Positions 1 to 64,000 are shown, numbered from the stretch's first letter. The stretch: DNA of 64,000 nt from an uncultured Candidatus Saccharibacteria bacterium (GCA_965230925.1 OZ246403.1:646541-710540); one strand, 5' to 3'. Notes: generated from the sequence alone by a model not told the origin. Program-made: numbers and translations.

Positions 1-1
1 G

Positions 2-91
2 TCGGGGGAATTTAGTGAGAGTTTGTTGAAAGCAGCGCCGGACCGATCTGGTGATTATTTTAAAGTGAAGAAAATTTTGACGCGAGAATAA
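2..91 (+). CDS. gatC: 3' end of aspartyl/glutamyl-tRNA(Gln) amidotransferase subunit C (partial, runs off window start)
   Basis: Frame-2 ORF is open from the window edge to TAA at 89-91. Its tail ...KAAPDRSGDYFKVKKILTRE resembles GatC C-termini (NAPDHKDGYIRVPSIL). It lies directly upstream of gatA. It is not in the ORF track because it has no start inside the window. Confidence 0.45.
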   Translation, partial: SGEFSESLLKAAPDRSGDYFKVKKILTRE

Positions 92-92
92 T

Positions 93-1364
93 ATGAAGGA
101 TGAGTTTAAAGCGTTTTTAGAAGTTTATTCTGAGCCGATTGTCGGCGGGAAATCTGGTGCGCTTGCCGGTAAGACGATTGCGGTGAAAGATAATATTTTG
201 GTCGAAGGGCAGATTGCCTCGGCCGGTTCGAAAATGCTCGAGAAGTATCGCGCGAGTTATGACGCAACAGTAATTAAGAAACTTAAAGCTGCCGGCGCGA
301 GCTTGGTGGGCCGGACAAACATGGACGAGTTTGCCATGGGTAGTTCAACCGAGAATTCGGCTTATGGTCCCACGCTTAATCCACATGATCCCACACGCGT
401 GCCCGGTGGTTCTTCTGGTGGTTCGGCTGCCGCGGTGGCCGCTGGTCTCGCTTGGGCGGCGCTGGGTTCCGACACGGGTGGCTCCATTCGCCAGCCCGCG
501 GCGCATTGTGGTGTGGTCGGGCTTAAACCGACCTACGGCACAGTGAGCCGTTTTGGTCTTATTGCTCTCGCTTCTTCGCTCGATCAGATTGGCACTTTTA
601 CTACGAGTGTGGCCGATGCCGAAAAACTTTTTGAAATTATTTCTGGCGTGGATGAGAATGACAGCACGACAACTGAAGCACCAAGCACGAAGCGTCAAAC
701 TCCAAACAAATTAAAAATTGGAATTCCCAAAAAATTTTTAGAAACGGGGATTGATCCGGAAGTAAGCGCGGCGTTTGAGGCGACGTTGGCGAAGCTCCAA
801 GAACTCGGTCATGAAATTGTTGATATTGAGATCCCGCACATTGAGCATTCGCTCCCGGCTTATTACATTATTCTTCCGGCCGAAGCTTCTTCGAACCTCG
901 CGCGCTTCGACGGCATGCGCTACGGCACACGGCTTGCGGGCGATGATTTACTCACGGAGTATTTGAAAACGAAAGGCGAGTTATTTGGTCCGGAAGTGCG
1001 CCGGCGCATTATTATGGGTACCTATGTGCTCTCGGCGGGTTACTACGATGCTTATTACGGTCGGGCTTGCGCCGTGCGCGAATTGATTAAAAAAAGTTTT
1101 GCTGACGCGTTTACTAAGGTTGACGCGATTGCGACGCCGACAACCACCGCGCCCGCCTTCAAACTTGGCGAGAAAACGGCTGACCCACTCCAAATGTATC
1201 TTGAAGACGTGCTGACGGTGCCGGCCAACATTGCCGGAATTCCGGGTCTGTCGGTCCCGATGGGTAAAACAAAGACTGGTTTACCGCTCGGCTTCCAACT
1301 CATGTCCGCCCACTTCCGAGAAGACATTTTGTTCCAACTTGGTAAAATGATTACCAATGAATGA
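93..1364 (+). CDS. gatA: Glutamyl-tRNA(Gln) amidotransferase subunit A (amidase signature family)
   Basis: Amidase signature GGSSGGSAAAVAAG and catalytic GSDTGGSIRQPA; conserved GatA blocks (KDNI, TNMDEFAMGSS). Confidence 0.9.
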   Translation: MKDEFKAFLEVYSEPIVGGKSGALAGKTIAVKDNILVEGQIASAGSKMLEKYRASYDATVIKKLKAAGASLVGRTNMDEFAMGSSTENSAYGPTLNPHDPTRVPGGSSGGSAAAVAAGLAWAALGSDTGGSIRQPAAHCGVVGLKPTYGTVSRFGLIALASSLDQIGTFTTSVADAEKLFEIISGVDENDSTTTEAPSTKRQTPNKLKIGIPKKFLETGIDPEVSAAFEATLAKLQELGHEIVDIEIPHIEHSLPAYYIILPAEASSNLARFDGMRYGTRLAGDDLLTEYLKTKGELFGPEVRRRIIMGTYVLSAGYYDAYYGRACAVRELIKKSFADAFTKVDAIATPTTTAPAFKLGEKTADPLQMYLEDVLTVPANIAGIPGLSVPMGKTKTGLPLGFQLMSAHFREDILFQLGKMITNE

Positions 1365-1941
1365 TTCGCCGTTTTTTGATCCGAACTATCTCAACTTAGA
1401 ATATATTTATACTCGGGTGTACCAATGGTGGATCACCCTTAATCTGGAAGAATTTTCTTTTGGTTTATCTGGCAAGCTAACCTTTTGGTTCAGTGTCATT
1501 GTTTACTCAATTTCTATTCTTCTCGGGTTGGCGGCGACCTTTCTCTTGTTAAAATTGCGTCACCTGCGCCATAGCGAGGTCGAGAAGCTCAATGACGCCT
1601 TCGAAGCCTCGGTGAAGAGCGCGAAGGTGAAGAATGAAGAGTGGGAAAAGTCGCTCAAGCTATTGGAGTCAGACAATCCTTCCGATTGGAAGCTCGCCAT
1701 TATTACCGCCGATTCTTTGCTCGATAAATTAGTTCAAATTCTCAATTACCCCGGCGAGAACTTGGGTGAGCGACTGAAGAATGCGGAGCTGAGCGATTTT
1801 ACTACTCTTCAAGATGCTTGGGAGGCTCACAAGGTGCGCAATCGTATTGCTCATGAGCCTAACTTCCCTATTACCAAGCGCGAAGCGCGGCGTGTGCTTG
1901 GCCTTTTCGAAAATGTTTTTCACGAGTTTGACTACATTTAG
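1357..1941 (+). CDS. Membrane-anchored hypothetical protein with C-terminal HEPN-like all-alpha domain (RNxxxH motif)
   Basis: ATGAATGA start/stop overlap with gatA suggests translational coupling. Two predicted TM helices near the N-terminus, then C-terminal ...AWEAHKVRNRIAHEPNFPITKREARRVLG carrying an R-x4-H motif. Confidence 0.5.
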   Translation: MNDSPFFDPNYLNLEYIYTRVYQWWITLNLEEFSFGLSGKLTFWFSVIVYSISILLGLAATFLLLKLRHLRHSEVEKLNDAFEASVKSAKVKNEEWEKSLKLLESDNPSDWKLAIITADSLLDKLVQILNYPGENLGERLKNAELSDFTTLQDAWEAHKVRNRIAHEPNFPITKREARRVLGLFENVFHEFDYI

Positions 1942-1965
1942 CCTTTTGGGGTAGAATCATGTTAT

Positions 1966-2037
<72 letters not shown>

Positions 2038-2097
2038 CAAGTAAGTTTGCCTAAGTTGAGGAATTATGGATAATTTTAAGGCCGGTGGTTTACCCTT

Positions 2098-2171
2098 GCC
2101 GATGTAGCTCAGGTGGTTAGAGCGAGCGTTTCATAAGCGCTAGGTCGGAGGTTCGAGTCCTCCCATCGGCA
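2098..2171 (+). tRNA. tRNA with CAT anticodon (Met or lysidine-modified Ile2)
   Basis: Acceptor GCCGATG/CATCGGC, D arm GCTC/GAGC, anticodon stem AGCGT/GCGCT with loop TTCATAA, T arm GGAGG-TTCGAGT-CCTCC. Confidence 0.8.
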
Positions 2172-2208
2172 TCAGCCTTGAAAACGTTTTTGAATTGAGA
2201 AGTTTTTT

Positions 2209-2282
2209 GCGGCCATAGCTCAACTGGTTAGAGCACTCGCCTGTCACGCGAGAGGTTGCCGGTTCGAGACCGGTTGGCCGCG
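2209..2282 (+). tRNA. tRNA-Asp (anticodon GTC)
   Basis: Acceptor GCGGCCA/TGGCCGC, anticodon stem CTCGC/GCGAG with loop CTGTCAC, T loop TTCGAGA. Confidence 0.85.
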
Positions 2283-2367
2283 CCGTAGAGTGCGTTCTTA
2301 ACAAGAATCGTTGCTTGTGTTAAGTTAGCCGACAGATTTTGATCCAAAAGAAGGGGGGTGAGTCAGG

Positions 2368-2595
2368 ATGAAGATCCCCACTAGTTTCTTCGACGAGAGG
2401 ATGATCGTTCGAATGATCAGTCAGCCGCGGCTTTTTTACACTGGTACGGTTTCCCGTCTGAGTCGTGAAAAAGAAAATCGTCTGGTTCTACAGGACGTCG
2501 TTAATGGCTTTAATCGTAGGCGACTTGATTTTGTTGTCTTGCCATTATCCGAGGTTGTGTTTGAGATTGATCACAACGGCCATCTTTCGCCGTAA
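2368..2595 (+). CDS. Small hypothetical protein (75 aa) inside the tRNA cluster
   Basis: ORF is preceded by a purine-rich SD-like AAGGGGGGTGA about 8 nt upstream of the ATG. No recognisable domain; it could be spurious. Confidence 0.2.
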   Translation: MKIPTSFFDERMIVRMISQPRLFYTGTVSRLSREKENRLVLQDVVNGFNRRRLDFVVLPLSEVVFEIDHNGHLSP

Positions 2596-2659
2596 AAACC
2601 ACCTGTTGTGTCTTTACTGAGACCGGGTGGAGTGTTCAATCTGTTAAATTTTTCCATAC

Positions 2660-2732
2660 GCCGATGTAGCTCAGATGGTAGAGCAACTCCATGGTAAGGA
2701 GTAGGTCGCCGGTTCAATTCCGGCCATCGGCT
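2660..2732 (+). tRNA. tRNA-Thr (anticodon GGT)
   Basis: Acceptor GCCGATG/CATCGGC, anticodon stem ACTCC/GGAGT with loop ATGGTAA, T arm GCCGG-TTCAATT-CCGGC. Confidence 0.85.
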
Positions 2733-2753
2733 CAGGTTTACTTAAATTAAGAA

Positions 2754-2778
2754 AAGCGGGTCGCGATGACCCGCTTTC
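2754..2778 (+). terminator. Weak hairpin terminator after tRNA-Thr(GGT)
   Basis: GCGGGTC-GCGAT-GACCCGC followed by only TTT. Confidence 0.3.
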
Positions 2779-3197
2779 CGGTGATAGGAACAGAACCTAC
2801 CAACCGCCTGGAAAATCTGGAAACATGTTGGCGAGGACTCTCCCAAGAGTATTTTCGGCTAATTGAACAAAGGTTTTTCTGGGACGAGTGTTTCTTTTTG
2901 AAACTGGCGAGGTGGCCATTTCTGCTGGATACATTCCGACGAGTAAGTCACTTTTGCCACCGCTTGGGGCCCCTTTTCGACCTGTTTTTCCTTTGGAACC
3001 ATTTTCCGGTCCCAATCCGTCTAGATTCATAGGCTCAATCCTCCTTGTTTATTGCCTGGTTCCGTTTGTGCTACGCCAGCACTTATTGTAGTATAACTTT
3101 GTCTTTTGTAAAGATTGCCACCTTACCCGCCCGCAACGCCTGAGCGCGTAGCGATGGCGGGCGGGGCTCAGCCTTGGGTTGGGGTGGAGTGTGTTAA

Positions 3198-3270
3198 GCC
3201 GGAGTAGCTCAGTTGGTAGAGCAATGCTTTCGTAAAGCAGAGGTCGCGAGTTCAACTCTCGCCTCCGGCT
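3198..3270 (+). tRNA. tRNA-Thr (anticodon CGT)
   Basis: Acceptor GCCGGAG/CTCCGGC, D arm GCTC/GAGC, anticodon stem ATGCT/AGCAG (one A-G mismatch) with loop TTCGTAA, T arm GCGAG-TTCAACT-CTCGC. Confidence 0.8.
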
Positions 3271-3274
3271 CAAG

Positions 3275-4144
3275 ATGAATAGCGAGGAGACCAAGCAAAA
3301 GTTAGCAGAACTCGAGGTGGCCATGGCGGCGCCCGATTTTTGGGCCGACAAAAATCGGGCGCAAGAACTCGTTCGTGAATATCAGGACTTAAAAGAAGAG
3401 TTAGAAAGTGGTGGCGTTGGTGGCTACGACAAGGGCGACGCAATTATCACCCTTTTCTCTGGCGCTGGTGGTGATGACGCTGAAGATTTTTCTCGCATGC
3501 TCTATGAGATGTATGATAAGTGGGCGGTGGCGCAGGGTTTCGAAATTTTTTTGGTCCACGACAACCAGAATGATCACGGCGGCTATCGCAATATTACTTT
3601 TGAAGTGCGTGGTCGCGGAGCCTATGGTAAACTAAAAACTGAATCAGGCGTCCATCGCTTGGTTCGGGTTTCCCCTTTTAGCGCTAAGAAGTTACGCCAC
3701 ACTTCGTTCTCGCTGGTGGAAGTAATTCCTCGATTGCCTAAGGCAAAGGCGGTAGATATCCCCGAAACGGATTTGAAAATTGAGTTCTCACGTTCATCTG
3801 GTCCTGGTGGGCAAAATGTGAATAAGCGCGAGACAGCGGTGCGCCTTGTCCATATTCCCACTGGTCTCGCGGCGCACTCGTCCAATGAGCGCAGTCAGGA
3901 GCGCAACCGCGAGAAGGCGCTCGAGATCTTAGTGGGCAAGCTCCATAAGCGGCAAGAAGAAGAGCGACTGGCTAAAGAACAAGGAATGTATATTTCTAAA
4001 ACGACGGAAATCGAGTGGGGGAATCAAATTCGTTCGTACGTTTTACATCCTTACCAATTGGTAAAAGATCATCGCAGTGGTGTGGAAGATCGTGATGTGG
4101 AAAAAGTGCTCGGTGGTGATCTCTCAACTTTTATTCCCAATTAA
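3275..4144 (+). CDS. prfB: Peptide chain release factor 2 (compact form, no programmed frameshift)
   Basis: SPF tripeptide (VSPFSAKKLRHTSF) and GGQ motif (SGPGGQNVNK). The ORF begins 4 nt after tRNA-Thr(CGT), so there is no upstream frame-0 mini-ORF. Confidence 0.9.
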   Translation: MNSEETKQKLAELEVAMAAPDFWADKNRAQELVREYQDLKEELESGGVGGYDKGDAIITLFSGAGGDDAEDFSRMLYEMYDKWAVAQGFEIFLVHDNQNDHGGYRNITFEVRGRGAYGKLKTESGVHRLVRVSPFSAKKLRHTSFSLVEVIPRLPKAKAVDIPETDLKIEFSRSSGPGGQNVNKRETAVRLVHIPTGLAAHSSNERSQERNREKALEILVGKLHKRQEEERLAKEQGMYISKTTEIEWGNQIRSYVLHPYQLVKDHRSGVEDRDVEKVLGGDLSTFIPN

Positions 4145-4825
4145 ATGATTTATTTCGAAAAAGTATCTAAAGTTTATCCCGACAGCTTTGCTGCGCTTAA
4201 GGAGGTGAGCTTTGCGGTGGAGCAGGGGGAATTTGTTTCGATTGTGGGGCACTCTGGCGCGGGTAAAACAACTTTGCTCAAAATGATTATTGCCGAAGAG
4301 AAGCCGACCGCCGGCCGCGTTTTCTTCCACTCCACCGATATTCATTCATTGGGGAAAAGCACGATTCCTAAACTTCGCCGGCGCATTGGTAGCGTGTTCC
4401 AAGATTTCCGCCTTTTGCCAAACAAAACGGCCTACGAGAACATCGCCTTTACCATGGAGTCAGCGGGTCGGAGTGATGAAGAAGTGGCATCCGATGTGCC
4501 CCACGTGCTCGAACTGGTGGGTCTTCAGAACAAAATTTACAATTTTCCCCACGAGCTCTCGGGCGGTGAGAAGCAGCGCCTGGCGATTGCTCGGGCCATT
4601 GTGAATCAACCGGACCTTCTCATCGCGGATGAACCGACCGGCAATCTTGATCCGCTCAACACCTTCGAGGTGGTCCAAATTTTCAAAAAAATTAATGATA
4701 TCGGCACGACGGTGATTTTTACCACGCACAACAAGGGCGTGATCGATGAACTGGGTCGGCGAGTGATCACCATGGAGAACGGCGAGATTATTCGCGATGA
4801 CAAGAAAGGTAAGTACGTTCTATAA
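4145..4825 (+). CDS. ftsE: Cell division ATP-binding protein FtsE
   Basis: Walker A GHSGAGKTT, ABC signature LSGGEKQRLAIARA, Walker B LLIADEPTGNLD. The ATG directly abuts the prfB stop. Confidence 0.9.
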   Translation: MIYFEKVSKVYPDSFAALKEVSFAVEQGEFVSIVGHSGAGKTTLLKMIIAEEKPTAGRVFFHSTDIHSLGKSTIPKLRRRIGSVFQDFRLLPNKTAYENIAFTMESAGRSDEEVASDVPHVLELVGLQNKIYNFPHELSGGEKQRLAIARAIVNQPDLLIADEPTGNLDPLNTFEVVQIFKKINDIGTTVIFTTHNKGVIDELGRRVITMENGEIIRDDKKGKYVL

Positions 4826-4831
4826 TAAGCC

Positions 4832-5743
4832 ATGCTCGTAAATACTAAACGCATTATTCGTCTCGGCTTCATTAACTTCTGGCGCAATGGTCTTGTCTCG
4901 CTTGCCTCACTTATCGTAATGGTCATTACGCTTCTCGTGATTGGCGGCAGCGTGCTCTCTCGCGCCTTCCTCCTTGCCTCGCTCGATGAGATTAAGAGCA
5001 AGGTTGATATTAGCGTGGCCTTCCATGAGACCGTGGATGAGGAAGAGGTTCTCGGCCTCAAGCAAGATCTGTCACTCTTGCCCGAGGTAACAAACATTAC
5101 CTACAGTTCGCGTGAGCAAGAACTCGCTGAGTTCCGCGAGCGTAATAAGGACAATGCCCTCCTACTTCAATCGCTTGAAGAAGTGGATAACCCTTTTGGC
5201 GCCCGCCTCAATATCCGCGCCTCGGACCCCAATCGTTACGAGAGTATTGTGAAGTTCTTGCAAGATAAAGATGCGACGGCTGGTGAGCAAGGGATTATTT
5301 ATGACATTAGCTTTAAGAAAGATGTTGTCGACAAGCTCTCGCGGCTCATCGACACCGCCGAGCGCGCTGGTCTCACCATTATTCTGGTGCTCGTCTTTAG
5401 CAGCGTGATCGTCACCTTTGCCACCGTGTCGCTCGCCATTTATGTCTCACGCGAGGAAATTGGTGTGATGAGGCTCGTGGGCGCGCGCGACCAATACATT
5501 CGCGGGCCATTTCTCGTTGAAGGGGCAATCATCGGTCTTCTTGCCGCTGTGCTGGCTCTCATTTTGCTTTACCCTGCTACCATTTGGATTCATCAAGTCA
5601 CGGCGGGGCTCCTGGTGGGCATTAATCTTCTCTCCTACTACCTCAACAATTTTGGACACATCCTTCTCATTTTGCTCGGTTCTGGTATTATCTTGGGTGT
5701 CATCTCAAGCGGTCTCGCCTTGCGGCGACATTTAAAAGTGTAA
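4832..5743 (+). CDS. ftsX: Cell division permease FtsX
   Basis: N-terminal TM helix, periplasmic loop, three C-terminal TM helices; immediately downstream of ftsE. Confidence 0.85.
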   Translation: MLVNTKRIIRLGFINFWRNGLVSLASLIVMVITLLVIGGSVLSRAFLLASLDEIKSKVDISVAFHETVDEEEVLGLKQDLSLLPEVTNITYSSREQELAEFRERNKDNALLLQSLEEVDNPFGARLNIRASDPNRYESIVKFLQDKDATAGEQGIIYDISFKKDVVDKLSRLIDTAERAGLTIILVLVFSSVIVTFATVSLAIYVSREEIGVMRLVGARDQYIRGPFLVEGAIIGLLAAVLALILLYPATIWIHQVTAGLLVGINLLSYYLNNFGHILLILLGSGIILGVISSGLALRRHLKV

Positions 5744-5753
5744 GAAGATAATT

Positions 5754-6311
5754 ATGAATAACAAAGTCTGGTATGTAATTGGTTTGATTATTATCATCGG
5801 TATCATCGTCTTTATGACGTCGAAGGACTCCGAGACCATGCCCGCCGGTCAGGAAGGCAATGTGAGCGGTAGTGCGAGTAGCTTCACCACCAAGGGTGAG
5901 AAGAGCTCGCTCAAGGCGCTCCTCGCTCGCGCTGGCAGTCACAAGTGCACCTTCACCGACACCGCCGAGGGAACGGAGACGTCTGGCACAGTTTACCTTT
6001 CTGACGGTAAACTCCGCGGCGACTTCTCCTCCATGAGCGAGGGTAAGACCGTTATGAGTCACGTTCTGGCTGATGGTTCTGGTGCGACCCAGGTCTGGAT
6101 GGATGACTTTCCTCAAGGCTTTAAAATGAATATGAATGAAATGGAAGCCCAAGCCGCCGAGTCTGGCGCCGTGGACTTCAACAAGGAGCTTGATTACTCC
6201 TGCGAAACTTGGACAGTTGACGCGAATGCGTTCACTGCGCCTGCGGGCATGACCTTCATGGATATGAACGCCATGATGCAAGGTGGCACGCCGGTTCCGG
6301 CTACTCGTTAG
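5754..6311 (+). CDS. Hypothetical signal-anchored secreted protein
   Basis: N-terminal TM/signal anchor (VWYVIGLIIIIGIIVFM), Met-rich C-terminus. Chosen over the antisense ORF 5700..6281, whose product looks low-complexity and Arg/His-rich. Confidence 0.55.
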   Translation: MNNKVWYVIGLIIIIGIIVFMTSKDSETMPAGQEGNVSGSASSFTTKGEKSSLKALLARAGSHKCTFTDTAEGTETSGTVYLSDGKLRGDFSSMSEGKTVMSHVLADGSGATQVWMDDFPQGFKMNMNEMEAQAAESGAVDFNKELDYSCETWTVDANAFTAPAGMTFMDMNAMMQGGTPVPATR

Positions 6312-6335
6312 TTTTACCTAAGATTTTAGACAATC

Positions 6336-6366
6336 AAAAACCCGAGCCACAAGGTTCGGGTTTTTG
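6336..6366. terminator. Bidirectional rho-independent terminator between convergent genes
   Basis: AAAAA-CCCGAGCC-ACAA-GGTTCGGG-TTTTT: 8-bp stem with one G-U, A-run and T-run on either side. Confidence 0.75.
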
Positions 6367-6390
6367 ATTTAAGCACTTGATTCTTAAGGC

Positions 6391-6648
6391 TTAAGATAAG
6401 TGCTTGGAGACAAGCTTGGTCATCTCAAACATGTTGACCATATCCTTGCCACCGAAGACTTTTTTCAAATTCTCGTCAGCGTTGATGTTGCGCTTGTTTT
6501 GGGGGTCTTGGAGATTGTGCTTTTTGATATATACCCACAACTTGCTGACCACTTCTGAGCGAGGCATGGGGCCATTGCCCACCACGGCTGCGAGTTCATC
6601 GCTGACCGTAAGCGGCTTCATAAATGCCGAATTTGTTTTTGTTGCCAT
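6391..6648 (-). CDS. SWIB/MDM2 domain-containing protein
   Basis: 85-aa protein whose pattern (KPLTVSDELAAVVG...RSEVVSKLWVYIKKHNLQDP...LKKVFG...MFEMTKLVSKHLS) is typical of bacterial SWIB domain proteins. Confidence 0.75.
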   Translation of the reverse strand: MATKTNSAFMKPLTVSDELAAVVGNGPMPRSEVVSKLWVYIKKHNLQDPQNKRNINADENLKKVFGGKDMVNMFEMTKLVSKHLS

Positions 6649-6734
6649 TTTTGCTTATTTGATTAATAAACCTTCCGTCCCGGGTATTGTAGCACACTTG
6701 AGTAATTCCAGCATTTCCAGTATTTTATAGCTAT

Positions 6735-6805
6735 TGCCGGATCGTCTAATGGTAGGACATCGCCCTTTGGAGGCGAGTATCTTGGTTCGAGTCCAAGTCC
6801 GGCAG
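6735..6805 (+). tRNA. tRNA-Gln (anticodon TTG)
   Basis: Acceptor TGCCGGA/TCCGGCA, anticodon stem TCGCC/GGCGA with loop CTTTGGA, T arm CTTGG-TTCGAGT-CCAAG. Confidence 0.8.
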
Positions 6806-6825
6806 TTTGTTTTGAGATATCTGAC

Positions 6826-7734
6826 ATGAAATCGGCTACTCCCAAATACGATTACGAGTGGTTCAAGAAAAGAGCTTTCGACTCGCTTTTATCTATCGCC
6901 CCACATGTGTGGGATTATTCTGATTCTTTACTGCTCTACATTTTTTCCGGCGCTGACGCTTACGAAACCCTTCAAGAAAAAGATTCTCCTTACTTTAGAT
7001 TAATTACTAAACCAGAACGAGAGTATCTCGAGGCAATTGCCAAGCAAGTGGTTAATCTGTTGCCCGTAAACTTTAACTACATTGATCTTGGTCCGGGCAC
7101 CGAGCATAAAGAGCAATTCTTTTTTGATGAACTGAAGAAACAAGGGAAGAAGTTTACCTATATTCCCGTTGATATTAGCGAACACTATCTCAAACTGGCT
7201 GAGAAGAATGCGAAAGATCAAGAAATTCCTGTTCGGGCGCTCCAAGCCTCGTTTGAAGAGCTGCCTGAAATTTTGGGAGAAGCGACAGTGCCAAGGTTTG
7301 TGAATCTTGGACTTACCTTTTCTAATTACGAACCACAAACGATTTTGAGTTTGCTAAAAAGTATTGCTGGGAAAAATGGTTATGCTTTTATCAACTCTCA
7401 AATCAGGGACCGTGTGGACATGGCTGCTATTCAAGCAATGTATGCCAAAGATGCGCTAACCTTAGCCGACGATAAACTAAAATTACTTGGTCTCGAACCA
7501 TCGGCAGATGTCACTCAGAGAGAAGCCGATAGTGGAATTAAAGCCTGGTGTTCGATTATTAATCTCTCATCGGAGCTTAAAGAAAGGGGAATTGAGATTG
7601 GAGACAAACTTCTGGTCTTCCAAACCCTTCGCTACACCGTAGAACAATTGGAAGCTGAGCTCAAAAAAGCCTTAAACGATTACCAATTGTTTGACACAGG
7701 GGCCCCGTTTGTAGGAGCGCTTATTAAGACCTGA
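6826..7734 (+). CDS. SAM-dependent methyltransferase, EgtD-like (Methyltransf_33 family)
   Basis: Nucleotide-binding IDLGPGTEHKEQ...; overall resemblance to histidine N-alpha-methyltransferase EgtD. No egtB-like partner gene nearby. Confidence 0.5.
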   Translation: MKSATPKYDYEWFKKRAFDSLLSIAPHVWDYSDSLLLYIFSGADAYETLQEKDSPYFRLITKPEREYLEAIAKQVVNLLPVNFNYIDLGPGTEHKEQFFFDELKKQGKKFTYIPVDISEHYLKLAEKNAKDQEIPVRALQASFEELPEILGEATVPRFVNLGLTFSNYEPQTILSLLKSIAGKNGYAFINSQIRDRVDMAAIQAMYAKDALTLADDKLKLLGLEPSADVTQREADSGIKAWCSIINLSSELKERGIEIGDKLLVFQTLRYTVEQLEAELKKALNDYQLFDTGAPFVGALIKT

Positions 7735-7843
7735 AGAACTTGTGTAAGTTTGGTATGTTTATGAAGCGGAATATTTACCAGAATCCACATTTAGTCGAGA
7801 ACGACAACTGGCAGCAAGAACGCGTCTAAGGTAGGATGGGGGA

Positions 7844-8344
7844 ATGTTTGTCTTGTCTTTCACCGTCGCCTTCTGCCTCCTCTACGGAGTGCTTATTTTT
7901 CTCTATCCTTACTTTTTCACCGGTGCTACGGCTTGGCCGGGGCGGCGGGCTAATTTGTTTTCCCTCCTCGCCATTATTGTAGCCACCTTCGTTATTTTCT
8001 CGCTTGTGCTCAATGTGTCTGATCCAATTCTCGCCAACCGTCTCCAACACGCCCTTGGTGGCGGCTTCATGGCGTTTTTTGTTTGTTTCCTCGCCGCCAC
8101 GCGCAGCGCTATTAGTTTGAGCCGATTCCAATTTTTTTGCTTCAGCTTCCTTATTGTCACGGCGCTTGGCGTGGCCAATGAAGTTTTAGAATTCTTTCTC
8201 CAAAATTATTTTGGTCTTCACTTCGCCAGCGCTGTCAACGACACTTGGCTCGATCTTATTTCCAACGTCATCGGCGCTCTCGTCGCCAGTATTATTTTTG
8301 TCCCCTTTGTGCGTAAAAAAGCGAAGGTGGTTGAAGATAACTAG
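7844..8344 (+). CDS. Hypothetical integral membrane protein (about 5 TM)
   Basis: Highly hydrophobic 166-aa product; no recognisable motif. Confidence 0.5.
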   Translation: MFVLSFTVAFCLLYGVLIFLYPYFFTGATAWPGRRANLFSLLAIIVATFVIFSLVLNVSDPILANRLQHALGGGFMAFFVCFLAATRSAISLSRFQFFCFSFLIVTALGVANEVLEFFLQNYFGLHFASAVNDTWLDLISNVIGALVASIIFVPFVRKKAKVVEDN

Positions 8345-9052
8345 ATGCTCCCAAATTTTTCTCCAATCCAAAATCATATCTTGTCGAAGCTGAAGAATGC
8401 GCAGTCGCTGCGCTATAGCGAGATGCAACCAGAGAAGGTGCCGAACGATCTCTATAATTACCATCTCCAATTTCTGGTGAAGAAAGGTTTTGTCACCAAG
8501 CTCGATGATGGGTATTCGCTCTCAGAAACCGGCATTAAACATGTCGCTGATCCCTATCCGGCGAACGACGCGATCACGAGTCTTTTTAAAATTAATGTGA
8601 TCACGGTGGTTTCGCGGGTGGTAAATGGCCAGATCGAGATTCTCAATCAAGAACGGAAGTCAAATCCTTCCTACGGCAAGATCGGAGTTCCTGGTGGCGT
8701 GGTGTTGAAAGGTGAACTCATTGAGCCAGCCGCGTCGAGAAAGCTCAAACAAGAAACCGGTCTCGAAGGAGAATTTAAACTTATGGGTTGCGAGCGACGG
8801 ATTATGTATAAAGACGGCGAGCTGTTTTCTGATGTGTTGTTTCCGATTTCCTACACTGACACCTCTTCCGGAGAACTTCTCGGAGAAAGTAATTTTGGTC
8901 GCAATTTCTGGTCACCGATTGACGAGGCTATTAAACATGAATCAACCGAATATGATTCGATCAAAAGTATTGTTCATGTTCTTAAGGCGGTGAAAGTCGG
9001 TGTGATTCGAGAGTTACCCTTCTTTTTCGAAGAAACTATTCAAGCCAATTAA
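8345..9052 (+). CDS. NUDIX hydrolase with N-terminal winged-helix-like domain
   Basis: Nudix box GGVVLKGELIEPAASRKLKQETGLEGEF (GX5EX7REUXEEXGU pattern). The ATG abuts the stop of the preceding ORF. Confidence 0.7.
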   Translation: MLPNFSPIQNHILSKLKNAQSLRYSEMQPEKVPNDLYNYHLQFLVKKGFVTKLDDGYSLSETGIKHVADPYPANDAITSLFKINVITVVSRVVNGQIEILNQERKSNPSYGKIGVPGGVVLKGELIEPAASRKLKQETGLEGEFKLMGCERRIMYKDGELFSDVLFPISYTDTSSGELLGESNFGRNFWSPIDEAIKHESTEYDSIKSIVHVLKAVKVGVIRELPFFFEETIQAN

Positions 9053-9135
9053 TTACCGAGGGAGCCCTCGCTAGATTGTTTTTTGAGCTCCAGTAATCTG
9101 GTGGTGGATTACTAGTAATTTTGAAAGGAACAATC

Positions 9136-9969
9136 ATGAACTCACCAATCAGTGATCTCAAAACAAAAGGGTTTGTCACTTTGGAATATCCGCCGGAGTT
9201 GCGAAAGGCAGTTCAGGTGGCAATAGGGGCATGGCAAGGGTTTTTCCAACTGCCGATAGATGACAAGGCGGTTCTGCCCTACAGCAATCAAGCTGCCGGT
9301 GTGGGTTATGAGGTGAAAGTTGGCAATGGTCCTAAAGCCGATCGTAAGGAGAATTTCGATCTCACCATTGCTGGCAAGTCATGGTTGGAATCCAACTTGG
9401 TCCACTTCGAGAATCCGGCAGCGCTCAATTTTGTTAACCGAGCGCTCGGTCTTATTCCGGTCATGAAACCGTTGATTCTTGATTTTGCTCGGCAAGCAGA
9501 AAGTACTTTTGGGCTCGCGGGATTCGCCGACGAAGTTGCGGTGAGTGAGAATGCTTACTTTGTGCGCTTCATTCATTACTTTGGCGGTCGTCAGATGGGG
9601 GATGAAATGGCGACAGCTCACGCTGATCAAAGCGGGTTCACATTACATCTCTTCGAGAGTGATCCCGGGCTTGAGTGTCTCAGTCTGTCTGACAAAAAGT
9701 GGATTGATATGCCGGTGTCGGAAGGCGAAACGGTGATCATTCCAGCGATGCAATTACAATTACGATCACAAGGAAAACTTACCGCGCTCGCGCATCGCGT
9801 CACGGCGCGCCCAGAAACAGTGAAGAAGGGACGCTTCTCGGCCGTGTGCTTTATTCAACTCAAGAACACTTCACAATACGACAAAGCGCGCCACGGCCGA
9901 CTCCAAGAGAAAGAGCCCGGGTTCAATTACGGCATGACTCACGGTGAATTTGCGAAGCTCTTTAAGTAA
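9136..9969 (+). CDS. 2-oxoglutarate/Fe(II)-dependent dioxygenase family protein
   Basis: HxD...H iron-binding pattern (HADQSG ... LAHRV) in a 2OG-FeII_Oxy-like context. Start moved to the ATG with SD GAAAGGAACAATC (the track starts at 9121). Confidence 0.5.
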   Translation: MNSPISDLKTKGFVTLEYPPELRKAVQVAIGAWQGFFQLPIDDKAVLPYSNQAAGVGYEVKVGNGPKADRKENFDLTIAGKSWLESNLVHFENPAALNFVNRALGLIPVMKPLILDFARQAESTFGLAGFADEVAVSENAYFVRFIHYFGGRQMGDEMATAHADQSGFTLHLFESDPGLECLSLSDKKWIDMPVSEGETVIIPAMQLQLRSQGKLTALAHRVTARPETVKKGRFSAVCFIQLKNTSQYDKARHGRLQEKEPGFNYGMTHGEFAKLFK

Positions 9970-10577
9970 TGAGCGTTTGGCCGGATTCAAGCGGTAGCCT
10001 ACGGGCTGCCGCTTTCTTGTCCTTGTGCTACACTAGAGACCATATGAAAAAGAATTTGCCAATTATTATTGGAGTAGCCTTGCCAATTATCTTTATTTTA
10101 GTCATCGCTCTCTTGGCCTTCGGCCCGACCTGGTCCATTAGGCCGGCGCATAACTTTATTTATAGTCACGATAATCGTGATTATTACTATGGTCGGCAAT
10201 ATCGCAATATCTATGATGTCGAGAACGGTAAGGTGGTAATGAAGCCACGCACGATCAATATGGTAAATCGAGAAAATGTGACCTGGGAAGATGCTCCGCC
10301 AATCTTTCTTTATAATGTAAAAAATAATTCTACTCACGAAATTGGTTTGGTTGAGGCCTTGGCACTTAATCTTGACCCGGGACCCACGTCGCCCGACGGT
10401 TACTTAGTAGAATATCGCTCGGGTGATTACGGTGTCTTCGAGCTCTTTGGCTCGAACAATAGCGCCAACGGTTACTATATTACGAAGGACCAAGCGGGGA
10501 AGAAGTTGGCCGGCTTCCAGAACGATCGCTATAGTTACTATGACCGCAATTTTAAGTTTCTTGGTTGGGTAAAATAA
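9969..10577 (+). CDS. Hypothetical signal-anchored secreted protein
   Basis: A more likely start is ATG at 10044 (MKKNLPIIIGVALPIIFILVIALLAF TM anchor). Tyr/Asn-rich extracytoplasmic domain. Confidence 0.5.
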   Translation: MSVWPDSSGSLRAAAFLSLCYTRDHMKKNLPIIIGVALPIIFILVIALLAFGPTWSIRPAHNFIYSHDNRDYYYGRQYRNIYDVENGKVVMKPRTINMVNRENVTWEDAPPIFLYNVKNNSTHEIGLVEALALNLDPGPTSPDGYLVEYRSGDYGVFELFGSNNSANGYYITKDQAGKKLAGFQNDRYSYYDRNFKFLGWVK

Positions 10578-10581
10578 TTTT

Positions 10582-11595
10582 ATGGACAAACAACAAGTAC
10601 TCGATCTCATTAAGCGCCAACTTGATTCCGGCGTTATTTCCTCTGAAGAGTTGCTCGCGGCGGCGCGTGGCGCAAGTGTTACTTCTGTTTCGCCGCCCAC
10701 TTCAACCGGCGCTTCTTCTCATCGTCTGGCCAATGTCTTCTACGCCATCGGTGCCGTGGTTGCTGTGGTCGGAGTGATTATTTTCCTCGTTCAACACTGG
10801 ATGGAGATTGGCTTTCTTGGTCGCGTCCTCGTCACTCTCGGGATTGCCGCTGTCACTTACATTGCTGGGATTCTCTTGCGCGGACCGGCCCATCGCGTGA
10901 TCTCGCAAATTATGTTTACCATCTCGGCTGTGCTCTCGCCGCTTGGGGTGGGGGTAATTCTTTACGAGGCGCGGGTGGCGATTACGCTTGATCTCCAGCT
11001 CATGGTGGCGTTGGCACTCTTTGTGCTCTTCGGCTTTGCTTATTTTCTTGCCCGGCGCAGTATTCTTATCTTGCTCACTCTTGGTTATGCCACCTGGGCG
11101 TACTACGTTTTGCTCATCAAGACATTCAGCTTCAGTTATTACAATTTTAATATTCTCAAGTGGGCCACGATCATTGCGGGGTTGGCCTACATCTTAATTG
11201 CTTATGGCTACGGTCGCTTGGCTTCGCCCGACTCTGGCACGGCCCAGACGGGCACGGCGCGCGAACGGGCCTCGGTTCGTGGGATTCTCTTTGGTCTCGG
11301 GACGCTCGGGGTTTTGGGCGCGGGCATCTCGCTCGGTGGGGGTTGGGATATTATCTTCGTCGCGGTACTTTTTGCCGCTTTTTACGCCAGTGTTTTCTTC
11401 CGGAGTCGGGTGATGCTTATTCTCGCGGCGCTTTTCCTTATGGCTCATATTGTTAAGCTCACTTCGCGTTACTTCGTTGGTTCAACCAGTTGGCCAATTG
11501 CTCTAGTGATCTGTGGTTTCATTATGATCGGTATTGGTTACGGCACCTTCCAGCTTAATCGTAAATATTTAAGCGTTTCATCAAACGCCAGTTGA
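10582..11595 (+). CDS. Hypothetical polytopic membrane protein
   Basis: Soluble N-terminal about 50 aa, then about 9 predicted TM helices; no known motif. Confidence 0.55.
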   Translation: MDKQQVLDLIKRQLDSGVISSEELLAAARGASVTSVSPPTSTGASSHRLANVFYAIGAVVAVVGVIIFLVQHWMEIGFLGRVLVTLGIAAVTYIAGILLRGPAHRVISQIMFTISAVLSPLGVGVILYEARVAITLDLQLMVALALFVLFGFAYFLARRSILILLTLGYATWAYYVLLIKTFSFSYYNFNILKWATIIAGLAYILIAYGYGRLASPDSGTAQTGTARERASVRGILFGLGTLGVLGAGISLGGGWDIIFVAVLFAAFYASVFFRSRVMLILAALFLMAHIVKLTSRYFVGSTSWPIALVICGFIMIGIGYGTFQLNRKYLSVSSNAS

Positions 11596-11655
11596 CCTAA
11601 TTTCCCCAATCCGTTAGCCTGAGTGACGGATTTCGTTATTTTGGGAGAGTTTGGC

Positions 11656-12747
11656 ATGAACTTTGACTTAAACGAATTGGCCGAAGCCTTTTGTAAGGCG
11701 ATGGCCAACGGTTGGTGGGGAGACCATGAAGAAGGTGAAGTTGTGCCCGGCGCTCCTAATTGTCGGTTCACATCATTCAAATTCAAAGGTTTCCGGGTGG
11801 TTGATTGTTGGCGGGTAACGAGAGGTCGGAGAAGTCCGGGTCGAGTTGCCATTTTGTTTGGAGGTAAAATTGTCTGGCAAATGGATTACTGGGAAGCATA
11901 CCCAGACGATCCAGTGGTCATGGATGCCGTGAAGAGAGGGGTGAGAAGCCTCTGTTCAAAGGGGATTTTCTCAGCTAGAGGGCCGAAGGTTCTTGCCTTT
12001 GGGGATGCGAGATACAAGGGCAAGCACCAGAGGTCTAGTCACGTTCTGGTGTACCAAAATTTGTACCGCGGTTCAATCAGGAGATTTTGCGGGGCAGAAG
12101 AAATCAGAAACGGCGACAGTTTAGTCGGTACGACCCAATATCGTGGTGGGCTTACAGAAGTGGGCCTGCCACTACCCATTGGACTAATCGGTCCTATTGG
12201 TGCCGGCAAGGAAGCCTTCTGGAAAATTCTCAGAGAGATTCTTTCTCCCCTCACTACCATTGATCGGTTTAGCACTTCGAATCTACTGGGTGGGGTCTTA
12301 GACATTCTTGGGATCCCGCGCGAGAGGTCCGATTTGCAGCGGGTGGCTCTCGCTTTGGATCGTCATTACTGCAAGGGCGTTGTGAGTCGGGCCGTAGCCA
12401 AGAACATGCTGGATAGCGGAAAAAAGGTGGTTGTCTTTGACTCCATTCGTTGGCCGACCGATATGAAGGCCGTTCGTGATAGAAGTGTGTTTCCGCAGAG
12501 TTTGGTTGTTCGTCTCAGAGCTGACCAAAGAACTCGTTGGGAGCGCGTACAAACCAGAAAGGAAAAACGCGGAGAAAACGGAATTTCTTTTGCGGCGTTT
12601 CAGCGGTCGGAAAGGGTTGGAACGGAAACGTCGATAGCAAGGTTGGCTCGACAGGCCGATGTTGTTATCGACAACGACGGTACTTTCGATGATCTACGAT
12701 CCCGCGTTGAGCAATTCGTTAAAGATCATATCGAACCCAAACTCTAA
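11656..12747 (+). CDS. Two-domain protein: unknown N-terminal domain fused to dephospho-CoA kinase-like P-loop domain (degenerate Walker A GAGKE)
   Basis: C-terminal IGLIGPIGAGKEAF...ARLARQADVVIDNDGTFDDLRSRVEQFV resembles CoaE, except K is followed by E instead of S/T. AGA/AGG/AGT-rich codon usage unlike the neighbours. Start assigned to ATG 11656 behind GGGAGAG (the track begins at GTG 11623). Confidence 0.55.
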   Translation: MNFDLNELAEAFCKAMANGWWGDHEEGEVVPGAPNCRFTSFKFKGFRVVDCWRVTRGRRSPGRVAILFGGKIVWQMDYWEAYPDDPVVMDAVKRGVRSLCSKGIFSARGPKVLAFGDARYKGKHQRSSHVLVYQNLYRGSIRRFCGAEEIRNGDSLVGTTQYRGGLTEVGLPLPIGLIGPIGAGKEAFWKILREILSPLTTIDRFSTSNLLGGVLDILGIPRERSDLQRVALALDRHYCKGVVSRAVAKNMLDSGKKVVVFDSIRWPTDMKAVRDRSVFPQSLVVRLRADQRTRWERVQTRKEKRGENGISFAAFQRSERVGTETSIARLARQADVVIDNDGTFDDLRSRVEQFVKDHIEPKL

Positions 12748-12761
12748 GTGTATTCCTAAGC

Positions 12762-12804
12762 CCCCCAGTTTCGCTGACGCGGAACTGGGGCGCTTTGTTT
12801 TTTC
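12762..12804 (+). terminator. Rho-independent terminator
   Basis: CCCCAGTT-12 nt loop-AACTGGGG followed by TTTGTTTTTT. Confidence 0.8.
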
Positions 12805-12822
12805 TTATGCTACAGTAGGCGG

Positions 12823-13785
12823 ATGTTAATCGACGAGGTCAAAATTAGGGTCTATGGCGGCGCGGGCGGGCGGGGTGCCGTGGCGTTTAATAAGGCGAAG
12901 CTGGCGGTTGGGCCGGTGGGTGGCTCCGGTGGTCGCGGCGGTAATATTACCTTCGAGGGTGTCTCGAACATTAGCGCTCTGATCCAATTTCAAAACAAGA
13001 AAGAAGTCCGTGCGGGCAACGGGCAGAATGGTCGGTCGCAATTCCGCGATGGTGAGTCGGGCAAAGATCTCATTCTCCAGGTGCCGGTGGGTACCGTACT
13101 TACTAATACCGAAACCGGCGCGATGACGGAGATCACTAAGGTGGGCGAGCAATGGCTCGCGGTAAAAGGGGGGAAGGGCGGCAAAGGTAATTTCAAATAC
13201 CGTTCGCCGGTGAATACGAGCCCAATGGAATTCCAAGAAGGTTTGCCCGGTGAAGGGGCCGTGCTCCAACTTGAGCTCAAGATGATTGCGGATATTGGTC
13301 TGGTGGGTCTCCCAAATGCGGGTAAATCGAGCCTTCTCAACGAACTCACAGCGGCGAAGAGTAAGGTGGCTAATTATCCCTTCACTACCCTTGAGCCACA
13401 CTTGGGCGCTTATTACGGACTCATTATTGCGGACATTCCGGGGCTGATCGAAGGTGCTTCTGGTGGCAAAGGTCTTGGCACCAAATTTCTTCGTCACGTC
13501 GAGCGGACAAAAATTATTTTCCACCTGATCTCGGCGGAAGAAGCGGACCCAGTAACCGCTTATCGAACTATCCGAACTGAACTTGCGACGTATAATGAAG
13601 CGCTCGCAGAAAAGCAAGAATATGTTTTTCTCACCAAGACGGATCTCGTCACGCCAGAAGTTTTGAAAGAAAAGCTCGTTGCCCTCAAAAAGCTCAAACT
13701 CAAACCAATTCCATTCTCCATTCTTGATACCGAGAGCCTGGTGGCCGTGAAAAAGATTTTAGAGAAAATTCAGGCGGAAAAGTAA
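12823..13785 (+). CDS. obg: GTPase Obg
   Basis: Gly-rich Obg fold N-domain (YGGAGGRG, GGSGGRGGNI, GGKGGKGN) and G-domain motifs GLVGLPNAGKSSLL, DIPGLIEGAS. Confidence 0.9.
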   Translation: MLIDEVKIRVYGGAGGRGAVAFNKAKLAVGPVGGSGGRGGNITFEGVSNISALIQFQNKKEVRAGNGQNGRSQFRDGESGKDLILQVPVGTVLTNTETGAMTEITKVGEQWLAVKGGKGGKGNFKYRSPVNTSPMEFQEGLPGEGAVLQLELKMIADIGLVGLPNAGKSSLLNELTAAKSKVANYPFTTLEPHLGAYYGLIIADIPGLIEGASGGKGLGTKFLRHVERTKIIFHLISAEEADPVTAYRTIRTELATYNEALAEKQEYVFLTKTDLVTPEVLKEKLVALKKLKLKPIPFSILDTESLVAVKKILEKIQAEK

Positions 13786-13798
13786 GTTATAATTAATT

Positions 13799-14386
13799 AT
13801 GATCAAAATAAAAATTCTGACGGGGTCGGTGAGGCCAAGGCGGTTTAATTCTCAACCAGCCAATTGGATTTATAATCTCGCCAAAGAACGAAAAGATATT
13901 GAAGTTGAGTTGCTCGACCTCGCCAAGATTAATTTACCCTTCCTTGATGAGCCGTTTACGCCGTTCGAAAATAAACCAGAGAAAGAACACACCAAAGCCT
14001 GGGCCAAGACGATCGACGAAGCAGACGGCTTCATCTTCGTGACGCCGGAATACAATCACTCGATCCCGCCGGTGCTTAAGAATGCGGTTGATTACCTTTT
14101 CTGGCAGTGGCATTACAAGCCGCTTGCTTTCGTGAGTTATGGATCTCTTGCTGGTGGGGCGCGAGCGGTGGAGCACTGGCGTGGGGTGGCGGGTGAACTC
14201 AAGATGTATGACCTGCGCGAGCAAATTATGTTACCCAATTATTGGGAGCATCTGAATGAAAAGGGTGAATATCAATTTAACGATCGTCACGTTGCGGCGG
14301 CCAACGCCATTCTCACCGACCTCACCTTCTGGGCTGAGAAAATGAAACCAGCGCGGGAGGAGTTGAAGAAAAGGGAGCAAAAATAA
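13799..14386 (+). CDS. NADPH-dependent FMN reductase family protein
   Basis: Flavodoxin-like fold pattern: ...GFIFVTPEYNHSIPPVLKNAVDYL. Confidence 0.65.
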   Translation: MIKIKILTGSVRPRRFNSQPANWIYNLAKERKDIEVELLDLAKINLPFLDEPFTPFENKPEKEHTKAWAKTIDEADGFIFVTPEYNHSIPPVLKNAVDYLFWQWHYKPLAFVSYGSLAGGARAVEHWRGVAGELKMYDLREQIMLPNYWEHLNEKGEYQFNDRHVAAANAILTDLTFWAEKMKPAREELKKREQK

Positions 14387-14454
14387 AACCCCCCCAGAAC
14401 GCCCGGAGGGGTGAGAATCGCTGATTTTGTTGTTTTATCCGGAAAGCGGAGAAC

Positions 14455-15453
14455 TTAATCGAGATTGTTCAACTCTACTACCTGGTGATCTAGACAAACA
14501 AAGAGCTCATCACTACGAAATCTCCTTGCGTTCGGGTTCTCTTGCAGGACTAATTCGTGGCGTTGCCGAGCTTCAAGTAGAATGTTGTCGTAGAGATATT
14601 GGTCTGTAGCATGCGGGTCGTGGTGGGTAAGGCCAAGTTTCTTGGCTTTTACTGTTGCCGCTACCCGAACGCAAAAACCTGGTGTTCCATGCCCGAAGCC
14701 AGCTTTTCCATTTTGGTATTGTGCCTGAGAATATTGTGCATCCATCACCAAGAGATCAGCGTTGAGCAGGTGACGCTCGAGGTCACCCGGGAGCGCTTCT
14801 TGATTCTCATGATCGGTAAGAAAAACGAAGACTTTACCACTTGGTCGTTCTTCAAACCGATATGAAATCGTCCGTTCGGGGTGGTTGGAGTAATGCATCT
14901 TGATTACCAAACATTCACTGATCGGGTAACTACCCAACTGACCGAAGTTGATAATCTGATTCCCGCACTCGCTACGAGTGAACTCTTCCACTGAGACCAT
15001 CCGAACTCCTCCGGTCTCGTGACAGACAATTACTTGCACGTTGGGGTTTTGAATCCCACGACAAGTAAAACGTGCCGCCACCGCACTGAAGTCGATGGGG
15101 AAGAAAGGCGGCTGCATGATTGTCTTCAAGACCTTTTTTGGGCCATAACCCAATTCGACAGGTCCCCAGCAGGAGAGTTTTACTCTCTTGTTGTGGGTCA
15201 CCGAACCCAAAAGGAGGCCTTGGGTATGATCATGGTGGTAGTGTGTAAACAACACATGAACAAACCCGGTTTTTGTTTTGAACGCTCTATCAGAAAAAGG
15301 GATAAATCCCGTTCCGGCGTCAATCGCGAGGCGCACACCATGCGGCAAACAAGGACTTTCCACTTCCACACATGTCGTGTTCCCTCCCACATTGTGGGAA
15401 AACTTATTAGCTATAGGCACCGAACCACGGGTGCCCCAGAAGGTGATTTTCAT
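14455..15453 (-). CDS. MBL-fold metallo-hydrolase
   Basis: HxHxDH motif THYHHDHTQG; further His/Asp ligands downstream. Confidence 0.75.
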   Translation of the reverse strand: MKITFWGTRGSVPIANKFSHNVGGNTTCVEVESPCLPHGVRLAIDAGTGFIPFSDRAFKTKTGFVHVLFTHYHHDHTQGLLLGSVTHNKRVKLSCWGPVELGYGPKKVLKTIMQPPFFPIDFSAVAARFTCRGIQNPNVQVIVCHETGGVRMVSVEEFTRSECGNQIINFGQLGSYPISECLVIKMHYSNHPERTISYRFEERPSGKVFVFLTDHENQEALPGDLERHLLNADLLVMDAQYSQAQYQNGKAGFGHGTPGFCVRVAATVKAKKLGLTHHDPHATDQYLYDNILLEARQRHELVLQENPNARRFRSDELFVCLDHQVVELNNLD

Positions 15454-15526
15454 TGTTTTCTCCTTTCCCCGGCTTATATCCGGACCAACAAAGTGTCAAC
15501 GATCTCCGGGGATAAAATATAACTTT

Positions 15527-15554
15527 TTGATGATTAAGTCAAATAGTGTATTAT
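15527..15554 (+). promoter_or_regulatory. Sigma70-like promoter (TTGATG-N16-TGnTATTAT) in divergent intergenic region
   Basis: -35 TTGATG at 15527-32, extended -10 TGTATTAT at 15547-54. The predicted start site lies a few nt before ATG 15565. Confidence 0.4.
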
Positions 15555-15564
15555 AGTGATAATT

Positions 15565-16050
15565 ATGATCAAAATAAATTTCTACCCTGATTCAGACAAG
15601 GTTGAATACATCAATGGAGCCGCAGAATATCAAGAAATTTGGGCAACAGAAGGTGAGCGAATTGTAACCACTTGGGAAGCTGTTAGTGACCTGGAGTTTT
15701 CCGAAAAAGAAATTAATGCCGTGATCTTTCATGGAATCAGTCAGACTCCACCCCTAGTCTTGCGCGATGACTTAACATCAGAAAGAAAAAGAGCCGTGTT
15801 GATCCATGAATTGGGCCATCGGTTACTCTACGGTCGAAGATTAGATTTAAGCTCTGGTTTAGAAAGTCATAAAACCTTGTTTTTAGTTCTGCCGGAAGTG
15901 TTTTTGAAATTGTATGACCAAAAATTTCTTGAAAACGCCATTGCTGCAGACAGAAATCTTCCCCGACCATATTATGGCGAGGCTTGGGATTGGGCCTTGG
16001 CATTTACTCCGGAGCAAAGAAAAGAAGAGTTTCGTAAACGTTTGAAATAA
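15565..16050 (+). CDS. HExxH zinc-metallopeptidase-like protein (ImmA/IrrE-like motif HELGH)
   Basis: VLIHELGHRLLYG. Start assigned to ATG 15565, since the track's GTG 15556 overlaps the predicted -10 element. Confidence 0.45.
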   Translation: MIKINFYPDSDKVEYINGAAEYQEIWATEGERIVTTWEAVSDLEFSEKEINAVIFHGISQTPPLVLRDDLTSERKRAVLIHELGHRLLYGRRLDLSSGLESHKTLFLVLPEVFLKLYDQKFLENAIAADRNLPRPYYGEAWDWALAFTPEQRKEEFRKRLK

Positions 16051-16056
16051 CGAACC

Positions 16057-16701
16057 ATGCTCGTCTATCTTGTTCGTCATGGTCAGAGCCAGTTGAATGT
16101 AGAAAATAAGGACCAAGGGCCGGAGGGTGCCCTCTCGGAAGAAGGGCGGAAGCAGGCCAAAGTTTTGGCGGAGCGATTCCAGAAAATTCCTGTAGACCTT
16201 GTGGTGTCGAGTACTTATGAACGGGCCAAGGAAACCGCGGAGATTATTAATGAGCATCTCGGCAAGTCGCTAACCTTCTCGGAACTAATTGCTGAACGAC
16301 GACCGCCAAGTAAATTTATTGGTGTAACCCACGATGATCCCGAGTATATTGCTGCGCACCGATTGATGGCGGAGAAGAGACTTGTTGATCCGTCTTGGCG
16401 TTACTCGGATGAAGAAAACTTTTTAGAGTTGCGCGATCGAGCAAATAAAGCCCTAGACTTCTTTCTCACACTCAAAGCAGAGAAGGTTCTCGCAGTAACT
16501 CACGCTGGTTTTCTTCGACTCCTGTTTGCCGTTATTGTGATGGGGCCAGAAATAAAGTACGAAGAATATTTACGATTTTTCCGTGTCCTCAAAACAGCTA
16601 ATACTGGTATTACGGTAATCAAACATGAAGAGTTGACCTTGCCCTATCAAGGGACTCTTTGGCGTCTCGTCTCCTGGAACGATCACGCACATTTGGGGTA
16701 A
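16057..16701 (+). CDS. Histidine phosphatase family protein (phosphoglycerate mutase-like)
   Basis: N-terminal LVRHGQS catalytic His motif; C-terminal AVTHAGF. Confidence 0.75.
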   Translation: MLVYLVRHGQSQLNVENKDQGPEGALSEEGRKQAKVLAERFQKIPVDLVVSSTYERAKETAEIINEHLGKSLTFSELIAERRPPSKFIGVTHDDPEYIAAHRLMAEKRLVDPSWRYSDEENFLELRDRANKALDFFLTLKAEKVLAVTHAGFLRLLFAVIVMGPEIKYEEYLRFFRVLKTANTGITVIKHEELTLPYQGTLWRLVSWNDHAHLG

Positions 16702-16719
16702 ATTTGGTATATTGAAGCC

Positions 16720-17295
16720 ATGTCTCGGATCATTATTGTTCATCGGTGGGGTGGTGGGGCAGAGGACGACTGGCGACTGTGGTTGAAGGGAGAATTGGAA
16801 AAATTGGGTCATGAGGTGCTTGTTCCCGCGATGCCAGAGACCGAGACGCCAGTGATTGAAAAGTGGGTGGACCACTTGGCGGGGGTGGTTGGCGAACCTG
16901 ATAAGAATACTTATTTTATTGGCCACAGCATTGGCTGCCAAGCAATTTTGCGTTATGTGGAAACACTCATCCAACCAGTAGGCGGTGCGATTTTTGTGGC
17001 AGGTTGGTTTAGTTTAGAAAATTTGGAAGATGAAGAAACAAGAGCGGTGGCCAAGCCGTGGATTGAGGAACCGATTGATCCAGTAAAAGTAAAACAAAAT
17101 TTACCGAAATCAGTTCTCCTTATTTCCGACAATGATCCTTACGGCGCCTTTGAAGAAAATAAAAAGAAATTTGCCGAACTTGGTTCAAAGATTATTGTTG
17201 TTCCAAAAGCTGGTCACCTCACAGCTAATGATGGTTACACCGAGTTTCCGGAATTGTTGGAGGAAATTACGAATTTGCTAGTATTAAATTCATGA
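16720..17295 (+). CDS. Alpha/beta hydrolase, YdeN/RBBP9-like serine hydrolase
   Basis: Nucleophile elbow GHSIG; about 190 aa with the typical Asp/His positions (ISDNDPY, AGHL). Confidence 0.6.
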   Translation: MSRIIIVHRWGGGAEDDWRLWLKGELEKLGHEVLVPAMPETETPVIEKWVDHLAGVVGEPDKNTYFIGHSIGCQAILRYVETLIQPVGGAIFVAGWFSLENLEDEETRAVAKPWIEEPIDPVKVKQNLPKSVLLISDNDPYGAFEENKKKFAELGSKIIVVPKAGHLTANDGYTEFPELLEEITNLLVLNS

Positions 17296-18041
17296 AAAGA
17301 AACATCTTGGTTACCGGGGTATCGCGGGGGATGGGGATGGCAACGGCGCGGCTTTTGGTGGCGGAGGGGGCTTTTGTGTATGGTATATACAACAGCAATG
17401 AAGAGGTGGCTAAGAAGCTCAAAACAGAATTAAAAAATCTCGAAATTTTCCAATGTGATCTTGCTGATCGCGCTCAGATTCATGGTTTGATTGAGAAATT
17501 AAAAGGAATCCAATTCCACGGTCTGGTAAATTGCGCCGGAGCTTTTATGCCCATTGAGTTTGATAATTTTGATGTTGCGACCTGGGACAAAACGCTTGCT
17601 ATTAATCTCAATGCACCGCTGTTGCTGGTGAACGGGCTAAGGGATAATTTGGTCGATGGTGCCTCGATAGTAAACATTTCGAGCACGGACGCTATGGGCG
17701 GTTCGATTACTGGTGTCGCGTATTCTGCGAGTAAGGCAGCCTTGCTCAACCTGACTCAAAGTCTTGCCAACATTCTCGCGCCGCGCAAAATTCGAGCGAA
17801 TGCAATTGCGCCAGGCTGGATCGGTGACGGCATGCAAGCGCCGCCAGAATTATTAAAAGAAGCGGCAGCCTACAATCTTCTTGGTCGTGTGGGCAAGTAC
17901 GAAGAAATTGCCGAGATAGTGAACTTTTTACTTTCCGATAAATCAAGTTACGTGAACGGGACGATGATTGTTGCTGACGGAGGCGACTCAGCCACTAGCT
18001 ACACTTTGCGCAAAGAGGCGGGGATGCAGGTGAAATTTTAA
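17292..18041 (+). CDS. SDR family oxidoreductase
   Basis: TGVSRGMG Rossmann motif and catalytic YSASK. 4-bp ATGA overlap with the upstream gene. Confidence 0.8.
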   Translation: MKRNILVTGVSRGMGMATARLLVAEGAFVYGIYNSNEEVAKKLKTELKNLEIFQCDLADRAQIHGLIEKLKGIQFHGLVNCAGAFMPIEFDNFDVATWDKTLAINLNAPLLLVNGLRDNLVDGASIVNISSTDAMGGSITGVAYSASKAALLNLTQSLANILAPRKIRANAIAPGWIGDGMQAPPELLKEAAAYNLLGRVGKYEEIAEIVNFLLSDKSSYVNGTMIVADGGDSATSYTLRKEAGMQVKF

Positions 18042-18044
18042 GTC

Positions 18045-18647
18045 ATGAACTCGATTTGTATCTTTGGAGCTAGTACAACTTGGGGTGCTTGGGATTTAGA
18101 GAAAGGCGGTTGGATTAATCGGTTGTGGTTACACGCGGCTCAATTTCCCGACGATCGGTATGTGGAAATTTTTAATCTTGGTATTTCGGGGGAAACTGCC
18201 GCGGGATTATTGTCGCGGTTTGAAGCAGAAGCAAAAGCAAGAGGGGCAGATGCTTTAATTTTCCAAATGGGTGGCAATGATGCAGCTTTCGATAATGATA
18301 CTAAGATCGCTCAGATGTCGCTGGAGAAATTTAGGACTAATTTAGAAGAAATTATTGTCCGAGCAAAGCGAGTAACCAGCAACATTATTTTCATTGGGCT
18401 TAAGAATTGTGACGAGACAAAAACTATGCCAGTCTCGTGGTGCAATCTCTGCTACTCCAACGCCAAGCTTCAAGAATACAATGAAGTGATGAAAGAAGGG
18501 TGTGCACAAAAAGGTGTATTGTTCTTGGAGCCACCTCACTTGGATGTAGCCACTGACTTCGACGACGGCTTGCATCCCAATGCCCTCGGTCACGAAAAAA
18601 TTTTCCAGAGTGTCAAAGGTTTTTTGGAAGAGAAAAAGTGGATTTAA
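18045..18647 (+). CDS. SGNH/GDSL hydrolase family protein
   Basis: Block I FGASTT (GDS-like Ser), block III GGND, block V DGLHPN. Confidence 0.7.
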   Translation: MNSICIFGASTTWGAWDLEKGGWINRLWLHAAQFPDDRYVEIFNLGISGETAAGLLSRFEAEAKARGADALIFQMGGNDAAFDNDTKIAQMSLEKFRTNLEEIIVRAKRVTSNIIFIGLKNCDETKTMPVSWCNLCYSNAKLQEYNEVMKEGCAQKGVLFLEPPHLDVATDFDDGLHPNALGHEKIFQSVKGFLEEKKWI

Positions 18648-18650
18648 GTT

Positions 18651-19415
18651 ATGAAACTGATTACCCTTAACTTGTGGGGTGGGATTGTGTATGAGCCGCT
18701 TTTGGAATTTATTCGTCGGGAGGCGGCGAGCACCGACATTTTTTGTTTTCAAGAAATGCTTTTTGGCGACCGGCCGGAGTTTACGTCGGTTCATCGGGCG
18801 AGAGTAAATTTGTTTCAAGAGCTGAGTAAGTTGTTGCCTGAGTTCCAGGCTTATCCGTGGCCGGTTCTCGAGAGTACTCATTTTCGCAGCGAGCCGATTG
18901 ACGGTTTTCATTCTGGCCAAGCTATTTTTATGCGCCAAGGAATAAAGGTGGGGACGAGTGGCGGCTTTCTGACGTATCGGGGCGAGTCACCCTCGGGCAC
19001 CAAGAGCGCTTTACTCACTGGTCGTTGCCAGTGGTTAGAATTCGGGCACAATCAAGAAAAGTTTTTACTGCTCAATATTCACGGCTTGTGGCAGAAGGAT
19101 AAAAATAAAATTGATACCCCGGAACGCTTGGTGCAGTCGGCGATTATTAAAGAATTTCTTGCTTCGAAGTCGGGGAAAATAATTTTTGTCGGGGACTTTA
19201 ATTTAATTCCTGATGGTCAAGCTTTCGCGATTTTGGCCGAGGGCTTTAATGATCTGATCAAGAAGTTTAATGTTCAGTCTACTCGCACTTCGTTTTACAC
19301 CGAGCCGTGTAGGTTTGCTGACTACATTTTAATTTCGCCCGAGATCGAAGTAAAAAACTTTGCCGTTTTGCCCGATATCGTCTCTGACCATTTGTCTCTT
19401 ATGTTAGAGTTTTAA
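18651..19415 (+). CDS. Endonuclease/exonuclease/phosphatase (EEP) family protein
   Basis: LNLWGG..., CFQE, VGDFN, SDHLSLMLEF motifs. Confidence 0.7.
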   Translation: MKLITLNLWGGIVYEPLLEFIRREAASTDIFCFQEMLFGDRPEFTSVHRARVNLFQELSKLLPEFQAYPWPVLESTHFRSEPIDGFHSGQAIFMRQGIKVGTSGGFLTYRGESPSGTKSALLTGRCQWLEFGHNQEKFLLLNIHGLWQKDKNKIDTPERLVQSAIIKEFLASKSGKIIFVGDFNLIPDGQAFAILAEGFNDLIKKFNVQSTRTSFYTEPCRFADYILISPEIEVKNFAVLPDIVSDHLSLMLEF

Positions 19416-19421
19416 TAAGTA

Positions 19422-19871
19422 ATGAAGAAACTGGAAAACGATCTAACTTTTCTTACCACCATTGTTAATCGGCTAAAACAGGCAGGAATCCACATTCTTA
19501 TTTTTGGCGGTTGGGCAGAGGAGATGGGTGGGGCGATTGCGTCGCGGGAACATCGCGATGTGGATTTACTCTATGTTGGGACTGATTTTTTCTTAGTCGA
19601 CCAGTTTATTAAAGATAATGCTGACCTTCAGGAATTGGCTGAAAAACATTTTCCCCACAAACGAGCCTTCTTTTGTAACGGAGTTTTGATTGAAATTACC
19701 TTGGTTGAGCAGCGGGGTAATTTATTCGTGACGAATTTTTGGAATACTTATGAATTTGTGTGGCCGGAGTTAGTTCTTGGTAATTTAGAGTTACCAGCAG
19801 TAACTCCCGCGGTTGTTGATTATTATCGTCGTCATTATATTGAAATTGCCAACGCTAGGTATTGGGCCTAG
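19422..19871 (+). CDS. Nucleotidyltransferase of the ANT(2'')/Lnu (aminoglycoside/lincosamide nucleotidyltransferase) family
   Basis: IFGGWAEE...SREHRDVDLLY matches LDGGWGVD...REHRDIDID of ANT(2'')-Ia/LnuF-like enzymes. Confidence 0.6.
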   Translation: MKKLENDLTFLTTIVNRLKQAGIHILIFGGWAEEMGGAIASREHRDVDLLYVGTDFFLVDQFIKDNADLQELAEKHFPHKRAFFCNGVLIEITLVEQRGNLFVTNFWNTYEFVWPELVLGNLELPAVTPAVVDYYRRHYIEIANARYWA

Positions 19872-19874
19872 AAT

Positions 19875-20564
19875 GTGGAGATGCCTAAGTTGTCATTGAC
19901 GGAAAAGGTTGTTTTGGCCATGGCGATTCTTTTGATCGTTGTTTTGCTGGCGCTGGCGGCGGCCTTGGACCGTCGCGGCATTCTTAATCCGCCCGTGGCT
20001 ACTTCTACTCCAAGTGTGATGACCTCGCTCGGTGGGCTGACCTTTCCGCAGCCGGCGGACTTTGGCCTTGCGGTCACGCCGGAGCAAGTTCTCGTCAAGA
20101 GTTACATTCCGCCGTGCGAGAGTAATTTTGATTATTGTTTCTATTATCTTGGTGATGATTTCGCCGGAACAAATTTTGAAAGTGCCGGAATTCGCGTCTT
20201 GCGTCGATCCGATCTTTCCACCCCTGAAACTTGTCTAAACACCTTACCGTTAGGCTACTCCAACATTTTCCCTACAACCAAAATTACACCAAGCTATTCC
20301 GCCAGCGTTTCCCCAAATCTCGGTGATGCCGCCGCGGGCCATTATACAAACGGCGAATTGTATCGCTTAAACTTGCCCGACACTTGTTTTGAAATTGAGG
20401 TGCGTCGTGGTTTTACGCAGTTTGCTAATTATCCGGCCGGTTCTGTTCGAGAATTTGCTAAAGCTGACCGCGATATTTTAGAGACTAAAGTTAATCAAAT
20501 TATCAAAAACATTACTCTCACGGTTACAGATGAAAAAGTGGTTTGGCCGGAGAATGAAGATTAA
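19875..20564 (+). CDS. Hypothetical signal-anchored secreted protein
   Basis: TM anchor VVLAMAILLIVVLLALAAAL; Cys-containing extracytoplasmic domain; no known motif. Confidence 0.5.
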   Translation: MEMPKLSLTEKVVLAMAILLIVVLLALAAALDRRGILNPPVATSTPSVMTSLGGLTFPQPADFGLAVTPEQVLVKSYIPPCESNFDYCFYYLGDDFAGTNFESAGIRVLRRSDLSTPETCLNTLPLGYSNIFPTTKITPSYSASVSPNLGDAAAGHYTNGELYRLNLPDTCFEIEVRRGFTQFANYPAGSVREFAKADRDILETKVNQIIKNITLTVTDEKVVWPENED

Positions 20565-20656
20565 GAGGCTTGATTTGCCTTTAACTCTGGTTTGACTTAG
20601 GATCAAGCCCGGACCTGTACTTCACATCAACTATTTAGAAAGAAAGGAGGTGGGTG

Positions 20657-21694
20657 ATGCCGCAGGTAATCATTAATTGGGACCTCGCCGAAAGTGTTTT
20701 CGGTACTCTGCTTCAGGCGCTTAAGGAAGGGCGTTATCCGTACAATGTGGTTAAACCACCTCAACGACCCGAAAACATGCCAAATAATTTGGTATGGGGT
20801 AGCGTGGAGCATGCGAGATTTCTTTTTTGCGTGTGTTACTACATGCGCGGAGGAATTGAGAGCGAAACAGCAATTTTAGCTCTCGCTCGCTTGTATGCAA
20901 ATAAACCTGAGATTTTTGTTCCGAAATCTTTTGCTCAGCTTCTTGAGCCAGACAATGAGGCATCGAAGATCAGCGAATTGCTTGCCCAGTATGGCCTGAA
21001 CTACAACGCGACTCACATCGGGCGGTATTGGATACACAACTTCATCAAGCTTGAGCGCGGATGGCAGGGAAATCCGGCGAACCTGTTTACGGGAGTTTCT
21101 GGTTATGACGAAATTTGTCGACGGGTCATTAATAAGCGCGACAAGGAAAAGGGTTCTCAAAAAAACCACGGCTTCTACGGTTTCCGAGAGAAAATGGTGA
21201 GTATGATCATTCACTTTCTCATGGATGCCGAAATTATCCAGCCATTCGTATTTCCGGTACCGGTAGACTTCCACGTTCTTCGTGTCCTTGTTGCCAACGA
21301 GCTCCTCGTGGTGAATGGTTCACAAGCGGGCGATGATCTTTACACCAACGATCTCCAGGCCGCAGCGCGGCGTTTGACTGACACATACTGTCGACAACAT
21401 GCCGTGGACGCTCTGCGTCTTGGAGATGCTCTGTGGTTGCTTTCCGGTAGTTTGTGCCATCTCCATCCGGGCAATCAGATGAAGGTTGGCGATCGAAACG
21501 GTCGCCAAACGGAATTGACACGATTGCGAGTGGTGTGGAACAAGAGTCAGACCGAGCGGTTTCTTCGTTCCTGCCACCTTTGTCCCATTACGGGGAGCTG
21601 TCGTCACAATATTGCGTCGGCGCCCTACTATGTCCAAGGAAAGCTAAAGATTCTTGGACCTCGTGGGGTTCCCGACCAATCCTTTCTTTTTTAA
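20657..21694 (+). CDS. HhH-GPD superfamily DNA glycosylase-like protein with C-terminal Cys cluster
   Basis: GFYGFREKMVSMIIHFL...FPVPVDFHVLRVL parallels the EndoIII/MutY HhH + VDTHVxRV block. C-terminal CHLCPITGSC (C-x2-C-x5-C) resembles the FeS loop. Strong SD AGGAGGTG 6 nt upstream. Confidence 0.5.
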   Translation: MPQVIINWDLAESVFGTLLQALKEGRYPYNVVKPPQRPENMPNNLVWGSVEHARFLFCVCYYMRGGIESETAILALARLYANKPEIFVPKSFAQLLEPDNEASKISELLAQYGLNYNATHIGRYWIHNFIKLERGWQGNPANLFTGVSGYDEICRRVINKRDKEKGSQKNHGFYGFREKMVSMIIHFLMDAEIIQPFVFPVPVDFHVLRVLVANELLVVNGSQAGDDLYTNDLQAAARRLTDTYCRQHAVDALRLGDALWLLSGSLCHLHPGNQMKVGDRNGRQTELTRLRVVWNKSQTERFLRSCHLCPITGSCRHNIASAPYYVQGKLKILGPRGVPDQSFLF

Positions 21695-21710
21695 TTATAG
21701 TTGATCAGGT

Positions 21711-21745
21711 TGCCCGGCACTTACTCGCCGGGCACCTTTTTGTTT
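21711..21745 (+). terminator. Rho-independent terminator
   Basis: GCCCGGC-ACTTACTC-GCCGGGC then ACCTTTTTGTTT. Confidence 0.75.
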
Positions 21746-21761
21746 ATGTTTTTTACACACT

Positions 21762-21797
21762 CAAAAACCTCCGCGAGCTAGTCGAGGAGGTTTTTGA
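21762..21797. terminator. Bidirectional terminator
   Basis: CAAAA-ACCTCC-13 nt-GGAGGT-TTTTGA. Confidence 0.65.
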
Positions 21798-21814
21798 GTG
21801 TCGGGTAAGATCGT

Positions 21815-22321
21815 TTAGTGTTGCACGCCGGAAGCCTTCATCGCCTCAATGCGGCGCATGAGTTCTTGAATCTTGGCCTGCAGTTCGGTGATAGAACCAC
21901 CTTGGCTATTTGGTCCCTTGATCATCGTGGCGGTAATTACGCCATTCGTTTGGTTAATCGTTCCCATGAGTGACACCTGATTGCCCTCGGCTAAGCCGCT
22001 AACACCAGTGCGTGAGGCGTCCACATGGAAGGTGAGACCCCAAATCGAGACTTCAAGATTGGTCCCGTTAATTTCCGAGATTTTCCCACCATTAATTTTC
22101 ATTTCGCCGTTTGGATTAATGACCACATGGTTTTGCATTACCATCGGCCGATTCATCATATTGTCCAGCTTCATCGTCTTGTGTTCCAGACGGTCTTCCA
22201 TGTGTTCCATCCCGTGTTCTTCCTCCGTTTCATGACCAGAGTTGGCGGAAGTAGCTGAGGGAAGGCTAATAATAGAAAACAGAGCCAAAAGACCAACAAA
22301 AGAAAATAAATATTTATTCAT
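21815..22321 (-). CDS. Secreted His/Met-rich protein (possible metal-binding periplasmic protein)
   Basis: Signal peptide MNKYLFSFVGLLALFSIISLPSATSA, then HETEEEHGMEHMEDRLEHKTMKLDNMMNRPMVMQNH. Confidence 0.5.
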   Translation of the reverse strand: MNKYLFSFVGLLALFSIISLPSATSANSGHETEEEHGMEHMEDRLEHKTMKLDNMMNRPMVMQNHVVINPNGEMKINGGKISEINGTNLEVSIWGLTFHVDASRTGVSGLAEGNQVSLMGTINQTNGVITATMIKGPNSQGGSITELQAKIQELMRRIEAMKASGVQH

Positions 22322-22368
22322 ATAAATTTTAAATTACCTTAATAATAGGTCTATTCTACCACGTTTGC

Positions 22369-23928
22369 TCAATGAGCAATAATCACTTTTTCCCCTGATT
22401 CTAAGCCAGAAATTACTTCAGTTTGGGTCGTGCCTTCAAGCCCGGCTTCTATTTCTTGACGGCGAAAGTTGCCATTCTCTAGTATCTTAACAAACTTTTT
22501 CCCATTTTCCATGCTGATCGCCGCGGTGGGAACCAAGAGAACATCTGCCTTACTTTCCGTAACAATATTTGCCTCCACGCTCATGCCGGGCTTCACGCGC
22601 GGATCGCTTGTTTCTAAATTAATTTTAATCGTATAAGTTGCCACGCCGTCATCCACGCTCCCAAGGGTAGAAATTTCGGTGACGGTGCCGTTGAGTTCTA
22701 GGCCCGGAATAGCATCAAGGGTGAGCTTGGCTTGCTGACCGAGTGCCACCTTAGCGGTGTCGACTTCATTAAGGAGAATTTCCACCAAGTGTTCATGGGT
22801 AATGAAAGTTACGGCACTGCGGCCAATGGTGGCGCGGTCACCCACTTTCACGTTTACTTTTGCTGCGATGCCAGAGAATGGCGCACGGATAAAGTAATTT
22901 TGATAAGCTTCTTCCTTTTCTCTTATTTCAAGTTCGGCCGCTTTTATATCAAGCGCATCAGCCCCGTTTTTGAGATCAATAAGCTCTTCTTCAGCCTCGC
23001 GAATAGCGCGACCAGCCGCCACAAGTTCGTCGTCTAAGCGGGCAATATCATTCTCGCTTGTAAGAAGTTCGGCGAGGTGGGTATTGGTTTCTTCGGCGTA
23101 AGTGGCCAGGGAGGCTTGCTCGGTGGTGAAGACTTGTCCCGGATTATCATTACGCTCGGCCATATAGTCTACGAAGTTCCGCAGAGCTTTCACGGCATCA
23201 GCGGCCAGCTTTCCTGTGTTTCGCCCTCGCTGAATCATGGCGTTTATGGCACCCCGTGGTGATTCACGAGTCAACAAGCGATATTCTTTCAAATCGCTTT
23301 GAATTGCTTTATCAGCCTTATAGTAGAGATCGATAGCTTGGTTGCGATACTCACGAGCTTGCTCACTCTCAAGTCGTGCGGCACTGTCGGAGAGGGTACT
23401 TCCGCTTAAGATGTCATCAAGTCCAATCGCCAGATCAGGCAGGTCTAAATATGTATCAACCAAGGCGTTGAAGGCCTCATTATACGCTGCGGCCAAGTCA
23501 GCCGTTAATTCTAATTGATTTTCTTTTGCGTCTTCAGTCGCGTTTTCCGCTTGCAAGAGCTCCAGTGCTTCCGGTGGTTTCTTTAGCTTTTCTAATTGCA
23601 CCTTCGCGTTCTCTAGAGCAATTTCTGCCTCGGTGGCGTCGAGCGCTACAAGAAGGGTACCTTGCGTTACGATTTGACCGTTTTTTACCGGAGTAGAGAT
23701 CACAACGGCGGCCACTTCACTGGCGAGTTCCACCTCGTCATCGGATGAGACTTGGCCACTGCCGATCACGGTTGAGCTAAGAGCGCCGCGCTCGGCGGTC
23801 ACCACAGTGTGTTCCGAGCCTGCTGAGCCACCGTTACCACCAAAGATAAGGTATCCAACAGCAAGAACAACAATGAGAATAATAAAGCTCCAAATTTTGT
23901 GTTTTCTGATCCACTGCATCCTGGACAC
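22369..23928 (-). CDS. HlyD-family periplasmic adaptor (membrane fusion protein), MacA-like
   Basis: N-terminal TM anchor, lipoyl/beta-barrel blocks, long coiled-coil hairpin, C-terminal beta-domain. Confidence 0.7.
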   Translation of the reverse strand: MSRMQWIRKHKIWSFIILIVVLAVGYLIFGGNGGSAGSEHTVVTAERGALSSTVIGSGQVSSDDEVELASEVAAVVISTPVKNGQIVTQGTLLVALDATEAEIALENAKVQLEKLKKPPEALELLQAENATEDAKENQLELTADLAAAYNEAFNALVDTYLDLPDLAIGLDDILSGSTLSDSAARLESEQAREYRNQAIDLYYKADKAIQSDLKEYRLLTRESPRGAINAMIQRGRNTGKLAADAVKALRNFVDYMAERNDNPGQVFTTEQASLATYAEETNTHLAELLTSENDIARLDDELVAAGRAIREAEEELIDLKNGADALDIKAAELEIREKEEAYQNYFIRAPFSGIAAKVNVKVGDRATIGRSAVTFITHEHLVEILLNEVDTAKVALGQQAKLTLDAIPGLELNGTVTEISTLGSVDDGVATYTIKINLETSDPRVKPGMSVEANIVTESKADVLLVPTAAISMENGKKFVKILENGNFRRQEIEAGLEGTTQTEVISGLESGEKVIIAH

Positions 23929-23980
23929 GATAGCCTTTGTTGCCTTGCTCTGTCAAGAAAAGTTGGGTAAACTTAAAGCA

Positions 23981-25015
23981 ATGGATCATCAGAAATTGCA
24001 GCCCTATTTTCTTCTTATTCTCATTTTTGTTCTCGCGGTGCTGGTGTTCTTTCTTCTTAAGCCGGTATTCGCTGGCTTGGTGCTTGCCGCCGTTCTCGCG
24101 GTGGTCTTTCATCCGCTTAAGCAATCGATGCTCATCTTTACTCGCGGTCGGGCGAGCCTTGCGTCTTTCTTTAGCACCGTTTTAATTATTTGTTTGATCC
24201 TTGTGCCGCTTAGCCTGCTTGGTACGCAGATTGTCCGTGAGGCCCAATCTCTTTACCAGAATTTAGCCGTTGGTCAGTGGTCAGCGGGGAAAGTTTTTTC
24301 TCAAGTCTCGGCTGGAGAACTGCAGCAATATTTACAACAGGCTCTCTCTTGGCTCATTAGTCGGCTTGGCTCCATTTTCTCTAGCGTGGCCAAGGTGATG
24401 CTCAACCTCTTGGTTTTCTTTATTGCCCTCTATTATTTCTTGAGGGATGGTGGTCGTTTCAAGCGCGCGGTGGTTCTCTTAAGCCCGCTCTCCGATGCGC
24501 GCGATGAATTTGTCCTCAATCGCCTGGTTCTCGCGGTGAACTCAGTCGTGCGCGGCAATCTTCTCATCGCTTTAATTCAAGGCTTACTCACCGCGATCGG
24601 CTTTTCTATTTTTGGCGTGCCGCACTTTGTTCTTTGGGGACTCATGGCTGCCTTGGCTGCCCTCATCCCGGGTTTTGGTACTGCGCTTGTGATTGCGCCA
24701 GCGATTGTTTACCTTTTTCTCACGGCACACACCGGGATGGCGATTGGACTTCTTATCTGGGGAATTCTCGCGGTCGGTCTTATCGATAATTTGCTTGGAC
24801 CAGCACTAGTAGGTCGGGGAATGCGTTTACATCCGCTCTTAGTTCTCCTCGCGGTGATTGGCGGTCTTGCCCTTTTTGGTCCCACTGGTTTTGTTCTTGG
24901 CCCCTTGGTGATGAGCCTCCTCTTTGCCTTGCTTGATATTTACTCCAACTTGTCGGGGATCGCCCAGAACGGGCTCGCTGAGAAGGAGAATTCCTCCCGG
25001 CCGCAAGTTTCCTAA
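23981..25015 (+). CDS. AI-2E family transporter (PerM/UPF0118)
   Basis: About 8 TM with C-terminal GILAVGLIDNLLGPALVG...GLALFGPTGFVLGPLVMSLLFALLDIY. Start moved to ATG 23981 because the track's 23807 start overlaps the HlyD gene. Confidence 0.75.
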   Translation: MDHQKLQPYFLLILIFVLAVLVFFLLKPVFAGLVLAAVLAVVFHPLKQSMLIFTRGRASLASFFSTVLIICLILVPLSLLGTQIVREAQSLYQNLAVGQWSAGKVFSQVSAGELQQYLQQALSWLISRLGSIFSSVAKVMLNLLVFFIALYYFLRDGGRFKRAVVLLSPLSDARDEFVLNRLVLAVNSVVRGNLLIALIQGLLTAIGFSIFGVPHFVLWGLMAALAALIPGFGTALVIAPAIVYLFLTAHTGMAIGLLIWGILAVGLIDNLLGPALVGRGMRLHPLLVLLAVIGGLALFGPTGFVLGPLVMSLLFALLDIYSNLSGIAQNGLAEKENSSRPQVS

Positions 25016-25663
25016 AATAATTTCTCCAATTCGTAATCTTATCAATCGCGTGACGGTAAGATTAATGTGCGCACACATTCGCCGAATTTGATGTTTCCGC
25101 CCTTCGCGGAGAATAATACGGAAAGTGTGCTCATCGAGGAGCTCGGCTTGAGCCGGGAGTGTAGGACCATCTTCTAAGGTCATACCTTGTTCCAGGGCTT
25201 TGATTTTTGTTTGACTTAAGCTTTCTCGCACTGAGACCTCATATTCTTTTTCCATTTCATGTTCTTCACCAGTCACTTGCCGGGCGAGCACGCCGTCGTT
25301 TGAGAGAAGAAGCAACCCTTCGCTGTCCTTATCGAGCCGACCGAGAATATTTAAATTTTTATACTCAGGCAAGAGATCAAACACAGTTTCGCTTGCCTCG
25401 CCGAAGCGTTGCGAAGGCGGGCCTTCGCTCGAATTCTTCGAGCACACCACGCCACGCGGCTTATGATAAGCCACGGTAATTTTATTTACCCTGAGCGAAG
25501 TCGAAGGGTCTAAGAGCTCAACCTTATCTTTCTCTGGGTCCATTTGCCGACCCAAATCGCGAATCACTTCGCCATTGAGTTTTACGAGCCCGGCCTTCAT
25601 GAGTGCCTCCGCTTCCCGCCGCGACGCCAACCCCTGCTCCGAGAGATACTTTTGAATACGCAT
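24839..25663 (-). CDS. rluB: Pseudouridine synthase, RsuA/RluB family
   Basis: N-terminal S4 domain (RIQKYLSEQGLASRREAEALMKAG), catalytic GRLDKDSEGLLLLSNDG, KHQIRRM; basic C-terminal tail. Confidence 0.8.
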   Translation of the reverse strand: MRIQKYLSEQGLASRREAEALMKAGLVKLNGEVIRDLGRQMDPEKDKVELLDPSTSLRVNKITVAYHKPRGVVCSKNSSEGPPSQRFGEASETVFDLLPEYKNLNILGRLDKDSEGLLLLSNDGVLARQVTGEEHEMEKEYEVSVRESLSQTKIKALEQGMTLEDGPTLPAQAELLDEHTFRIILREGRKHQIRRMCAHINLTVTRLIRLRIGEIILGNLRPGGILLLSEPVLGDPRQVGVNIKQGKEEAHHQGAKNKTSGTKKGKTANHREEN

Positions 25664-25672
25664 CAGCCTATG

Positions 25673-25700
25673 TTGACATAAAAACAGGTCGCGTTACAAT
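25673..25700 (+). promoter_or_regulatory. Near-consensus sigma70 promoter (TTGACA-N16-TACAAT)
   Basis: -35 TTGACA at 25673-78 and -10 TACAAT at 25695-700, inside a 555-bp intergenic region. Confidence 0.5.
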
Positions 25701-25726
25701 GGGGGCGTATGTTAGATTCCGTAATT

Positions 25727-25830
25727 ATGATTTCTGCTTTGCTCCTCACCCTTGGTGCGACGTATTTTTATGCGTGGCATTTTATTATGCGCAAGCAATT
25801 TATCATGGTTGGGGAATTATCTCAGATTTA
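25727..25830 (+). CDS. Candidate 34-aa hydrophobic micropeptide (MISALLLTLGATYFYAWHFIMRKQFIMVGELSQI), or a small-RNA body
   Basis: Lies between the consensus promoter and the terminator at 25856-25890. No clear SD, so it may equally be non-coding. Below the ORF-track size cutoff. Confidence 0.25.
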
Positions 25831-25855
25831 AATTACAAAGTTTAACTAAATCAGG

Positions 25856-25890
25856 ATCAAAACCCCGACCAGAGATGGTCGGGGTTTTTC
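25856..25890. terminator. Rho-independent terminator (bidirectional A-run/T-run)
   Basis: AAAA-CCCCGACC-AGAGAT-GGTCGGGG-TTTTTC. Confidence 0.8.
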
Positions 25891-25999
25891 GGGTCTTGGT
25901 GCCAGAATGTTCCAAAAATGTTTTGACACCAGCACCTGATCGGAGTGGGTCAGAATTGCTGGAGGCCTCGTTAGTTCATTCGTAAAGGAAGAGAGGGTT

Positions 26000-26146
26000 A
26001 TGTTTAGGTACGCACCAGATCCAGAAGTTGTGGTTGAAAAGAAAGAGGATCAGAAAACTAATTCCTTCGATCACGTATCAAGTGTGGACGGTCAAACCGT
26101 ATCCACCCCAAACGAATTGGGAGATTATCGAGGAAATATGGTGTGA
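26000..26146 (+). CDS. Candidate 48-aa acidic small protein
   Basis: Strong SD AAAGGAAGAGAGGG 5 nt before the ATG. Product MFRYAPDPEVVVEKKEDQKTNSFDHVSSVDGQTVSTPNELGDYRGNMV. Followed by hairpin GGGCGCAGT-TTCGA-CTGCGTCCC. Confidence 0.3.
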   Translation: MFRYAPDPEVVVEKKEDQKTNSFDHVSSVDGQTVSTPNELGDYRGNMV

Positions 26147-26218
26147 GTAAAACTTACACCGAACCACCGGGCGCAGTTTCGACTGCGTCCCCATTTATCA
26201 ATTAATAGTCTTCGCAAT

Positions 26219-27514
26219 ATGAATGACTACAGAAAATTATTACAAACATTTGTCGCTTTTCCGAGCATTTCAGCCGATCCAGCACGGAAAGGAGTAATGC
26301 AAGAAACAGCAAATTGGCTGCGCGACCAGTTAAAAGAAAGTCGGTTCAAGACAAAAATCTATCGTGGTTACGGAAACCCTGTGGTTTTCGGCCACTATCA
26401 GGTTAGTCCGAAAGCGCCGATATATCTCATTTATGGTCACTACGATGTGCAGCCGGCGAGTCATGAGGATGGGTGGAAATCTGATCCTTTTACTCTCGCC
26501 GAGCGCGGTAGCCGCTTCTACGCGCGTGGTGTGGCTGATAATAAAGGGCAAATTTTAATCCACTTGCGCGCCGCTTTTGAATTAATTAAAACTAAAAAGC
26601 TTGCTTACAACCTTAAATTTCTGATTGAGGGAAATGAAGAAACTGGTTCGGGGAATCTGCGCCAGCTTTTGGTTGATTATAAAAAAGATTTGGCAGCCGA
26701 TTGCGTAATTATTTCTGATGGCGATATTCCCAACTCTGCCCCAGCTATTGAAGCCAGTTTCCGTGGCACCTTCAATGTTGAACTTACACTTACGACTTCG
26801 AGTAAAGATTTACATTCTGGTCTCTTCGGTGGCACGGTGCCCAATGCTGCTCAAGTCTTGATTGATCTTTTGGCAACACTGCGAACAAAAGAAGGTGAGG
26901 TGGCGATTAATCAGTTTGCCGAAAATTTGCCAGAGGTTTCGGTAAATATCACTTCGCATTTCGAGCGCCGTTTATATTGCGACCTCACGGGTTGCCGCGA
27001 AGTGTTTGTAAATTCAGCAGAAGAACTAATGCGCAAAACTGGTTTGCAATCTGCTATTGAGATCACAGGCTTCAAGACTGGCTATACCGGCGAAGGGTTT
27101 CGTAATAGTATCCCGGCGGTCGCGAGTGCGAAGATTAACGTGCGCCTCGCACCGGGGCAAAAACCAGACGACCTCATTCGGTATTTCCGCTCGCACTTAC
27201 TCAAGAATGTTCCGAGTTATGCCACTCTTAATATTTCAATTACCGAAGGGGTTGCCGGGGTATTGCTTGATACAAATAATCCGCACGCTGTTCGTGCTAA
27301 GAATATTCTCACTGAAGTATACGGTGTCTCACCAATCGCTAAATATAGTGGGGGAACTTTGCCAATAGTTCGCGACTTCCAAGAAGTGTTAAAAATTTCT
27401 CAAGTAATGATCCCGCTCGCCAATGAAGATTGTGGTATGCACGCGGCAAATGAGAACTTCAAAATTGCTAATGTCAAAAAAGGGTTAGCCTTCAGTAAAA
27501 GCTTTTTCTCCTAA
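26219..27514 (+). CDS. M20 family metallopeptidase (dipeptidase / ArgE-DapE-CPG2 family)
   Basis: HYDVQP, GVADNKG, EGNEETGS metal-ligand blocks. Confidence 0.8.
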   Translation: MNDYRKLLQTFVAFPSISADPARKGVMQETANWLRDQLKESRFKTKIYRGYGNPVVFGHYQVSPKAPIYLIYGHYDVQPASHEDGWKSDPFTLAERGSRFYARGVADNKGQILIHLRAAFELIKTKKLAYNLKFLIEGNEETGSGNLRQLLVDYKKDLAADCVIISDGDIPNSAPAIEASFRGTFNVELTLTTSSKDLHSGLFGGTVPNAAQVLIDLLATLRTKEGEVAINQFAENLPEVSVNITSHFERRLYCDLTGCREVFVNSAEELMRKTGLQSAIEITGFKTGYTGEGFRNSIPAVASAKINVRLAPGQKPDDLIRYFRSHLLKNVPSYATLNISITEGVAGVLLDTNNPHAVRAKNILTEVYGVSPIAKYSGGTLPIVRDFQEVLKISQVMIPLANEDCGMHAANENFKIANVKKGLAFSKSFFS

Positions 27515-27560
27515 CTGATATTTGACGTCCCAGGTTTTTTCCCTTACTGTATAGCCTCCG

Positions 27561-29366
27561 ATGGAAATTAGGAATATCGCCATTATTGCTCACGTGGACC
27601 ACGGCAAGACGACCTTGACCGACTTTTTGCTGCGCCAAACGGGCGCGACTGGCGAGGGTGTTTCTATGGACTCCAATGCGCTTGAGCAAGAGCGCGGTAT
27701 CACCATTTATGCCAAGAACGCTTCGGTAAATTATAAGGGGACGAAAATTAATATTGTCGACACGCCCGGTCACGCCGACTTCGGCTCGGAGGTGGAACGC
27801 GTGTTGCGCTCAATTGATTCCGTTTTGCTCGTTGTCGACGCTCAAGAAGGGCCGATGCCACAGACGCGCTTCGTCCTCAAGAAGTCGCTCGAGCTTGGTC
27901 TCAAGCCGATTGTGGTGATTAATAAAATTGATAAACCGGCGGCTGACCCTGCTCGCTGCGAGGAGCAGGTGCTCGAACTTTTCCTCGAGCTCGGGGCGAG
28001 CGATGAGCAGAGTAATTTTCCAGTTGTGTATGCTATTGGTCGTGAGGGTGTGGCCAAGCGCAAGCTCACCGATGATCCGCCAGCTGGCGGAAAAGGTCTT
28101 ACACCGCTTTTGGATGTGATTCTTGAGCATGTGAAGCCAGCGGCAGTTTCTACGCCAGATCAACCACTCCGTTTCCAAGCTTTCAATCTCGGTTATGACA
28201 ACTTCCTTGGTCGCTTGGCCATTGGTCGCATTTATGAAGGCGAGGTTAAGGCGGCGCAAAACGTGTTTGTGAAGAAACCTGATGGCACCGTTCGTTCGGG
28301 TAAACTCACCAAAATTTTTACCTTCCAAGGTTTGAAGAAAGTGGATGCTGAAACAGCGACGAGTGGCGATATTGTGATGATCGCTGGTCTCCCGGATATC
28401 GACATTGGCGAGACGGTGACTACAAGTGAGGCTGCGGAACCCTTGCCTGCTATCGCCGTGGACGAGCCCACAATTACGCTTAATTTCCTCGTTAATAATT
28501 CGCCCTTTGCTGGTCGCGAAGGGAAGTTTGTGACCTCGCGTCAGTTGCGCGAGCGACTCGAGAAGGAGCTTGAGATTAATGTGGGCTTGCGAATCGAGTT
28601 TGATTCGACCGAGAGCTTCAAGGTTTCTGGTCGCGGCGAGTTGCACATCGCCATTTTGCTCGAGAATATGCGCCGCGAAGGTTATGAAATGCAAGTGTCC
28701 CAACCGCAAGTAATTATTCATGAAGTGGATGGCGCGAAGCATGAGCCGTTCGAAGAAGCGATTATTGACTGCCCCAATGAATATCAAGGTGTGGTGATTG
28801 AGCGCCTCGGCAATCGCGCTTTCACTTTGCAAAACATGCGGCAAGAAGGTCACGGCACGGCGGTGCGCCTCACCTTCGAAGGGCCAACGCGCGGTCTTCT
28901 CGGCTATCGCAATCAGTTTGTGGTGGATACGAAAGGCGAAGGGATTCTCTCTTCGCGCTTCATCGCCTTCCGACCTTACGCTGGAGAAATTAAGAAGCGC
29001 GCGGTCGGCTCGATGATCTCAATGGCCACGGGGAAAGCCTTGGGTTACGCACTCTGGAACTTGCAAGACCGCGGTCAGCTCTACATTGGTCCAAATACGG
29101 AAGTGTATGAAGGCATGGTGCTTGGCAATACCTCGAAGGGTGAAGAAATGATGGTTAACCCGACCAAGGGTAAGCAACTCACCAATGTGCGTTCCTCTGG
29201 TAATGATGAAGCGATTGATCTCGTGCCGCCTTACCTTCTCACCATCGAGCGTGGTCTCGAAGTCATGGCCGAAGATGAATATCTCGAAGTTACTCCCAGC
29301 TCAACTCGTTTGCGCAAACAAAAACTAACCGAAACTGATCGATCAAGAGAGAGACGGAAGGCTTAA
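27561..29366 (+). CDS. typA: Translational GTPase TypA/BipA
   Basis: G1 AHVDHGKTTL, G3 DTPGHADF, G4 NKID; EF-G-like domains; length about 600 aa. Confidence 0.9.
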   Translation: MEIRNIAIIAHVDHGKTTLTDFLLRQTGATGEGVSMDSNALEQERGITIYAKNASVNYKGTKINIVDTPGHADFGSEVERVLRSIDSVLLVVDAQEGPMPQTRFVLKKSLELGLKPIVVINKIDKPAADPARCEEQVLELFLELGASDEQSNFPVVYAIGREGVAKRKLTDDPPAGGKGLTPLLDVILEHVKPAAVSTPDQPLRFQAFNLGYDNFLGRLAIGRIYEGEVKAAQNVFVKKPDGTVRSGKLTKIFTFQGLKKVDAETATSGDIVMIAGLPDIDIGETVTTSEAAEPLPAIAVDEPTITLNFLVNNSPFAGREGKFVTSRQLRERLEKELEINVGLRIEFDSTESFKVSGRGELHIAILLENMRREGYEMQVSQPQVIIHEVDGAKHEPFEEAIIDCPNEYQGVVIERLGNRAFTLQNMRQEGHGTAVRLTFEGPTRGLLGYRNQFVVDTKGEGILSSRFIAFRPYAGEIKKRAVGSMISMATGKALGYALWNLQDRGQLYIGPNTEVYEGMVLGNTSKGEEMMVNPTKGKQLTNVRSSGNDEAIDLVPPYLLTIERGLEVMAEDEYLEVTPSSTRLRKQKLTETDRSRERRKA

Positions 29367-29397
29367 TAATAAATTATTTTGGCGCTATAATAAGCGC

Positions 29398-29859
29398 ATG
29401 ACAAAAGCACAAAAGGGTTGGTTAGTTTTAACAAGAATTTCTCTTGGTTGGCTCTTCTTTTATGCTGGCATCACCAAGGTGCTTAATCCAGAGTGGAGCG
29501 CGGCTGGTTACTTAACTGGGGCGAAGACGTTTTCCGGCTTCTTTGCTTGGCTTGCGAGCCCGAGCATTTTACCAATTATTAATTTTATAAACGAGTGGGG
29601 TTTAACCTTACTTGGGTTATCTTTAATTTTTGGTTTCCTTGTTCGCTGGTCTTCCATTCTTGGAGCGGTTCTTATGCTTCTATATTATTTGCCCACCCTC
29701 GACTTTCCGTATCCCAACCCTCACTCCTACTTGGTGGATGAGCACATTATCTACGCGCTTGTTTTAATTTCTTTCTCCGCTCTTAATGTGGGTAGAATTT
29801 TTGGTCTCGATGGACGACGGATTCGGCGCCGGGTGGCCAGCACTCCAGTTGCGGAGTAA
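29398..29859 (+). CDS. DoxX family membrane protein
   Basis: Four TM helices, pattern ISLGWLFFYAGITKV... Confidence 0.65.
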   Translation: MTKAQKGWLVLTRISLGWLFFYAGITKVLNPEWSAAGYLTGAKTFSGFFAWLASPSILPIINFINEWGLTLLGLSLIFGFLVRWSSILGAVLMLLYYLPTLDFPYPNPHSYLVDEHIIYALVLISFSALNVGRIFGLDGRRIRRRVASTPVAE

Positions 29860-29935
29860 CTATTTTTGTGCTATTGTTTTCGTCGGACAAATCGTAACTT
29901 GAACTAAGGCTTTTTAACCAGAAGGGAGGTGTTCG

Positions 29936-30388
29936 TTGGTTGATGCACAAGAGTTTAGTTGTTTCATCGTGAAGCCACCGATGAGCAACCTCGATGAAAT
30001 TCTAGAAATGATTCGGGGTAGTGGCCTAGAAATCACTTATTGTAACCAGTGTGTTTTTCTAACCGAGGAAAACATACTCAATCTCTACCCTGATCTAAGA
30101 TCGGTTTCCAAGCAACCCTTGTGGTGCATTGTTAGAGATCATCTGCGCAGCTCAACGTGTTGCGCTGGGATTGTGGAAGGTGACGATGCGATTGAGCGGT
30201 TGCTAGATATTTCCGGGCGACATCTAAACCCTGGGCTCTGCCTTGGTGGAACTATTCGGAAAGAATATGGGGCACAAGAGCCGATCAGGTCTCCTGGTGG
30301 GATCGTATATTATCCTAATGCGATTCACCGCTCGGCTACACTAGAAGAGGCGTTAGCAAACCACGAACTCATTTTCAGTTTCCCTTAA
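29936..30388 (+). CDS. Divergent nucleoside-diphosphate-kinase-like protein (TTG start)
   Basis: FIVKPP (NDK IKPD), GTIRKEYG (GTIRADF), NAIHRSATLEEALANHELIF (NVIHGSDSVESAEREIALWF): fold and catalytic His conserved. SD GAAGGGAGGTG 6 nt before TTG. Codon usage rich in CTA/ATA/AGA/AGG, unlike neighbouring genes. Confidence 0.5.
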   Translation: MVDAQEFSCFIVKPPMSNLDEILEMIRGSGLEITYCNQCVFLTEENILNLYPDLRSVSKQPLWCIVRDHLRSSTCCAGIVEGDDAIERLLDISGRHLNPGLCLGGTIRKEYGAQEPIRSPGGIVYYPNAIHRSATLEEALANHELIFSFP

Positions 30389-30409
30389 TCCTAACCACAG
30401 TGGTTATTT

Positions 30410-30450
30410 AACACCCGCGTCGTGCGTTGCGACTCGGGTGTTTTCATTTT
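30410..30450 (+). terminator. Rho-independent terminator
   Basis: ACACCCG-17 nt-CGGGTGT then TTTTCATTTT. Confidence 0.7.
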
Positions 30451-30524
30451 GAGTGTTTTTCCTTTTGTGATAAATTGGAACAAGCGTTTTTTTGTTCCAA
30501 TGTTTTTTGCCAAGGAGGGCGACG

Positions 30525-30692
30525 ATGAACGACAATAAGAAAAAAACGGTCGTTTTCCTACGACCCAACCCTTCTCCGCCTAAAACATGCCGGCGTTGTG
30601 GTCAACCATTAGACCGCAAAGCCAGCGGTACTGGTATTTGTCCCAACAGCCAATGTGGGGCGAAGTATTTAGCAAAGGCCATTCCTCAGTGA
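30525..30692 (+). CDS. Small zinc-ribbon protein (55 aa)
   Basis: SD CCAAGGAGGG 6 nt before the ATG. CRRC...(16)...CPNSQC four-Cys ribbon. The leader contains an extended -10-like TGTGATAAAT and hairpin TTGGAACAA-GCGTTTTTTT-GTTCCAA. Confidence 0.45.
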   Translation: MNDNKKKTVVFLRPNPSPPKTCRRCGQPLDRKASGTGICPNSQCGAKYLAKAIPQ

Positions 30693-30724
30693 GGGGGCCT
30701 TTGTTCATTCTTAGGTGGTTTGGT

Positions 30725-31747
30725 ATGATTGCCGGCATGAAAACTGCTTTTTATACGATTGCGGATTGGGAGCGAGAATATTTGGAGGGTAAACTGGCGG
30801 GCGTGGGAGTTGAAGCAGAATATATTTCTACACCGCTGAAGAAAGAAACACTTGCTGGTTCAAGTGACGCTGAAATTATTTCTGTTTTTGTGGACTCGGT
30901 GGTTGATAAAGCGGTACTCGATAATTTTCCGAATCTCAAGTTTATCGCCGCGCGCTCGACTGGCTTTGACCACATCGACCTCGCGACAGCTAAGGCGCGC
31001 AATATTCCGTTGAGTTATGTGCCGAGTTATGGCGAGAACACAGTGGCTGAGCAGGCCTTTGCGCTCTTACTCGCCGTCTCGCGGAAAATTTATCAAGCTT
31101 TTGATCAGATTAAAGAAACCGGGAGCTTTAGCCAGGCTAATTTGCAAGGCTTCGATTTGCGCGGGAAAACGATTGGCGTCGTCGGCACTGGTCGCATTGG
31201 TCGCCATGCCATCCAGATGGCGAAAGGTTTCGGTATGAAGGTGGTGGCGTATGATCCGTTCCCGAACGAAGCGATGGCCAAAGAACTCGACTTTACTTAT
31301 TTACCTTTGCCCGAACTTCTCGCCGCGAGTGATGTGGTGACTTTGCATGTGCCATATATGAAGGAGACGCATCATCTCATTAATGCCGAAACAATAAAAA
31401 ACATGAAGCCAGGCGCGGTTCTTATCAACACGGCGCGCGGTCCGGTGGTAGAAACGGCGGCGCTTGTCTCAGCACTTAAGAATGGCAAACTCGGCGGCGC
31501 GGGACTTGATGTGCTCGAGGAAGAAGGGGTGATTAAAGATGAGTTTGGCTTCATGCTCCACGGCAAGGCGAGCGAACATGATCTCAAGACGGTGCTCGCG
31601 AACCACATCCTCATTGATCTCCCGAACGTGGTGATCACACCGCACAATGCCTTCAATACCAAGGAGGCGATTCAGCGTATCCACGACACCACGATTGAGA
31701 ATATCAAAGCCTTCCTTGCTGGTAATTCCACCAACTTGGTGAAGTAA
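30725..31747 (+). CDS. D-isomer-specific 2-hydroxyacid dehydrogenase (D-lactate/phosphoglycerate dehydrogenase family)
   Basis: NAD-binding GKTIGVVGTGRIGRHA, catalytic-region LINTARG...HNAF. Start taken at the ATG behind AGGTGG rather than the long track ORF starting at 30587. Confidence 0.8.
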   Translation: MIAGMKTAFYTIADWEREYLEGKLAGVGVEAEYISTPLKKETLAGSSDAEIISVFVDSVVDKAVLDNFPNLKFIAARSTGFDHIDLATAKARNIPLSYVPSYGENTVAEQAFALLLAVSRKIYQAFDQIKETGSFSQANLQGFDLRGKTIGVVGTGRIGRHAIQMAKGFGMKVVAYDPFPNEAMAKELDFTYLPLPELLAASDVVTLHVPYMKETHHLINAETIKNMKPGAVLINTARGPVVETAALVSALKNGKLGGAGLDVLEEEGVIKDEFGFMLHGKASEHDLKTVLANHILIDLPNVVITPHNAFNTKEAIQRIHDTTIENIKAFLAGNSTNLVK

Positions 31748-31795
31748 AAAACGGCTCGTGATATAATTTCCGCATTATTAGGTAAGATAAAAACA

Positions 31796-32197
31796 ATGTC
31801 TAAAAGCTTTTTTGATATAACGAGTACGGCTAAGAAGCCCGACCTGGGTCTCCTCATTATCCGGCTCGCGATTGGTGTGATCTTCGTAGCTCATGGGTGG
31901 CAGAAGTTTGGCAACATGGAGGCAACGATTACCTTCTTTACTACCATCAGCCTCGCGCCGTTCTTTGCTTATCTCGTGGCCGCGGTAGAATTCCTTGGTG
32001 GTATAGCAATGATTCTAGGCGTGTGGACGCATTTGGCGGGTTTGCTCCTTGCCATTGTGATGCTCGTCGCGATTATTATACTCAAGGCTAAAACTGGTTT
32101 GGTTGGTGGATACGAACTCGATTTGATCCTGCTCGCTTCTGCTCTCGGTATCAGCATGCTCGGACCCGGTAAACACACAGTCAAGAAACACGGTTAA
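31796..32197 (+). CDS. DoxX family membrane protein (paralog of 29398..29859)
   Basis: LIIRLAIGVIFVAHGWQKF... four TM. Confidence 0.65.
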   Translation: MSKSFFDITSTAKKPDLGLLIIRLAIGVIFVAHGWQKFGNMEATITFFTTISLAPFFAYLVAAVEFLGGIAMILGVWTHLAGLLLAIVMLVAIIILKAKTGLVGGYELDLILLASALGISMLGPGKHTVKKHG

Positions 32198-32282
32198 TCC
32201 CATCTTTTCTCCGCACGAAAAAACGAGCGACTCTCCAGTCGCTCGTTTCGTGTTTTTTGTTTGTCCGAATTTTTGTTCGGTC

Positions 32283-33272
32283 TCATAGTGATTCTCGGAT
32301 GATCTGATACCTTCCGGGAACCGCCGTTTGTGCTAGTGGTTTGGGGTCTCGAGCTCGGGCGTTCTGCCATAGGGTATATACCAGGTCAGACATTTGTCGT
32401 TCGAGGAGTCTGGCTTGCGCCAACTTGAGAAAGGTGGTTGTGAACGGTGTCTCAAGACAGGTTAGGTACTCCCAAACCAGCAATTCCAAATCGTCCTTAT
32501 CTACTTGCCCATGCTCCCCGAGGGAGCTGGCGAAGCGGACAAGGGTGAAGGTTTGGTCCCGGCGCCAACTTACTTTGTCGAGATCAATAATGATTACCCT
32601 GCCGTTATCCCAGAAGAGGTTGCCCGCGTGGGCGCCGTCGAGGTGGAAAGAATAGGGAAGTGTCTTCATTGTCCTTTTGCCGCCTCTAAGTTTCAGCGCG
32701 ACACGTGGAATCAGGGCGACGATTTTTGCGATCCACTCCAAGTTGTCTGGCCTAGGGTCTTGCCACGACGCCTCCCAGATTCTTTTTCCCCAACGAAGGA
32801 AATAACGATCAAAGCCTCGCTTGGTGTACTTTCGCAACAGGGGCAGGTTTGTTGGCTTAATTCCCGCCGCCTGGATTCTCGCAATCGCTTGAGCCGCCCC
32901 TACCAGTTGTCGCCCATCGAGCTTGGCGAATTTGCTCAATGGTTGACCGGATACATATTCTTCCACCATGAACGGGTAGGGGAAATCATCAGCAAAATAA
33001 AGCAACTCCGGCACCACCTCGGTCTCTTGGAGAGCCGTGGCCACCGCATACTCCTCTTCAATTCCGATGAAGGCACCCTTGTGATGCTTCCTGTCCGGAT
33101 GAATCACTCGGATGATGAGGGGTTTCATTCCTCCTGACTGGTTTGTTTCGAAAATCAAATGCTGGCTACCTTCATGGGCGAGCCGGATTTGAGTTTCTTT
33201 GTCTAATCCCGCTGGTTTGTGTATATCGAGATAGTCGCTCAGATCCCTAATTAGTTGTTCAATGTTCACCAT
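32283..33272 (-). CDS. Aminoglycoside phosphotransferase (APH)/eukaryotic-like kinase family protein
   Basis: Catalytic loop HLDGAHAGNLFWDNGRVIIIDLD (HxDxxxxN...D). Start placed at MVNIEQ with SD AAAGGAAAAGAG. Confidence 0.65.
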   Translation of the reverse strand: MVNIEQLIRDLSDYLDIHKPAGLDKETQIRLAHEGSQHLIFETNQSGGMKPLIIRVIHPDRKHHKGAFIGIEEEYAVATALQETEVVPELLYFADDFPYPFMVEEYVSGQPLSKFAKLDGRQLVGAAQAIARIQAAGIKPTNLPLLRKYTKRGFDRYFLRWGKRIWEASWQDPRPDNLEWIAKIVALIPRVALKLRGGKRTMKTLPYSFHLDGAHAGNLFWDNGRVIIIDLDKVSWRRDQTFTLVRFASSLGEHGQVDKDDLELLVWEYLTCLETPFTTTFLKLAQARLLERQMSDLVYTLWQNARARDPKPLAQTAVPGRYQIIRESL

Positions 33273-33379
33273 AACTCTTTTCCTTTTCAGTAAAGCCCGT
33301 CCTCTCGTCCAGTAACCCAATCTGGTGAATTTGATACCATAAAATTAATATCTTTGCAAGCTGTGGTAGTCTAGGGCCA

Positions 33380-33961
33380 ATGAAAAAGATCGCCTACATT
33401 ATTCCTGGTCACGGAGAATCAGTGGAAAACCAGCCGGTGTATAAGAGAATCGCCAAAGCCTTTGCCGAGCGGGGAATTGAGCCGGTGCAAATTACGATTG
33501 ACTGGCATCATCAAAAACCAGCAAAATTTAGTGACTACGTAAAACAGTTTTTACAGCAGCGGAAGAAAGTAAAGAACGCCGAGGTGTATGTGCTCGGATT
33601 CTCTTTCGGTGCCATGATTGCTTTTCTTTCTGCGGCGCGAATTAAGCCAGACGTTTTGATCTTATGTTCCCTTTCACCTTACTTTTTGGAGGATCATAAA
33701 AAGCTGAAACCAGATTGGCTGAAATGGTGGCAGAAATCAATTGCTGATAGCGACTATTTGTTTTCTGATCTTGCTCCCGGGATTACTGCCAAAACATATT
33801 TAATTGTTGGCGATCAAGAGAGTCAGTCTTGTTTAACCAGAGCGCGCCAGGCCAAGAAACAAATTGCTAACAGTAAATTAATTTACGCTCGCGGGGCTAA
33901 GCATCGCATGCGACAGAAAGAGTATTTTAAAACAGTTAAGGATTTAATTTCTAAAATTTGA
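33380..33961 (+). CDS. Alpha/beta hydrolase (esterase-like)
   Basis: GxSxG nucleophile elbow GFSFGA. Confidence 0.6.
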   Translation: MKKIAYIIPGHGESVENQPVYKRIAKAFAERGIEPVQITIDWHHQKPAKFSDYVKQFLQQRKKVKNAEVYVLGFSFGAMIAFLSAARIKPDVLILCSLSPYFLEDHKKLKPDWLKWWQKSIADSDYLFSDLAPGITAKTYLIVGDQESQSCLTRARQAKKQIANSKLIYARGAKHRMRQKEYFKTVKDLISKI

Positions 33962-34255
33962 GATATTGCTTGAAGCCGTTGATTTCACGATAGGGACATG
34001 CTATTTTTTCCTTAGGTCAATTCGACGAGAAGCCTGGATCGGTTCAGCCTTGGCATTTTGTAATGCGCGGCTCACACGATACCATCGGTTTAGCCCCGAT
34101 GGTGGTCCTTCTCATCACGCTCTCTGCGCCCTGCGACTAAAAGTCAACAGTTGCGCAACAGAACCCCAGCACGTTCCTTCCGTCGAATAACCCGCCGGCC
34201 CGATGGTAACTCTCGGGCCGGCACAATTTTGTCTAAAATTTGTTATGATCTGTTT

Positions 34256-34897
34256 ATGAAAGTCACTAAACTCGGGCATTGTTGTTTATTGATTGAGGAA
34301 GCGGGGGTGCGGGTGCTCACGGATCCAGGAACATTTTCGACGAAGCAGGATGAGGTGACGGGGATTGATTTGGTTCTCATTACTCACGAGCACGCCGATC
34401 ACTTACACATTGATTCGCTTAAGAAAGTGATTGCCAATAATCCAACGGCGAAGGTGATTACCAATAGTGCGGTGGGGAAAATTTTGGATCAAGAAAAGAT
34501 TGCCTACACAGTCGTTGAAGACGGAGGCAAATTTTCGCATGGCGATGTAACTATTGAAGGTTGTGGCACCGAGCACGGTTATATTTACAAGACAGTGAAG
34601 GCCGTGATGAACACCGGCTATCTCGTGAACAATAAACTTTTTTATCCGGGTGATGCACTTTATGACCCAAAGCGGCCGGTGGAAGTGCTCGCGCTCCCGG
34701 TGGTCGCGCCGTGGCTTAAGATTAGTGAGGCGATTGATTATGCGAAAGCACTCAAGCCTAAAGCCTGCTTTCCGGTACACGACGGAGCCTTGAGGCCAGA
34801 TCGAGCGGGTTTTGTCCCGCGAGTGATGGGTGACGCCTTGGCATCAACTGAAATAAGATTTGTGCCAATGGCCGAAGGGTCGGTGCAGGAGTTTTAA
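34256..34897 (+). CDS. MBL-fold metallo-hydrolase
   Basis: ITHEHADH motif. Start moved to ATG 34256 (MKVTKLGHCC...) because the 5' part of the track ORF crosses the structured intergenic region. Confidence 0.7.
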   Translation: MKVTKLGHCCLLIEEAGVRVLTDPGTFSTKQDEVTGIDLVLITHEHADHLHIDSLKKVIANNPTAKVITNSAVGKILDQEKIAYTVVEDGGKFSHGDVTIEGCGTEHGYIYKTVKAVMNTGYLVNNKLFYPGDALYDPKRPVEVLALPVVAPWLKISEAIDYAKALKPKACFPVHDGALRPDRAGFVPRVMGDALASTEIRFVPMAEGSVQEF

Positions 34898-34910
34898 AAA
34901 GTAAAAGCAA

Positions 34911-34950
34911 ATCAGCGGCAGTTCCTTTCGGTTCTGCCGCTGTTTATATT
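34911..34950 (+). terminator. Rho-independent terminator
   Basis: AGCGGCAG-12 nt-CTGCCGCT then GTTTATATTTCTTT. Confidence 0.65.
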
Positions 34951-35211
34951 TCTTTCCCGCTCCGTTGTCAGTCAGTCGCTCGATGGGGAAGCGAACAACT
35001 CTTCTTCGTTTGCCGCTGACCACAGAATGTCCTCGAGTGTTTCCGGACCAAAACTTTCCCAAATCAACATGACCGCACTCCTTCGCTTAACGTAGAGAAC
35101 CTTAAGTTTCAGTTAGCCGAGCAATGGCCACAGCCGAAACCTAACTGCCGATAGGTTACCATATTAAATTATATATGTCAAGCATAGATAGGCTTATCAC
35201 TAAGAAACGGC

Positions 35212-35979
35212 TTATTTAAGCCACATAATGACAAAGAGAAGGGCGATGATGATTCGGTAGAGGCCGAAGGGGAGGAGGGTTCGGGTTTGAATAAATTTGA
35301 GAAATGATTTGACGGCGAGGAGAGCGGTGAGGAAGGCGACGAGGAAACCGAGAGCGAAAAGGCGATAATCGTTTGAAGAAAAGGTGAGATTGCTTTTAAC
35401 TAAATCGAAAACGGTGGCCGCGAGAATGGTGGGCACGGCAAGGAGAAAGGAAAATTCTACCGCTGCGCGCCGTGAGAGGCCGAGTACGCGGCCGCCAATA
35501 ATCGCGGCGGCCGCGCGAGACACTCCCGGAATTACCGCGAGGGCCTGAACAACACCAATTACCAGCGCTTGCTTTGGTGAAACCTCGTTAATGAGAGAAC
35601 TTTCTTCTCGACCGCGTTGCCAGAATTCAATCGCAATAATTACGAGTCCGCCGAGGGCGAGTGATAAGATGATGGTGTGTGCACCCTCGAGAAAGATATC
35701 TTTAATCGTGGGATAAATAGAAGCACCGACAATCGCGGTAGGGATGAAGCCGCAGATTATTGGCCACCACAAGCGGCGATTGATTAGGGTTTTGAAATAT
35801 ACTCCCACTACGGCCAAAATGGCGCCGAGTTGAATGAAGATCTGGAAGCTTTTCATCAGCGCCGTTGGTGAGAGGCCAAGTAATTTGCTCGTTACGATGA
35901 GATGGCCGGTGGAAGAAACAGGTAAGAATTCCGTGATTCCCTCAACGACACCGAGAACGACAGCGTGCCACTCATTCAT
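35212..35979 (-). CDS. uppP: Undecaprenyl-diphosphate phosphatase
   Basis: GITEFLPVSSTGHL signature; 8 TM. Confidence 0.9.
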   Translation of the reverse strand: MNEWHAVVLGVVEGITEFLPVSSTGHLIVTSKLLGLSPTALMKSFQIFIQLGAILAVVGVYFKTLINRRLWWPIICGFIPTAIVGASIYPTIKDIFLEGAHTIILSLALGGLVIIAIEFWQRGREESSLINEVSPKQALVIGVVQALAVIPGVSRAAAAIIGGRVLGLSRRAAVEFSFLLAVPTILAATVFDLVKSNLTFSSNDYRLFALGFLVAFLTALLAVKSFLKFIQTRTLLPFGLYRIIIALLFVIMWLK

Positions 35980-36406
35980 GAATTGGAGTTGGAAGACATT
36001 TAATTTTTAGGCCGATGAGGAAGAGAAGAGTTGAAATGAGAGCGGAGCCAAGACAATATAAACACCAAGCTTTAATGAGGAAAGCTTGGGCGAAGATAAA
36101 CCAGAGCGAGGCGAGGAGTCCAATAACAGAAAGTTTGGCCGCGCGCTGGAGCCACACATCATTACTTCCCGCGAGACTTGCGGTGGTGAAGAGGAGAATG
36201 GCGAGATAATAGACAATACCCAAGAGGGCTACTGGTATCGGACCAATGGTTGCGTAGATACTCGAGGTTACTTGTTCGCAACTCCCGATCGCGCAAGGGA
36301 GAATTCCCCCGGTGTAATGGGTGATCGTAAGGTAGGTAGCATCGAGAAAACCGAGGAAACTAAGGAGTGCGTAAGATAGCTTCAATTTGAGATGAGAAAT
36401 CATCAT
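35972..36406 (-). CDS. Vitamin K epoxide reductase (VKOR) family protein
   Basis: Four TM with a Cys pair in the loop (CAIGSC) and CxxC (CLYC) at the start of the last helix. Confidence 0.7.
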   Translation of the reverse strand: MMISHLKLKLSYALLSFLGFLDATYLTITHYTGGILPCAIGSCEQVTSSIYATIGPIPVALLGIVYYLAILLFTTASLAGSNDVWLQRAAKLSVIGLLASLWFIFAQAFLIKAWCLYCLGSALISTLLFLIGLKIKCLPTPIHE

Positions 36407-37004
36407 AATTGCGGGGCATAATTTTCTTACCGTTTAAGAAGAAGGTTGGCGTAGCGCTTACTCCGGCATTGTCGGCTTGTTGGGCGCTCGTTACCACTTT
36501 GGTTTCGAGCTCGCTTCTCGCGCTGTCGGCGGCAAACTTAGTGAGGTCTAAGCCGAGCGTGGTGGCGTAAGTGGTGAATATTGGTTGCGCGTCCGCGAGA
36601 CTTTCCCATTCAGTCTGATTTTCAAAGAGAAGATCGTGCATTTCCCAGAATTTACCCTGGATCCCAGAAGCTTCGGCCGCAATGGCAGCGGCAACGGCGT
36701 TCTCGTGTTGCGGGAGCGGGAAGTGACGATAGGCGAAGGTAATTTCATTGCCATAGCGCTCCATAACTTGTTTGACGATTGGGAAATAAGAAGCGCAGGC
36801 CGGACACTGGAAGTCACTATATTCTATGAGAGATACTTTAGAGTTAGCGGCACCCTTAGCCCAGTCATTTGCAGAAATAGCCGAAACCGAGCCCATATCC
36901 TCGAGCCGCGACTTGGTTCCCGAGTAGATCAGAGCCCCTAAACCAATGAGAATTAAAAGAATAACAATAGCCCACACCATTCCACCCAACTTTTTTGTTT
37001 CCAT
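36360..37004 (-). CDS. DsbA-family thioredoxin-fold oxidoreductase (signal-anchored)
   Basis: FQCPAC active site. Start at METKKLGG; the upstream extension in the track was removed. Confidence 0.75.
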   Translation of the reverse strand: METKKLGGMVWAIVILLILIGLGALIYSGTKSRLEDMGSVSAISANDWAKGAANSKVSLIEYSDFQCPACASYFPIVKQVMERYGNEITFAYRHFPLPQHENAVAAAIAAEASGIQGKFWEMHDLLFENQTEWESLADAQPIFTTYATTLGLDLTKFAADSARSELETKVVTSAQQADNAGVSATPTFFLNGKKIMPRNYDDFSSQIEAILRTP

Positions 37005-37146
37005 GTTGCCAGTGTAGCAAATATCTAGCACCTCAAACTAGACTTGACTAAAATTGCAATTCGTAGTAGCTTCTTGATCAGAGGTATTTTGTTGTTTCTT
37101 TGTTGTCAGCCCTTTAATCGGGGTCTAGATATGGGAGGTAAGAGAA

Positions 37147-37869
37147 ATGGATTTTGCGCTACAAAACTTTCTGCTTTTGTTCCAGGCTCTTGTGAAAATA
37201 AGAGACGAGGCGATTGTGGAGCATCGGGGTTTGTGTCTGAAGATTTCCGAACGCTACAGCCGTCTTTTTCGAAGGAATCGGAAAGAGTGGAAAGAAGATT
37301 TTTTCCAGGAGGCTTGGCTGGGCATTGTTCAGGGTGTTGATTCCTTGTCCTTCGACTCGGAGCGTGGAAAACTGTCTAGTTTTCTTGGTGGTTGTTCAAG
37401 AAACAATATCAGGAATTTTATAGACCTCAATCCGTTTAGGGGCGACTATCAATTGAGTGCCCTGCTTCAGCCAGAGTCTGTGGATGGGTCGGAACAAAAC
37501 ATGGGGTTTATCGAAAGAGAAAGTCCAGACCCGTTTGGGCGCTGCGCCTGGGGAGAGGAACATCAACGAATGCTGGCGTCGGTTGCTACCGTTGTTGATC
37601 TCGTGAAAGGTTGTCACAAGTCCCTTAGAGACAAGCTGATATTTACCTTGCACTACGGTTTGACTGGGTCTTGGGAAATCTGTCCGACTGCTGAGGTTGC
37701 CAGGATGGTCGGTTTGAAAAATCGGCAGCGAGCTGACCAGATTTGCAACGAGGTTTGGGACCAAATTTGTCCTGAACTTGGTTTGGCAAATCGCACTGAT
37801 GCCGATGTGTGGCTGCAACAGGAGGTTGGGAGAATTAGAGCTGTCGAGGACTATCTTGCGGCGGCTTAA
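37147..37869 (+). CDS. Sigma-70 family (ECF-like) RNA polymerase sigma factor
   Basis: Region 2 DFFQEAWLGIVQGVDSLSFDSERGKLSSFL and region 4 HTH HYGL...ICPTAEVARMVGLKNRQRADQ. SD GGGAGG 10 nt upstream. Confidence 0.55.
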   Translation: MDFALQNFLLLFQALVKIRDEAIVEHRGLCLKISERYSRLFRRNRKEWKEDFFQEAWLGIVQGVDSLSFDSERGKLSSFLGGCSRNNIRNFIDLNPFRGDYQLSALLQPESVDGSEQNMGFIERESPDPFGRCAWGEEHQRMLASVATVVDLVKGCHKSLRDKLIFTLHYGLTGSWEICPTAEVARMVGLKNRQRADQICNEVWDQICPELGLANRTDADVWLQQEVGRIRAVEDYLAAA

Positions 37870-37879
37870 CAAGCAGAGA

Positions 37880-37925
37880 CCGAGGCTCGAGTGCATTATG
37901 CGCTCGAGCCTCTTTCATTTCTTGT
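37880..37925 (+). terminator. Rho-independent terminator (perfect 10-bp stem)
   Basis: GAGGCTCGAG-11 nt-CTCGAGCCTC then TTTCATTTCTTGTGTTTG. Confidence 0.75.
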
Positions 37926-37927
37926 GT

Positions 37928-37957
37928 TTGCACCGAAGGGTGAAAAATTTATATAAT
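37928..37957 (+). promoter_or_regulatory. Promoter (TTGCAC-N18-TATAAT) giving a leaderless transcript
   Basis: Perfect -10 TATAAT at 37952-57, 7 nt before ATG 37965. Confidence 0.45.
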
Positions 37958-37964
37958 TAACCAC

Positions 37965-38231
37965 ATGATTTATTTACTCATCTACTTTGTCGCGGGAATT
38001 ATTCAAGATTTTGTGCTCACGCTCAATTGGCAGTTTGTGGCGCGGCACAAGCCATTACCGGCGACATTTTTCTCTTTTCTCGCCACTTTTTTCTCCTGGG
38101 TAATTTTCTACGATGTGCTTACACGGCTTGATGGCGACCGTAGTTTGGTCGCCATCATTGTTTACTCACTGGGTATTGGTGTTGGGACTTATCTTGCGAT
38201 GAAGTCCGGTATCGGAGCGGAGAAAAAGTAA
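37965..38231 (+). CDS. Small membrane protein (88 aa, 3 TM)
   Basis: Hydrophobic product; probably translated from a leaderless mRNA. Confidence 0.5.
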   Translation: MIYLLIYFVAGIIQDFVLTLNWQFVARHKPLPATFFSFLATFFSWVIFYDVLTRLDGDRSLVAIIVYSLGIGVGTYLAMKSGIGAEKK

Positions 38232-38232
38232 T

Positions 38233-38865
38233 TTAGGGTTGGAGAATACCTTCTGTTTTGCCGTTTACTGAAATTACGACTGACTTTACGTTCGAGAACT
38301 GCTTCAAGGTTTCAGTAATTTGTGAGCGGATATTGGTAACGCGGCAAGCACCGGCAACGCCTGTATTAAGACTGGCGCTGAGGTCAACGTGGGCTACTCC
38401 ATTTTCAATTTTTAGACTATTAACTTGAGTTCCTTCGTTAATGGAGGTGTAATAACCTTCGGCTGATTCACTCGCCGTGACGCCACGGAGCGTTTGTTCC
38501 ATTGCCGCGCGGGCCACGGTGGTGGTGCGGGGAATTGTTCGGGCTACTGGATACACCGCCTCGCAAACTAGCGAGCTCGGATTTTCTACACTATTACCGA
38601 AGAAGGCTCGCACCATCATTGTTTCCCCGGTCGCCATGCTTGTGCCGGTGCTTCCGCTACCTACCGTCATGTTGCCGCTTGGGGTGTTGCCACTGCCTAC
38701 GCTAATAGTGCTCGTGCTACCGCTAGTCGTTGTGTCGGTGGTGGTAGCGGTGGTGGTAGTGTCCTCACCGTTGTTTGTGTTTTTCCGGCCACTCAACTTC
38801 GGCCAAGCAATCAGAACGATTACTAAAACGACGACAATACCTAAAAGGATATTATTTTTGTTCAT
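38233..38865 (-). CDS. GerMN domain-containing secreted protein
   Basis: Signal anchor plus Thr/Ser/Gly-rich linker, then the GerMN-like pattern VRAFFGN...CEAVYPVARTIP...AAMEQTLRG...EGYYTSI. Confidence 0.6.
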   Translation of the reverse strand: MNKNNILLGIVVVLVIVLIAWPKLSGRKNTNNGEDTTTTATTTDTTTSGSTSTISVGSGNTPSGNMTVGSGSTGTSMATGETMMVRAFFGNSVENPSSLVCEAVYPVARTIPRTTTVARAAMEQTLRGVTASESAEGYYTSINEGTQVNSLKIENGVAHVDLSASLNTGVAGACRVTNIRSQITETLKQFSNVKSVVISVNGKTEGILQP

Positions 38866-38947
38866 AAATCAGCTAAAATCGGGTCTAATCATTAATAAGC
38901 GTACTAGACTTGTATTATAGGAATAAATCACTTATAGTCAAAGTCTA

Positions 38948-40084
38948 ATGCAAAAAATAATCGTTATTTTGGCTCTATTGCTAGCTATTTTACTACCTGC
39001 GACGGTCTCAGCTGCTGCCATTAATGGTGGACGAGAGTACACGGTGCCAGCCACTCAGACGGTTAATGATAATCTCTACTTAGCTGCGGGGAACCTGGTG
39101 GTCCTCGGTAATACCCTTCGCGACGCCGTGTTTGCCGCCGGTAATCTCAACCTTGATGGTCGGATTGGTCAAGATTTGCTTGCCGCTGGTGGCATGCTCA
39201 ATCTTAGTGGTCAAGTGATTGGTGATGGTCGTTTCGTGGGTGGTAACTTAAGTCTCACGGGCCGCGTGCTAGGAGATTTCCTTTTCGCGGCGGGTGAGGC
39301 TCATCTTGCTTCTGGCTCTCGGGTGAATGGTGATTTGATCGCCGCCGCCGGCCGCTTGGTGGTAGAAGGCGATGTTGCCGGCAGTTTGCTCGCGGCCGGC
39401 GGCGAGGTGGTTATCAATGGCCATGTGGCCGGTCCGGTGAATGTGTGGGCCGAACACGTGGTGCTTGGTGAGAAGGCGGTGATTGAGGGTGATTTGGTTT
39501 ACCATTCGGCCAACCAGGCGAAGGTTGATCCAAAGGCCGTGGTGCGTGGAGAAACCACCTTCCAGTCTGTGAAGGATTACCCCGTTTTTGCTGAGGGCAC
39601 CTTCCTTAATCTTTTGAATACTTGGCGGCTCATCTTCCTCTTCTCTCTCGCTATTACTGGTCTTGTGCTCTTTTACCTCATGCCGCGGATTTTCCGTGGA
39701 GTGGTGCTCACCGGACTTGAGGTTCCGGGCAAAGCCATTCTTTGGGGTATTCTCGGTTTCCTCTTCCTGCCTTTTGTTGTGGCCGCGCTCTTCTTTACTT
39801 TACTTGGTTTACCGCTCGGTATTTTGGTAGGTCTTACTTATCTCAAATTATTGCTGGTCGCTAAGATTTTTGCCGGTACCATCTTTGGTGTTTGGTTGAT
39901 CCGCTTGGCGTTCCGTAGTTCGGACTATGAAGTTAATTGGCAGGCGGTGGTAGGCGGTTTACTCCTCCTTTTTATTCTCGGTCGTGTGCCGTACCTCGGC
40001 TTTGCTCTCACTGCCATTTTCTATCTCCTTTCCTTTGGTTCTTGTATAATCTTTATCTATCGGCGGTTCTTGAATCGCGGATAG
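38948..40084 (+). CDS. Beta-helix repeat (bactofilin/DUF4097-like) protein with C-terminal 4-TM domain
   Basis: Signal peptide, then about 12 degenerate 18-19 aa repeats (AAGNLxLxGxVxGDL), then four TM helices. Confidence 0.5.
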   Translation: MQKIIVILALLLAILLPATVSAAAINGGREYTVPATQTVNDNLYLAAGNLVVLGNTLRDAVFAAGNLNLDGRIGQDLLAAGGMLNLSGQVIGDGRFVGGNLSLTGRVLGDFLFAAGEAHLASGSRVNGDLIAAAGRLVVEGDVAGSLLAAGGEVVINGHVAGPVNVWAEHVVLGEKAVIEGDLVYHSANQAKVDPKAVVRGETTFQSVKDYPVFAEGTFLNLLNTWRLIFLFSLAITGLVLFYLMPRIFRGVVLTGLEVPGKAILWGILGFLFLPFVVAALFFTLLGLPLGILVGLTYLKLLLVAKIFAGTIFGVWLIRLAFRSSDYEVNWQAVVGGLLLLFILGRVPYLGFALTAIFYLLSFGSCIIFIYRRFLNRG

Positions 40085-40091
40085 TATATTA

Positions 40092-41348
40092 ATGCGACGA
40101 TTTCTCACGGCGCTCGGAGTGGGCTGGTTCCTCGGCCTTCGGGATATTCGACGGGCTAATCCTTGGACCACGCTTCTCATCATTTTGGTAATGACGCTCA
40201 CCTTTCTCAATCTCATTGTGGTGAGTGGTATTCTGGTTGGCTTGATTCAAGGCTCGAGTGATGCTAACCGCGACTATTACACCAGCGACTTAATAGTTTC
40301 TAATTTCCAGTCGCGCGAGTACATTGACCGGACGAGCGAAGTTGTTCAAGCGGTAAATAATTTGCCCGGCTTGCGCGCCTACACCAGTCGTTACATACAA
40401 GGTGGCCGGGTGGAAGCGGGTTACAAAACGCAAATCAATGAACGCGACGTGGTTGATAATTCCGGCGGTCTGGTGGCCGGCATTGATCCGGTGAAAGAGG
40501 ATAAGGTGACGAATCTCTCGCGCTTCGTGGTTGAGGGTGAGTATCTCGAGCCAGGTGATTACGACCAGGTTTTACTTGGTTCCAATATGCTCTACCGCTA
40601 TGCGCCAATTGATTCTCCGGGCCTGCAAACGCTCGACAAGGCGGAAGTTGGTTCGCGGGTGCGTCTCGTAATTGGTGATCAGAAACGTGAGGTAACGATT
40701 AAAGGAGTGATCAAGAGCAAAGTGGGTGAGAATGATCAACGGATTTTTATGATTGATCGCGAGCTCCGTCAGCTTATTGGTCGCACTGATTACAATGTGG
40801 ATGAAATTGCTATCGCTCTTCAACCCGGCACTTCACCCGTAACGGCTAAAGCTTGGCTCCTCGAGCGTGGTGTGGGTCGTTACGCCAATATTCAAACTTG
40901 GGAAGAAGCTCAGCCAAAATTCCTCACCGATATCAAACTCACCTTCGCCCTTCTCGGCAATGTGATTGGTACTATCGGTCTCGTGGTGGCCTCCATCACT
41001 ATTTTTATTGTTATTTTCGTCAACGCGATTACTCGCCGACGATATATTGGGATTGCCAAAGGCATCGGCGTCTCGAGTCTCGCGATTGAATTCTCGTACA
41101 TCGTGCAATCGATTTTTTACGCCCTCGGTGGAATTATTTTAGGTTTGCTTTTGGTTTATGGTCTTATCAAGCCTTACTTTGATTTGCATCCGCTTAACTT
41201 TCCTTTTAGCGATGGAATTCTTGTGGCGCCGTGGTCGGGGAGTTTGCTCCGCGCGGGCATTCTTCTCTTGGCGACCATTATTGCTGGCTACATTCCGGCC
41301 AAGATTGTGATCCGTGGCAATACGCTTAGCGCCATTCTTGGCCGTTAA
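40092..41348 (+). CDS. ABC transporter permease, FtsX-like/MacB-type
   Basis: N-terminal TM, about 220-aa periplasmic domain, three C-terminal TM helices. Confidence 0.75.
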   Translation: MRRFLTALGVGWFLGLRDIRRANPWTTLLIILVMTLTFLNLIVVSGILVGLIQGSSDANRDYYTSDLIVSNFQSREYIDRTSEVVQAVNNLPGLRAYTSRYIQGGRVEAGYKTQINERDVVDNSGGLVAGIDPVKEDKVTNLSRFVVEGEYLEPGDYDQVLLGSNMLYRYAPIDSPGLQTLDKAEVGSRVRLVIGDQKREVTIKGVIKSKVGENDQRIFMIDRELRQLIGRTDYNVDEIAIALQPGTSPVTAKAWLLERGVGRYANIQTWEEAQPKFLTDIKLTFALLGNVIGTIGLVVASITIFIVIFVNAITRRRYIGIAKGIGVSSLAIEFSYIVQSIFYALGGIILGLLLVYGLIKPYFDLHPLNFPFSDGILVAPWSGSLLRAGILLLATIIAGYIPAKIVIRGNTLSAILGR

Positions 41349-41351
41349 ATT

Positions 41352-42032
41352 ATGATTATTCGCACCCAACGTTTAACGAAGAGGTTTGGCCAAGGTGAGA
41401 CTGAAATCTTGGCAGTGAATGATATTAATCTCACCGTGAAAGCAGGGGAATTTGTGGCGATTACCGGTCGCTCCGGCTCGGGCAAAAGTACGCTCTTGTA
41501 TCAACTGGGTTTGCTTGATCAACCAAGCTCGGGAGAAATTTATCTTGAAGAGAGACCAGTGGGTCAACTCTCGGGTAATGAGCGGAGTGAATTGCGCTTG
41601 CGCGAGTTGGGCTACGTTTTCCAAGATTATGCGATTCTCCCGGCGCTCACGGCGCTGGAGAACGTGGCTCTACCGCTTCTCGCACTTGGCTTGGCTCGGC
41701 CAAAGGCTTTTGCCAAAGCTCGCTTAGCGCTCGAGAAAATTGGCTTGGGTCATCGACTCAATAACTTGCCGAGCCAGCTCTCGGGTGGCGAGCAACAACG
41801 CGTTTCCATCGCTCGCGCTATTGGTCATGAGCCAAAAATTATTTTCGCCGACGAGCCGACGGCCAATCTCGACTCCGAGACCGCCCAGGTGGTGCTCAAT
41901 GCCTTCCTTGACCTAAATCGTGAAGGCCAGACCATTATTATGGTGACTCATGAAGAAGAATATGCCGAACTTGCCAATCGTCGGATCATTCTCTCTGATG
42001 GCAAAATTGTGGAGGAGCGAAAATCTAAGTAA
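41352..42032 (+). CDS. ABC transporter ATP-binding protein (MacB/LolD-type)
   Basis: Walker A GRSGSGKST, signature LSGGEQQRVSIARA, Walker B IIFADEPT. Confidence 0.85.
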   Translation: MIIRTQRLTKRFGQGETEILAVNDINLTVKAGEFVAITGRSGSGKSTLLYQLGLLDQPSSGEIYLEERPVGQLSGNERSELRLRELGYVFQDYAILPALTALENVALPLLALGLARPKAFAKARLALEKIGLGHRLNNLPSQLSGGEQQRVSIARAIGHEPKIIFADEPTANLDSETAQVVLNAFLDLNREGQTIIMVTHEEEYAELANRRIILSDGKIVEERKSK

Positions 42033-42094
42033 GATTCTTTCTCGTCAGCCGTCTCGACTTGTGATAGCATTACTAGAGTTAAAATATTAGATAT

Positions 42095-42898
42095 ATGAAC
42101 GAAAGAACAAAAAACTATTTAGGTTGGGCTTTGGTCATTGCCGTGCTTGTTATTGCGTATTCAGCTTTCAGTTATGTCAACACCTATGCTGATTCCACTG
42201 AGCCGGGCAATTTCAAGAGTTTCGCCGTTACGGGTGAGGGTAAGGTAGCCTTAAGGCCGGATGTGGCAGAGTTCAACTTCGGTGTAGTTACCGAGGGCGG
42301 AACCAATATTGGCACGCTCCAAGAACAAAATACGTCGAAGGTAAATAAGGCGATTGAGTTCTTGAAAGGCTTAGGTATTGATGAGAAAGATATTAAGACC
42401 GAGAATTACAGCCTCGAGCCGCGGCAAGAATATTCTAATTGTGGTCGTTATCCTTACGCTGGTGGGGTAGAAACTTGTCCTCCGCCACGCATTGTGGGTT
42501 ACACCGTGCGCCAAGGGGTAGCAGTGAAGATGCGTGAAGCGCAGTTCGACAAGATTGGTGAAGCGCTCTCTGGCGTGGTGACCAATGGTGCCAACACTGT
42601 GTCTGGTCTCAACTTTACCGTGGATGATCGACTGAAGGCCGAGAATGATGCTCGTGCGCTCGCGATTGAGCAGGCAAAAATGAAGGCTGAGGCCACGGCT
42701 GATGCTGGCGACTTCTCGCTCGGTGAACTTCTCTCGATTGATGAAGGTTATGCCGGTCCATATTACAATAAATACAGCATGGCTGGCGGCATGGCCATGA
42801 GTGACCGGGCAGAGTCAGCCGCAATGCCGGCCCCGGCTATTGAGCCAGGTTCGCAAGAAATTATCATCAATGTTACCTTGCGCTACGAAATCGATTAA
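42095..42898 (+). CDS. SIMPL domain-containing protein (DUF541)
   Basis: Signal anchor; length and pattern (ALRPDVAEFNFGV...NYSLEP...GYTV...) typical of the SIMPL family. Confidence 0.6.
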   Translation: MNERTKNYLGWALVIAVLVIAYSAFSYVNTYADSTEPGNFKSFAVTGEGKVALRPDVAEFNFGVVTEGGTNIGTLQEQNTSKVNKAIEFLKGLGIDEKDIKTENYSLEPRQEYSNCGRYPYAGGVETCPPPRIVGYTVRQGVAVKMREAQFDKIGEALSGVVTNGANTVSGLNFTVDDRLKAENDARALAIEQAKMKAEATADAGDFSLGELLSIDEGYAGPYYNKYSMAGGMAMSDRAESAAMPAPAIEPGSQEIIINVTLRYEID

Positions 42899-42972
42899 AT
42901 TCCTTCTCAGAATAACTTTGAAGAAAAGTCCCGTTTTGCTCTCGCGGCAAACGGGATTTTTCTTTTATTAAT

Positions 42973-43620
42973 ATGCTTCACTTTGGTTTACAACACATGC
43001 TTGAGAGCTTGATCCGCGATGGAGTACTTGATGATCTCAAACTGCGCGGCGCCTTCCTCACCATTGACCGCCTCGACTTTGTGCCAGAAGATTCGCGAGC
43101 GCAGGCCTATCTCAACGAGGCCTTACCTCTTGGTTATGGCGCCACTCTTTCTCAACCGTGGACCATTGCCTTCATGCTTAACTTGCTTGAACCACAGACG
43201 GGTGATCACGTGCTTGATGTTGGTTCTGGTTCGGGTTATCAAACAGCCTTGCTTGCGTATTTAGTAAATTATGAAGACCAGCGTCGCAAAGGGAAGGTGA
43301 TTGGTCTCGAGCTTGTGCCAGATCTCGCGCGGCAGAGTTTGCGCAACTTGGCCAAATATAATTTTATTCGCCATAGGGTTGTCGAGATCCATTCATTAAA
43401 CGCCGTTCATGGTTACCCCGCCGCCGCGCCCTTCGACAAAATTATTTCCGCCGCCGCAGTAAAAAACATTCCCCAAGCTTGGAAAGATCAACTTAAAGAG
43501 GGTGGTCGCATTGTCGCGCCAATTGGTAACGAAATCGTCCGCCTCACCAAAACTGGCCCCAACCAATTTACCGAAGAACGCTTCCCGGGCTTTGCGTTTG
43601 TACCGTTTCAGGAGGAGTAA
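42973..43620 (+). CDS. pcm: Protein-L-isoaspartate O-methyltransferase
   Basis: SAM motif VLDVGSGSGYQTALLA and ...RIVAPIG. The true start may be the internal Met at 42997. Confidence 0.8.
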   Translation: MLHFGLQHMLESLIRDGVLDDLKLRGAFLTIDRLDFVPEDSRAQAYLNEALPLGYGATLSQPWTIAFMLNLLEPQTGDHVLDVGSGSGYQTALLAYLVNYEDQRRKGKVIGLELVPDLARQSLRNLAKYNFIRHRVVEIHSLNAVHGYPAAAPFDKIISAAAVKNIPQAWKDQLKEGGRIVAPIGNEIVRLTKTGPNQFTEERFPGFAFVPFQEE

Positions 43621-43623
43621 AAT

Positions 43624-43651
43624 TTGACATAATTATAAAACCATGTATACT
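43624..43651 (+). promoter_or_regulatory. Near-consensus sigma70 promoter (TTGACA-N16-TGTATACT)
   Basis: -35 TTGACA at 43624-29, extended -10 TGTATACT at 43644-51. SD AGGAG lies before ATG 43704. Confidence 0.5.
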
Positions 43652-43703
43652 CACGGGAGCGTTTCTTGTTCTTCACATCCAACCTCTTTTTAGGAGTACT
43701 TAT

Positions 43704-44618
43704 ATGCAAATGGGTTTGGGTCTTACTTTGACACAAGGTCACTTCGGTGACGACGATGATCTGAGTTATGTTGGCCAAATTATCGTCAACCTTCTGGCTT
43801 TTGTCAGCTCGAAACTTAATCTGTCGCAGACGCATTACGACATGGTTAACGGCGAAGAAGTGGTTGCCGCCGAGATGTTTATTCGCTACGGCTCGCGCTG
43901 GTTCGTTCGGAGCGAGTCCTTGCCTGCAGACATGTCGTTGAAGGCGATTGGCTTTGACTCTCGGGCGATTTATATCGAAACTTCGCCGATTGATGGATCA
44001 GCCATGATGGAGTTTATTGTGGAAAGAAATCAAATTTTTTCCTACGATAGTTCAGGCGGAACGATTCACAATCAAAAAAGCTCGGTGGTGGGTCGAGTTA
44101 GTAAGCTGGAAAAACCCCGTGTTGGTGAGAACGAACTTTCTCCTCGAGTTTGCTGGGTGATTCCTTTCGGGCCCACACTTCGTGACCGCGAGCAAAAACT
44201 TGTTCGTTTCATCGATCAAGCCTTCGAGGCTGGTGTCTTTTTGATTGAAGACGAACCCGCGATCGACAAAGTTCCTACCGGTGAAATGGAACTGAAACAG
44301 AACATGCAGATGGTTCAGCGGCTCCAGATCGAACAGCGACCGGTCCTCGCGCTTCAGGGTGTGGGTCAGATGGACGCGGCAATGAGACAGACTCAAGTTC
44401 AGAGACTTTTGGCAATTCAACAGCGAGTCATCCGAATGACTCCTGATGAAATGACCAAATTTGCCGCTGAAAAGCTGGTCGAGCTCGGTGAGCGAAAAGT
44501 TCATCAACTCTTCCTTTTCATTCTGGCCGGTCATCTGCGGCGGGCGAAACCGACCCTGACTTGGCCTCAAGCGCGCGAGCTTGCTCACAGGGTGCAAAAT
44601 GGTGCCGTGAGGTTGTGA
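43704..44618 (+). CDS. Hypothetical protein (304 aa, Gln-rich C-terminal half)
   Basis: Strong promoter and SD; no recognisable domain. Confidence 0.55.
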   Translation: MQMGLGLTLTQGHFGDDDDLSYVGQIIVNLLAFVSSKLNLSQTHYDMVNGEEVVAAEMFIRYGSRWFVRSESLPADMSLKAIGFDSRAIYIETSPIDGSAMMEFIVERNQIFSYDSSGGTIHNQKSSVVGRVSKLEKPRVGENELSPRVCWVIPFGPTLRDREQKLVRFIDQAFEAGVFLIEDEPAIDKVPTGEMELKQNMQMVQRLQIEQRPVLALQGVGQMDAAMRQTQVQRLLAIQQRVIRMTPDEMTKFAAEKLVELGERKVHQLFLFILAGHLRRAKPTLTWPQARELAHRVQNGAVRL

Positions 44619-44626
44619 TTCGGTCG

Positions 44627-44665
44627 AGTCCCTTTTTGGGTGGTCACATGACCACCCTTTTTCTT
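44627..44665. terminator. Bidirectional terminator
   Basis: CCCTTTTT-GGGTGGTC-ACAT-GACCACCC-TTTTTCTTTTTTT. Confidence 0.8.
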
Positions 44666-44675
44666 TTTTTAAAGA

Positions 44676-45128
44676 CTACTTCAAAATTTTCTCGACAGCG
44701 GCTTTGACGAGCGAACCATCAGCTTTGCCTTTGAGATCTTTCATTAGAGCTTGCATAAGTTTGCCAGCATCGGCTTTTGTGGTTACGCCAAGTTCGGTGG
44801 CTTTGGCTTGCGCCGCGGTTTCAATTTCGATTTCTGACATTTGGGCGGGGAGATATTTTTCGATTAGTTTAAGTTCGGCGGCTTCGCTCGCGGCCAAGTC
44901 TTCGCGACCACCGGCGCGGAATTGTTCGATAGAGTCTTTGCGCTTCTTGGCCTCGCGACTAATTACCGTGAACACTTCTTCGTCGGTTAAAAATTCATCC
45001 GGCTTTTTCTTTTTCGCCAATAATTCATTGGTAAAAGCCGCCACGAGCCCGCGCACCACGCCGAGCTTCTCGGTATCCTTCGCGAGCATCGCCACCTTAA
45101 TTTCTCCCTTAATATCTTGATGTAACAT
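44676..45128 (-). CDS. GatB/YqeY domain-containing protein
   Basis: 150-aa all-alpha Lys/Glu/Ala-rich product matching the YqeY pattern. Confidence 0.7.
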   Translation of the reverse strand: MLHQDIKGEIKVAMLAKDTEKLGVVRGLVAAFTNELLAKKKKPDEFLTDEEVFTVISREAKKRKDSIEQFRAGGREDLAASEAAELKLIEKYLPAQMSEIEIETAAQAKATELGVTTKADAGKLMQALMKDLKGKADGSLVKAAVEKILK

Positions 45129-45165
45129 CTTTTCATCCTAGCAGAATTACCTCTATAATGCGAGA

Positions 45166-48054
45166 GTGAAAGATGAGGCGAAATTTCTTAAGCTTTATAA
45201 ACAGCTGAATCCGGCGCAGAGGGAGGCGGTGGATCAGATTGATGGGCCGGTTTTGGTGATTGCCGGGCCGGGGACGGGGAAAACGCAGATTCTGACCTTG
45301 CGAATTGGGAATATTTTGCGCCAGACTGACACCTCACCAGATTCGATTTTAGCTCTCACTTTTACCAATTCTGGCGTTTACTCGATGCGCCGACGCTTGG
45401 TCGAGATTATTGGCGCTGCGGGTTATCGTGTGCCAATTTACACTTTTCACGGTTTTGCCAACCTCGTGATTCGCCGCTACCCCGAATATTTCCCGGCGAT
45501 TATTGGCTCCGCTCACGCCTTGCTCGTCGATCAAGTGCGCTTGCTCGAGCAAATTATTGATCAGGGGAAATTTAAATGGCTTAAGCCCTATGGTGATCGC
45601 TTCTATTATCTTAAGCCGATCTTGAGCGAGATCGAGCGGCTGAAAAAAGAAAATTTATCACCCGCTGATTTCCGGAAATTATTGAAGACTGAACCGGGGA
45701 AAGACGAAAAACTTTTGGAGAAAAATCTTGAGCTCGCCAAGGTGTATGACGAGTATGATAAGGCTTTGCGTGCGGCCAAGCTTTATGACTTCGCCGACAT
45801 GGTGATGACCGTAATTGCGGCTCTGAAAAAGCACAAAGATTTGCGTTTGCGCCTGCAAGAAGAATATCAATATGTCCTCGCTGATGAACATCAAGATGCC
45901 AATCAGTCGCAAAATGATTTACTCGCTTTGCTCACCGACTACGATGTTTCACCCAACCTCTTTATCGTCGGCGATGAGAAGCAGGCAATCTTTCAATTCC
46001 AAGGTGCATCGCTCGATAACTTCGAGTATTTTAAAAAATTATATCCCACGGCCAAGGTCATTACGCTCGGTGAGAATTATCGCTCGCATCAACTTATTCT
46101 TGACGCGGCGCATAGTGTGATTGCTCGGAGTAGTTTTCTTCCCTCCGAATCACTTGCCGAGTTGCGTGGTCAGGCGAAGGGGGAACACAAAATTAATCTG
46201 CGAGCATTTGCGAGTGACGCCGCCGAGCTTGCTTGGGTGGCGAGTGATTTGCGAGAGAAAATTAAAAACAGTGTTCCGGCGAATGAACTCGCCGTGCTCT
46301 ATCGCGACAATAGCGATGCGCGAGAGTTGGTGGCCGAGCTCGAGCGGCAAGGTCTTCCTTTTGTTATTTCCTCAGAAGCCAATGTTCTCCACGATCCAGA
46401 AATTAAAAAGTTAATCCTGATTTTCCAAACCATTCATCACTTCGGCGATGACGATAAACTTCTTCATCTTTTGCATCTCGATTTGTTTCACTTCTCGGCT
46501 TTAAAAATTCATCGCTTCGTGACCAAGTGTCGACAAGAAAAAAAGACTTTGTGGGAGAGTTTGGCGACTTCGCCAATTTTTAAATCGCTCGGGAGCAAAT
46601 TGGAGAAGTTGCGGCAAGAGAGTTTTAATTCGAGCTTCAGCGACTTTTTTGGCTCAGTGCTCGCGGAAACTGGCTTCATTGCTCACTTGCTCAAGCAAAG
46701 CGCGGGTCCAGAGAAATTGGCTAAGCTCCAAGCTTTTTTCGGTAATATCAAGAATTTACTTGCGAGCAAACCGCACTTTTCTCTCGCCGATTTTATTGCC
46801 TATCTCGACTTGCTCGAAGAACATCATTTGGCGATTAATGTGCCGGTGGATGAGAAATTGGAAGGTGTACGCTTGATGACTTGTCATCGCGCCAAAGGTT
46901 TGGAATTTGATCACGTTTATCTTATCAAGGCCTTCGATGGTCACTTTGGCGGTAAGCGCGAGCGTCGAACATTCCAGATTCCGTTCCGCGGTCTGGCTAA
47001 ACTCGAAGGTGATAAAGACGATGATGATCGACGACTTTTCTATGTGGCACTTACGCGTGCACGGCTTGGGATGAATTTAAGTTATGCGAAAACGGGGAGC
47101 GAAGGGGAACTCCGTTTGCCAAGCAGATTTATCGAAGAAATTGATAAACACTTAATCACTGAAGTGGCGCCGCCCGATGTCCCGCCGATAGAGCATGAGT
47201 GGCAGAAGCGGCAATACACGGGGCCCAAACTCACCGACCAGGCTTATCTCAACAAACTCTTTTTCGACCAAGGACTCTCGGCCACGGCGCTCAATAATTA
47301 TCTTGATTGCCCTTTGAAGTATTTTTTCAACAACCTTTTGCGGGTGACGCGCGCGCAAGGCAAAGAGCTTATCTACGGCACGGCGGTGCACCTCACGCTC
47401 AAAGAATTTTTTGACCAATATCGTGAAGGCAAGATGTGGCCGGAAAAGAAGCTTTTAACCCAATTTCAGACGAGGCTTAAAGAATTACCCCTCACGTCAA
47501 ATATCTTTAAAGAAACTTTGGCGAAGGGTAAAAGAGCGCTTGGTGGCTGGTATCAAACTTATAATAAGAGTTGGCCACGCGAGATTATTAATGAATTCAC
47601 GATCAAAGGTGTGCTTATTGATCCGCCTTCAGTCGGACAAGTGGCAATTCGCTTGCGCGGGCAGATTGATAAGATAGAAATGTTGGGTAAAAACAATGAA
47701 GTCAAAGTGGTGGACTATAAAACCGGAAAACCCAAAAGTCGCAATGAAATTCTGGGACAAACGAAGAATAGTACGGGTGATTACTTCCGGCAACTTGTTT
47801 TCTATAAAATTTTATTGGAAGGTTTTGATCGGGGAAAATATAAAGTGATGACCGGCGAACTTGATTTCATTGAACCCAATCCGAGCGGCAAATATAAAAA
47901 AGAGCAATTCGAACTCACTCTCGATGAAGTCAAAAACCTCATTGAAGTGATCAAAAAAACCTCGAGCGACATCCTCGACCTTTCCTTTCTCCGTCACGGT
48001 TGCGGCCACTGCGACTCCTGCACCCTCTGGCAAATGATGGGACGGAAGGTGTAA
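45166..48054 (+). CDS. UvrD/PcrA-family helicase fused to C-terminal PD-(D/E)XK (Cas4/AddB-like) nuclease domain with Cys cluster
   Basis: Walker A AGPGTGKTQ, motif II ADEHQD, helicase motif VI TCHRAKGLEFD...LFYVALTRAR. C-terminal ...DYKTGKP...GHCDSC. Confidence 0.8.
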   Translation: MKDEAKFLKLYKQLNPAQREAVDQIDGPVLVIAGPGTGKTQILTLRIGNILRQTDTSPDSILALTFTNSGVYSMRRRLVEIIGAAGYRVPIYTFHGFANLVIRRYPEYFPAIIGSAHALLVDQVRLLEQIIDQGKFKWLKPYGDRFYYLKPILSEIERLKKENLSPADFRKLLKTEPGKDEKLLEKNLELAKVYDEYDKALRAAKLYDFADMVMTVIAALKKHKDLRLRLQEEYQYVLADEHQDANQSQNDLLALLTDYDVSPNLFIVGDEKQAIFQFQGASLDNFEYFKKLYPTAKVITLGENYRSHQLILDAAHSVIARSSFLPSESLAELRGQAKGEHKINLRAFASDAAELAWVASDLREKIKNSVPANELAVLYRDNSDARELVAELERQGLPFVISSEANVLHDPEIKKLILIFQTIHHFGDDDKLLHLLHLDLFHFSALKIHRFVTKCRQEKKTLWESLATSPIFKSLGSKLEKLRQESFNSSFSDFFGSVLAETGFIAHLLKQSAGPEKLAKLQAFFGNIKNLLASKPHFSLADFIAYLDLLEEHHLAINVPVDEKLEGVRLMTCHRAKGLEFDHVYLIKAFDGHFGGKRERRTFQIPFRGLAKLEGDKDDDDRRLFYVALTRARLGMNLSYAKTGSEGELRLPSRFIEEIDKHLITEVAPPDVPPIEHEWQKRQYTGPKLTDQAYLNKLFFDQGLSATALNNYLDCPLKYFFNNLLRVTRAQGKELIYGTAVHLTLKEFFDQYREGKMWPEKKLLTQFQTRLKELPLTSNIFKETLAKGKRALGGWYQTYNKSWPREIINEFTIKGVLIDPPSVGQVAIRLRGQIDKIEMLGKNNEVKVVDYKTGKPKSRNEILGQTKNSTGDYFRQLVFYKILLEGFDRGKYKVMTGELDFIEPNPSGKYKKEQFELTLDEVKNLIEVIKKTSSDILDLSFLRHGCGHCDSCTLWQMMGRKV

Positions 48055-48056
48055 TT

Positions 48057-48923
48057 TTATTTCATTCCCCAATAACCAAAAACGTAGCCGGTGGTGTAGT
48101 CAGAATTGGGAACAAAGTCTTCGGTGTTGAGAACCTGGAGATTAGCTGTGGCGAGTGCTTGTTTAGTCTTCATGGCGGTGAGAAAAGTGAGGAGCGCGGC
48201 ATTTGAATCAGCTTCAACCAAGTTAATTGATTCGCTGTCGAAGTTGTTGAGAATTGCTCCGGAGAGCTGGTCGAGCGGTGCCGCTTGATCTGGCGTGAGA
48301 TAGTGAGAGAAGTCCACGCTCGCAATGAGCACCGTCTCTTTATCGAGCCTTGACGCTAAGAATTCGCCGAGTTGTTTGGCTTCGGCTTGACTCGTGTTAG
48401 AACGGAGAATAATTGGTGTAAGACGAGCTTCTGGGAACAGACGACTAATGAGAAGAGTTTGGGTACCAATTGAGTGTTCGTTGTCGAACGGTTCTTCTTC
48501 GATGGACGCGATTTTTTCCTCACTTAACTTCTCGGCTAGGCCTGGGATTGGCTTCAGCTCGCCATAAGTACTCAAGAAGCTGGCGGCAGAAACGGTGATC
48601 GGTGTTTGCCCTGCATTAGTATGATCAGGTCCGAGAATAATAAAATTCTTAACCGTTTGCTTGGCTTTGAGCCCACGATAGAAGTTCAGGAGCTCGGGAA
48701 TAGTAGTGGGAATATGGTGAGGAACAATGCCGCCAGAGATATGTGAGAGAGAAATTGGTTCAGGTGATTCCGGATTTTCGAGAGCAGTCTCAATTAGCGG
48801 TGTATATTCATTCCAGAGTGATTGGTGGTAAGTGAAAATCTTTTCCTCGCTGGCACTACCAGTGAAGTAGGCCAGGGCAAGAGCCAGTAGTACGAGAACA
48901 CTAGCGAATAGTAACCGTCGCAT
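48057..48923 (-). CDS. Memo1/AmmeMemoRadiSam-system-protein-B family protein with N-terminal signal anchor
   Basis: ISGGIVPHH, ILGPDH and SVDFSHYL blocks (Memo GPSH/DFSHY). N-terminal MRRLLFASVLVLLALALAYF. Overlaps the 3' end of the upstream giant gene by 23 nt. Confidence 0.6.
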   Translation of the reverse strand: MRRLLFASVLVLLALALAYFTGSASEEKIFTYHQSLWNEYTPLIETALENPESPEPISLSHISGGIVPHHIPTTIPELLNFYRGLKAKQTVKNFIILGPDHTNAGQTPITVSAASFLSTYGELKPIPGLAEKLSEEKIASIEEEPFDNEHSIGTQTLLISRLFPEARLTPIILRSNTSQAEAKQLGEFLASRLDKETVLIASVDFSHYLTPDQAAPLDQLSGAILNNFDSESINLVEADSNAALLTFLTAMKTKQALATANLQVLNTEDFVPNSDYTTGYVFGYWGMK

Positions 48924-51900
48924 TCTGAGAAATTGTCATGCTGGCTAGACTCTTGAGTGACTGGAGAATGGCTGGCTCAGCCTGATAGCGACCCTTCGAC
49001 ACCACGCGCGCCGTATAAGAAATTGAGCGGGGAGGATTCTTGCTAACGACGAAGGCTACTTCTTGATTTTCAATTTTTATGGGGTAATGCATCAGAATAT
49101 CTTTACCGCCGAAGGAGCGGCTGGCTTCCGGACTCACGGCGCGTAAACCGCTCGGTAAGTAATCCGTGAGTTTATAGGCGCCATCAAGAGATTGGGGGCC
49201 AAAACTTGGTGTGAGGTATACGGTCACAAGATCACCATCTTTGAACTCGGTGGTGGGAACACCGTTTACCGAGTATGAGCGCGTAAGTGTGAGATTAGAA
49301 TCTTTAACAACATCTTTTGGTGACGACGGCATTTCATATTGAGTTGTGAGACCGAGATTACCTTTTACCTCATTTAGTTTGAATGATTTTAATTCTTCTG
49401 CCGAGAGATTGAGAACCAGAGTTTCATTATTGCTTAGGGTTTTGTTCTCAGTTTTATTTCCTAGCTGATAACTGAACTTTGTTTCGGCGGCCTCGGTGTG
49501 AGCGAGAGCGCGGCTGAGGTAAATGAGTTCAGGGAAACTGTTGAGAATTTCTCGAGGATTATTGGTTTTCCCATAGAGGGCAAGGGCTGCCGCTTCCTTC
49601 TCTTCCAAACCAGCCGCTAGTGCCGCGGCGAGGGCGGTGGCCGTAATTGTTTCATCTGGTGGCAGATTTCTTACATATGCATATGAAGCTTGTTGGGTAA
49701 TCTCGGGCAGAATGGCGGTGCGATAATATTGCCGAGCATCTTCTTTAGCGCCAAGTGTTTCAAGGGCGAGGCCGACAAAGATTTTTTCGGTGATGGCGAG
49801 GGAAGTATCTTTGGCAAGAGTTTGGAGTTTGGGAAGAATTGGTTCACGGAAAGCACTGAGGCCAAAGAGGGCGCGGACACTGCGCGATCGATCTGCTTGT
49901 TTGTTTACGAGATTGTCGTGAAGATACTTTCGCAAGGCAACTCGGTTTATTGTCTGATCGTTGAAGAGATGAGCGCCGAGGCTCGAGATTTCAAGTTCAT
50001 CACCGGAGTACGGTAAGAGTTGTAAACCGCCGGAGTAAGATTGATATCGTTCACTTGGGAAAAGTTCATAAGGTTGCTCCTCAGCAAAATATTTTTTAAG
50101 CAATTCTTTCGCCGCGAATGTGGCACCCACTTGATCCAATCTTGGTCCGCGGTCGAGGGTGAGATGCTTGAGGTCTCGATACAGAGTGCCACGACCCGCT
50201 TCGCTGAAGGTGAGCGTGGTGTAGCCACTTGTCTTTGGTTCAATGGTCAAGCCAGCTGTTCCTTGGTAGAAATCAGCCGTGTTTTTATTGAAGTAACTTT
50301 CCACCACGTGAAGTGGGCTCACTAATCCATCAGTTGAGTTCCCGTTCTGAGCTCTCGCCGTAATTTTATGATCGCCGACGGTCAATTTTCCAAGGGCGAG
50401 ATCGATAATTGCACCGCCAATTTGTTCAATTTTCTTGAAGGGCAGAGTGGGGCTTTCCGCGCTGTACTTAGTGCTGTCCGAGATAACACCAGAGCCGAAG
50501 GTGCGCAGGCGCAGAGTGAGTTCGTCGCCAGCGAGATAAGTGTTATTAAGTGTGGTGTCGACGAAGAAGGGCAATGAGACGGGGATGAAAGAGACTGTTT
50601 TTCCGGCAAACAAGTCTTGAGTTACCGCCTGACTGGTGAGCCGCCACGAGGTAATGTTTTCCGGTAATTTGAAGTTTACTTTTGCGTGACCAGATCCATT
50701 GGTTACTATTGAGCGGAAAATAGCCGTTTCTTGAATATCGGAGCGCGGTGAAAGGCCTTCGCCGCCACCCATTTCTGCCCCGCCGCCACCACGGCCATCA
50801 TCGCGCGGTGGTCGGTGAGAAGAACGGAGCGTAAGCGATTGGAAGACGTCTCGGTAGAGAGATTGGGTAATGTCTTCTTCATTTGGTCGGAGAGAAAAGA
50901 CGGCCTCATCAATGGCCGAGAGATTTACTTCCGCTTTAGTGGGAGCTCCGGCGGCGTCGGTAACGCGGATATCAAGTTCTATGTTTTGACCGGGCATGAA
51001 GGAAGCTTGATTTGGGGTTACCGCAACGTTGAGTCGCCGTGTTTCGGCATTGAAGGAGAGGTTCTCGCGATAACTATTGTGGAAGCGGCCGCCGCTAAAC
51101 CACCCAGCCCACAGGTTAGCGTTCGGAATAAACTTGTTTTGGAAGGTTACCTGATAGGCGGGAGAATCCTGGATTTTGTAGGTGAGTTCATTGTTGTTTG
51201 CCACCGTGATGAAGATAAACTTATTTGATCCTGGTAGAAGGGTTTCGTCATTAGAATTGCGGATATTCAGGTTTACTAATTCGCCCAGTTGGTAGCCATT
51301 CTTTTTTTCTTCCAGTGGCCTAATTTGATAAGAGTAATCCTCATTTCCTTCCAGTCTAGGACTCTCGCCGTAGATATAACGGTCAGTTTTGAGCTGGCGA
51401 CCAAATTCGTCGTTGGTAGTAAAGGTGAGACTGTAGGTTTTTTTCTCTTCTGGTGAAAGAGAAAACTGAGCAATGCCACTAGCGTTGGAGGTGACCGTGC
51501 GGGTCTCGAGGAATTTTTCTTCTTTCGAATATTTATAAATTGGTTCGGTGGTTTTACTAATCGGATTATAGCGCGTGCCTGTTTGGTTTTTATGCTGAAT
51601 TACTTCGGTTACAGTAACCACTGTTTCTAGGTTAGGGACAGGGGCACCGAGATACTTTGTAGTGTCCCAAGAAGGCGTGCCTGAAGTAATATTACCTAGA
51701 GTAATAATATTATTTTTCAGCTCGAAATTTGTTTGGCCGCCTACTTTCTTCTGAGTAATCGTTTGATGAATATGCGGTCCAAAAATGAATATCGTGGCGC
51801 TGGTATTAATTTCTCCAGCTTCCGCCTGGGTGGGCCGGACACTTAAGTTGAAATGATTTGGCCAGTAGCGTTCCTCACCAGTGTAGGCGGTTGGAATAGT

Positions 51901-53727
51901 AATTGTGCCTTCGCCGCGCCCATCCAGAGTAATAATCCCGTTCCGTTGCTTGTTAATGAGGTAGCCTGAGTAAGTAAGGCCGAGATTTGTGACCGGTGTG
52001 CCGTCGAAGAATTCCCCCTTCACTTTGAAGGTGGCAGTTTCTCCAGCGAAGATGGCTGGTTTTTCCGGGCTTAGGGTTAATTGATAGGCCGGCTTAATAT
52101 ACTCGCTTATCGAGAGACCTTCTTGGGCAATAATTTCTTCACCTCGGCGGAGAGTGAGATAGTAAAATCCGGGCGAGAGATTCTCATAGGCTATTTCCCC
52201 AGTCAGGGTGTGATAGTCAGAGAGTTTGAAATTTTTGGTGGCGTAGATGGTTTTATTTTTTTCATTATCTGACCAGTAAACATTGCTTAAAGTGGCGGTA
52301 ATTTCTTCACCCGTGGCACTGTCTGCTCGCGGCTTGGCAATAGCCCAGAAGCGAATGATGTCGCTTGGGAGATAAATTGTTTTGTTGAGAGAAATATAAT
52401 CCCACCAAGTGTCTTGCTCATTGAAATCGGGTCGGTAACCATAGTCATTTTCTACCGGAATAACCACACTACCGCCAGGAGCTTCAGCTAAGAAGAAGTT
52501 CTCATCTTTAAGAATCTCGGGAGGGGTGGTGAAGATGGCGACTCCATCGGCGCCGGTCCGGGCGACTTCTTTTCCTCTCACTCGAATTGGCACATTGGCC
52601 AAACTGTTTTCTGTAGCGGCATTTTTGAGCCAGATCAATGATTGACCATTTCCCACCGCGGCTAAACTGGCTACCGGGCTCACTTGGAACCAGGCCATGT
52701 CGGTGTTGTCATTGGCGGTCAGAGCTATGGCGTAATAACCGACAGCGAGGGAGTTTGGGAGACGGACGAAACTGTTGTAACCTTCATTTGTTTTAATAAT
52801 TGGTAAAGTGGCGGAAAATGTTTTTTGTGAGGCAATTGCGTCGAGATCAGTATAGCGATGGTAGAAAGCCCAGGGATCTTGTTTCTTCGCTTGCGAAAGA
52901 AGTTCTAGAAATTGATTGGCAGAGTCAAAACGGTAAACCGCGGCCACCGCTTCGCTTACATTGCTACTAACATTGAATTCAATTGGTGAATCTGGTTTAA
53001 ATTCAGCAAAGGAGGGGTAAAAGTGGATGTATGGACCGCGCGCGTTCCCGCCCGCCTGCGTGGTCTCAAACCGGATAATTTTTTCTTCCCCTAGTTTTTC
53101 GCTCGAGCCTTCGGTGCCGAGCTCCGGCTTAACGGTAATGGTGTAAATGGTTTGTGGCTTCAAAGTGAGTCTTGGGATAAAACGAACTTTATTTCCCGAA
53201 AAGTCGAAGTCACCATCTGTCTTTGGAGTAATTTCAATATGTTTTGCCGGATCGTTGATGTTTTCACGATTAAATTCAATTTCAATTCCGGTATTGAGGG
53301 GGACATTGTTGGCTTGATGGCGAGGGAGAGAGCTCGTGATCGCGAACGGTGCCTTCACTTGGTAAGCCCAAGAGTAATCACGGTTCGAGAGTTCGCCACC
53401 GGCGATAGCGAGAGTGTAAATTTCATTAGTGTTGAGAGGAACTGTAGGGATAATTTCAAAGGTATTTCCAGAATCAACCTTCTTAACCTCGAAATCAGTT
53501 TCTGGAACAATCTTCAAATTATCTTCAATTGTTCCTACACCGAGGGGGGCTGAGGAGGTGAGAATAAAGCGGCTTTCGGCGTTAATCCCATTCGCATCAG
53601 CCGTGCTCGCGGTGAGGGTGAAGTCCGAGACGACCACCGGCCCTCTGCCTTTCATCCGAGGCCAAAAAACTACCGCCGCGATAATTAAAATCACGACCGC
53701 ACCTACCAAATAAGCTTTTTGTTTCAT
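48901..53727 (-). CDS. Giant secreted multidomain protein, alpha-2-macroglobulin (A2M/YfaS)-like, thioester-less
   Basis: 1608 aa. Signal anchor, many beta-sandwich (MG/Ig-like) segments, and an alpha-helical toroid-like region (AITEKIFVGLALETLGAKEDARQYYRTA...ATALAAALAAGL) where TED would sit. No CxEQ motif found. Confidence 0.5.
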   Translation of the reverse strand: MKQKAYLVGAVVILIIAAVVFWPRMKGRGPVVVSDFTLTASTADANGINAESRFILTSSAPLGVGTIEDNLKIVPETDFEVKKVDSGNTFEIIPTVPLNTNEIYTLAIAGGELSNRDYSWAYQVKAPFAITSSLPRHQANNVPLNTGIEIEFNRENINDPAKHIEITPKTDGDFDFSGNKVRFIPRLTLKPQTIYTITVKPELGTEGSSEKLGEEKIIRFETTQAGGNARGPYIHFYPSFAEFKPDSPIEFNVSSNVSEAVAAVYRFDSANQFLELLSQAKKQDPWAFYHRYTDLDAIASQKTFSATLPIIKTNEGYNSFVRLPNSLAVGYYAIALTANDNTDMAWFQVSPVASLAAVGNGQSLIWLKNAATENSLANVPIRVRGKEVARTGADGVAIFTTPPEILKDENFFLAEAPGGSVVIPVENDYGYRPDFNEQDTWWDYISLNKTIYLPSDIIRFWAIAKPRADSATGEEITATLSNVYWSDNEKNKTIYATKNFKLSDYHTLTGEIAYENLSPGFYYLTLRRGEEIIAQEGLSISEYIKPAYQLTLSPEKPAIFAGETATFKVKGEFFDGTPVTNLGLTYSGYLINKQRNGIITLDGRGEGTITIPTAYTGEERYWPNHFNLSVRPTQAEAGEINTSATIFIFGPHIHQTITQKKVGGQTNFELKNNIITLGNITSGTPSWDTTKYLGAPVPNLETVVTVTEVIQHKNQTGTRYNPISKTTEPIYKYSKEEKFLETRTVTSNASGIAQFSLSPEEKKTYSLTFTTNDEFGRQLKTDRYIYGESPRLEGNEDYSYQIRPLEEKKNGYQLGELVNLNIRNSNDETLLPGSNKFIFITVANNNELTYKIQDSPAYQVTFQNKFIPNANLWAGWFSGGRFHNSYRENLSFNAETRRLNVAVTPNQASFMPGQNIELDIRVTDAAGAPTKAEVNLSAIDEAVFSLRPNEEDITQSLYRDVFQSLTLRSSHRPPRDDGRGGGGAEMGGGEGLSPRSDIQETAIFRSIVTNGSGHAKVNFKLPENITSWRLTSQAVTQDLFAGKTVSFIPVSLPFFVDTTLNNTYLAGDELTLRLRTFGSGVISDSTKYSAESPTLPFKKIEQIGGAIIDLALGKLTVGDHKITARAQNGNSTDGLVSPLHVVESYFNKNTADFYQGTAGLTIEPKTSGYTTLTFSEAGRGTLYRDLKHLTLDRGPRLDQVGATFAAKELLKKYFAEEQPYELFPSERYQSYSGGLQLLPYSGDELEISSLGAHLFNDQTINRVALRKYLHDNLVNKQADRSRSVRALFGLSAFREPILPKLQTLAKDTSLAITEKIFVGLALETLGAKEDARQYYRTAILPEITQQASYAYVRNLPPDETITATALAAALAAGLEEKEAAALALYGKTNNPREILNSFPELIYLSRALAHTEAAETKFSYQLGNKTENKTLSNNETLVLNLSAEELKSFKLNEVKGNLGLTTQYEMPSSPKDVVKDSNLTLTRSYSVNGVPTTEFKDGDLVTVYLTPSFGPQSLDGAYKLTDYLPSGLRAVSPEASRSFGGKDILMHYPIKIENQEVAFVVSKNPPRSISYTARVVSKGRYQAEPAILQSLKSLASMTISQNATVTIR

Positions 53728-53745
53728 GGTTTAAATAGTAGCACC

Positions 53746-54903
53746 TTATCTCGTATCTTTTAATTTGAAGCTGAAAAAGACGCCGAGGAGGGTGACAAGG
53801 CCGAGCATGGTGAAGAGCGCGGCGAGAGGGAAGAAAAAGAGCATTACACTTGCGACTATTGGTGCGATTAAGTAAGCGAGCGGCAAGAGGTTGCGTGAAA
53901 GAGAGAGAACATCCACGTCTTTGGCGTCAATTTTTTTAAATAAATAAGTTTCTTTCATAATCTCGATTGTCGCCGCGCCGACGCGAGTGAGGAAGAGAAG
54001 ACTTGCCCAGAACCAGAGATTTTTAATTTCCAATTGCGCGAGCCACAGGGTGGCGAGTCCCATTATGAAGAAACCCGCGATCAGTAATTCTTTCTCGCCC
54101 AGTTTTCGGTCCGCGAGCCAGCCAAGTGGGTAGGTTACGATCACGAACGGCAAAAGCATGACAGTCAGAATGATGCCAATTTCTGGCCAGGTGAAACCGA
54201 GGGTGTTGTGAAGATGAAGCGGCAAGTAAATTACCATCACAGCGTAAAAAAAGTTGAGCAAGAAGTCGATCGAGAGAATGTGATAAAGATCGCGATAGTG
54301 ATTATTGCGATGGTTGAAAATTTTTCCTACTGTTTGGAAGAATTTTCCACCCACTGGTCTGGCGGTAACCGCGCGCATGGTGCTAATTAAGTAAATGGCT
54401 GGGAGCAAGGCGAGGCCTGCTAAAATGTAAATTTGGCGATAATTCTCAAATTGCCCAAGGAGTGTTCCCACCAAGAAAGGCGAGAGAAACCAGGCTATGT
54501 TGGTGAGAGTTAGGAAAAGACCTCGAACTCGACCAGTTTCGGTGTCCCTTGTAATGTGTTCGAGATACAAGTCGAGATTAAATCGAGCCAAGTATCCGAG
54601 AGCGTCGTAAACAATGAAGGCGATAACGAGGACTAGAGGAAACTGGAGTTTGGCGAGAAGAATAATCGCGACAATTTTTCCCACGAGGAAGGCAATACTC
54701 AAACCCTTCAAACTTCGCGGATAAGCCCGCAAAACGGCAGGCAAGAGCGCGAGTGCTCCGAGGAGCACAAGTGAAGATAGGGCATAAACCGGACCTATTA
54801 AACCCTCGCCACCCACAGCACTTAAGAAAAGCGAGTTAGTGTAGGCCGAGAAGGCGAGCGCGACGTTGAGGAAGAAAACGGCCCAGTATAAATTTTTTCT
54901 CAC
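53746..54903 (-). CDS. MFS transporter
   Basis: 12 predicted TM; MFS loop 2-3 motif-like GRVRGLF. Confidence 0.7.
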   Translation of the reverse strand: MRKNLYWAVFFLNVALAFSAYTNSLFLSAVGGEGLIGPVYALSSLVLLGALALLPAVLRAYPRSLKGLSIAFLVGKIVAIILLAKLQFPLVLVIAFIVYDALGYLARFNLDLYLEHITRDTETGRVRGLFLTLTNIAWFLSPFLVGTLLGQFENYRQIYILAGLALLPAIYLISTMRAVTARPVGGKFFQTVGKIFNHRNNHYRDLYHILSIDFLLNFFYAVMVIYLPLHLHNTLGFTWPEIGIILTVMLLPFVIVTYPLGWLADRKLGEKELLIAGFFIMGLATLWLAQLEIKNLWFWASLLFLTRVGAATIEIMKETYLFKKIDAKDVDVLSLSRNLLPLAYLIAPIVASVMLFFFPLAALFTMLGLVTLLGVFFSFKLKDTR

Positions 54904-54915
54904 CCAACTATTATA

Positions 54916-56730
54916 TTAGACCTCAATCAGAACCGGAAGGACAATTGGTCGGCTATGTGTTTTCTGAAACAAGAATTTCCCGATTTCTTCTCGAAGGACA
55001 TTGCGCACATAGTCCAGGTTAATGGGGTGCATGCGCGCCGTTGAGTCCTCGATCTTTTTCTTGGTCACAATGCGTACTTGGCGGAGCAGATCCTGCGCTT
55101 CTTTAAGATACACGAAGCCGCGCGAGATAATATCTGGCGATTTGATCACTTTGCCGGTCTGAATATTGATGATCGCAATGATCACGAAGATGCCTTCTTG
55201 AGCGAGCATCATCCGGTCGCGCACCACCACTTCTTTCACGTCGCTATTGCCGATGGAGTCCACCATAATCACTCGGCTGGCCGCTTTCTCCTTTAGCATC
55301 ACAATCTTTTCTCCGTTGTCTTGAATTTCAATCACTGAGCCATTGTCGGGAACAATAATGTTTTTCTCTGGCATACCGAGTTCCATGGCCACATCGGCGT
55401 GAACGCGCAGTTTCTGATGCCAACCGTGAATAGGAATAAAGAATTTTGGCTTCACCTTCTTGTGTAGCCACTCAATTTCGCCGCGATTACCGTGACCAGA
55501 GGAGTGAATAAACACTTCCGAGCTGCGGTAGTGAATAATCTTGGCGCCTTGGCGGGCAATATTGTCTTTAAGCTTTTGCACCGTGAGCTCATTGCCCGGC
55601 ACAATTGAGGAAGAGAGGAGAACGGTGTCGCCTTTCTTAAATTTGAGATATTTATGAGTCTTATTGGCCATGCGCATGAGGGCGGCAAATTCTTCGCCCT
55701 GAGCTCCAGTGGCGAGGATCACCAGGTTGTCTTCCGGGTATTTATCGGCTTCGGTAATGGGGATAATGGTATCTTTTTTCACCTTCAACAGACCAGCTTC
55801 GGCTGCCACTTCCACGTTTGTCTTCATGCTCCGGCCTTCGACAATAATTTTGCGGCCATATTTCTCTACCACCCCAATGATTTTAATCATTCGTTCAAGT
55901 TGAGAGGCGAAGGTGCCGATAAAGAGACGACCTTTGATGTTTTTGATAATCTCTTCAAGATTTTTATGAGTCTCTCGTTCGGGGATTGAGAAGCCGGGAT
56001 TCTCGATATTTGTCGAGTCGGTCATTAGGAGCAAGGTTTTTTCACGGTCGAAGACGCTGTATCGTTCCTCTTCTTCCGCCGTTGGATCACCGTCCACCTT
56101 TTCAAGATCAAGCTTGAAGTCGCCTGGATTTACGATGAGACCGTAAGGGGTTTCAATAAGAACGCCGAAAGAGTCGGGAATGGTGTGAGTGACGCCGAAG
56201 AAACGGACGGTTTGCTCGCCGAGTTTGAGCTTGGCATTATTTTCCACCACGATCATATTAAGAGCCGGCAAGTGGGGGAATTCCGCCATGCGCTTCTTAA
56301 TGAAAAGCGAGGTGAGGTTCCGAGTATAAAGCGGCGGATTGCCAATACGACTCATCACATAAGAAATACCGCCAGTGTGGTCAAGGTGACCGTGGGTAAT
56401 AATGACACCGCGGATTTTCTCTTTATTTTGCTCAAGATAAGTGACGTCGGGGATAATGTAATCTACTCCTGGCATTTCATCAGTTGGGAAGGCAAAACCA
56501 ATGTCGATGACAATAATGTCATTGCCAATTTCGATAGCGGTGCAGTTTTTGCCAATTTCTTCCACGCCGCCAAGCGGGATAATGCGGATATTGCCTGCCG
56601 CTAGTGGTGGAATGGGCTTACTTACCTCTTCCTCAGGTCGTCGAGGTAAGCGCGGGCGGTGACGAGGTGGTGGTCGACGATTACTTGAGGCAAATGGTCT
56701 CGGAGCTGAATTCGGTGTTGGGTTAATCAT
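54916..56730 (-). CDS. rnj: Ribonuclease J (beta-CASP MBL family)
   Basis: HGHLDHTG, beta-CASP motifs, about 600 aa with a Pro/Arg-rich N-terminal extension. Confidence 0.85.
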   Translation of the reverse strand: MINPTPNSAPRPFASSNRRPPPRHRPRLPRRPEEEVSKPIPPLAAGNIRIIPLGGVEEIGKNCTAIEIGNDIIVIDIGFAFPTDEMPGVDYIIPDVTYLEQNKEKIRGVIITHGHLDHTGGISYVMSRIGNPPLYTRNLTSLFIKKRMAEFPHLPALNMIVVENNAKLKLGEQTVRFFGVTHTIPDSFGVLIETPYGLIVNPGDFKLDLEKVDGDPTAEEEERYSVFDREKTLLLMTDSTNIENPGFSIPERETHKNLEEIIKNIKGRLFIGTFASQLERMIKIIGVVEKYGRKIIVEGRSMKTNVEVAAEAGLLKVKKDTIIPITEADKYPEDNLVILATGAQGEEFAALMRMANKTHKYLKFKKGDTVLLSSSIVPGNELTVQKLKDNIARQGAKIIHYRSSEVFIHSSGHGNRGEIEWLHKKVKPKFFIPIHGWHQKLRVHADVAMELGMPEKNIIVPDNGSVIEIQDNGEKIVMLKEKAASRVIMVDSIGNSDVKEVVVRDRMMLAQEGIFVIIAIINIQTGKVIKSPDIISRGFVYLKEAQDLLRQVRIVTKKKIEDSTARMHPINLDYVRNVLREEIGKFLFQKTHSRPIVLPVLIEV

Positions 56731-56742
56731 GTTTTTATTTTT

Positions 56743-58371
56743 TTAATTATTATTTTCTGTTGCAAACATCGGCCATACTTTCTCTGTCTCAATATACCAA
56801 TTGTGGATATTGGCAAAGCGTTCGCTTGGCACATTGAGTGTTGGCAATGACGCTCCTACCACCTTCTTTGGCAAGAGATAAAGAAAGTCGGGAGTGTAGA
56901 GAAAGATGGCTGGTTGTTCAGCCGTCACCAGATCCACAAACTTGGTATATAAAGCCAGGCGCTCGGTGCGGTCGATAGTGCCACGGGCTTCCTCGAGAAT
57001 TTTATCTGCTGTTGCATTGGTGTAGAGCGCAATATTTAAACCAGGGTCAAGTCTCTGAGAAGAATGCCAAAAAGCAAAAGGATCCGGTTCGCGGCCCACG
57101 ATTTCGCCAAAGAGTAAGGCTTCATATTCACGTGGGCGGATAACCTTTTCATTGAGATCTCCGGTCTCGAAGACCTTAATTTCTACCTGAGCACCAAGTT
57201 TTTCCCAATCAGCTTTCACGATTTCAGCCACTGCCTTGAGTTCTGGAATATCCGCGGTGGCGAGGGTAAAGGTTAGATCGGTTTGAGCCGGTAGTGTGGG
57301 GGTTGAAGTGCTGATTGACTTGGGAGCGAAGGCTTCTCCGGGAATGGGGGAAAAAAGTGGTTTGCCGAAGCCGGCGAGCACGTTGTCTACGAGGTATTTT
57401 CGATCAATAGCTCGACTCAAGGCTTGGCGAACCTCTTTCTTGGTAAATAAACTATTTTGATTGTGGTTGAAAAAGATTCCAAAAACGCGTGGCAAAGAGG
57501 AGCGTAGCAGGGTTGAATTATTTGATTCAAGCCCGGCAATAAAATTTGGATTTGCTGTTGAGAGGGACTCGGTTTCACCGCTCTCATATGATTCAATCAA
57601 CTTGTCTTCACTAGGATAGAAACGAATGGTGAGCCTCTTAATCTTTGGAGTACCGAGGGCAAAGCGAGTGAAAGCGGCGAGTTCGTAATACTCCTTAATT
57701 TTGTCGCCATCCTCTTTAATTTTTTTTACGACATATGGCCCGGATCCGATCGGTTCGATGTTAAGCGGACTGAAGGGGAAATTCTCGGCCGCCACTTCTG
57801 ACCAAAGATGCTTGGGAAGAATTCCAAGAGTTAAATTTTCTAAAAAGGCGGCATAGGGTTGCTTGAGGGTGAAAATAATGGTTTTTTCGTCCGGTGCAGA
57901 AACTTCTACTCCGTCCCAGTTGGGGAGGCGTGGACTTTTGATCACCGGATTTTTGATTTGAGTAATGGTGAAAGCGACGTCGTGCGCGGTGAGTGGCTTG
58001 CCGTCATGCCAGTGTAGGTTCTCTTTGAGAGTAATGGTGTAATTGAGATGATCCTCGCTGATAGTTAGGTTTTTTGCCAAATCTGGTTCCAATTCGCCCT
58101 TTGTTCCCAGGCGGAAAAGGCCAGAGTAAATAAGACTAGTAAGGTCACGGTCGGTATCAGAAATAGCGAGCACGGGGTTAATAAAGCGAGGGGAACCAAC
58201 AACTCCCTCAGTGAGACTGCCGCCAGTTTTTGGAATTTCTACTAAATACTGGGCGCTCCATTGCCAGCCAATACCGAGCAGGCTGAGACAGAAAACAACC
58301 ACCAAAAGAGAAAGTAGCGCTAATTGGCGGCCCGAAAAAGAGCCTAAAACCGAAGGAAGAGTTTTGTTCAC
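56743..58371 (-). CDS. ABC transporter substrate-binding protein, family 5 (peptide/nickel)
   Basis: Signal anchor plus an SBP_bac_5-like sequence of about 540 aa. Confidence 0.7.
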   Translation of the reverse strand: MNKTLPSVLGSFSGRQLALLSLLVVVFCLSLLGIGWQWSAQYLVEIPKTGGSLTEGVVGSPRFINPVLAISDTDRDLTSLIYSGLFRLGTKGELEPDLAKNLTISEDHLNYTITLKENLHWHDGKPLTAHDVAFTITQIKNPVIKSPRLPNWDGVEVSAPDEKTIIFTLKQPYAAFLENLTLGILPKHLWSEVAAENFPFSPLNIEPIGSGPYVVKKIKEDGDKIKEYYELAAFTRFALGTPKIKRLTIRFYPSEDKLIESYESGETESLSTANPNFIAGLESNNSTLLRSSLPRVFGIFFNHNQNSLFTKKEVRQALSRAIDRKYLVDNVLAGFGKPLFSPIPGEAFAPKSISTSTPTLPAQTDLTFTLATADIPELKAVAEIVKADWEKLGAQVEIKVFETGDLNEKVIRPREYEALLFGEIVGREPDPFAFWHSSQRLDPGLNIALYTNATADKILEEARGTIDRTERLALYTKFVDLVTAEQPAIFLYTPDFLYLLPKKVVGASLPTLNVPSERFANIHNWYIETEKVWPMFATENNN

Positions 58372-58413
58372 TGAACCTAAAAAAAGTTAATTACCTCGTT
58401 TACTAATGTAAGC

Positions 58414-58650
58414 CTAGACGTTGAGAAAAAGTTGCAGAATAGCCACAAGAAGGAATAAGACAGCCAAGACAACGCTGCCGAGAAAGAGTGTTTTCTCTAG
58501 TCCACGCTTGGTATGGAAGTTACTCGAAGGATTCGAGCCTCCGAAAGCGCTGCCAAGACCCGCCTCACTCTGTTGTAAGAGGATCGCGGTAATAAGCAGC
58601 AACGACAAAACTATTTGGATCCAGGGAAGAATTCCCTGCAGAAATAGCAT
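58414..58650 (-). CDS. secG: Preprotein translocase subunit SecG
   Basis: MLFLQGILPWIQIVLSLLLITAILLQQSEAGLGSAFGG; the track ORF's N-terminal extension was trimmed. Confidence 0.75.
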   Translation of the reverse strand: MLFLQGILPWIQIVLSLLLITAILLQQSEAGLGSAFGGSNPSSNFHTKRGLEKTLFLGSVVLAVLFLLVAILQLFLNV

Positions 58651-58722
58651 TGCCGAGCATTCTAGCAGAAAACTTTTCCCCAGGCAAGAAGACCACCCAG
58701 GGGCTATACTTATCTTAGTTAA

Positions 58723-60960
58723 ATGATTACAAAGTCCCACCCTCTCTTTTGGGGCAGTATTTTTTCCCTTTTTTCACTGTTATTTTTTGTTTCTAGTGTT
58801 TTTGCCGTGGTTAATCCGCCCGCTGGTTGCCCGGCAGTTTCCTTCGATAGTGATAAGAATTTTGTGGTTAACGGTGAAAAGTATTTCCCTTTTGGTTTCT
58901 GGGCTTTTTCCGGTGGCGCGGCTAGTGGCAATTGGAGCGGTTATTCTGGTTCTTTCAACGCCGTGGTTGATGGCCCCACCATTAGTAGTGAGGGCACTCT
59001 CACTAGTAATAATCTCAAACTTTTTGCTCAGGTCGATGGTGATGCCGGCCTTGCAGAAAGTCACGACGATAATGAGGGAATTATTGCCTGGGAAGTAATG
59101 CATGAGCCAAACAGCTTAGGACTTAGTGGCTCAGCGGTGGCGGCCCAAGCGAGCGCAATGCGCGCCGCCGATGATTGTGGCCGACTAATTTTCGTTACTC
59201 CGAGCTTGGGCGGTATTGCTGAAGGTTATGTTAATCAGGTGCGTAATGCGGTTGATTTTGCCGCCATTGAGACTGGTTATTTGGTGCCGCAATTACCGAT
59301 TGAGGAGGTGGGGGAACTTTTTAGCGAGGGTGCTGACGCGATGGCGGCCGTGGGCAAGCCGTCAATTTTCTTGGCGCGGGTAGGTGGTTATCAACCCGCT
59401 CGTTTCCGTGACACTTTCCGTGAGTCAACCGTGGCCGAGCTAAGAGCGCAAATTTTTGATGCCATTATTCGTGGAGCGAAAGGGGTTTTTCTCTGGCCAT
59501 TTGAGAAAGGGGTAATTTTGAGTGATCTCCAGCCTTTTGAGCCCGCTAATGCGATTTATGATATGGAAGATAGTTCTTCAGCTGGCCTCTATGGTGGGAT
59601 TAAAAATCTGGCTTCGGAGATTGCCGAACGGGAAGAAATTTTCACGGCGCCGGTATCAAGCGGTGTGGGGGTGTCTAGTAACAATTCTGACGTGAAGTGT
59701 GGTTGGCGGACACTTTCTGGAGAGCGACGGCGTTTAATTTGCGTTAATTTGTCTCAAGATCATTCACCGTATTTCGACTATGGTAGTGGCGAGACGGTTT
59801 GGCGGCTTAAAGCACGAGCGATTACGCCTGGAGCGGAATCTTTTCCCACGGACTATGCTAGTGGCAGTTTCATTGCACGAGACTTACTTCCCGGGACGGT
59901 GGCGGTTCAAGATTTGTCTACTGGTTTAACCAATCAAAACAAACTGATGACGACAGTGGAAATTGATTTTGACACTGTTCCAACTGGCGCCACCTTTACC
60001 TACGCTGTTTATGCAGACAACTCTCGTGATCAGGCGCCAGATACGAGAATCTTTCTTTCCAATGAACTGGCGATTAACGGCTCTGGACCACAAACCTTTC
60101 CGGTGGTTGGAGTAACTCTTGAGCACACCAAGAATTATTACTTGTTGATTCAAACCAATACAGCCGGAGTGCGGGTCAGGGCGCGAGACGTGCGAGGCGG
60201 CGTGCGACCTAAAGATGACTCTACTGCAGTGCCACTTGCCGAGAGCTTCGAAGATCTGCACGTGGGCGACAGTGCGAGCAATGTTCGCCTCACACTAAGT
60301 GGCGATGAGTTTAGTGCTTATTGTGTTGAGAAAAATTTTGGTAATTGCGCGAATGGAAGTGTGGCTGGCGGCGTACTCACAGATTCTTTCAGTGAATATG
60401 CCGTACATATTTATCACTTTGAGCCGGCAGAAGAAGAGTTGCTCGATACCACCGACACCACAGACCCTACGGTTCCTGATGAGCAATCGGATATTTTGCC
60501 ACCCAATTTACCCCCCGATGAACCACCACCCCTTTTGCCGCCGCCGACTGTTCCCACGACCCCTCTTAGCTCAACACCATGCGCGCCAAGCACCGGAACT
60601 GTGTTACCGGCCGTGGTTGGACCGCTCTCTTTGGGGATGAAAAACAATGCGCAGGTTAGTGCCCTTCAGCGTTTGCTTGCTACCGACCGCACCCTTTACC
60701 CTGAAGGAATTGTTTCTGGTTATTATGGTCCGCTCACTCGTGAGGCGGTGAAGCGTTTCCAGCTTCGTTACAGTTTGGTGAATCTTGCGACCACTGACCC
60801 GTCACTTATTGGCTTCGCTGGCCCCGCCACCCGCGCCAAGATGAATGAAGTTTTGCGCCAGACTAGTTCGGTTTGTTCTTTAGTCAACTTGCCCGAGCAA
60901 ACTCGCTTACAATTAATTCAACTTTTGCACCTTCTTGCTATAATGTTGAATTCTCGATGA
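58723..60960 (+). CDS. Secreted TIM-barrel glycoside-hydrolase-like protein with C-terminal peptidoglycan-binding (PG_binding_1) domain
   Basis: Signal peptide; IIAWEVMHEPN resembles the GH5-type xEP acid/base block; Pro-rich linker; C-terminal LQRLLATDRTLYPEGIVSGYYGPLTREAVKRFQ PGBD motif. Confidence 0.5.
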   Translation: MITKSHPLFWGSIFSLFSLLFFVSSVFAVVNPPAGCPAVSFDSDKNFVVNGEKYFPFGFWAFSGGAASGNWSGYSGSFNAVVDGPTISSEGTLTSNNLKLFAQVDGDAGLAESHDDNEGIIAWEVMHEPNSLGLSGSAVAAQASAMRAADDCGRLIFVTPSLGGIAEGYVNQVRNAVDFAAIETGYLVPQLPIEEVGELFSEGADAMAAVGKPSIFLARVGGYQPARFRDTFRESTVAELRAQIFDAIIRGAKGVFLWPFEKGVILSDLQPFEPANAIYDMEDSSSAGLYGGIKNLASEIAEREEIFTAPVSSGVGVSSNNSDVKCGWRTLSGERRRLICVNLSQDHSPYFDYGSGETVWRLKARAITPGAESFPTDYASGSFIARDLLPGTVAVQDLSTGLTNQNKLMTTVEIDFDTVPTGATFTYAVYADNSRDQAPDTRIFLSNELAINGSGPQTFPVVGVTLEHTKNYYLLIQTNTAGVRVRARDVRGGVRPKDDSTAVPLAESFEDLHVGDSASNVRLTLSGDEFSAYCVEKNFGNCANGSVAGGVLTDSFSEYAVHIYHFEPAEEELLDTTDTTDPTVPDEQSDILPPNLPPDEPPPLLPPPTVPTTPLSSTPCAPSTGTVLPAVVGPLSLGMKNNAQVSALQRLLATDRTLYPEGIVSGYYGPLTREAVKRFQLRYSLVNLATTDPSLIGFAGPATRAKMNEVLRQTSSVCSLVNLPEQTRLQLIQLLHLLAIMLNSR

Positions 60961-60970
60961 TGTTTTTTCT

Positions 60971-62512
60971 ATGGAAAGTAAAATAAAAATCAAGCTCACT
61001 ACTTTAGTTTTTGCTTGGATTTGTTTAACCTTTAGCATTTTTTACATTATCGGAGAGCAACTTTATGTTTTAGATAGTGGTTCGCAATTGTCACGAACAA
61101 GTCCCCAGATCCGTGAAATTTCTGAATTTCAAAGTCCAGAGCTTGAGCTGAAACTTGATTTTGACCAAGGAATTTCGGGAGACATAGAAAGATTTCCTCT
61201 TTTCAATTTACCGCCCGAGGCAAAAGATTCAAGCTACTTAGCTCAAAAAGAAAATACTCTTGTTTTTATCATGGAGGCCACTGATTCCGATGATGCGCAG
61301 CTAATTTTTTCGATTACCAACCCGCCTGATCATGGCAACCTTGGTGGCATTGAACCGTTTGGTAATAAGAAGGCGCGGATTACTTATACGCCGGCTCATG
61401 GATATAAAGGGGTTGACCGGTTTAATTTTCGGGTAACAGATGCGAGTGGAAACAGTGATACTGGAGTCATTTCTCTTCGTGTTTTGCCGGAACTTATTCC
61501 GTGGACAGAAATAAATGTCCCGGATTGGCCGGCGCTTGAGTTTTATACTGAAGAAGATGGTGTTGAGCCCGGGATGACGGTTCTCGATTTTGCTCTTGAA
61601 GCTTTGCCTGACTGGTCGACAGTGGCTAATCGGGTCATCCTTACTACCCGACACGAGTACGCGTACACTGATCTATATGAGGAAATAAATGAGCGCAAGC
61701 CGGCGGGCCTCAAGATTATTGGTGGGATCAAGACTCTTTCTGCTATGCCGCCACCATTACCTCCACTCGCTGGTGATACTCATCCGAGATATGATTTTGT
61801 TAATACTGTCGCATGGCAAGAAATTGCTTCTGCTGCCATTACGATTTCTGAACAAACAGGGAGCAAAGAAGTAGTTCTCGAAAACGAAGCAAACTTGCTT
61901 TTTTATAATTTTGATAACCAACCTATTGATTATGTTGCGTTTGCCCAGGCGCTTGCTCCGCTTGCGGCCGCAGCCAATAACTACGGGATTGAGTTTTGGT
62001 GGTGGTTGCCTCAGACTCTGCCCGATTTTTCCCCGAGTGACGGTTTCGACCAAACAGCGTGGACGGCCAGTCTTATGGAGGTGGTTAAAAATACGGTGCC
62101 AAATTCGAAGATTATTACGCTTAATGCTGCGCGTTATTGGTGGTATGAGCCTGATGAAGCGGCGCGAAGCCTTGTCATTTCTTCAATGGGACTTGATAAT
62201 GTAGTCGAAGATTTGTGGGTCGTTGATTGGGGGCCAGCTCCTAGTCCGGAAGAATGTGGTTGGAGTACACCACAGCCCGACGGCGCCTTTTGGTTCTGTT
62301 CCCGAATGTATTCTACAGGGGAAGCCTTGCAACAGCTCGAGAGTTATTTTCCTCGGTGGCCGGGCGATAACAACACCCGTCAAATTTTAGCGAAACGAGT
62401 TGCTATTTATCCTCAAGGTGGCCACGATTGGATAAAGATTGCTGAAGAATTTGCCAACACTTTGCCAACTGTGGGACTTGCTCTTGATGAGCTTATAAAC
62501 TATGACCCTTAA
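60971..62512 (+). CDS. Secreted protein with N-terminal cadherin-like/Ig-like domain and conserved WWWLP/ARYWW domain
   Basis: Signal anchor; IFSITNPPDHGNLGG...YTPAHGYKGVDRFNFRVTDASGNSD cadherin-like block; paralogous to the following gene. Confidence 0.55.
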   Translation: MESKIKIKLTTLVFAWICLTFSIFYIIGEQLYVLDSGSQLSRTSPQIREISEFQSPELELKLDFDQGISGDIERFPLFNLPPEAKDSSYLAQKENTLVFIMEATDSDDAQLIFSITNPPDHGNLGGIEPFGNKKARITYTPAHGYKGVDRFNFRVTDASGNSDTGVISLRVLPELIPWTEINVPDWPALEFYTEEDGVEPGMTVLDFALEALPDWSTVANRVILTTRHEYAYTDLYEEINERKPAGLKIIGGIKTLSAMPPPLPPLAGDTHPRYDFVNTVAWQEIASAAITISEQTGSKEVVLENEANLLFYNFDNQPIDYVAFAQALAPLAAAANNYGIEFWWWLPQTLPDFSPSDGFDQTAWTASLMEVVKNTVPNSKIITLNAARYWWYEPDEAARSLVISSMGLDNVVEDLWVVDWGPAPSPEECGWSTPQPDGAFWFCSRMYSTGEALQQLESYFPRWPGDNNTRQILAKRVAIYPQGGHDWIKIAEEFANTLPTVGLALDELINYDP

Positions 62513-64000
62513 AAGAGTTTTTATTTTATTTTTTTTGGCTCTTGCTGGAGCAATTTTCCTTTTCGGTTACTTTTTTTGGTCCGGAACTTTTTCCTTTAAT
62601 ACCTCATCCCAGCTTGCCGTACCTGGTGATGGTGGTAATGACTGGAGCGAAGGCACAAGTTTCTTGGTTCAAGAAAATCAGCAAATGCGACTTAGTATCA
62701 ACGCCCCGGGATCTAGTGGGGCGACCTTCACCGTGGTAACACCGCCGTCCCACGGCAGCTTGAGTCATTTTGTAGTGGGGCAAGGTGGTGGCACAGCTGA
62801 AGTTCTTTATACTCCGTCAAATGGTTTTCGCGGAGAAGATTCTTTTACTTTCAGAGCAGAGTCTGGTGGGCAACTTCTGGCTCCTATTACGGTGGAACTT
62901 ATGGTTTTACCCAAACTTGTTCCCTGGCTCGAAATTAATTTACCTGTAGAACAAGTATTATCCATTTGGCCCGATGCTCCCGGGGCGACTGCTAATATGG
63001 ACGAACTTGATTTCGGTATTCTTGGTCTTGATGATTGGTCAGAAGTTACCAATGAGGTGATCATTACCACGGCCCCTGGTATTTCCGAATACGTTTATCC
63101 CGAACTAATGAATCGAAAACCAAGCAATGTTCGCATTGTGGGTGGATTAAAAACCGTTAATATTCTTCCGGTCGTAGGACATGACAATAGCACCGGGAAC
63201 GATAGTTACGATTTTACCGATTTGGCCTCGTGGCAAGCGCTTGCCGCTGAAGCTAGAGAAATCGTAGAAGAAACAGGGACGAATATTGTCGTGTGGGAAA
63301 ATGAGACGGCGCTTTGGAATTACCACTTCGGCACCCACACCGTCGACTTTACTGAATTAGCCCAGGTGCTCACTGCCACCGTGAAGCCGCTTGACGATGA
63401 TGGAATCGTCACTTGGTGGTGGTTGCCAAACTTTTTTGCCGATATTCCTGCCCTTAATCCGGTGGCGCGTAACACAGAATTTGTAAACACAGTGAAGTCG
63501 GTATTACCCAAGGCCGTTTTCATGGTTCCTTACTCAGCTCGTTACTGGTGGAATGACGGTGATGAGGCCGAAAGAACGGAAATGACAAACTTAGTCGGTT
63601 TGTCGAAAATGATCGAAGCTCTTTGGATCTCGGAAAATGGTTTTATTGGTATTGGCCAAGTCTACACTCCAGCTCAAGCTATTGAGCAATTGCTTGGGAC
63701 AATGTTGCGCACTGGTGAAACAACACAGCCAAATTTTGTATTAACACCAGTCGTCGAACTTTATCCTCAAGGCAAAGAGTGGCTTGCTACAAGCGCAACA
63801 TTCAACAGTATTTTGCCTAATTTAGCTTCGGCTAATATTGCCGATTTTCCGCCGCCTAGTGAAGAAGATCCAGAGGAAGATGATCCACCGCCTAATACTG
63901 GAGGCGGCGGAGGTGGGGGTGGAGGCGGCGGTTCCAATAATTCTGGTGTTGGTGGTGATTCAGAACCCGATGTATTACCTCCGCCTCCGGCTCCAATTAT
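62502..64000 (+). CDS. Paralog of 60971..62512 (partial, runs off window end); not in ORF track
   Basis: ATG 62502 opens a frame with no stop up to 64000. Same architecture: MTLKRVFILFFLALAGAIFLF anchor, FTVVTPPSHGSLS...YTPSNGFRGEDSFTFRAESGG, WWWLP, ARYWW, YPQG; ends in a Pro/Gly-rich linker. Confidence 0.55.
   Translation, partial: MTLKRVFILFFLALAGAIFLFGYFFWSGTFSFNTSSQLAVPGDGGNDWSEGTSFLVQENQQMRLSINAPGSSGATFTVVTPPSHGSLSHFVVGQGGGTAEVLYTPSNGFRGEDSFTFRAESGGQLLAPITVELMVLPKLVPWLEINLPVEQVLSIWPDAPGATANMDELDFGILGLDDWSEVTNEVIITTAPGISEYVYPELMNRKPSNVRIVGGLKTVNILPVVGHDNSTGNDSYDFTDLASWQALAAEAREIVEETGTNIVVWENETALWNYHFGTHTVDFTELAQVLTATVKPLDDDGIVTWWWLPNFFADIPALNPVARNTEFVNTVKSVLPKAVFMVPYSARYWWNDGDEAERTEMTNLVGLSKMIEALWISENGFIGIGQVYTPAQAIEQLLGTMLRTGETTQPNFVLTPVVELYPQGKEWLATSATFNSILPNLASANIADFPPPSEEDPEEDDPPPNTGGGGGGGGGGGSNNSGVGGDSEPDVLPPPPAPI

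Follow-up and report, generated by a model that had tools for sequence, protein, structure and literature searches.

Three co-oriented open reading frames, here called A, B and C, occupy the end of a 64,000-nt window (the whole stretch of DNA that was analysed) from a small-genome member of the Patescibacteria (CPR). The original prediction read them as a cell-surface cluster of three secreted proteins, and the locus raises the question of what such proteins do and whether the domain shared by B and C is an enzyme. All features described below lie on the plus strand. The three consecutive frames were recovered as predicted: A spans 58723-60960 (745 aa), B follows after 10 nt at 60971-62512 (513 aa), and C runs from 62502 past the window end at 64000. 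The predicted 11-nt overlap of C with B was also found, with the ATG of C at 62502, the TAA stop of B at 62510-62512 and the frame of C open to 64000; C is absent from the ORF list because it leaves the window at its end. A Logan contig is identical to the window over 50971-64000, and secG adjoins the gene set. A promoter and terminator scan gave no difference from shuffled sequence. Horizontal transfer was discarded, the base composition showing no anomaly at 58-64 kb. A repeat-induced assembly break inside the PG-binding module of C was likewise set aside as unproven, the DNA there being only 81% identical to that of A over 53 nt.

Envelope targeting of all three proteins, as originally claimed, is borne out by a strongly hydrophobic N-terminal segment with basic residues upstream in each, the Kyte-Doolittle maximum (15-residue window) reaching 2.6 in A, 2.3 in B and 3.0 in C. 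Protein A begins with a signal-peptide-like stretch (aa 1-28) that ends in a V-F-A|V cleavage-like site (...SVFA|VV), and membrane anchors were located at aa 9-27 of B and aa 6-26 of C. By Kyte-Doolittle hydrophobicity and a reading of signal peptides and anchors, A, B and C are assigned as putative extracytoplasmic envelope proteins.

In protein A, the features named by the original prediction could each be located: the WEVMHEPN block (59089-59112, aa 123-130), a candidate NEP-like acid/base motif; a Pro-rich, acidic linker (60421-60603, about aa 567-627), delimited from the translation and the homolog alignment; and a PG_binding_1 domain (60646-60780, aa 642-686) that scores 31.6 bits against the Pfam gathering threshold of 23 bits for PF01471. 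The last of these forms part of a larger conserved module at the C-terminus (about aa 614-720) with one Cys at each side. The remainder consists of an unassigned N-terminal domain (about aa 29-335) and a beta-rich middle region (about aa 340-566), and this layout is identical in the only three homologs found, one of which is labelled Patescibacteria; the WEVMHEPN block is kept in all three except at residue 4. Its designation as a GH-like TIM-barrel hydrolase fared less well, since Pfam and NCBIfam remained blank even at E ≤ 10, and PDB profile searches with the N-terminal domain also gave no match. The top PDB sequence match is a local, non-significant alignment (E 0.83) of AWEVxHEPNS with the 'IMNEPHS' acid/base strand of the GH5 endoglucanase 4lx4, a member of clan GH-A. 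A further likeness to that clan is a hydrophobic strand followed by E/D-K-G 133 residues after the HEPN block, whereas the canonical Asn is replaced by His in the block of A. A comparison of the N-terminal domain of A with the B/C domain gave an hhalign probability of 0.1, and the idea that the former had diverged from the latter was rejected.

Proteins B and C are paralogs, as originally stated, and agree in 31% of residues over a 428-aa alignment (E 3e-64). A further paralog, P0002, shares 59-66% identity with B and is encoded elsewhere in the same genome. The predicted cadherin/Ig-like N-terminal domains were confirmed as Big_9 (PF17963, cut-off 23.6 bits) above the Pfam threshold in both: B carries it at 61208-61477 (aa 80-169; 44.3 bits, E 3.5e-11), where Cadherin_5 (PF17892) also matches with 27.2 bits (E 3.5e-6, cut-off 26.5), and C at 62655-62897 (aa 52-132; 27.3 bits, E 7e-6). 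The conserved domain behind it measures about 310-340 aa, close to the 350 aa first proposed, and covers 61484-62509 (aa 172-513) in B and 62907-63851 (aa 136-450) in C. Of the motifs said to be shared, B and C do have WWWLP, ARYWW, YPQG and KPxxxxIxGG in common, while exact LPxWS is confined to B. The full-length C protein (P0008, 647 aa), together with the Logan contig, shows that C runs through a Pro/Gly/acidic linker (from 63852) into a second PG_binding_1 domain at aa 539-582, past the window end (29.7 bits on P0008). B is without a wall-binding module. From these sequence features, B is predicted to be held in the membrane by its N-terminal anchor, C would be held at both ends, by the anchor and by the flexible Pro/Gly linker to its C-terminal PG_binding_1, and A is a putative secreted protein with a linker and PG_binding_1 module like that of C.

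The C-terminal modules of A and C are 56% identical (E 2e-42), and this module is common to three passenger architectures, namely the A type, PKDx4, and Big_9 plus TIM barrel. Matches to endolysins in PHROGs arise through the PG_binding_1 domain only. As in phage endolysins and the Streptomyces albus muramoyl-pentapeptide carboxypeptidase 1lbu, the PG_binding_1 domain of A and C is bona fide; however, the catalytic parts are unrelated, and in A and C the module is C-terminal and stands behind a long linker (Pro-rich in A, Pro/Gly in C). A linker plus PG_binding_1 on differing passengers offers a simple rule to spot wall-tethered surface proteins in these genomes.

AlphaFold modeling of the B domain (model m90736805a1ab; pLDDT 88.5, pTM 0.88) returned eight alternating β/α units that close into a barrel, and on this model the B/C domain can be assigned with confidence as a predicted (β/α)8 TIM barrel. 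Its landmarks in B are PWxEIN (β1), IIGGIKT (β3), WWWLP (β5) and IYPQG (β8), and a Cys-containing insertion follows β7 (62225-62299). Foldseek matches of the barrel model stay below a TM of 0.5, with OMP decarboxylase, HydE and sugar isomerases among them; the C-terminal domain of PgaB was among the matches of the first barrel model.

No well-characterised family matches the barrel. Searches of B, C and 60 family members against Pfam, NCBIfam and PHROGs gave no barrel assignment, and DUF6259, of which the literature searched holds no mention, produced sub-threshold signals only (E 0.005-0.018) in the family scans. PDB sequence and profile searches found nothing credible; a borderline match to the α/β-hydrolase esterase 8z91 (E 0.0012, 83 residues aligned) was dismissed on account of its incompatible fold. 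A significant sequence or profile tie to any glycoside hydrolase family was likewise lacking in the Pfam and NCBIfam searches of the 60 members and in hhalign comparisons with E. coli ChiA (GH18, probability 0.10) and with E. coli PgaB (probability 0.14), whose C-terminal domain at residues about 310-672 belongs to GH153. None of the 60 members has a Glyco_hydro_18 match, and the barrel shows neither a Glyco_hydro_20 match nor the adjacent D-E pair on β4 expected of GH20. Cwp19 of Clostridioides difficile (5oq2) is a wall-displayed TIM-barrel peptidoglycan hydrolase; the barrel studied here, however, has no Pfam DUF4015/GHL10 match, and Cwp19 is anchored by CWB2 repeats, whereas A and C carry PG_binding_1.

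Conservation was counted over 86 family members, with residues given in domain numbering. At the strand C-termini the conserved residues are E9 (end of β1), T54/T55, the near-invariant K83 (end of β3), [E/D]133-N134-E135, W173 and Y309. E135 is kept in 85 of the 86 members and the [D/E]-x-E pair after β4 in 84, while the middle Asn is found in 71. Both window paralogs keep the pair, B as LENE (61877-61888; E304-N305-E306 corresponding to residues 133-135) and C as WENE (63294-63305). A D-x-E motif is typical of GH18-, GH25-, GH56- and GH85-type enzymes. Like GH25, GH56, GH85 and the clan GH-K families GH18 and GH20, with their D-x-E or D-E pair on β4, the barrel has a carboxylate pair there, of the form [D/E]-x-E; from strand position alone we infer that it may be equivalent to the D-x-E of GH18. 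From the GH18 motif DxxDxDxE only this terminal part is kept, the upstream Asp residues being missing, and the conserved K83 and E9 are not standard features of GH18 or GH20.

The same strand could be read in the manner of clan GH-A, as a classical retaining glycosidase with N134-E135 as acid/base and the carboxylate at the end of β7 as nucleophile, in which case the substrate need not be N-acetylated. The β7-end consensus is V-T-P-D-G, with D419 in B and E379 in C. Clan GH-A enzymes share two invariant features, an Asn-Glu on β4 and a nucleophilic Glu on β7; in this family 15 of the 86 members have C, S, G, Q, M or H in place of the Asn, the position constant in 84 being instead the carboxylate two residues before E135. 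The β7-end carboxylate occurs in only 48 of the 86 and lies one residue out of register in the CPR paralogs, and since a nucleophile is expected to be invariant, it is unlikely to serve as one. We regard a GH-A-type mechanism as distinctly unlikely.

The Ig-like domains, the linkers and the PG-binding module, together with the attachment of C at both ends, are adhesin-like, and B and C might be non-catalytic adhesins or spacers, in which a carbohydrate-binding pseudo-enzyme links the membrane, the wall, and an outer layer or a host surface. Catalytically dead GH18-like lectins are known. Against this, both carboxylates and the other pocket residues are kept across a family diverged to about 20-30% identity, the two window paralogs included, a pattern that marks an active site which has been retained; a purely adhesive role is therefore very improbable.

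The family is mainly planctomycetal. In six of seven long Phycisphaerae-type loci the gene lies inside a Wzx/Wzy polysaccharide cluster, and in four of these six the divergent neighbour is a Polysacc_deac_1+DUF3473 deacetylase scoring 243-270 bits on TIGR03006. The clusters also contain a WecA-like GlcNAc-1-P transferase, a UDP-GlcNAc 2-epimerase, Wzy, a flippase and GT4 enzymes. Fusion partners within the family comprise Dockerin_1, BACON/BACON_2, PKD, cadherin-like and PG_binding_1 domains, which are typical of extracellular carbohydrate-active enzymes. The window genes and the other CPR-type members are not placed in polysaccharide clusters. At least one family member is found in a phage contig, the phage-borne members adjoin DNA-metabolism-type genes, and some members have no signal peptide. 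With a crude cut-off, an N-terminal hydrophobic segment was detected in 71 of 156 proteins, mostly family representatives and A homologs and including some fragments; the family is not uniformly extracellular. A profile search of genome contigs returned two Phycisphaerae loci only, the window genome not among them. No additional members came from a protein search with a 60-sequence profile, and there were no matches in a first metagenome profile scan, in a tblastn search against cultured phages and plasmids or in viral contigs scanned with a planctomycete-type profile.

TIM barrels are functionally promiscuous, and the barrel could also be an enzyme other than a glycosidase, such as a polysaccharide-modifying esterase, phosphodiesterase, lyase or transferase, or a sugar isomerase/epimerase-like or cofactor-dependent enzyme, with E9, K83 and E135 as catalytic residues. 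In structural comparison, Old Yellow Enzyme-type flavoenzymes score nearly level with glycosidases, isomerases and aldolases also come near, and the likeness is only that of a generic TIM barrel. A Lys at the end of β3 and a Glu at the end of β1 are unusual for GH-K and GH-A, and the members that lack a signal peptide and are encoded by phages beside DNA-metabolism-type genes fit such an enzyme too. However, the barrel lacks a conserved His/Asp metal set as well as any flavin- or phosphate-binding motif, the numerous Trp, Tyr and Phe residues that it conserves would suit a cleft for sugars, and polysaccharides are indicated by both the locus context and the fusion partners, so that we consider a non-glycosidase activity unlikely.

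The barrel is most likely a sugar-polymer-cutting enzyme, a wall- and membrane-tethered glycan hydrolase of an unclassified family. The original prediction guessed at another glycan hydrolase fold as a possibility for the conserved domain, which agrees with the (β/α)8 model, its structural neighbours, the conserved carboxylates, the polysaccharide loci of the relatives and the fusion partners; the N-terminal anchors of B and C likewise match the surface location that it assumed. As a whole, an envelope-tethered glycan-cleaving barrel with substrate-assisted [D/E]-x-E chemistry is the best explanation, to which we give a probability of roughly one half. The active site would lie at the C-terminal face of the barrel, where the Glu after β4 (E306 in B, E268 in C) would act as general acid/base and the carboxylate two residues upstream (E304 in B, E266 in C) would correspond in function to the D of D-x-E. 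Cleavage would be substrate-assisted, next to an N-acetyl-hexosamine, and no enzyme nucleophile would be needed. In Phycisphaerae the enzyme may trim a Wzx/Wzy exopolysaccharide of GlcNAc type that is partly deacetylated, or release it; for the wall- and membrane-tethered copies of this CPR cell, the substrate may be the wall or surface glycan of the cell itself or of a neighbour.

A parallel exists in the hydrolases of exopolysaccharide loci, namely the C-terminal domain of PgaB (GH153), PelA (GH166), Sph3 (GH135) and Ega3 (GH114), which are TIM-like barrels as well; like these enzymes, the relatives of B and C directly adjoin a CE4 deacetylase, here in Wzx/Wzy clusters. In contrast, the Pga, Pel and GAG systems are synthase-dependent while the loci of the B/C relatives are Wzx/Wzy-dependent, and the window genes lie outside a polysaccharide locus. 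More tentatively, and with rather less confidence than in the reading above, we propose that the B/C domain founds a new GH family: a (β/α)8 barrel with [D/E]-x-E on β4 and a substrate-assisted mechanism, which in Phycisphaerae would be the dedicated hydrolase that trims or releases the exopolysaccharide of deacetylase-associated, GlcNAc-type Wzx/Wzy loci, and would have spread to phages and to CPR, remodelled in the latter as membrane- and peptidoglycan-tethered surface enzymes for the wall or surface glycans of the cell or its host.

The suggestion that the three proteins serve an episymbiotic lifestyle as a host-interaction system is speculative; PG_binding_1 would fit attachment to the wall of the cell itself just as well. 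The barrel is not an episymbiont-specific device, because most of its family is planctomycetal, with some members that occur in phages and lack a signal peptide. TIM-barrel glycan hydrolases anchored to the wall are well known, and no concept is overturned; the barrel represents a plausible new enzyme family rather than a new kind of biology. If it is a glycosidase, it would rank among the few surface enzymes predicted in CPR, whose envelope biology and host interactions are little known; it would provide a candidate hydrolase for planctomycetal exopolysaccharide loci; and it would add a CAZy-type family that annotation pipelines, having no Pfam, NCBIfam or PHROGs model for it, miss entirely.

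The cell-surface cluster described in the original prediction is real: three consecutive genes, A (58723-60960; 745 aa), B (60971-62512; 513 aa) and C (ATG at 62502, open to the window end), are all present on the + strand. A and B are separated by 10 nt, C overlaps the TAA stop of B by 11 nt, and C had been missing from the ORF list solely because its reading frame runs off the window. The upstream neighbour of A is secG, on the opposite strand; the GC content at 58723-64000 equals that of the remaining window, and a promoter and terminator scan was uninformative. A Logan contig 100% identical to window 50971-64000 reaches 217 nt past the window end. The full second paralog was recovered at the protein level: C corresponds to P0008, a protein of 647 aa. 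Two independent Logan assemblies, L001 (ending at 13247) and L002 (ending at 6828), share an identical last base ~217 nt beyond window position 64000, inside the PG-binding module of C (…GYYGPLTREA). The common end point hints that a stretch repeated from the module of A may follow directly, which is doubtful given that the 53 nt preceding the break are only 81% identical to those of A. A few genes upstream of the cluster, a 1608-aa alpha-2-macroglobulin-type protein (48901-53727, - strand; A2M, A2M_BRD and Big_5 in precomputed Pfam) adds to the large envelope proteins of this small genome; its gene neighbours encode an MFS transporter, RNase J and a solute-binding protein (SBP_bac_5). Five tRNA genes lie within 1.3 kb at 1966-3270, with a sixth nearby at 6735-6805 (Rfam gathering-threshold matches).

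B and C begin with basic residues and a hydrophobic segment of 19-21 residues, followed by a Big_9/cadherin-like Ig domain and a conserved domain of ~310-340 aa; their proposed paralogy was borne out (31% identity over 428 aa, E 3e-64). B terminates with this domain. In C it is followed by an acidic Pro/Gly linker and PG_binding_1 (29.7 bits), and the C-terminal module around the latter is 56% identical between C and A (E 2e-42). Since C carries an A-like linker and PG_binding_1 module, it is predicted to be wall-tethered like A, which adds to the original prediction.

The conserved domain of B and C belongs to no family among those tested. Pfam and NCBIfam models matched none of 60 members over the domain, PHROGs holds no model for it, PDB sequence and profile searches returned empty, and the domain was not found in cultured phage or plasmid records. 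A five-sequence profile retrieved 288 cluster representatives at E ≤ 1e-3, 78 of them at E ≤ 1e-30, out of 1.84 billion. In a distance tree, the CPR-type members (B, C, P0023, P0051 and P0002, a third paralog from the same genome) form one clade beside Phycisphaerae-type members.

AlphaFold modeling from a 60-sequence alignment (pLDDT 88.5, pTM 0.88) gave eight alternating β/α units, and the domain is accordingly modeled as a TIM barrel; an earlier five-sequence model was weaker, with identical topology. At window 62225-62299, B, like P0002, carries a 25-residue insertion with two Cys after β7 (DWGPAPSPEECGWSTPQPDGAFWFC); it is modeled at low confidence, and C lacks it, as does almost every other member of the family. 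The best Foldseek match was a GH18 endo-β-N-acetylglucosaminidase, which fits the suggestion of a glycan hydrolase fold, but every TM value was below 0.5. Structural neighbours include the C. difficile wall hydrolase Cwp19, GH1, GH14, GH20 and GH18, together with Old-Yellow-Enzyme flavoproteins; a rival reading is that the barrel is a TIM enzyme other than a glycosidase. Membership in GH18 and in GH153 was rejected, profile comparisons with E. coli ChiA and PgaB, respectively, being negative.

Conserved positions of the barrel, which also include many aromatic residues, are located at the C-terminal ends of strands: E9 (β1), T54/T55 (β2), G81-x-K83 (β3), [E/D]133-N134-E135 (β4), W173 (β5) and Y309-P-G (β8), numbered from B residue 172. 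Across 86 full-length members, E135 is kept in 85 and the [D/E]-x-E pair in 84, and both window paralogs contain the pair (B LENE, 61877-61888; C WENE, 63294-63305). Such conservation speaks against the rival reading of a non-catalytic binder. Substrate-assisted N-acetyl-hexosaminidase-type enzymes (GH18, GH25, GH56, GH85) have i, i+2 carboxylates on β4 and no invariant β7 nucleophile, whereas in clan GH-A both N-E and a β7 Glu are invariant. The barrel resembles the former in both respects and fits GH-A more poorly; against a GH-A-type mechanism, the middle Asn is kept in only 71/86 members and a β7-end Asp in only 48/86. The carboxylate pattern, judged by strand position, makes a substrate-assisted N-acetyl-hexosaminidase-type enzyme a possible, still doubtful, assignment.

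Protein A has a signal-peptide-like N-terminus (…SVFA|VV), and its WEVMHEPN block (aa 123-130), Pro-rich linker and PG_binding_1 domain (31.6 bits; cut-off 23) were all found as claimed. The block is conserved within a ~300-aa domain without family assignment, and the β-rich middle region gave a sub-threshold 'choice-of-anchor R' match only. The proposed GH-like TIM barrel found no significant match in family libraries or PDB searches: the best PDB match, to a GH5 endoglucanase, was non-significant (E 0.83) and paired GIIAWEVMHEPNS with the strand that bears the NEP acid/base motif. Further along, 133 residues on, comes a hydrophobic strand and then E/D-K-G; this may serve as a lead only. The idea that the A domain arose from the B/C barrel by divergence was rejected on a comparison of the two.

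Only three A homologs were retrieved from an index of 5.8 billion proteins, one labelled Patescibacteria. Their genomes show the order secG(-), A homolog, PKD protein, secD, secF, the PKD protein (L006:12346-14196 and L008:2799-3353 in related Patescibacteria) comprising a membrane anchor, four PKD domains, a Gly/Pro linker and PG_binding_1. As its C-terminal module is 58% identical to that of C, the slot after A would hold interchangeable passenger domains on a common anchor/linker/PG-binding chassis, the passengers in the window genome being Big_9 and the conserved domain. The linker/PG-binding module, with a conserved Cys on either side and an amphipathic tail behind it, has the look of a wall-tether cassette that can be reused for different passengers. 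P0002 (511 aa; L003:10001-11536, also L004 and L005) lacks a PG-binding module and shares 59-66% identity with B (66% within the conserved domain); it stands alone on the + strand, flanked on the opposite strand by a GT5 glycogen synthase/GH57/GH15 block and split transketolase genes. Between the transketolase halves, L004:12514-14111 contains five tandem small ORFs (83-96 aa) without Pfam match, and the same span of its sister contig (L003:12512-14104) no called genes; the two contigs may differ in gene calling or in a variable insert.

Outside the CPR, the closest relatives are lipoproteins of Phycisphaerae, 730-810 aa long, with PKD, cadherin-like and barrel domains, and six of seven long loci (the Phycisphaerales chromosome CP070827 and metagenomic loci) lie in Wzx/Wzy polysaccharide clusters, with a WecA-like transferase, UDP-GlcNAc 2-epimerase, Wzy, flippases, GT4 enzymes and PMT_2-type transferases. 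In four, a Polysacc_deac_1+DUF3473 deacetylase is encoded divergently next to the gene; at 243-270 bits it narrowly misses the 276-bit cut-off of the 'XrtA system polysaccharide deacetylase' model. Long (PKD/cadherin plus barrel, ~750-800 aa) and short (barrel only, ~335-365 aa) members are often paired in these clusters (L014:7794-12070; L016:5335-8882; L018:6582-9907). Other barrel fusions involve Dockerin_1, BACON/BACON_2, TSP3 and PG_binding_1, types that are hallmarks of extracellular carbohydrate-active enzymes. Three observations run counter to this picture. CPR-type members neighbour housekeeping genes. An N-terminal hydrophobic segment was detected in only 71 of 156 proteins, mostly family representatives, by a crude hydrophobicity cut-off. 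Two distant members are predicted to be phage-encoded and without signal peptides: one in a 25.7-kb IMG/VR viral contig (L011:8001-8825, identical to L015, a UViG), with small early-type genes on one side, a PAPS-reductase-like gene on the other, and portal and Mu-F genes downstream; the other (L013:8001-9959) in a 262-kb contig with ligase, ThyX and every gene on one strand, which looks like a jumbo phage.

At its core, the finding is a predicted, unclassified TIM-barrel family on a membrane- and peptidoglycan-tethered chassis. A role in host attack or interaction for an episymbiotic lifestyle is speculative. Glycan hydrolysis is the most likely function of the barrel, at a probability of about one half. 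The family would be new, within a familiar kind of protein.
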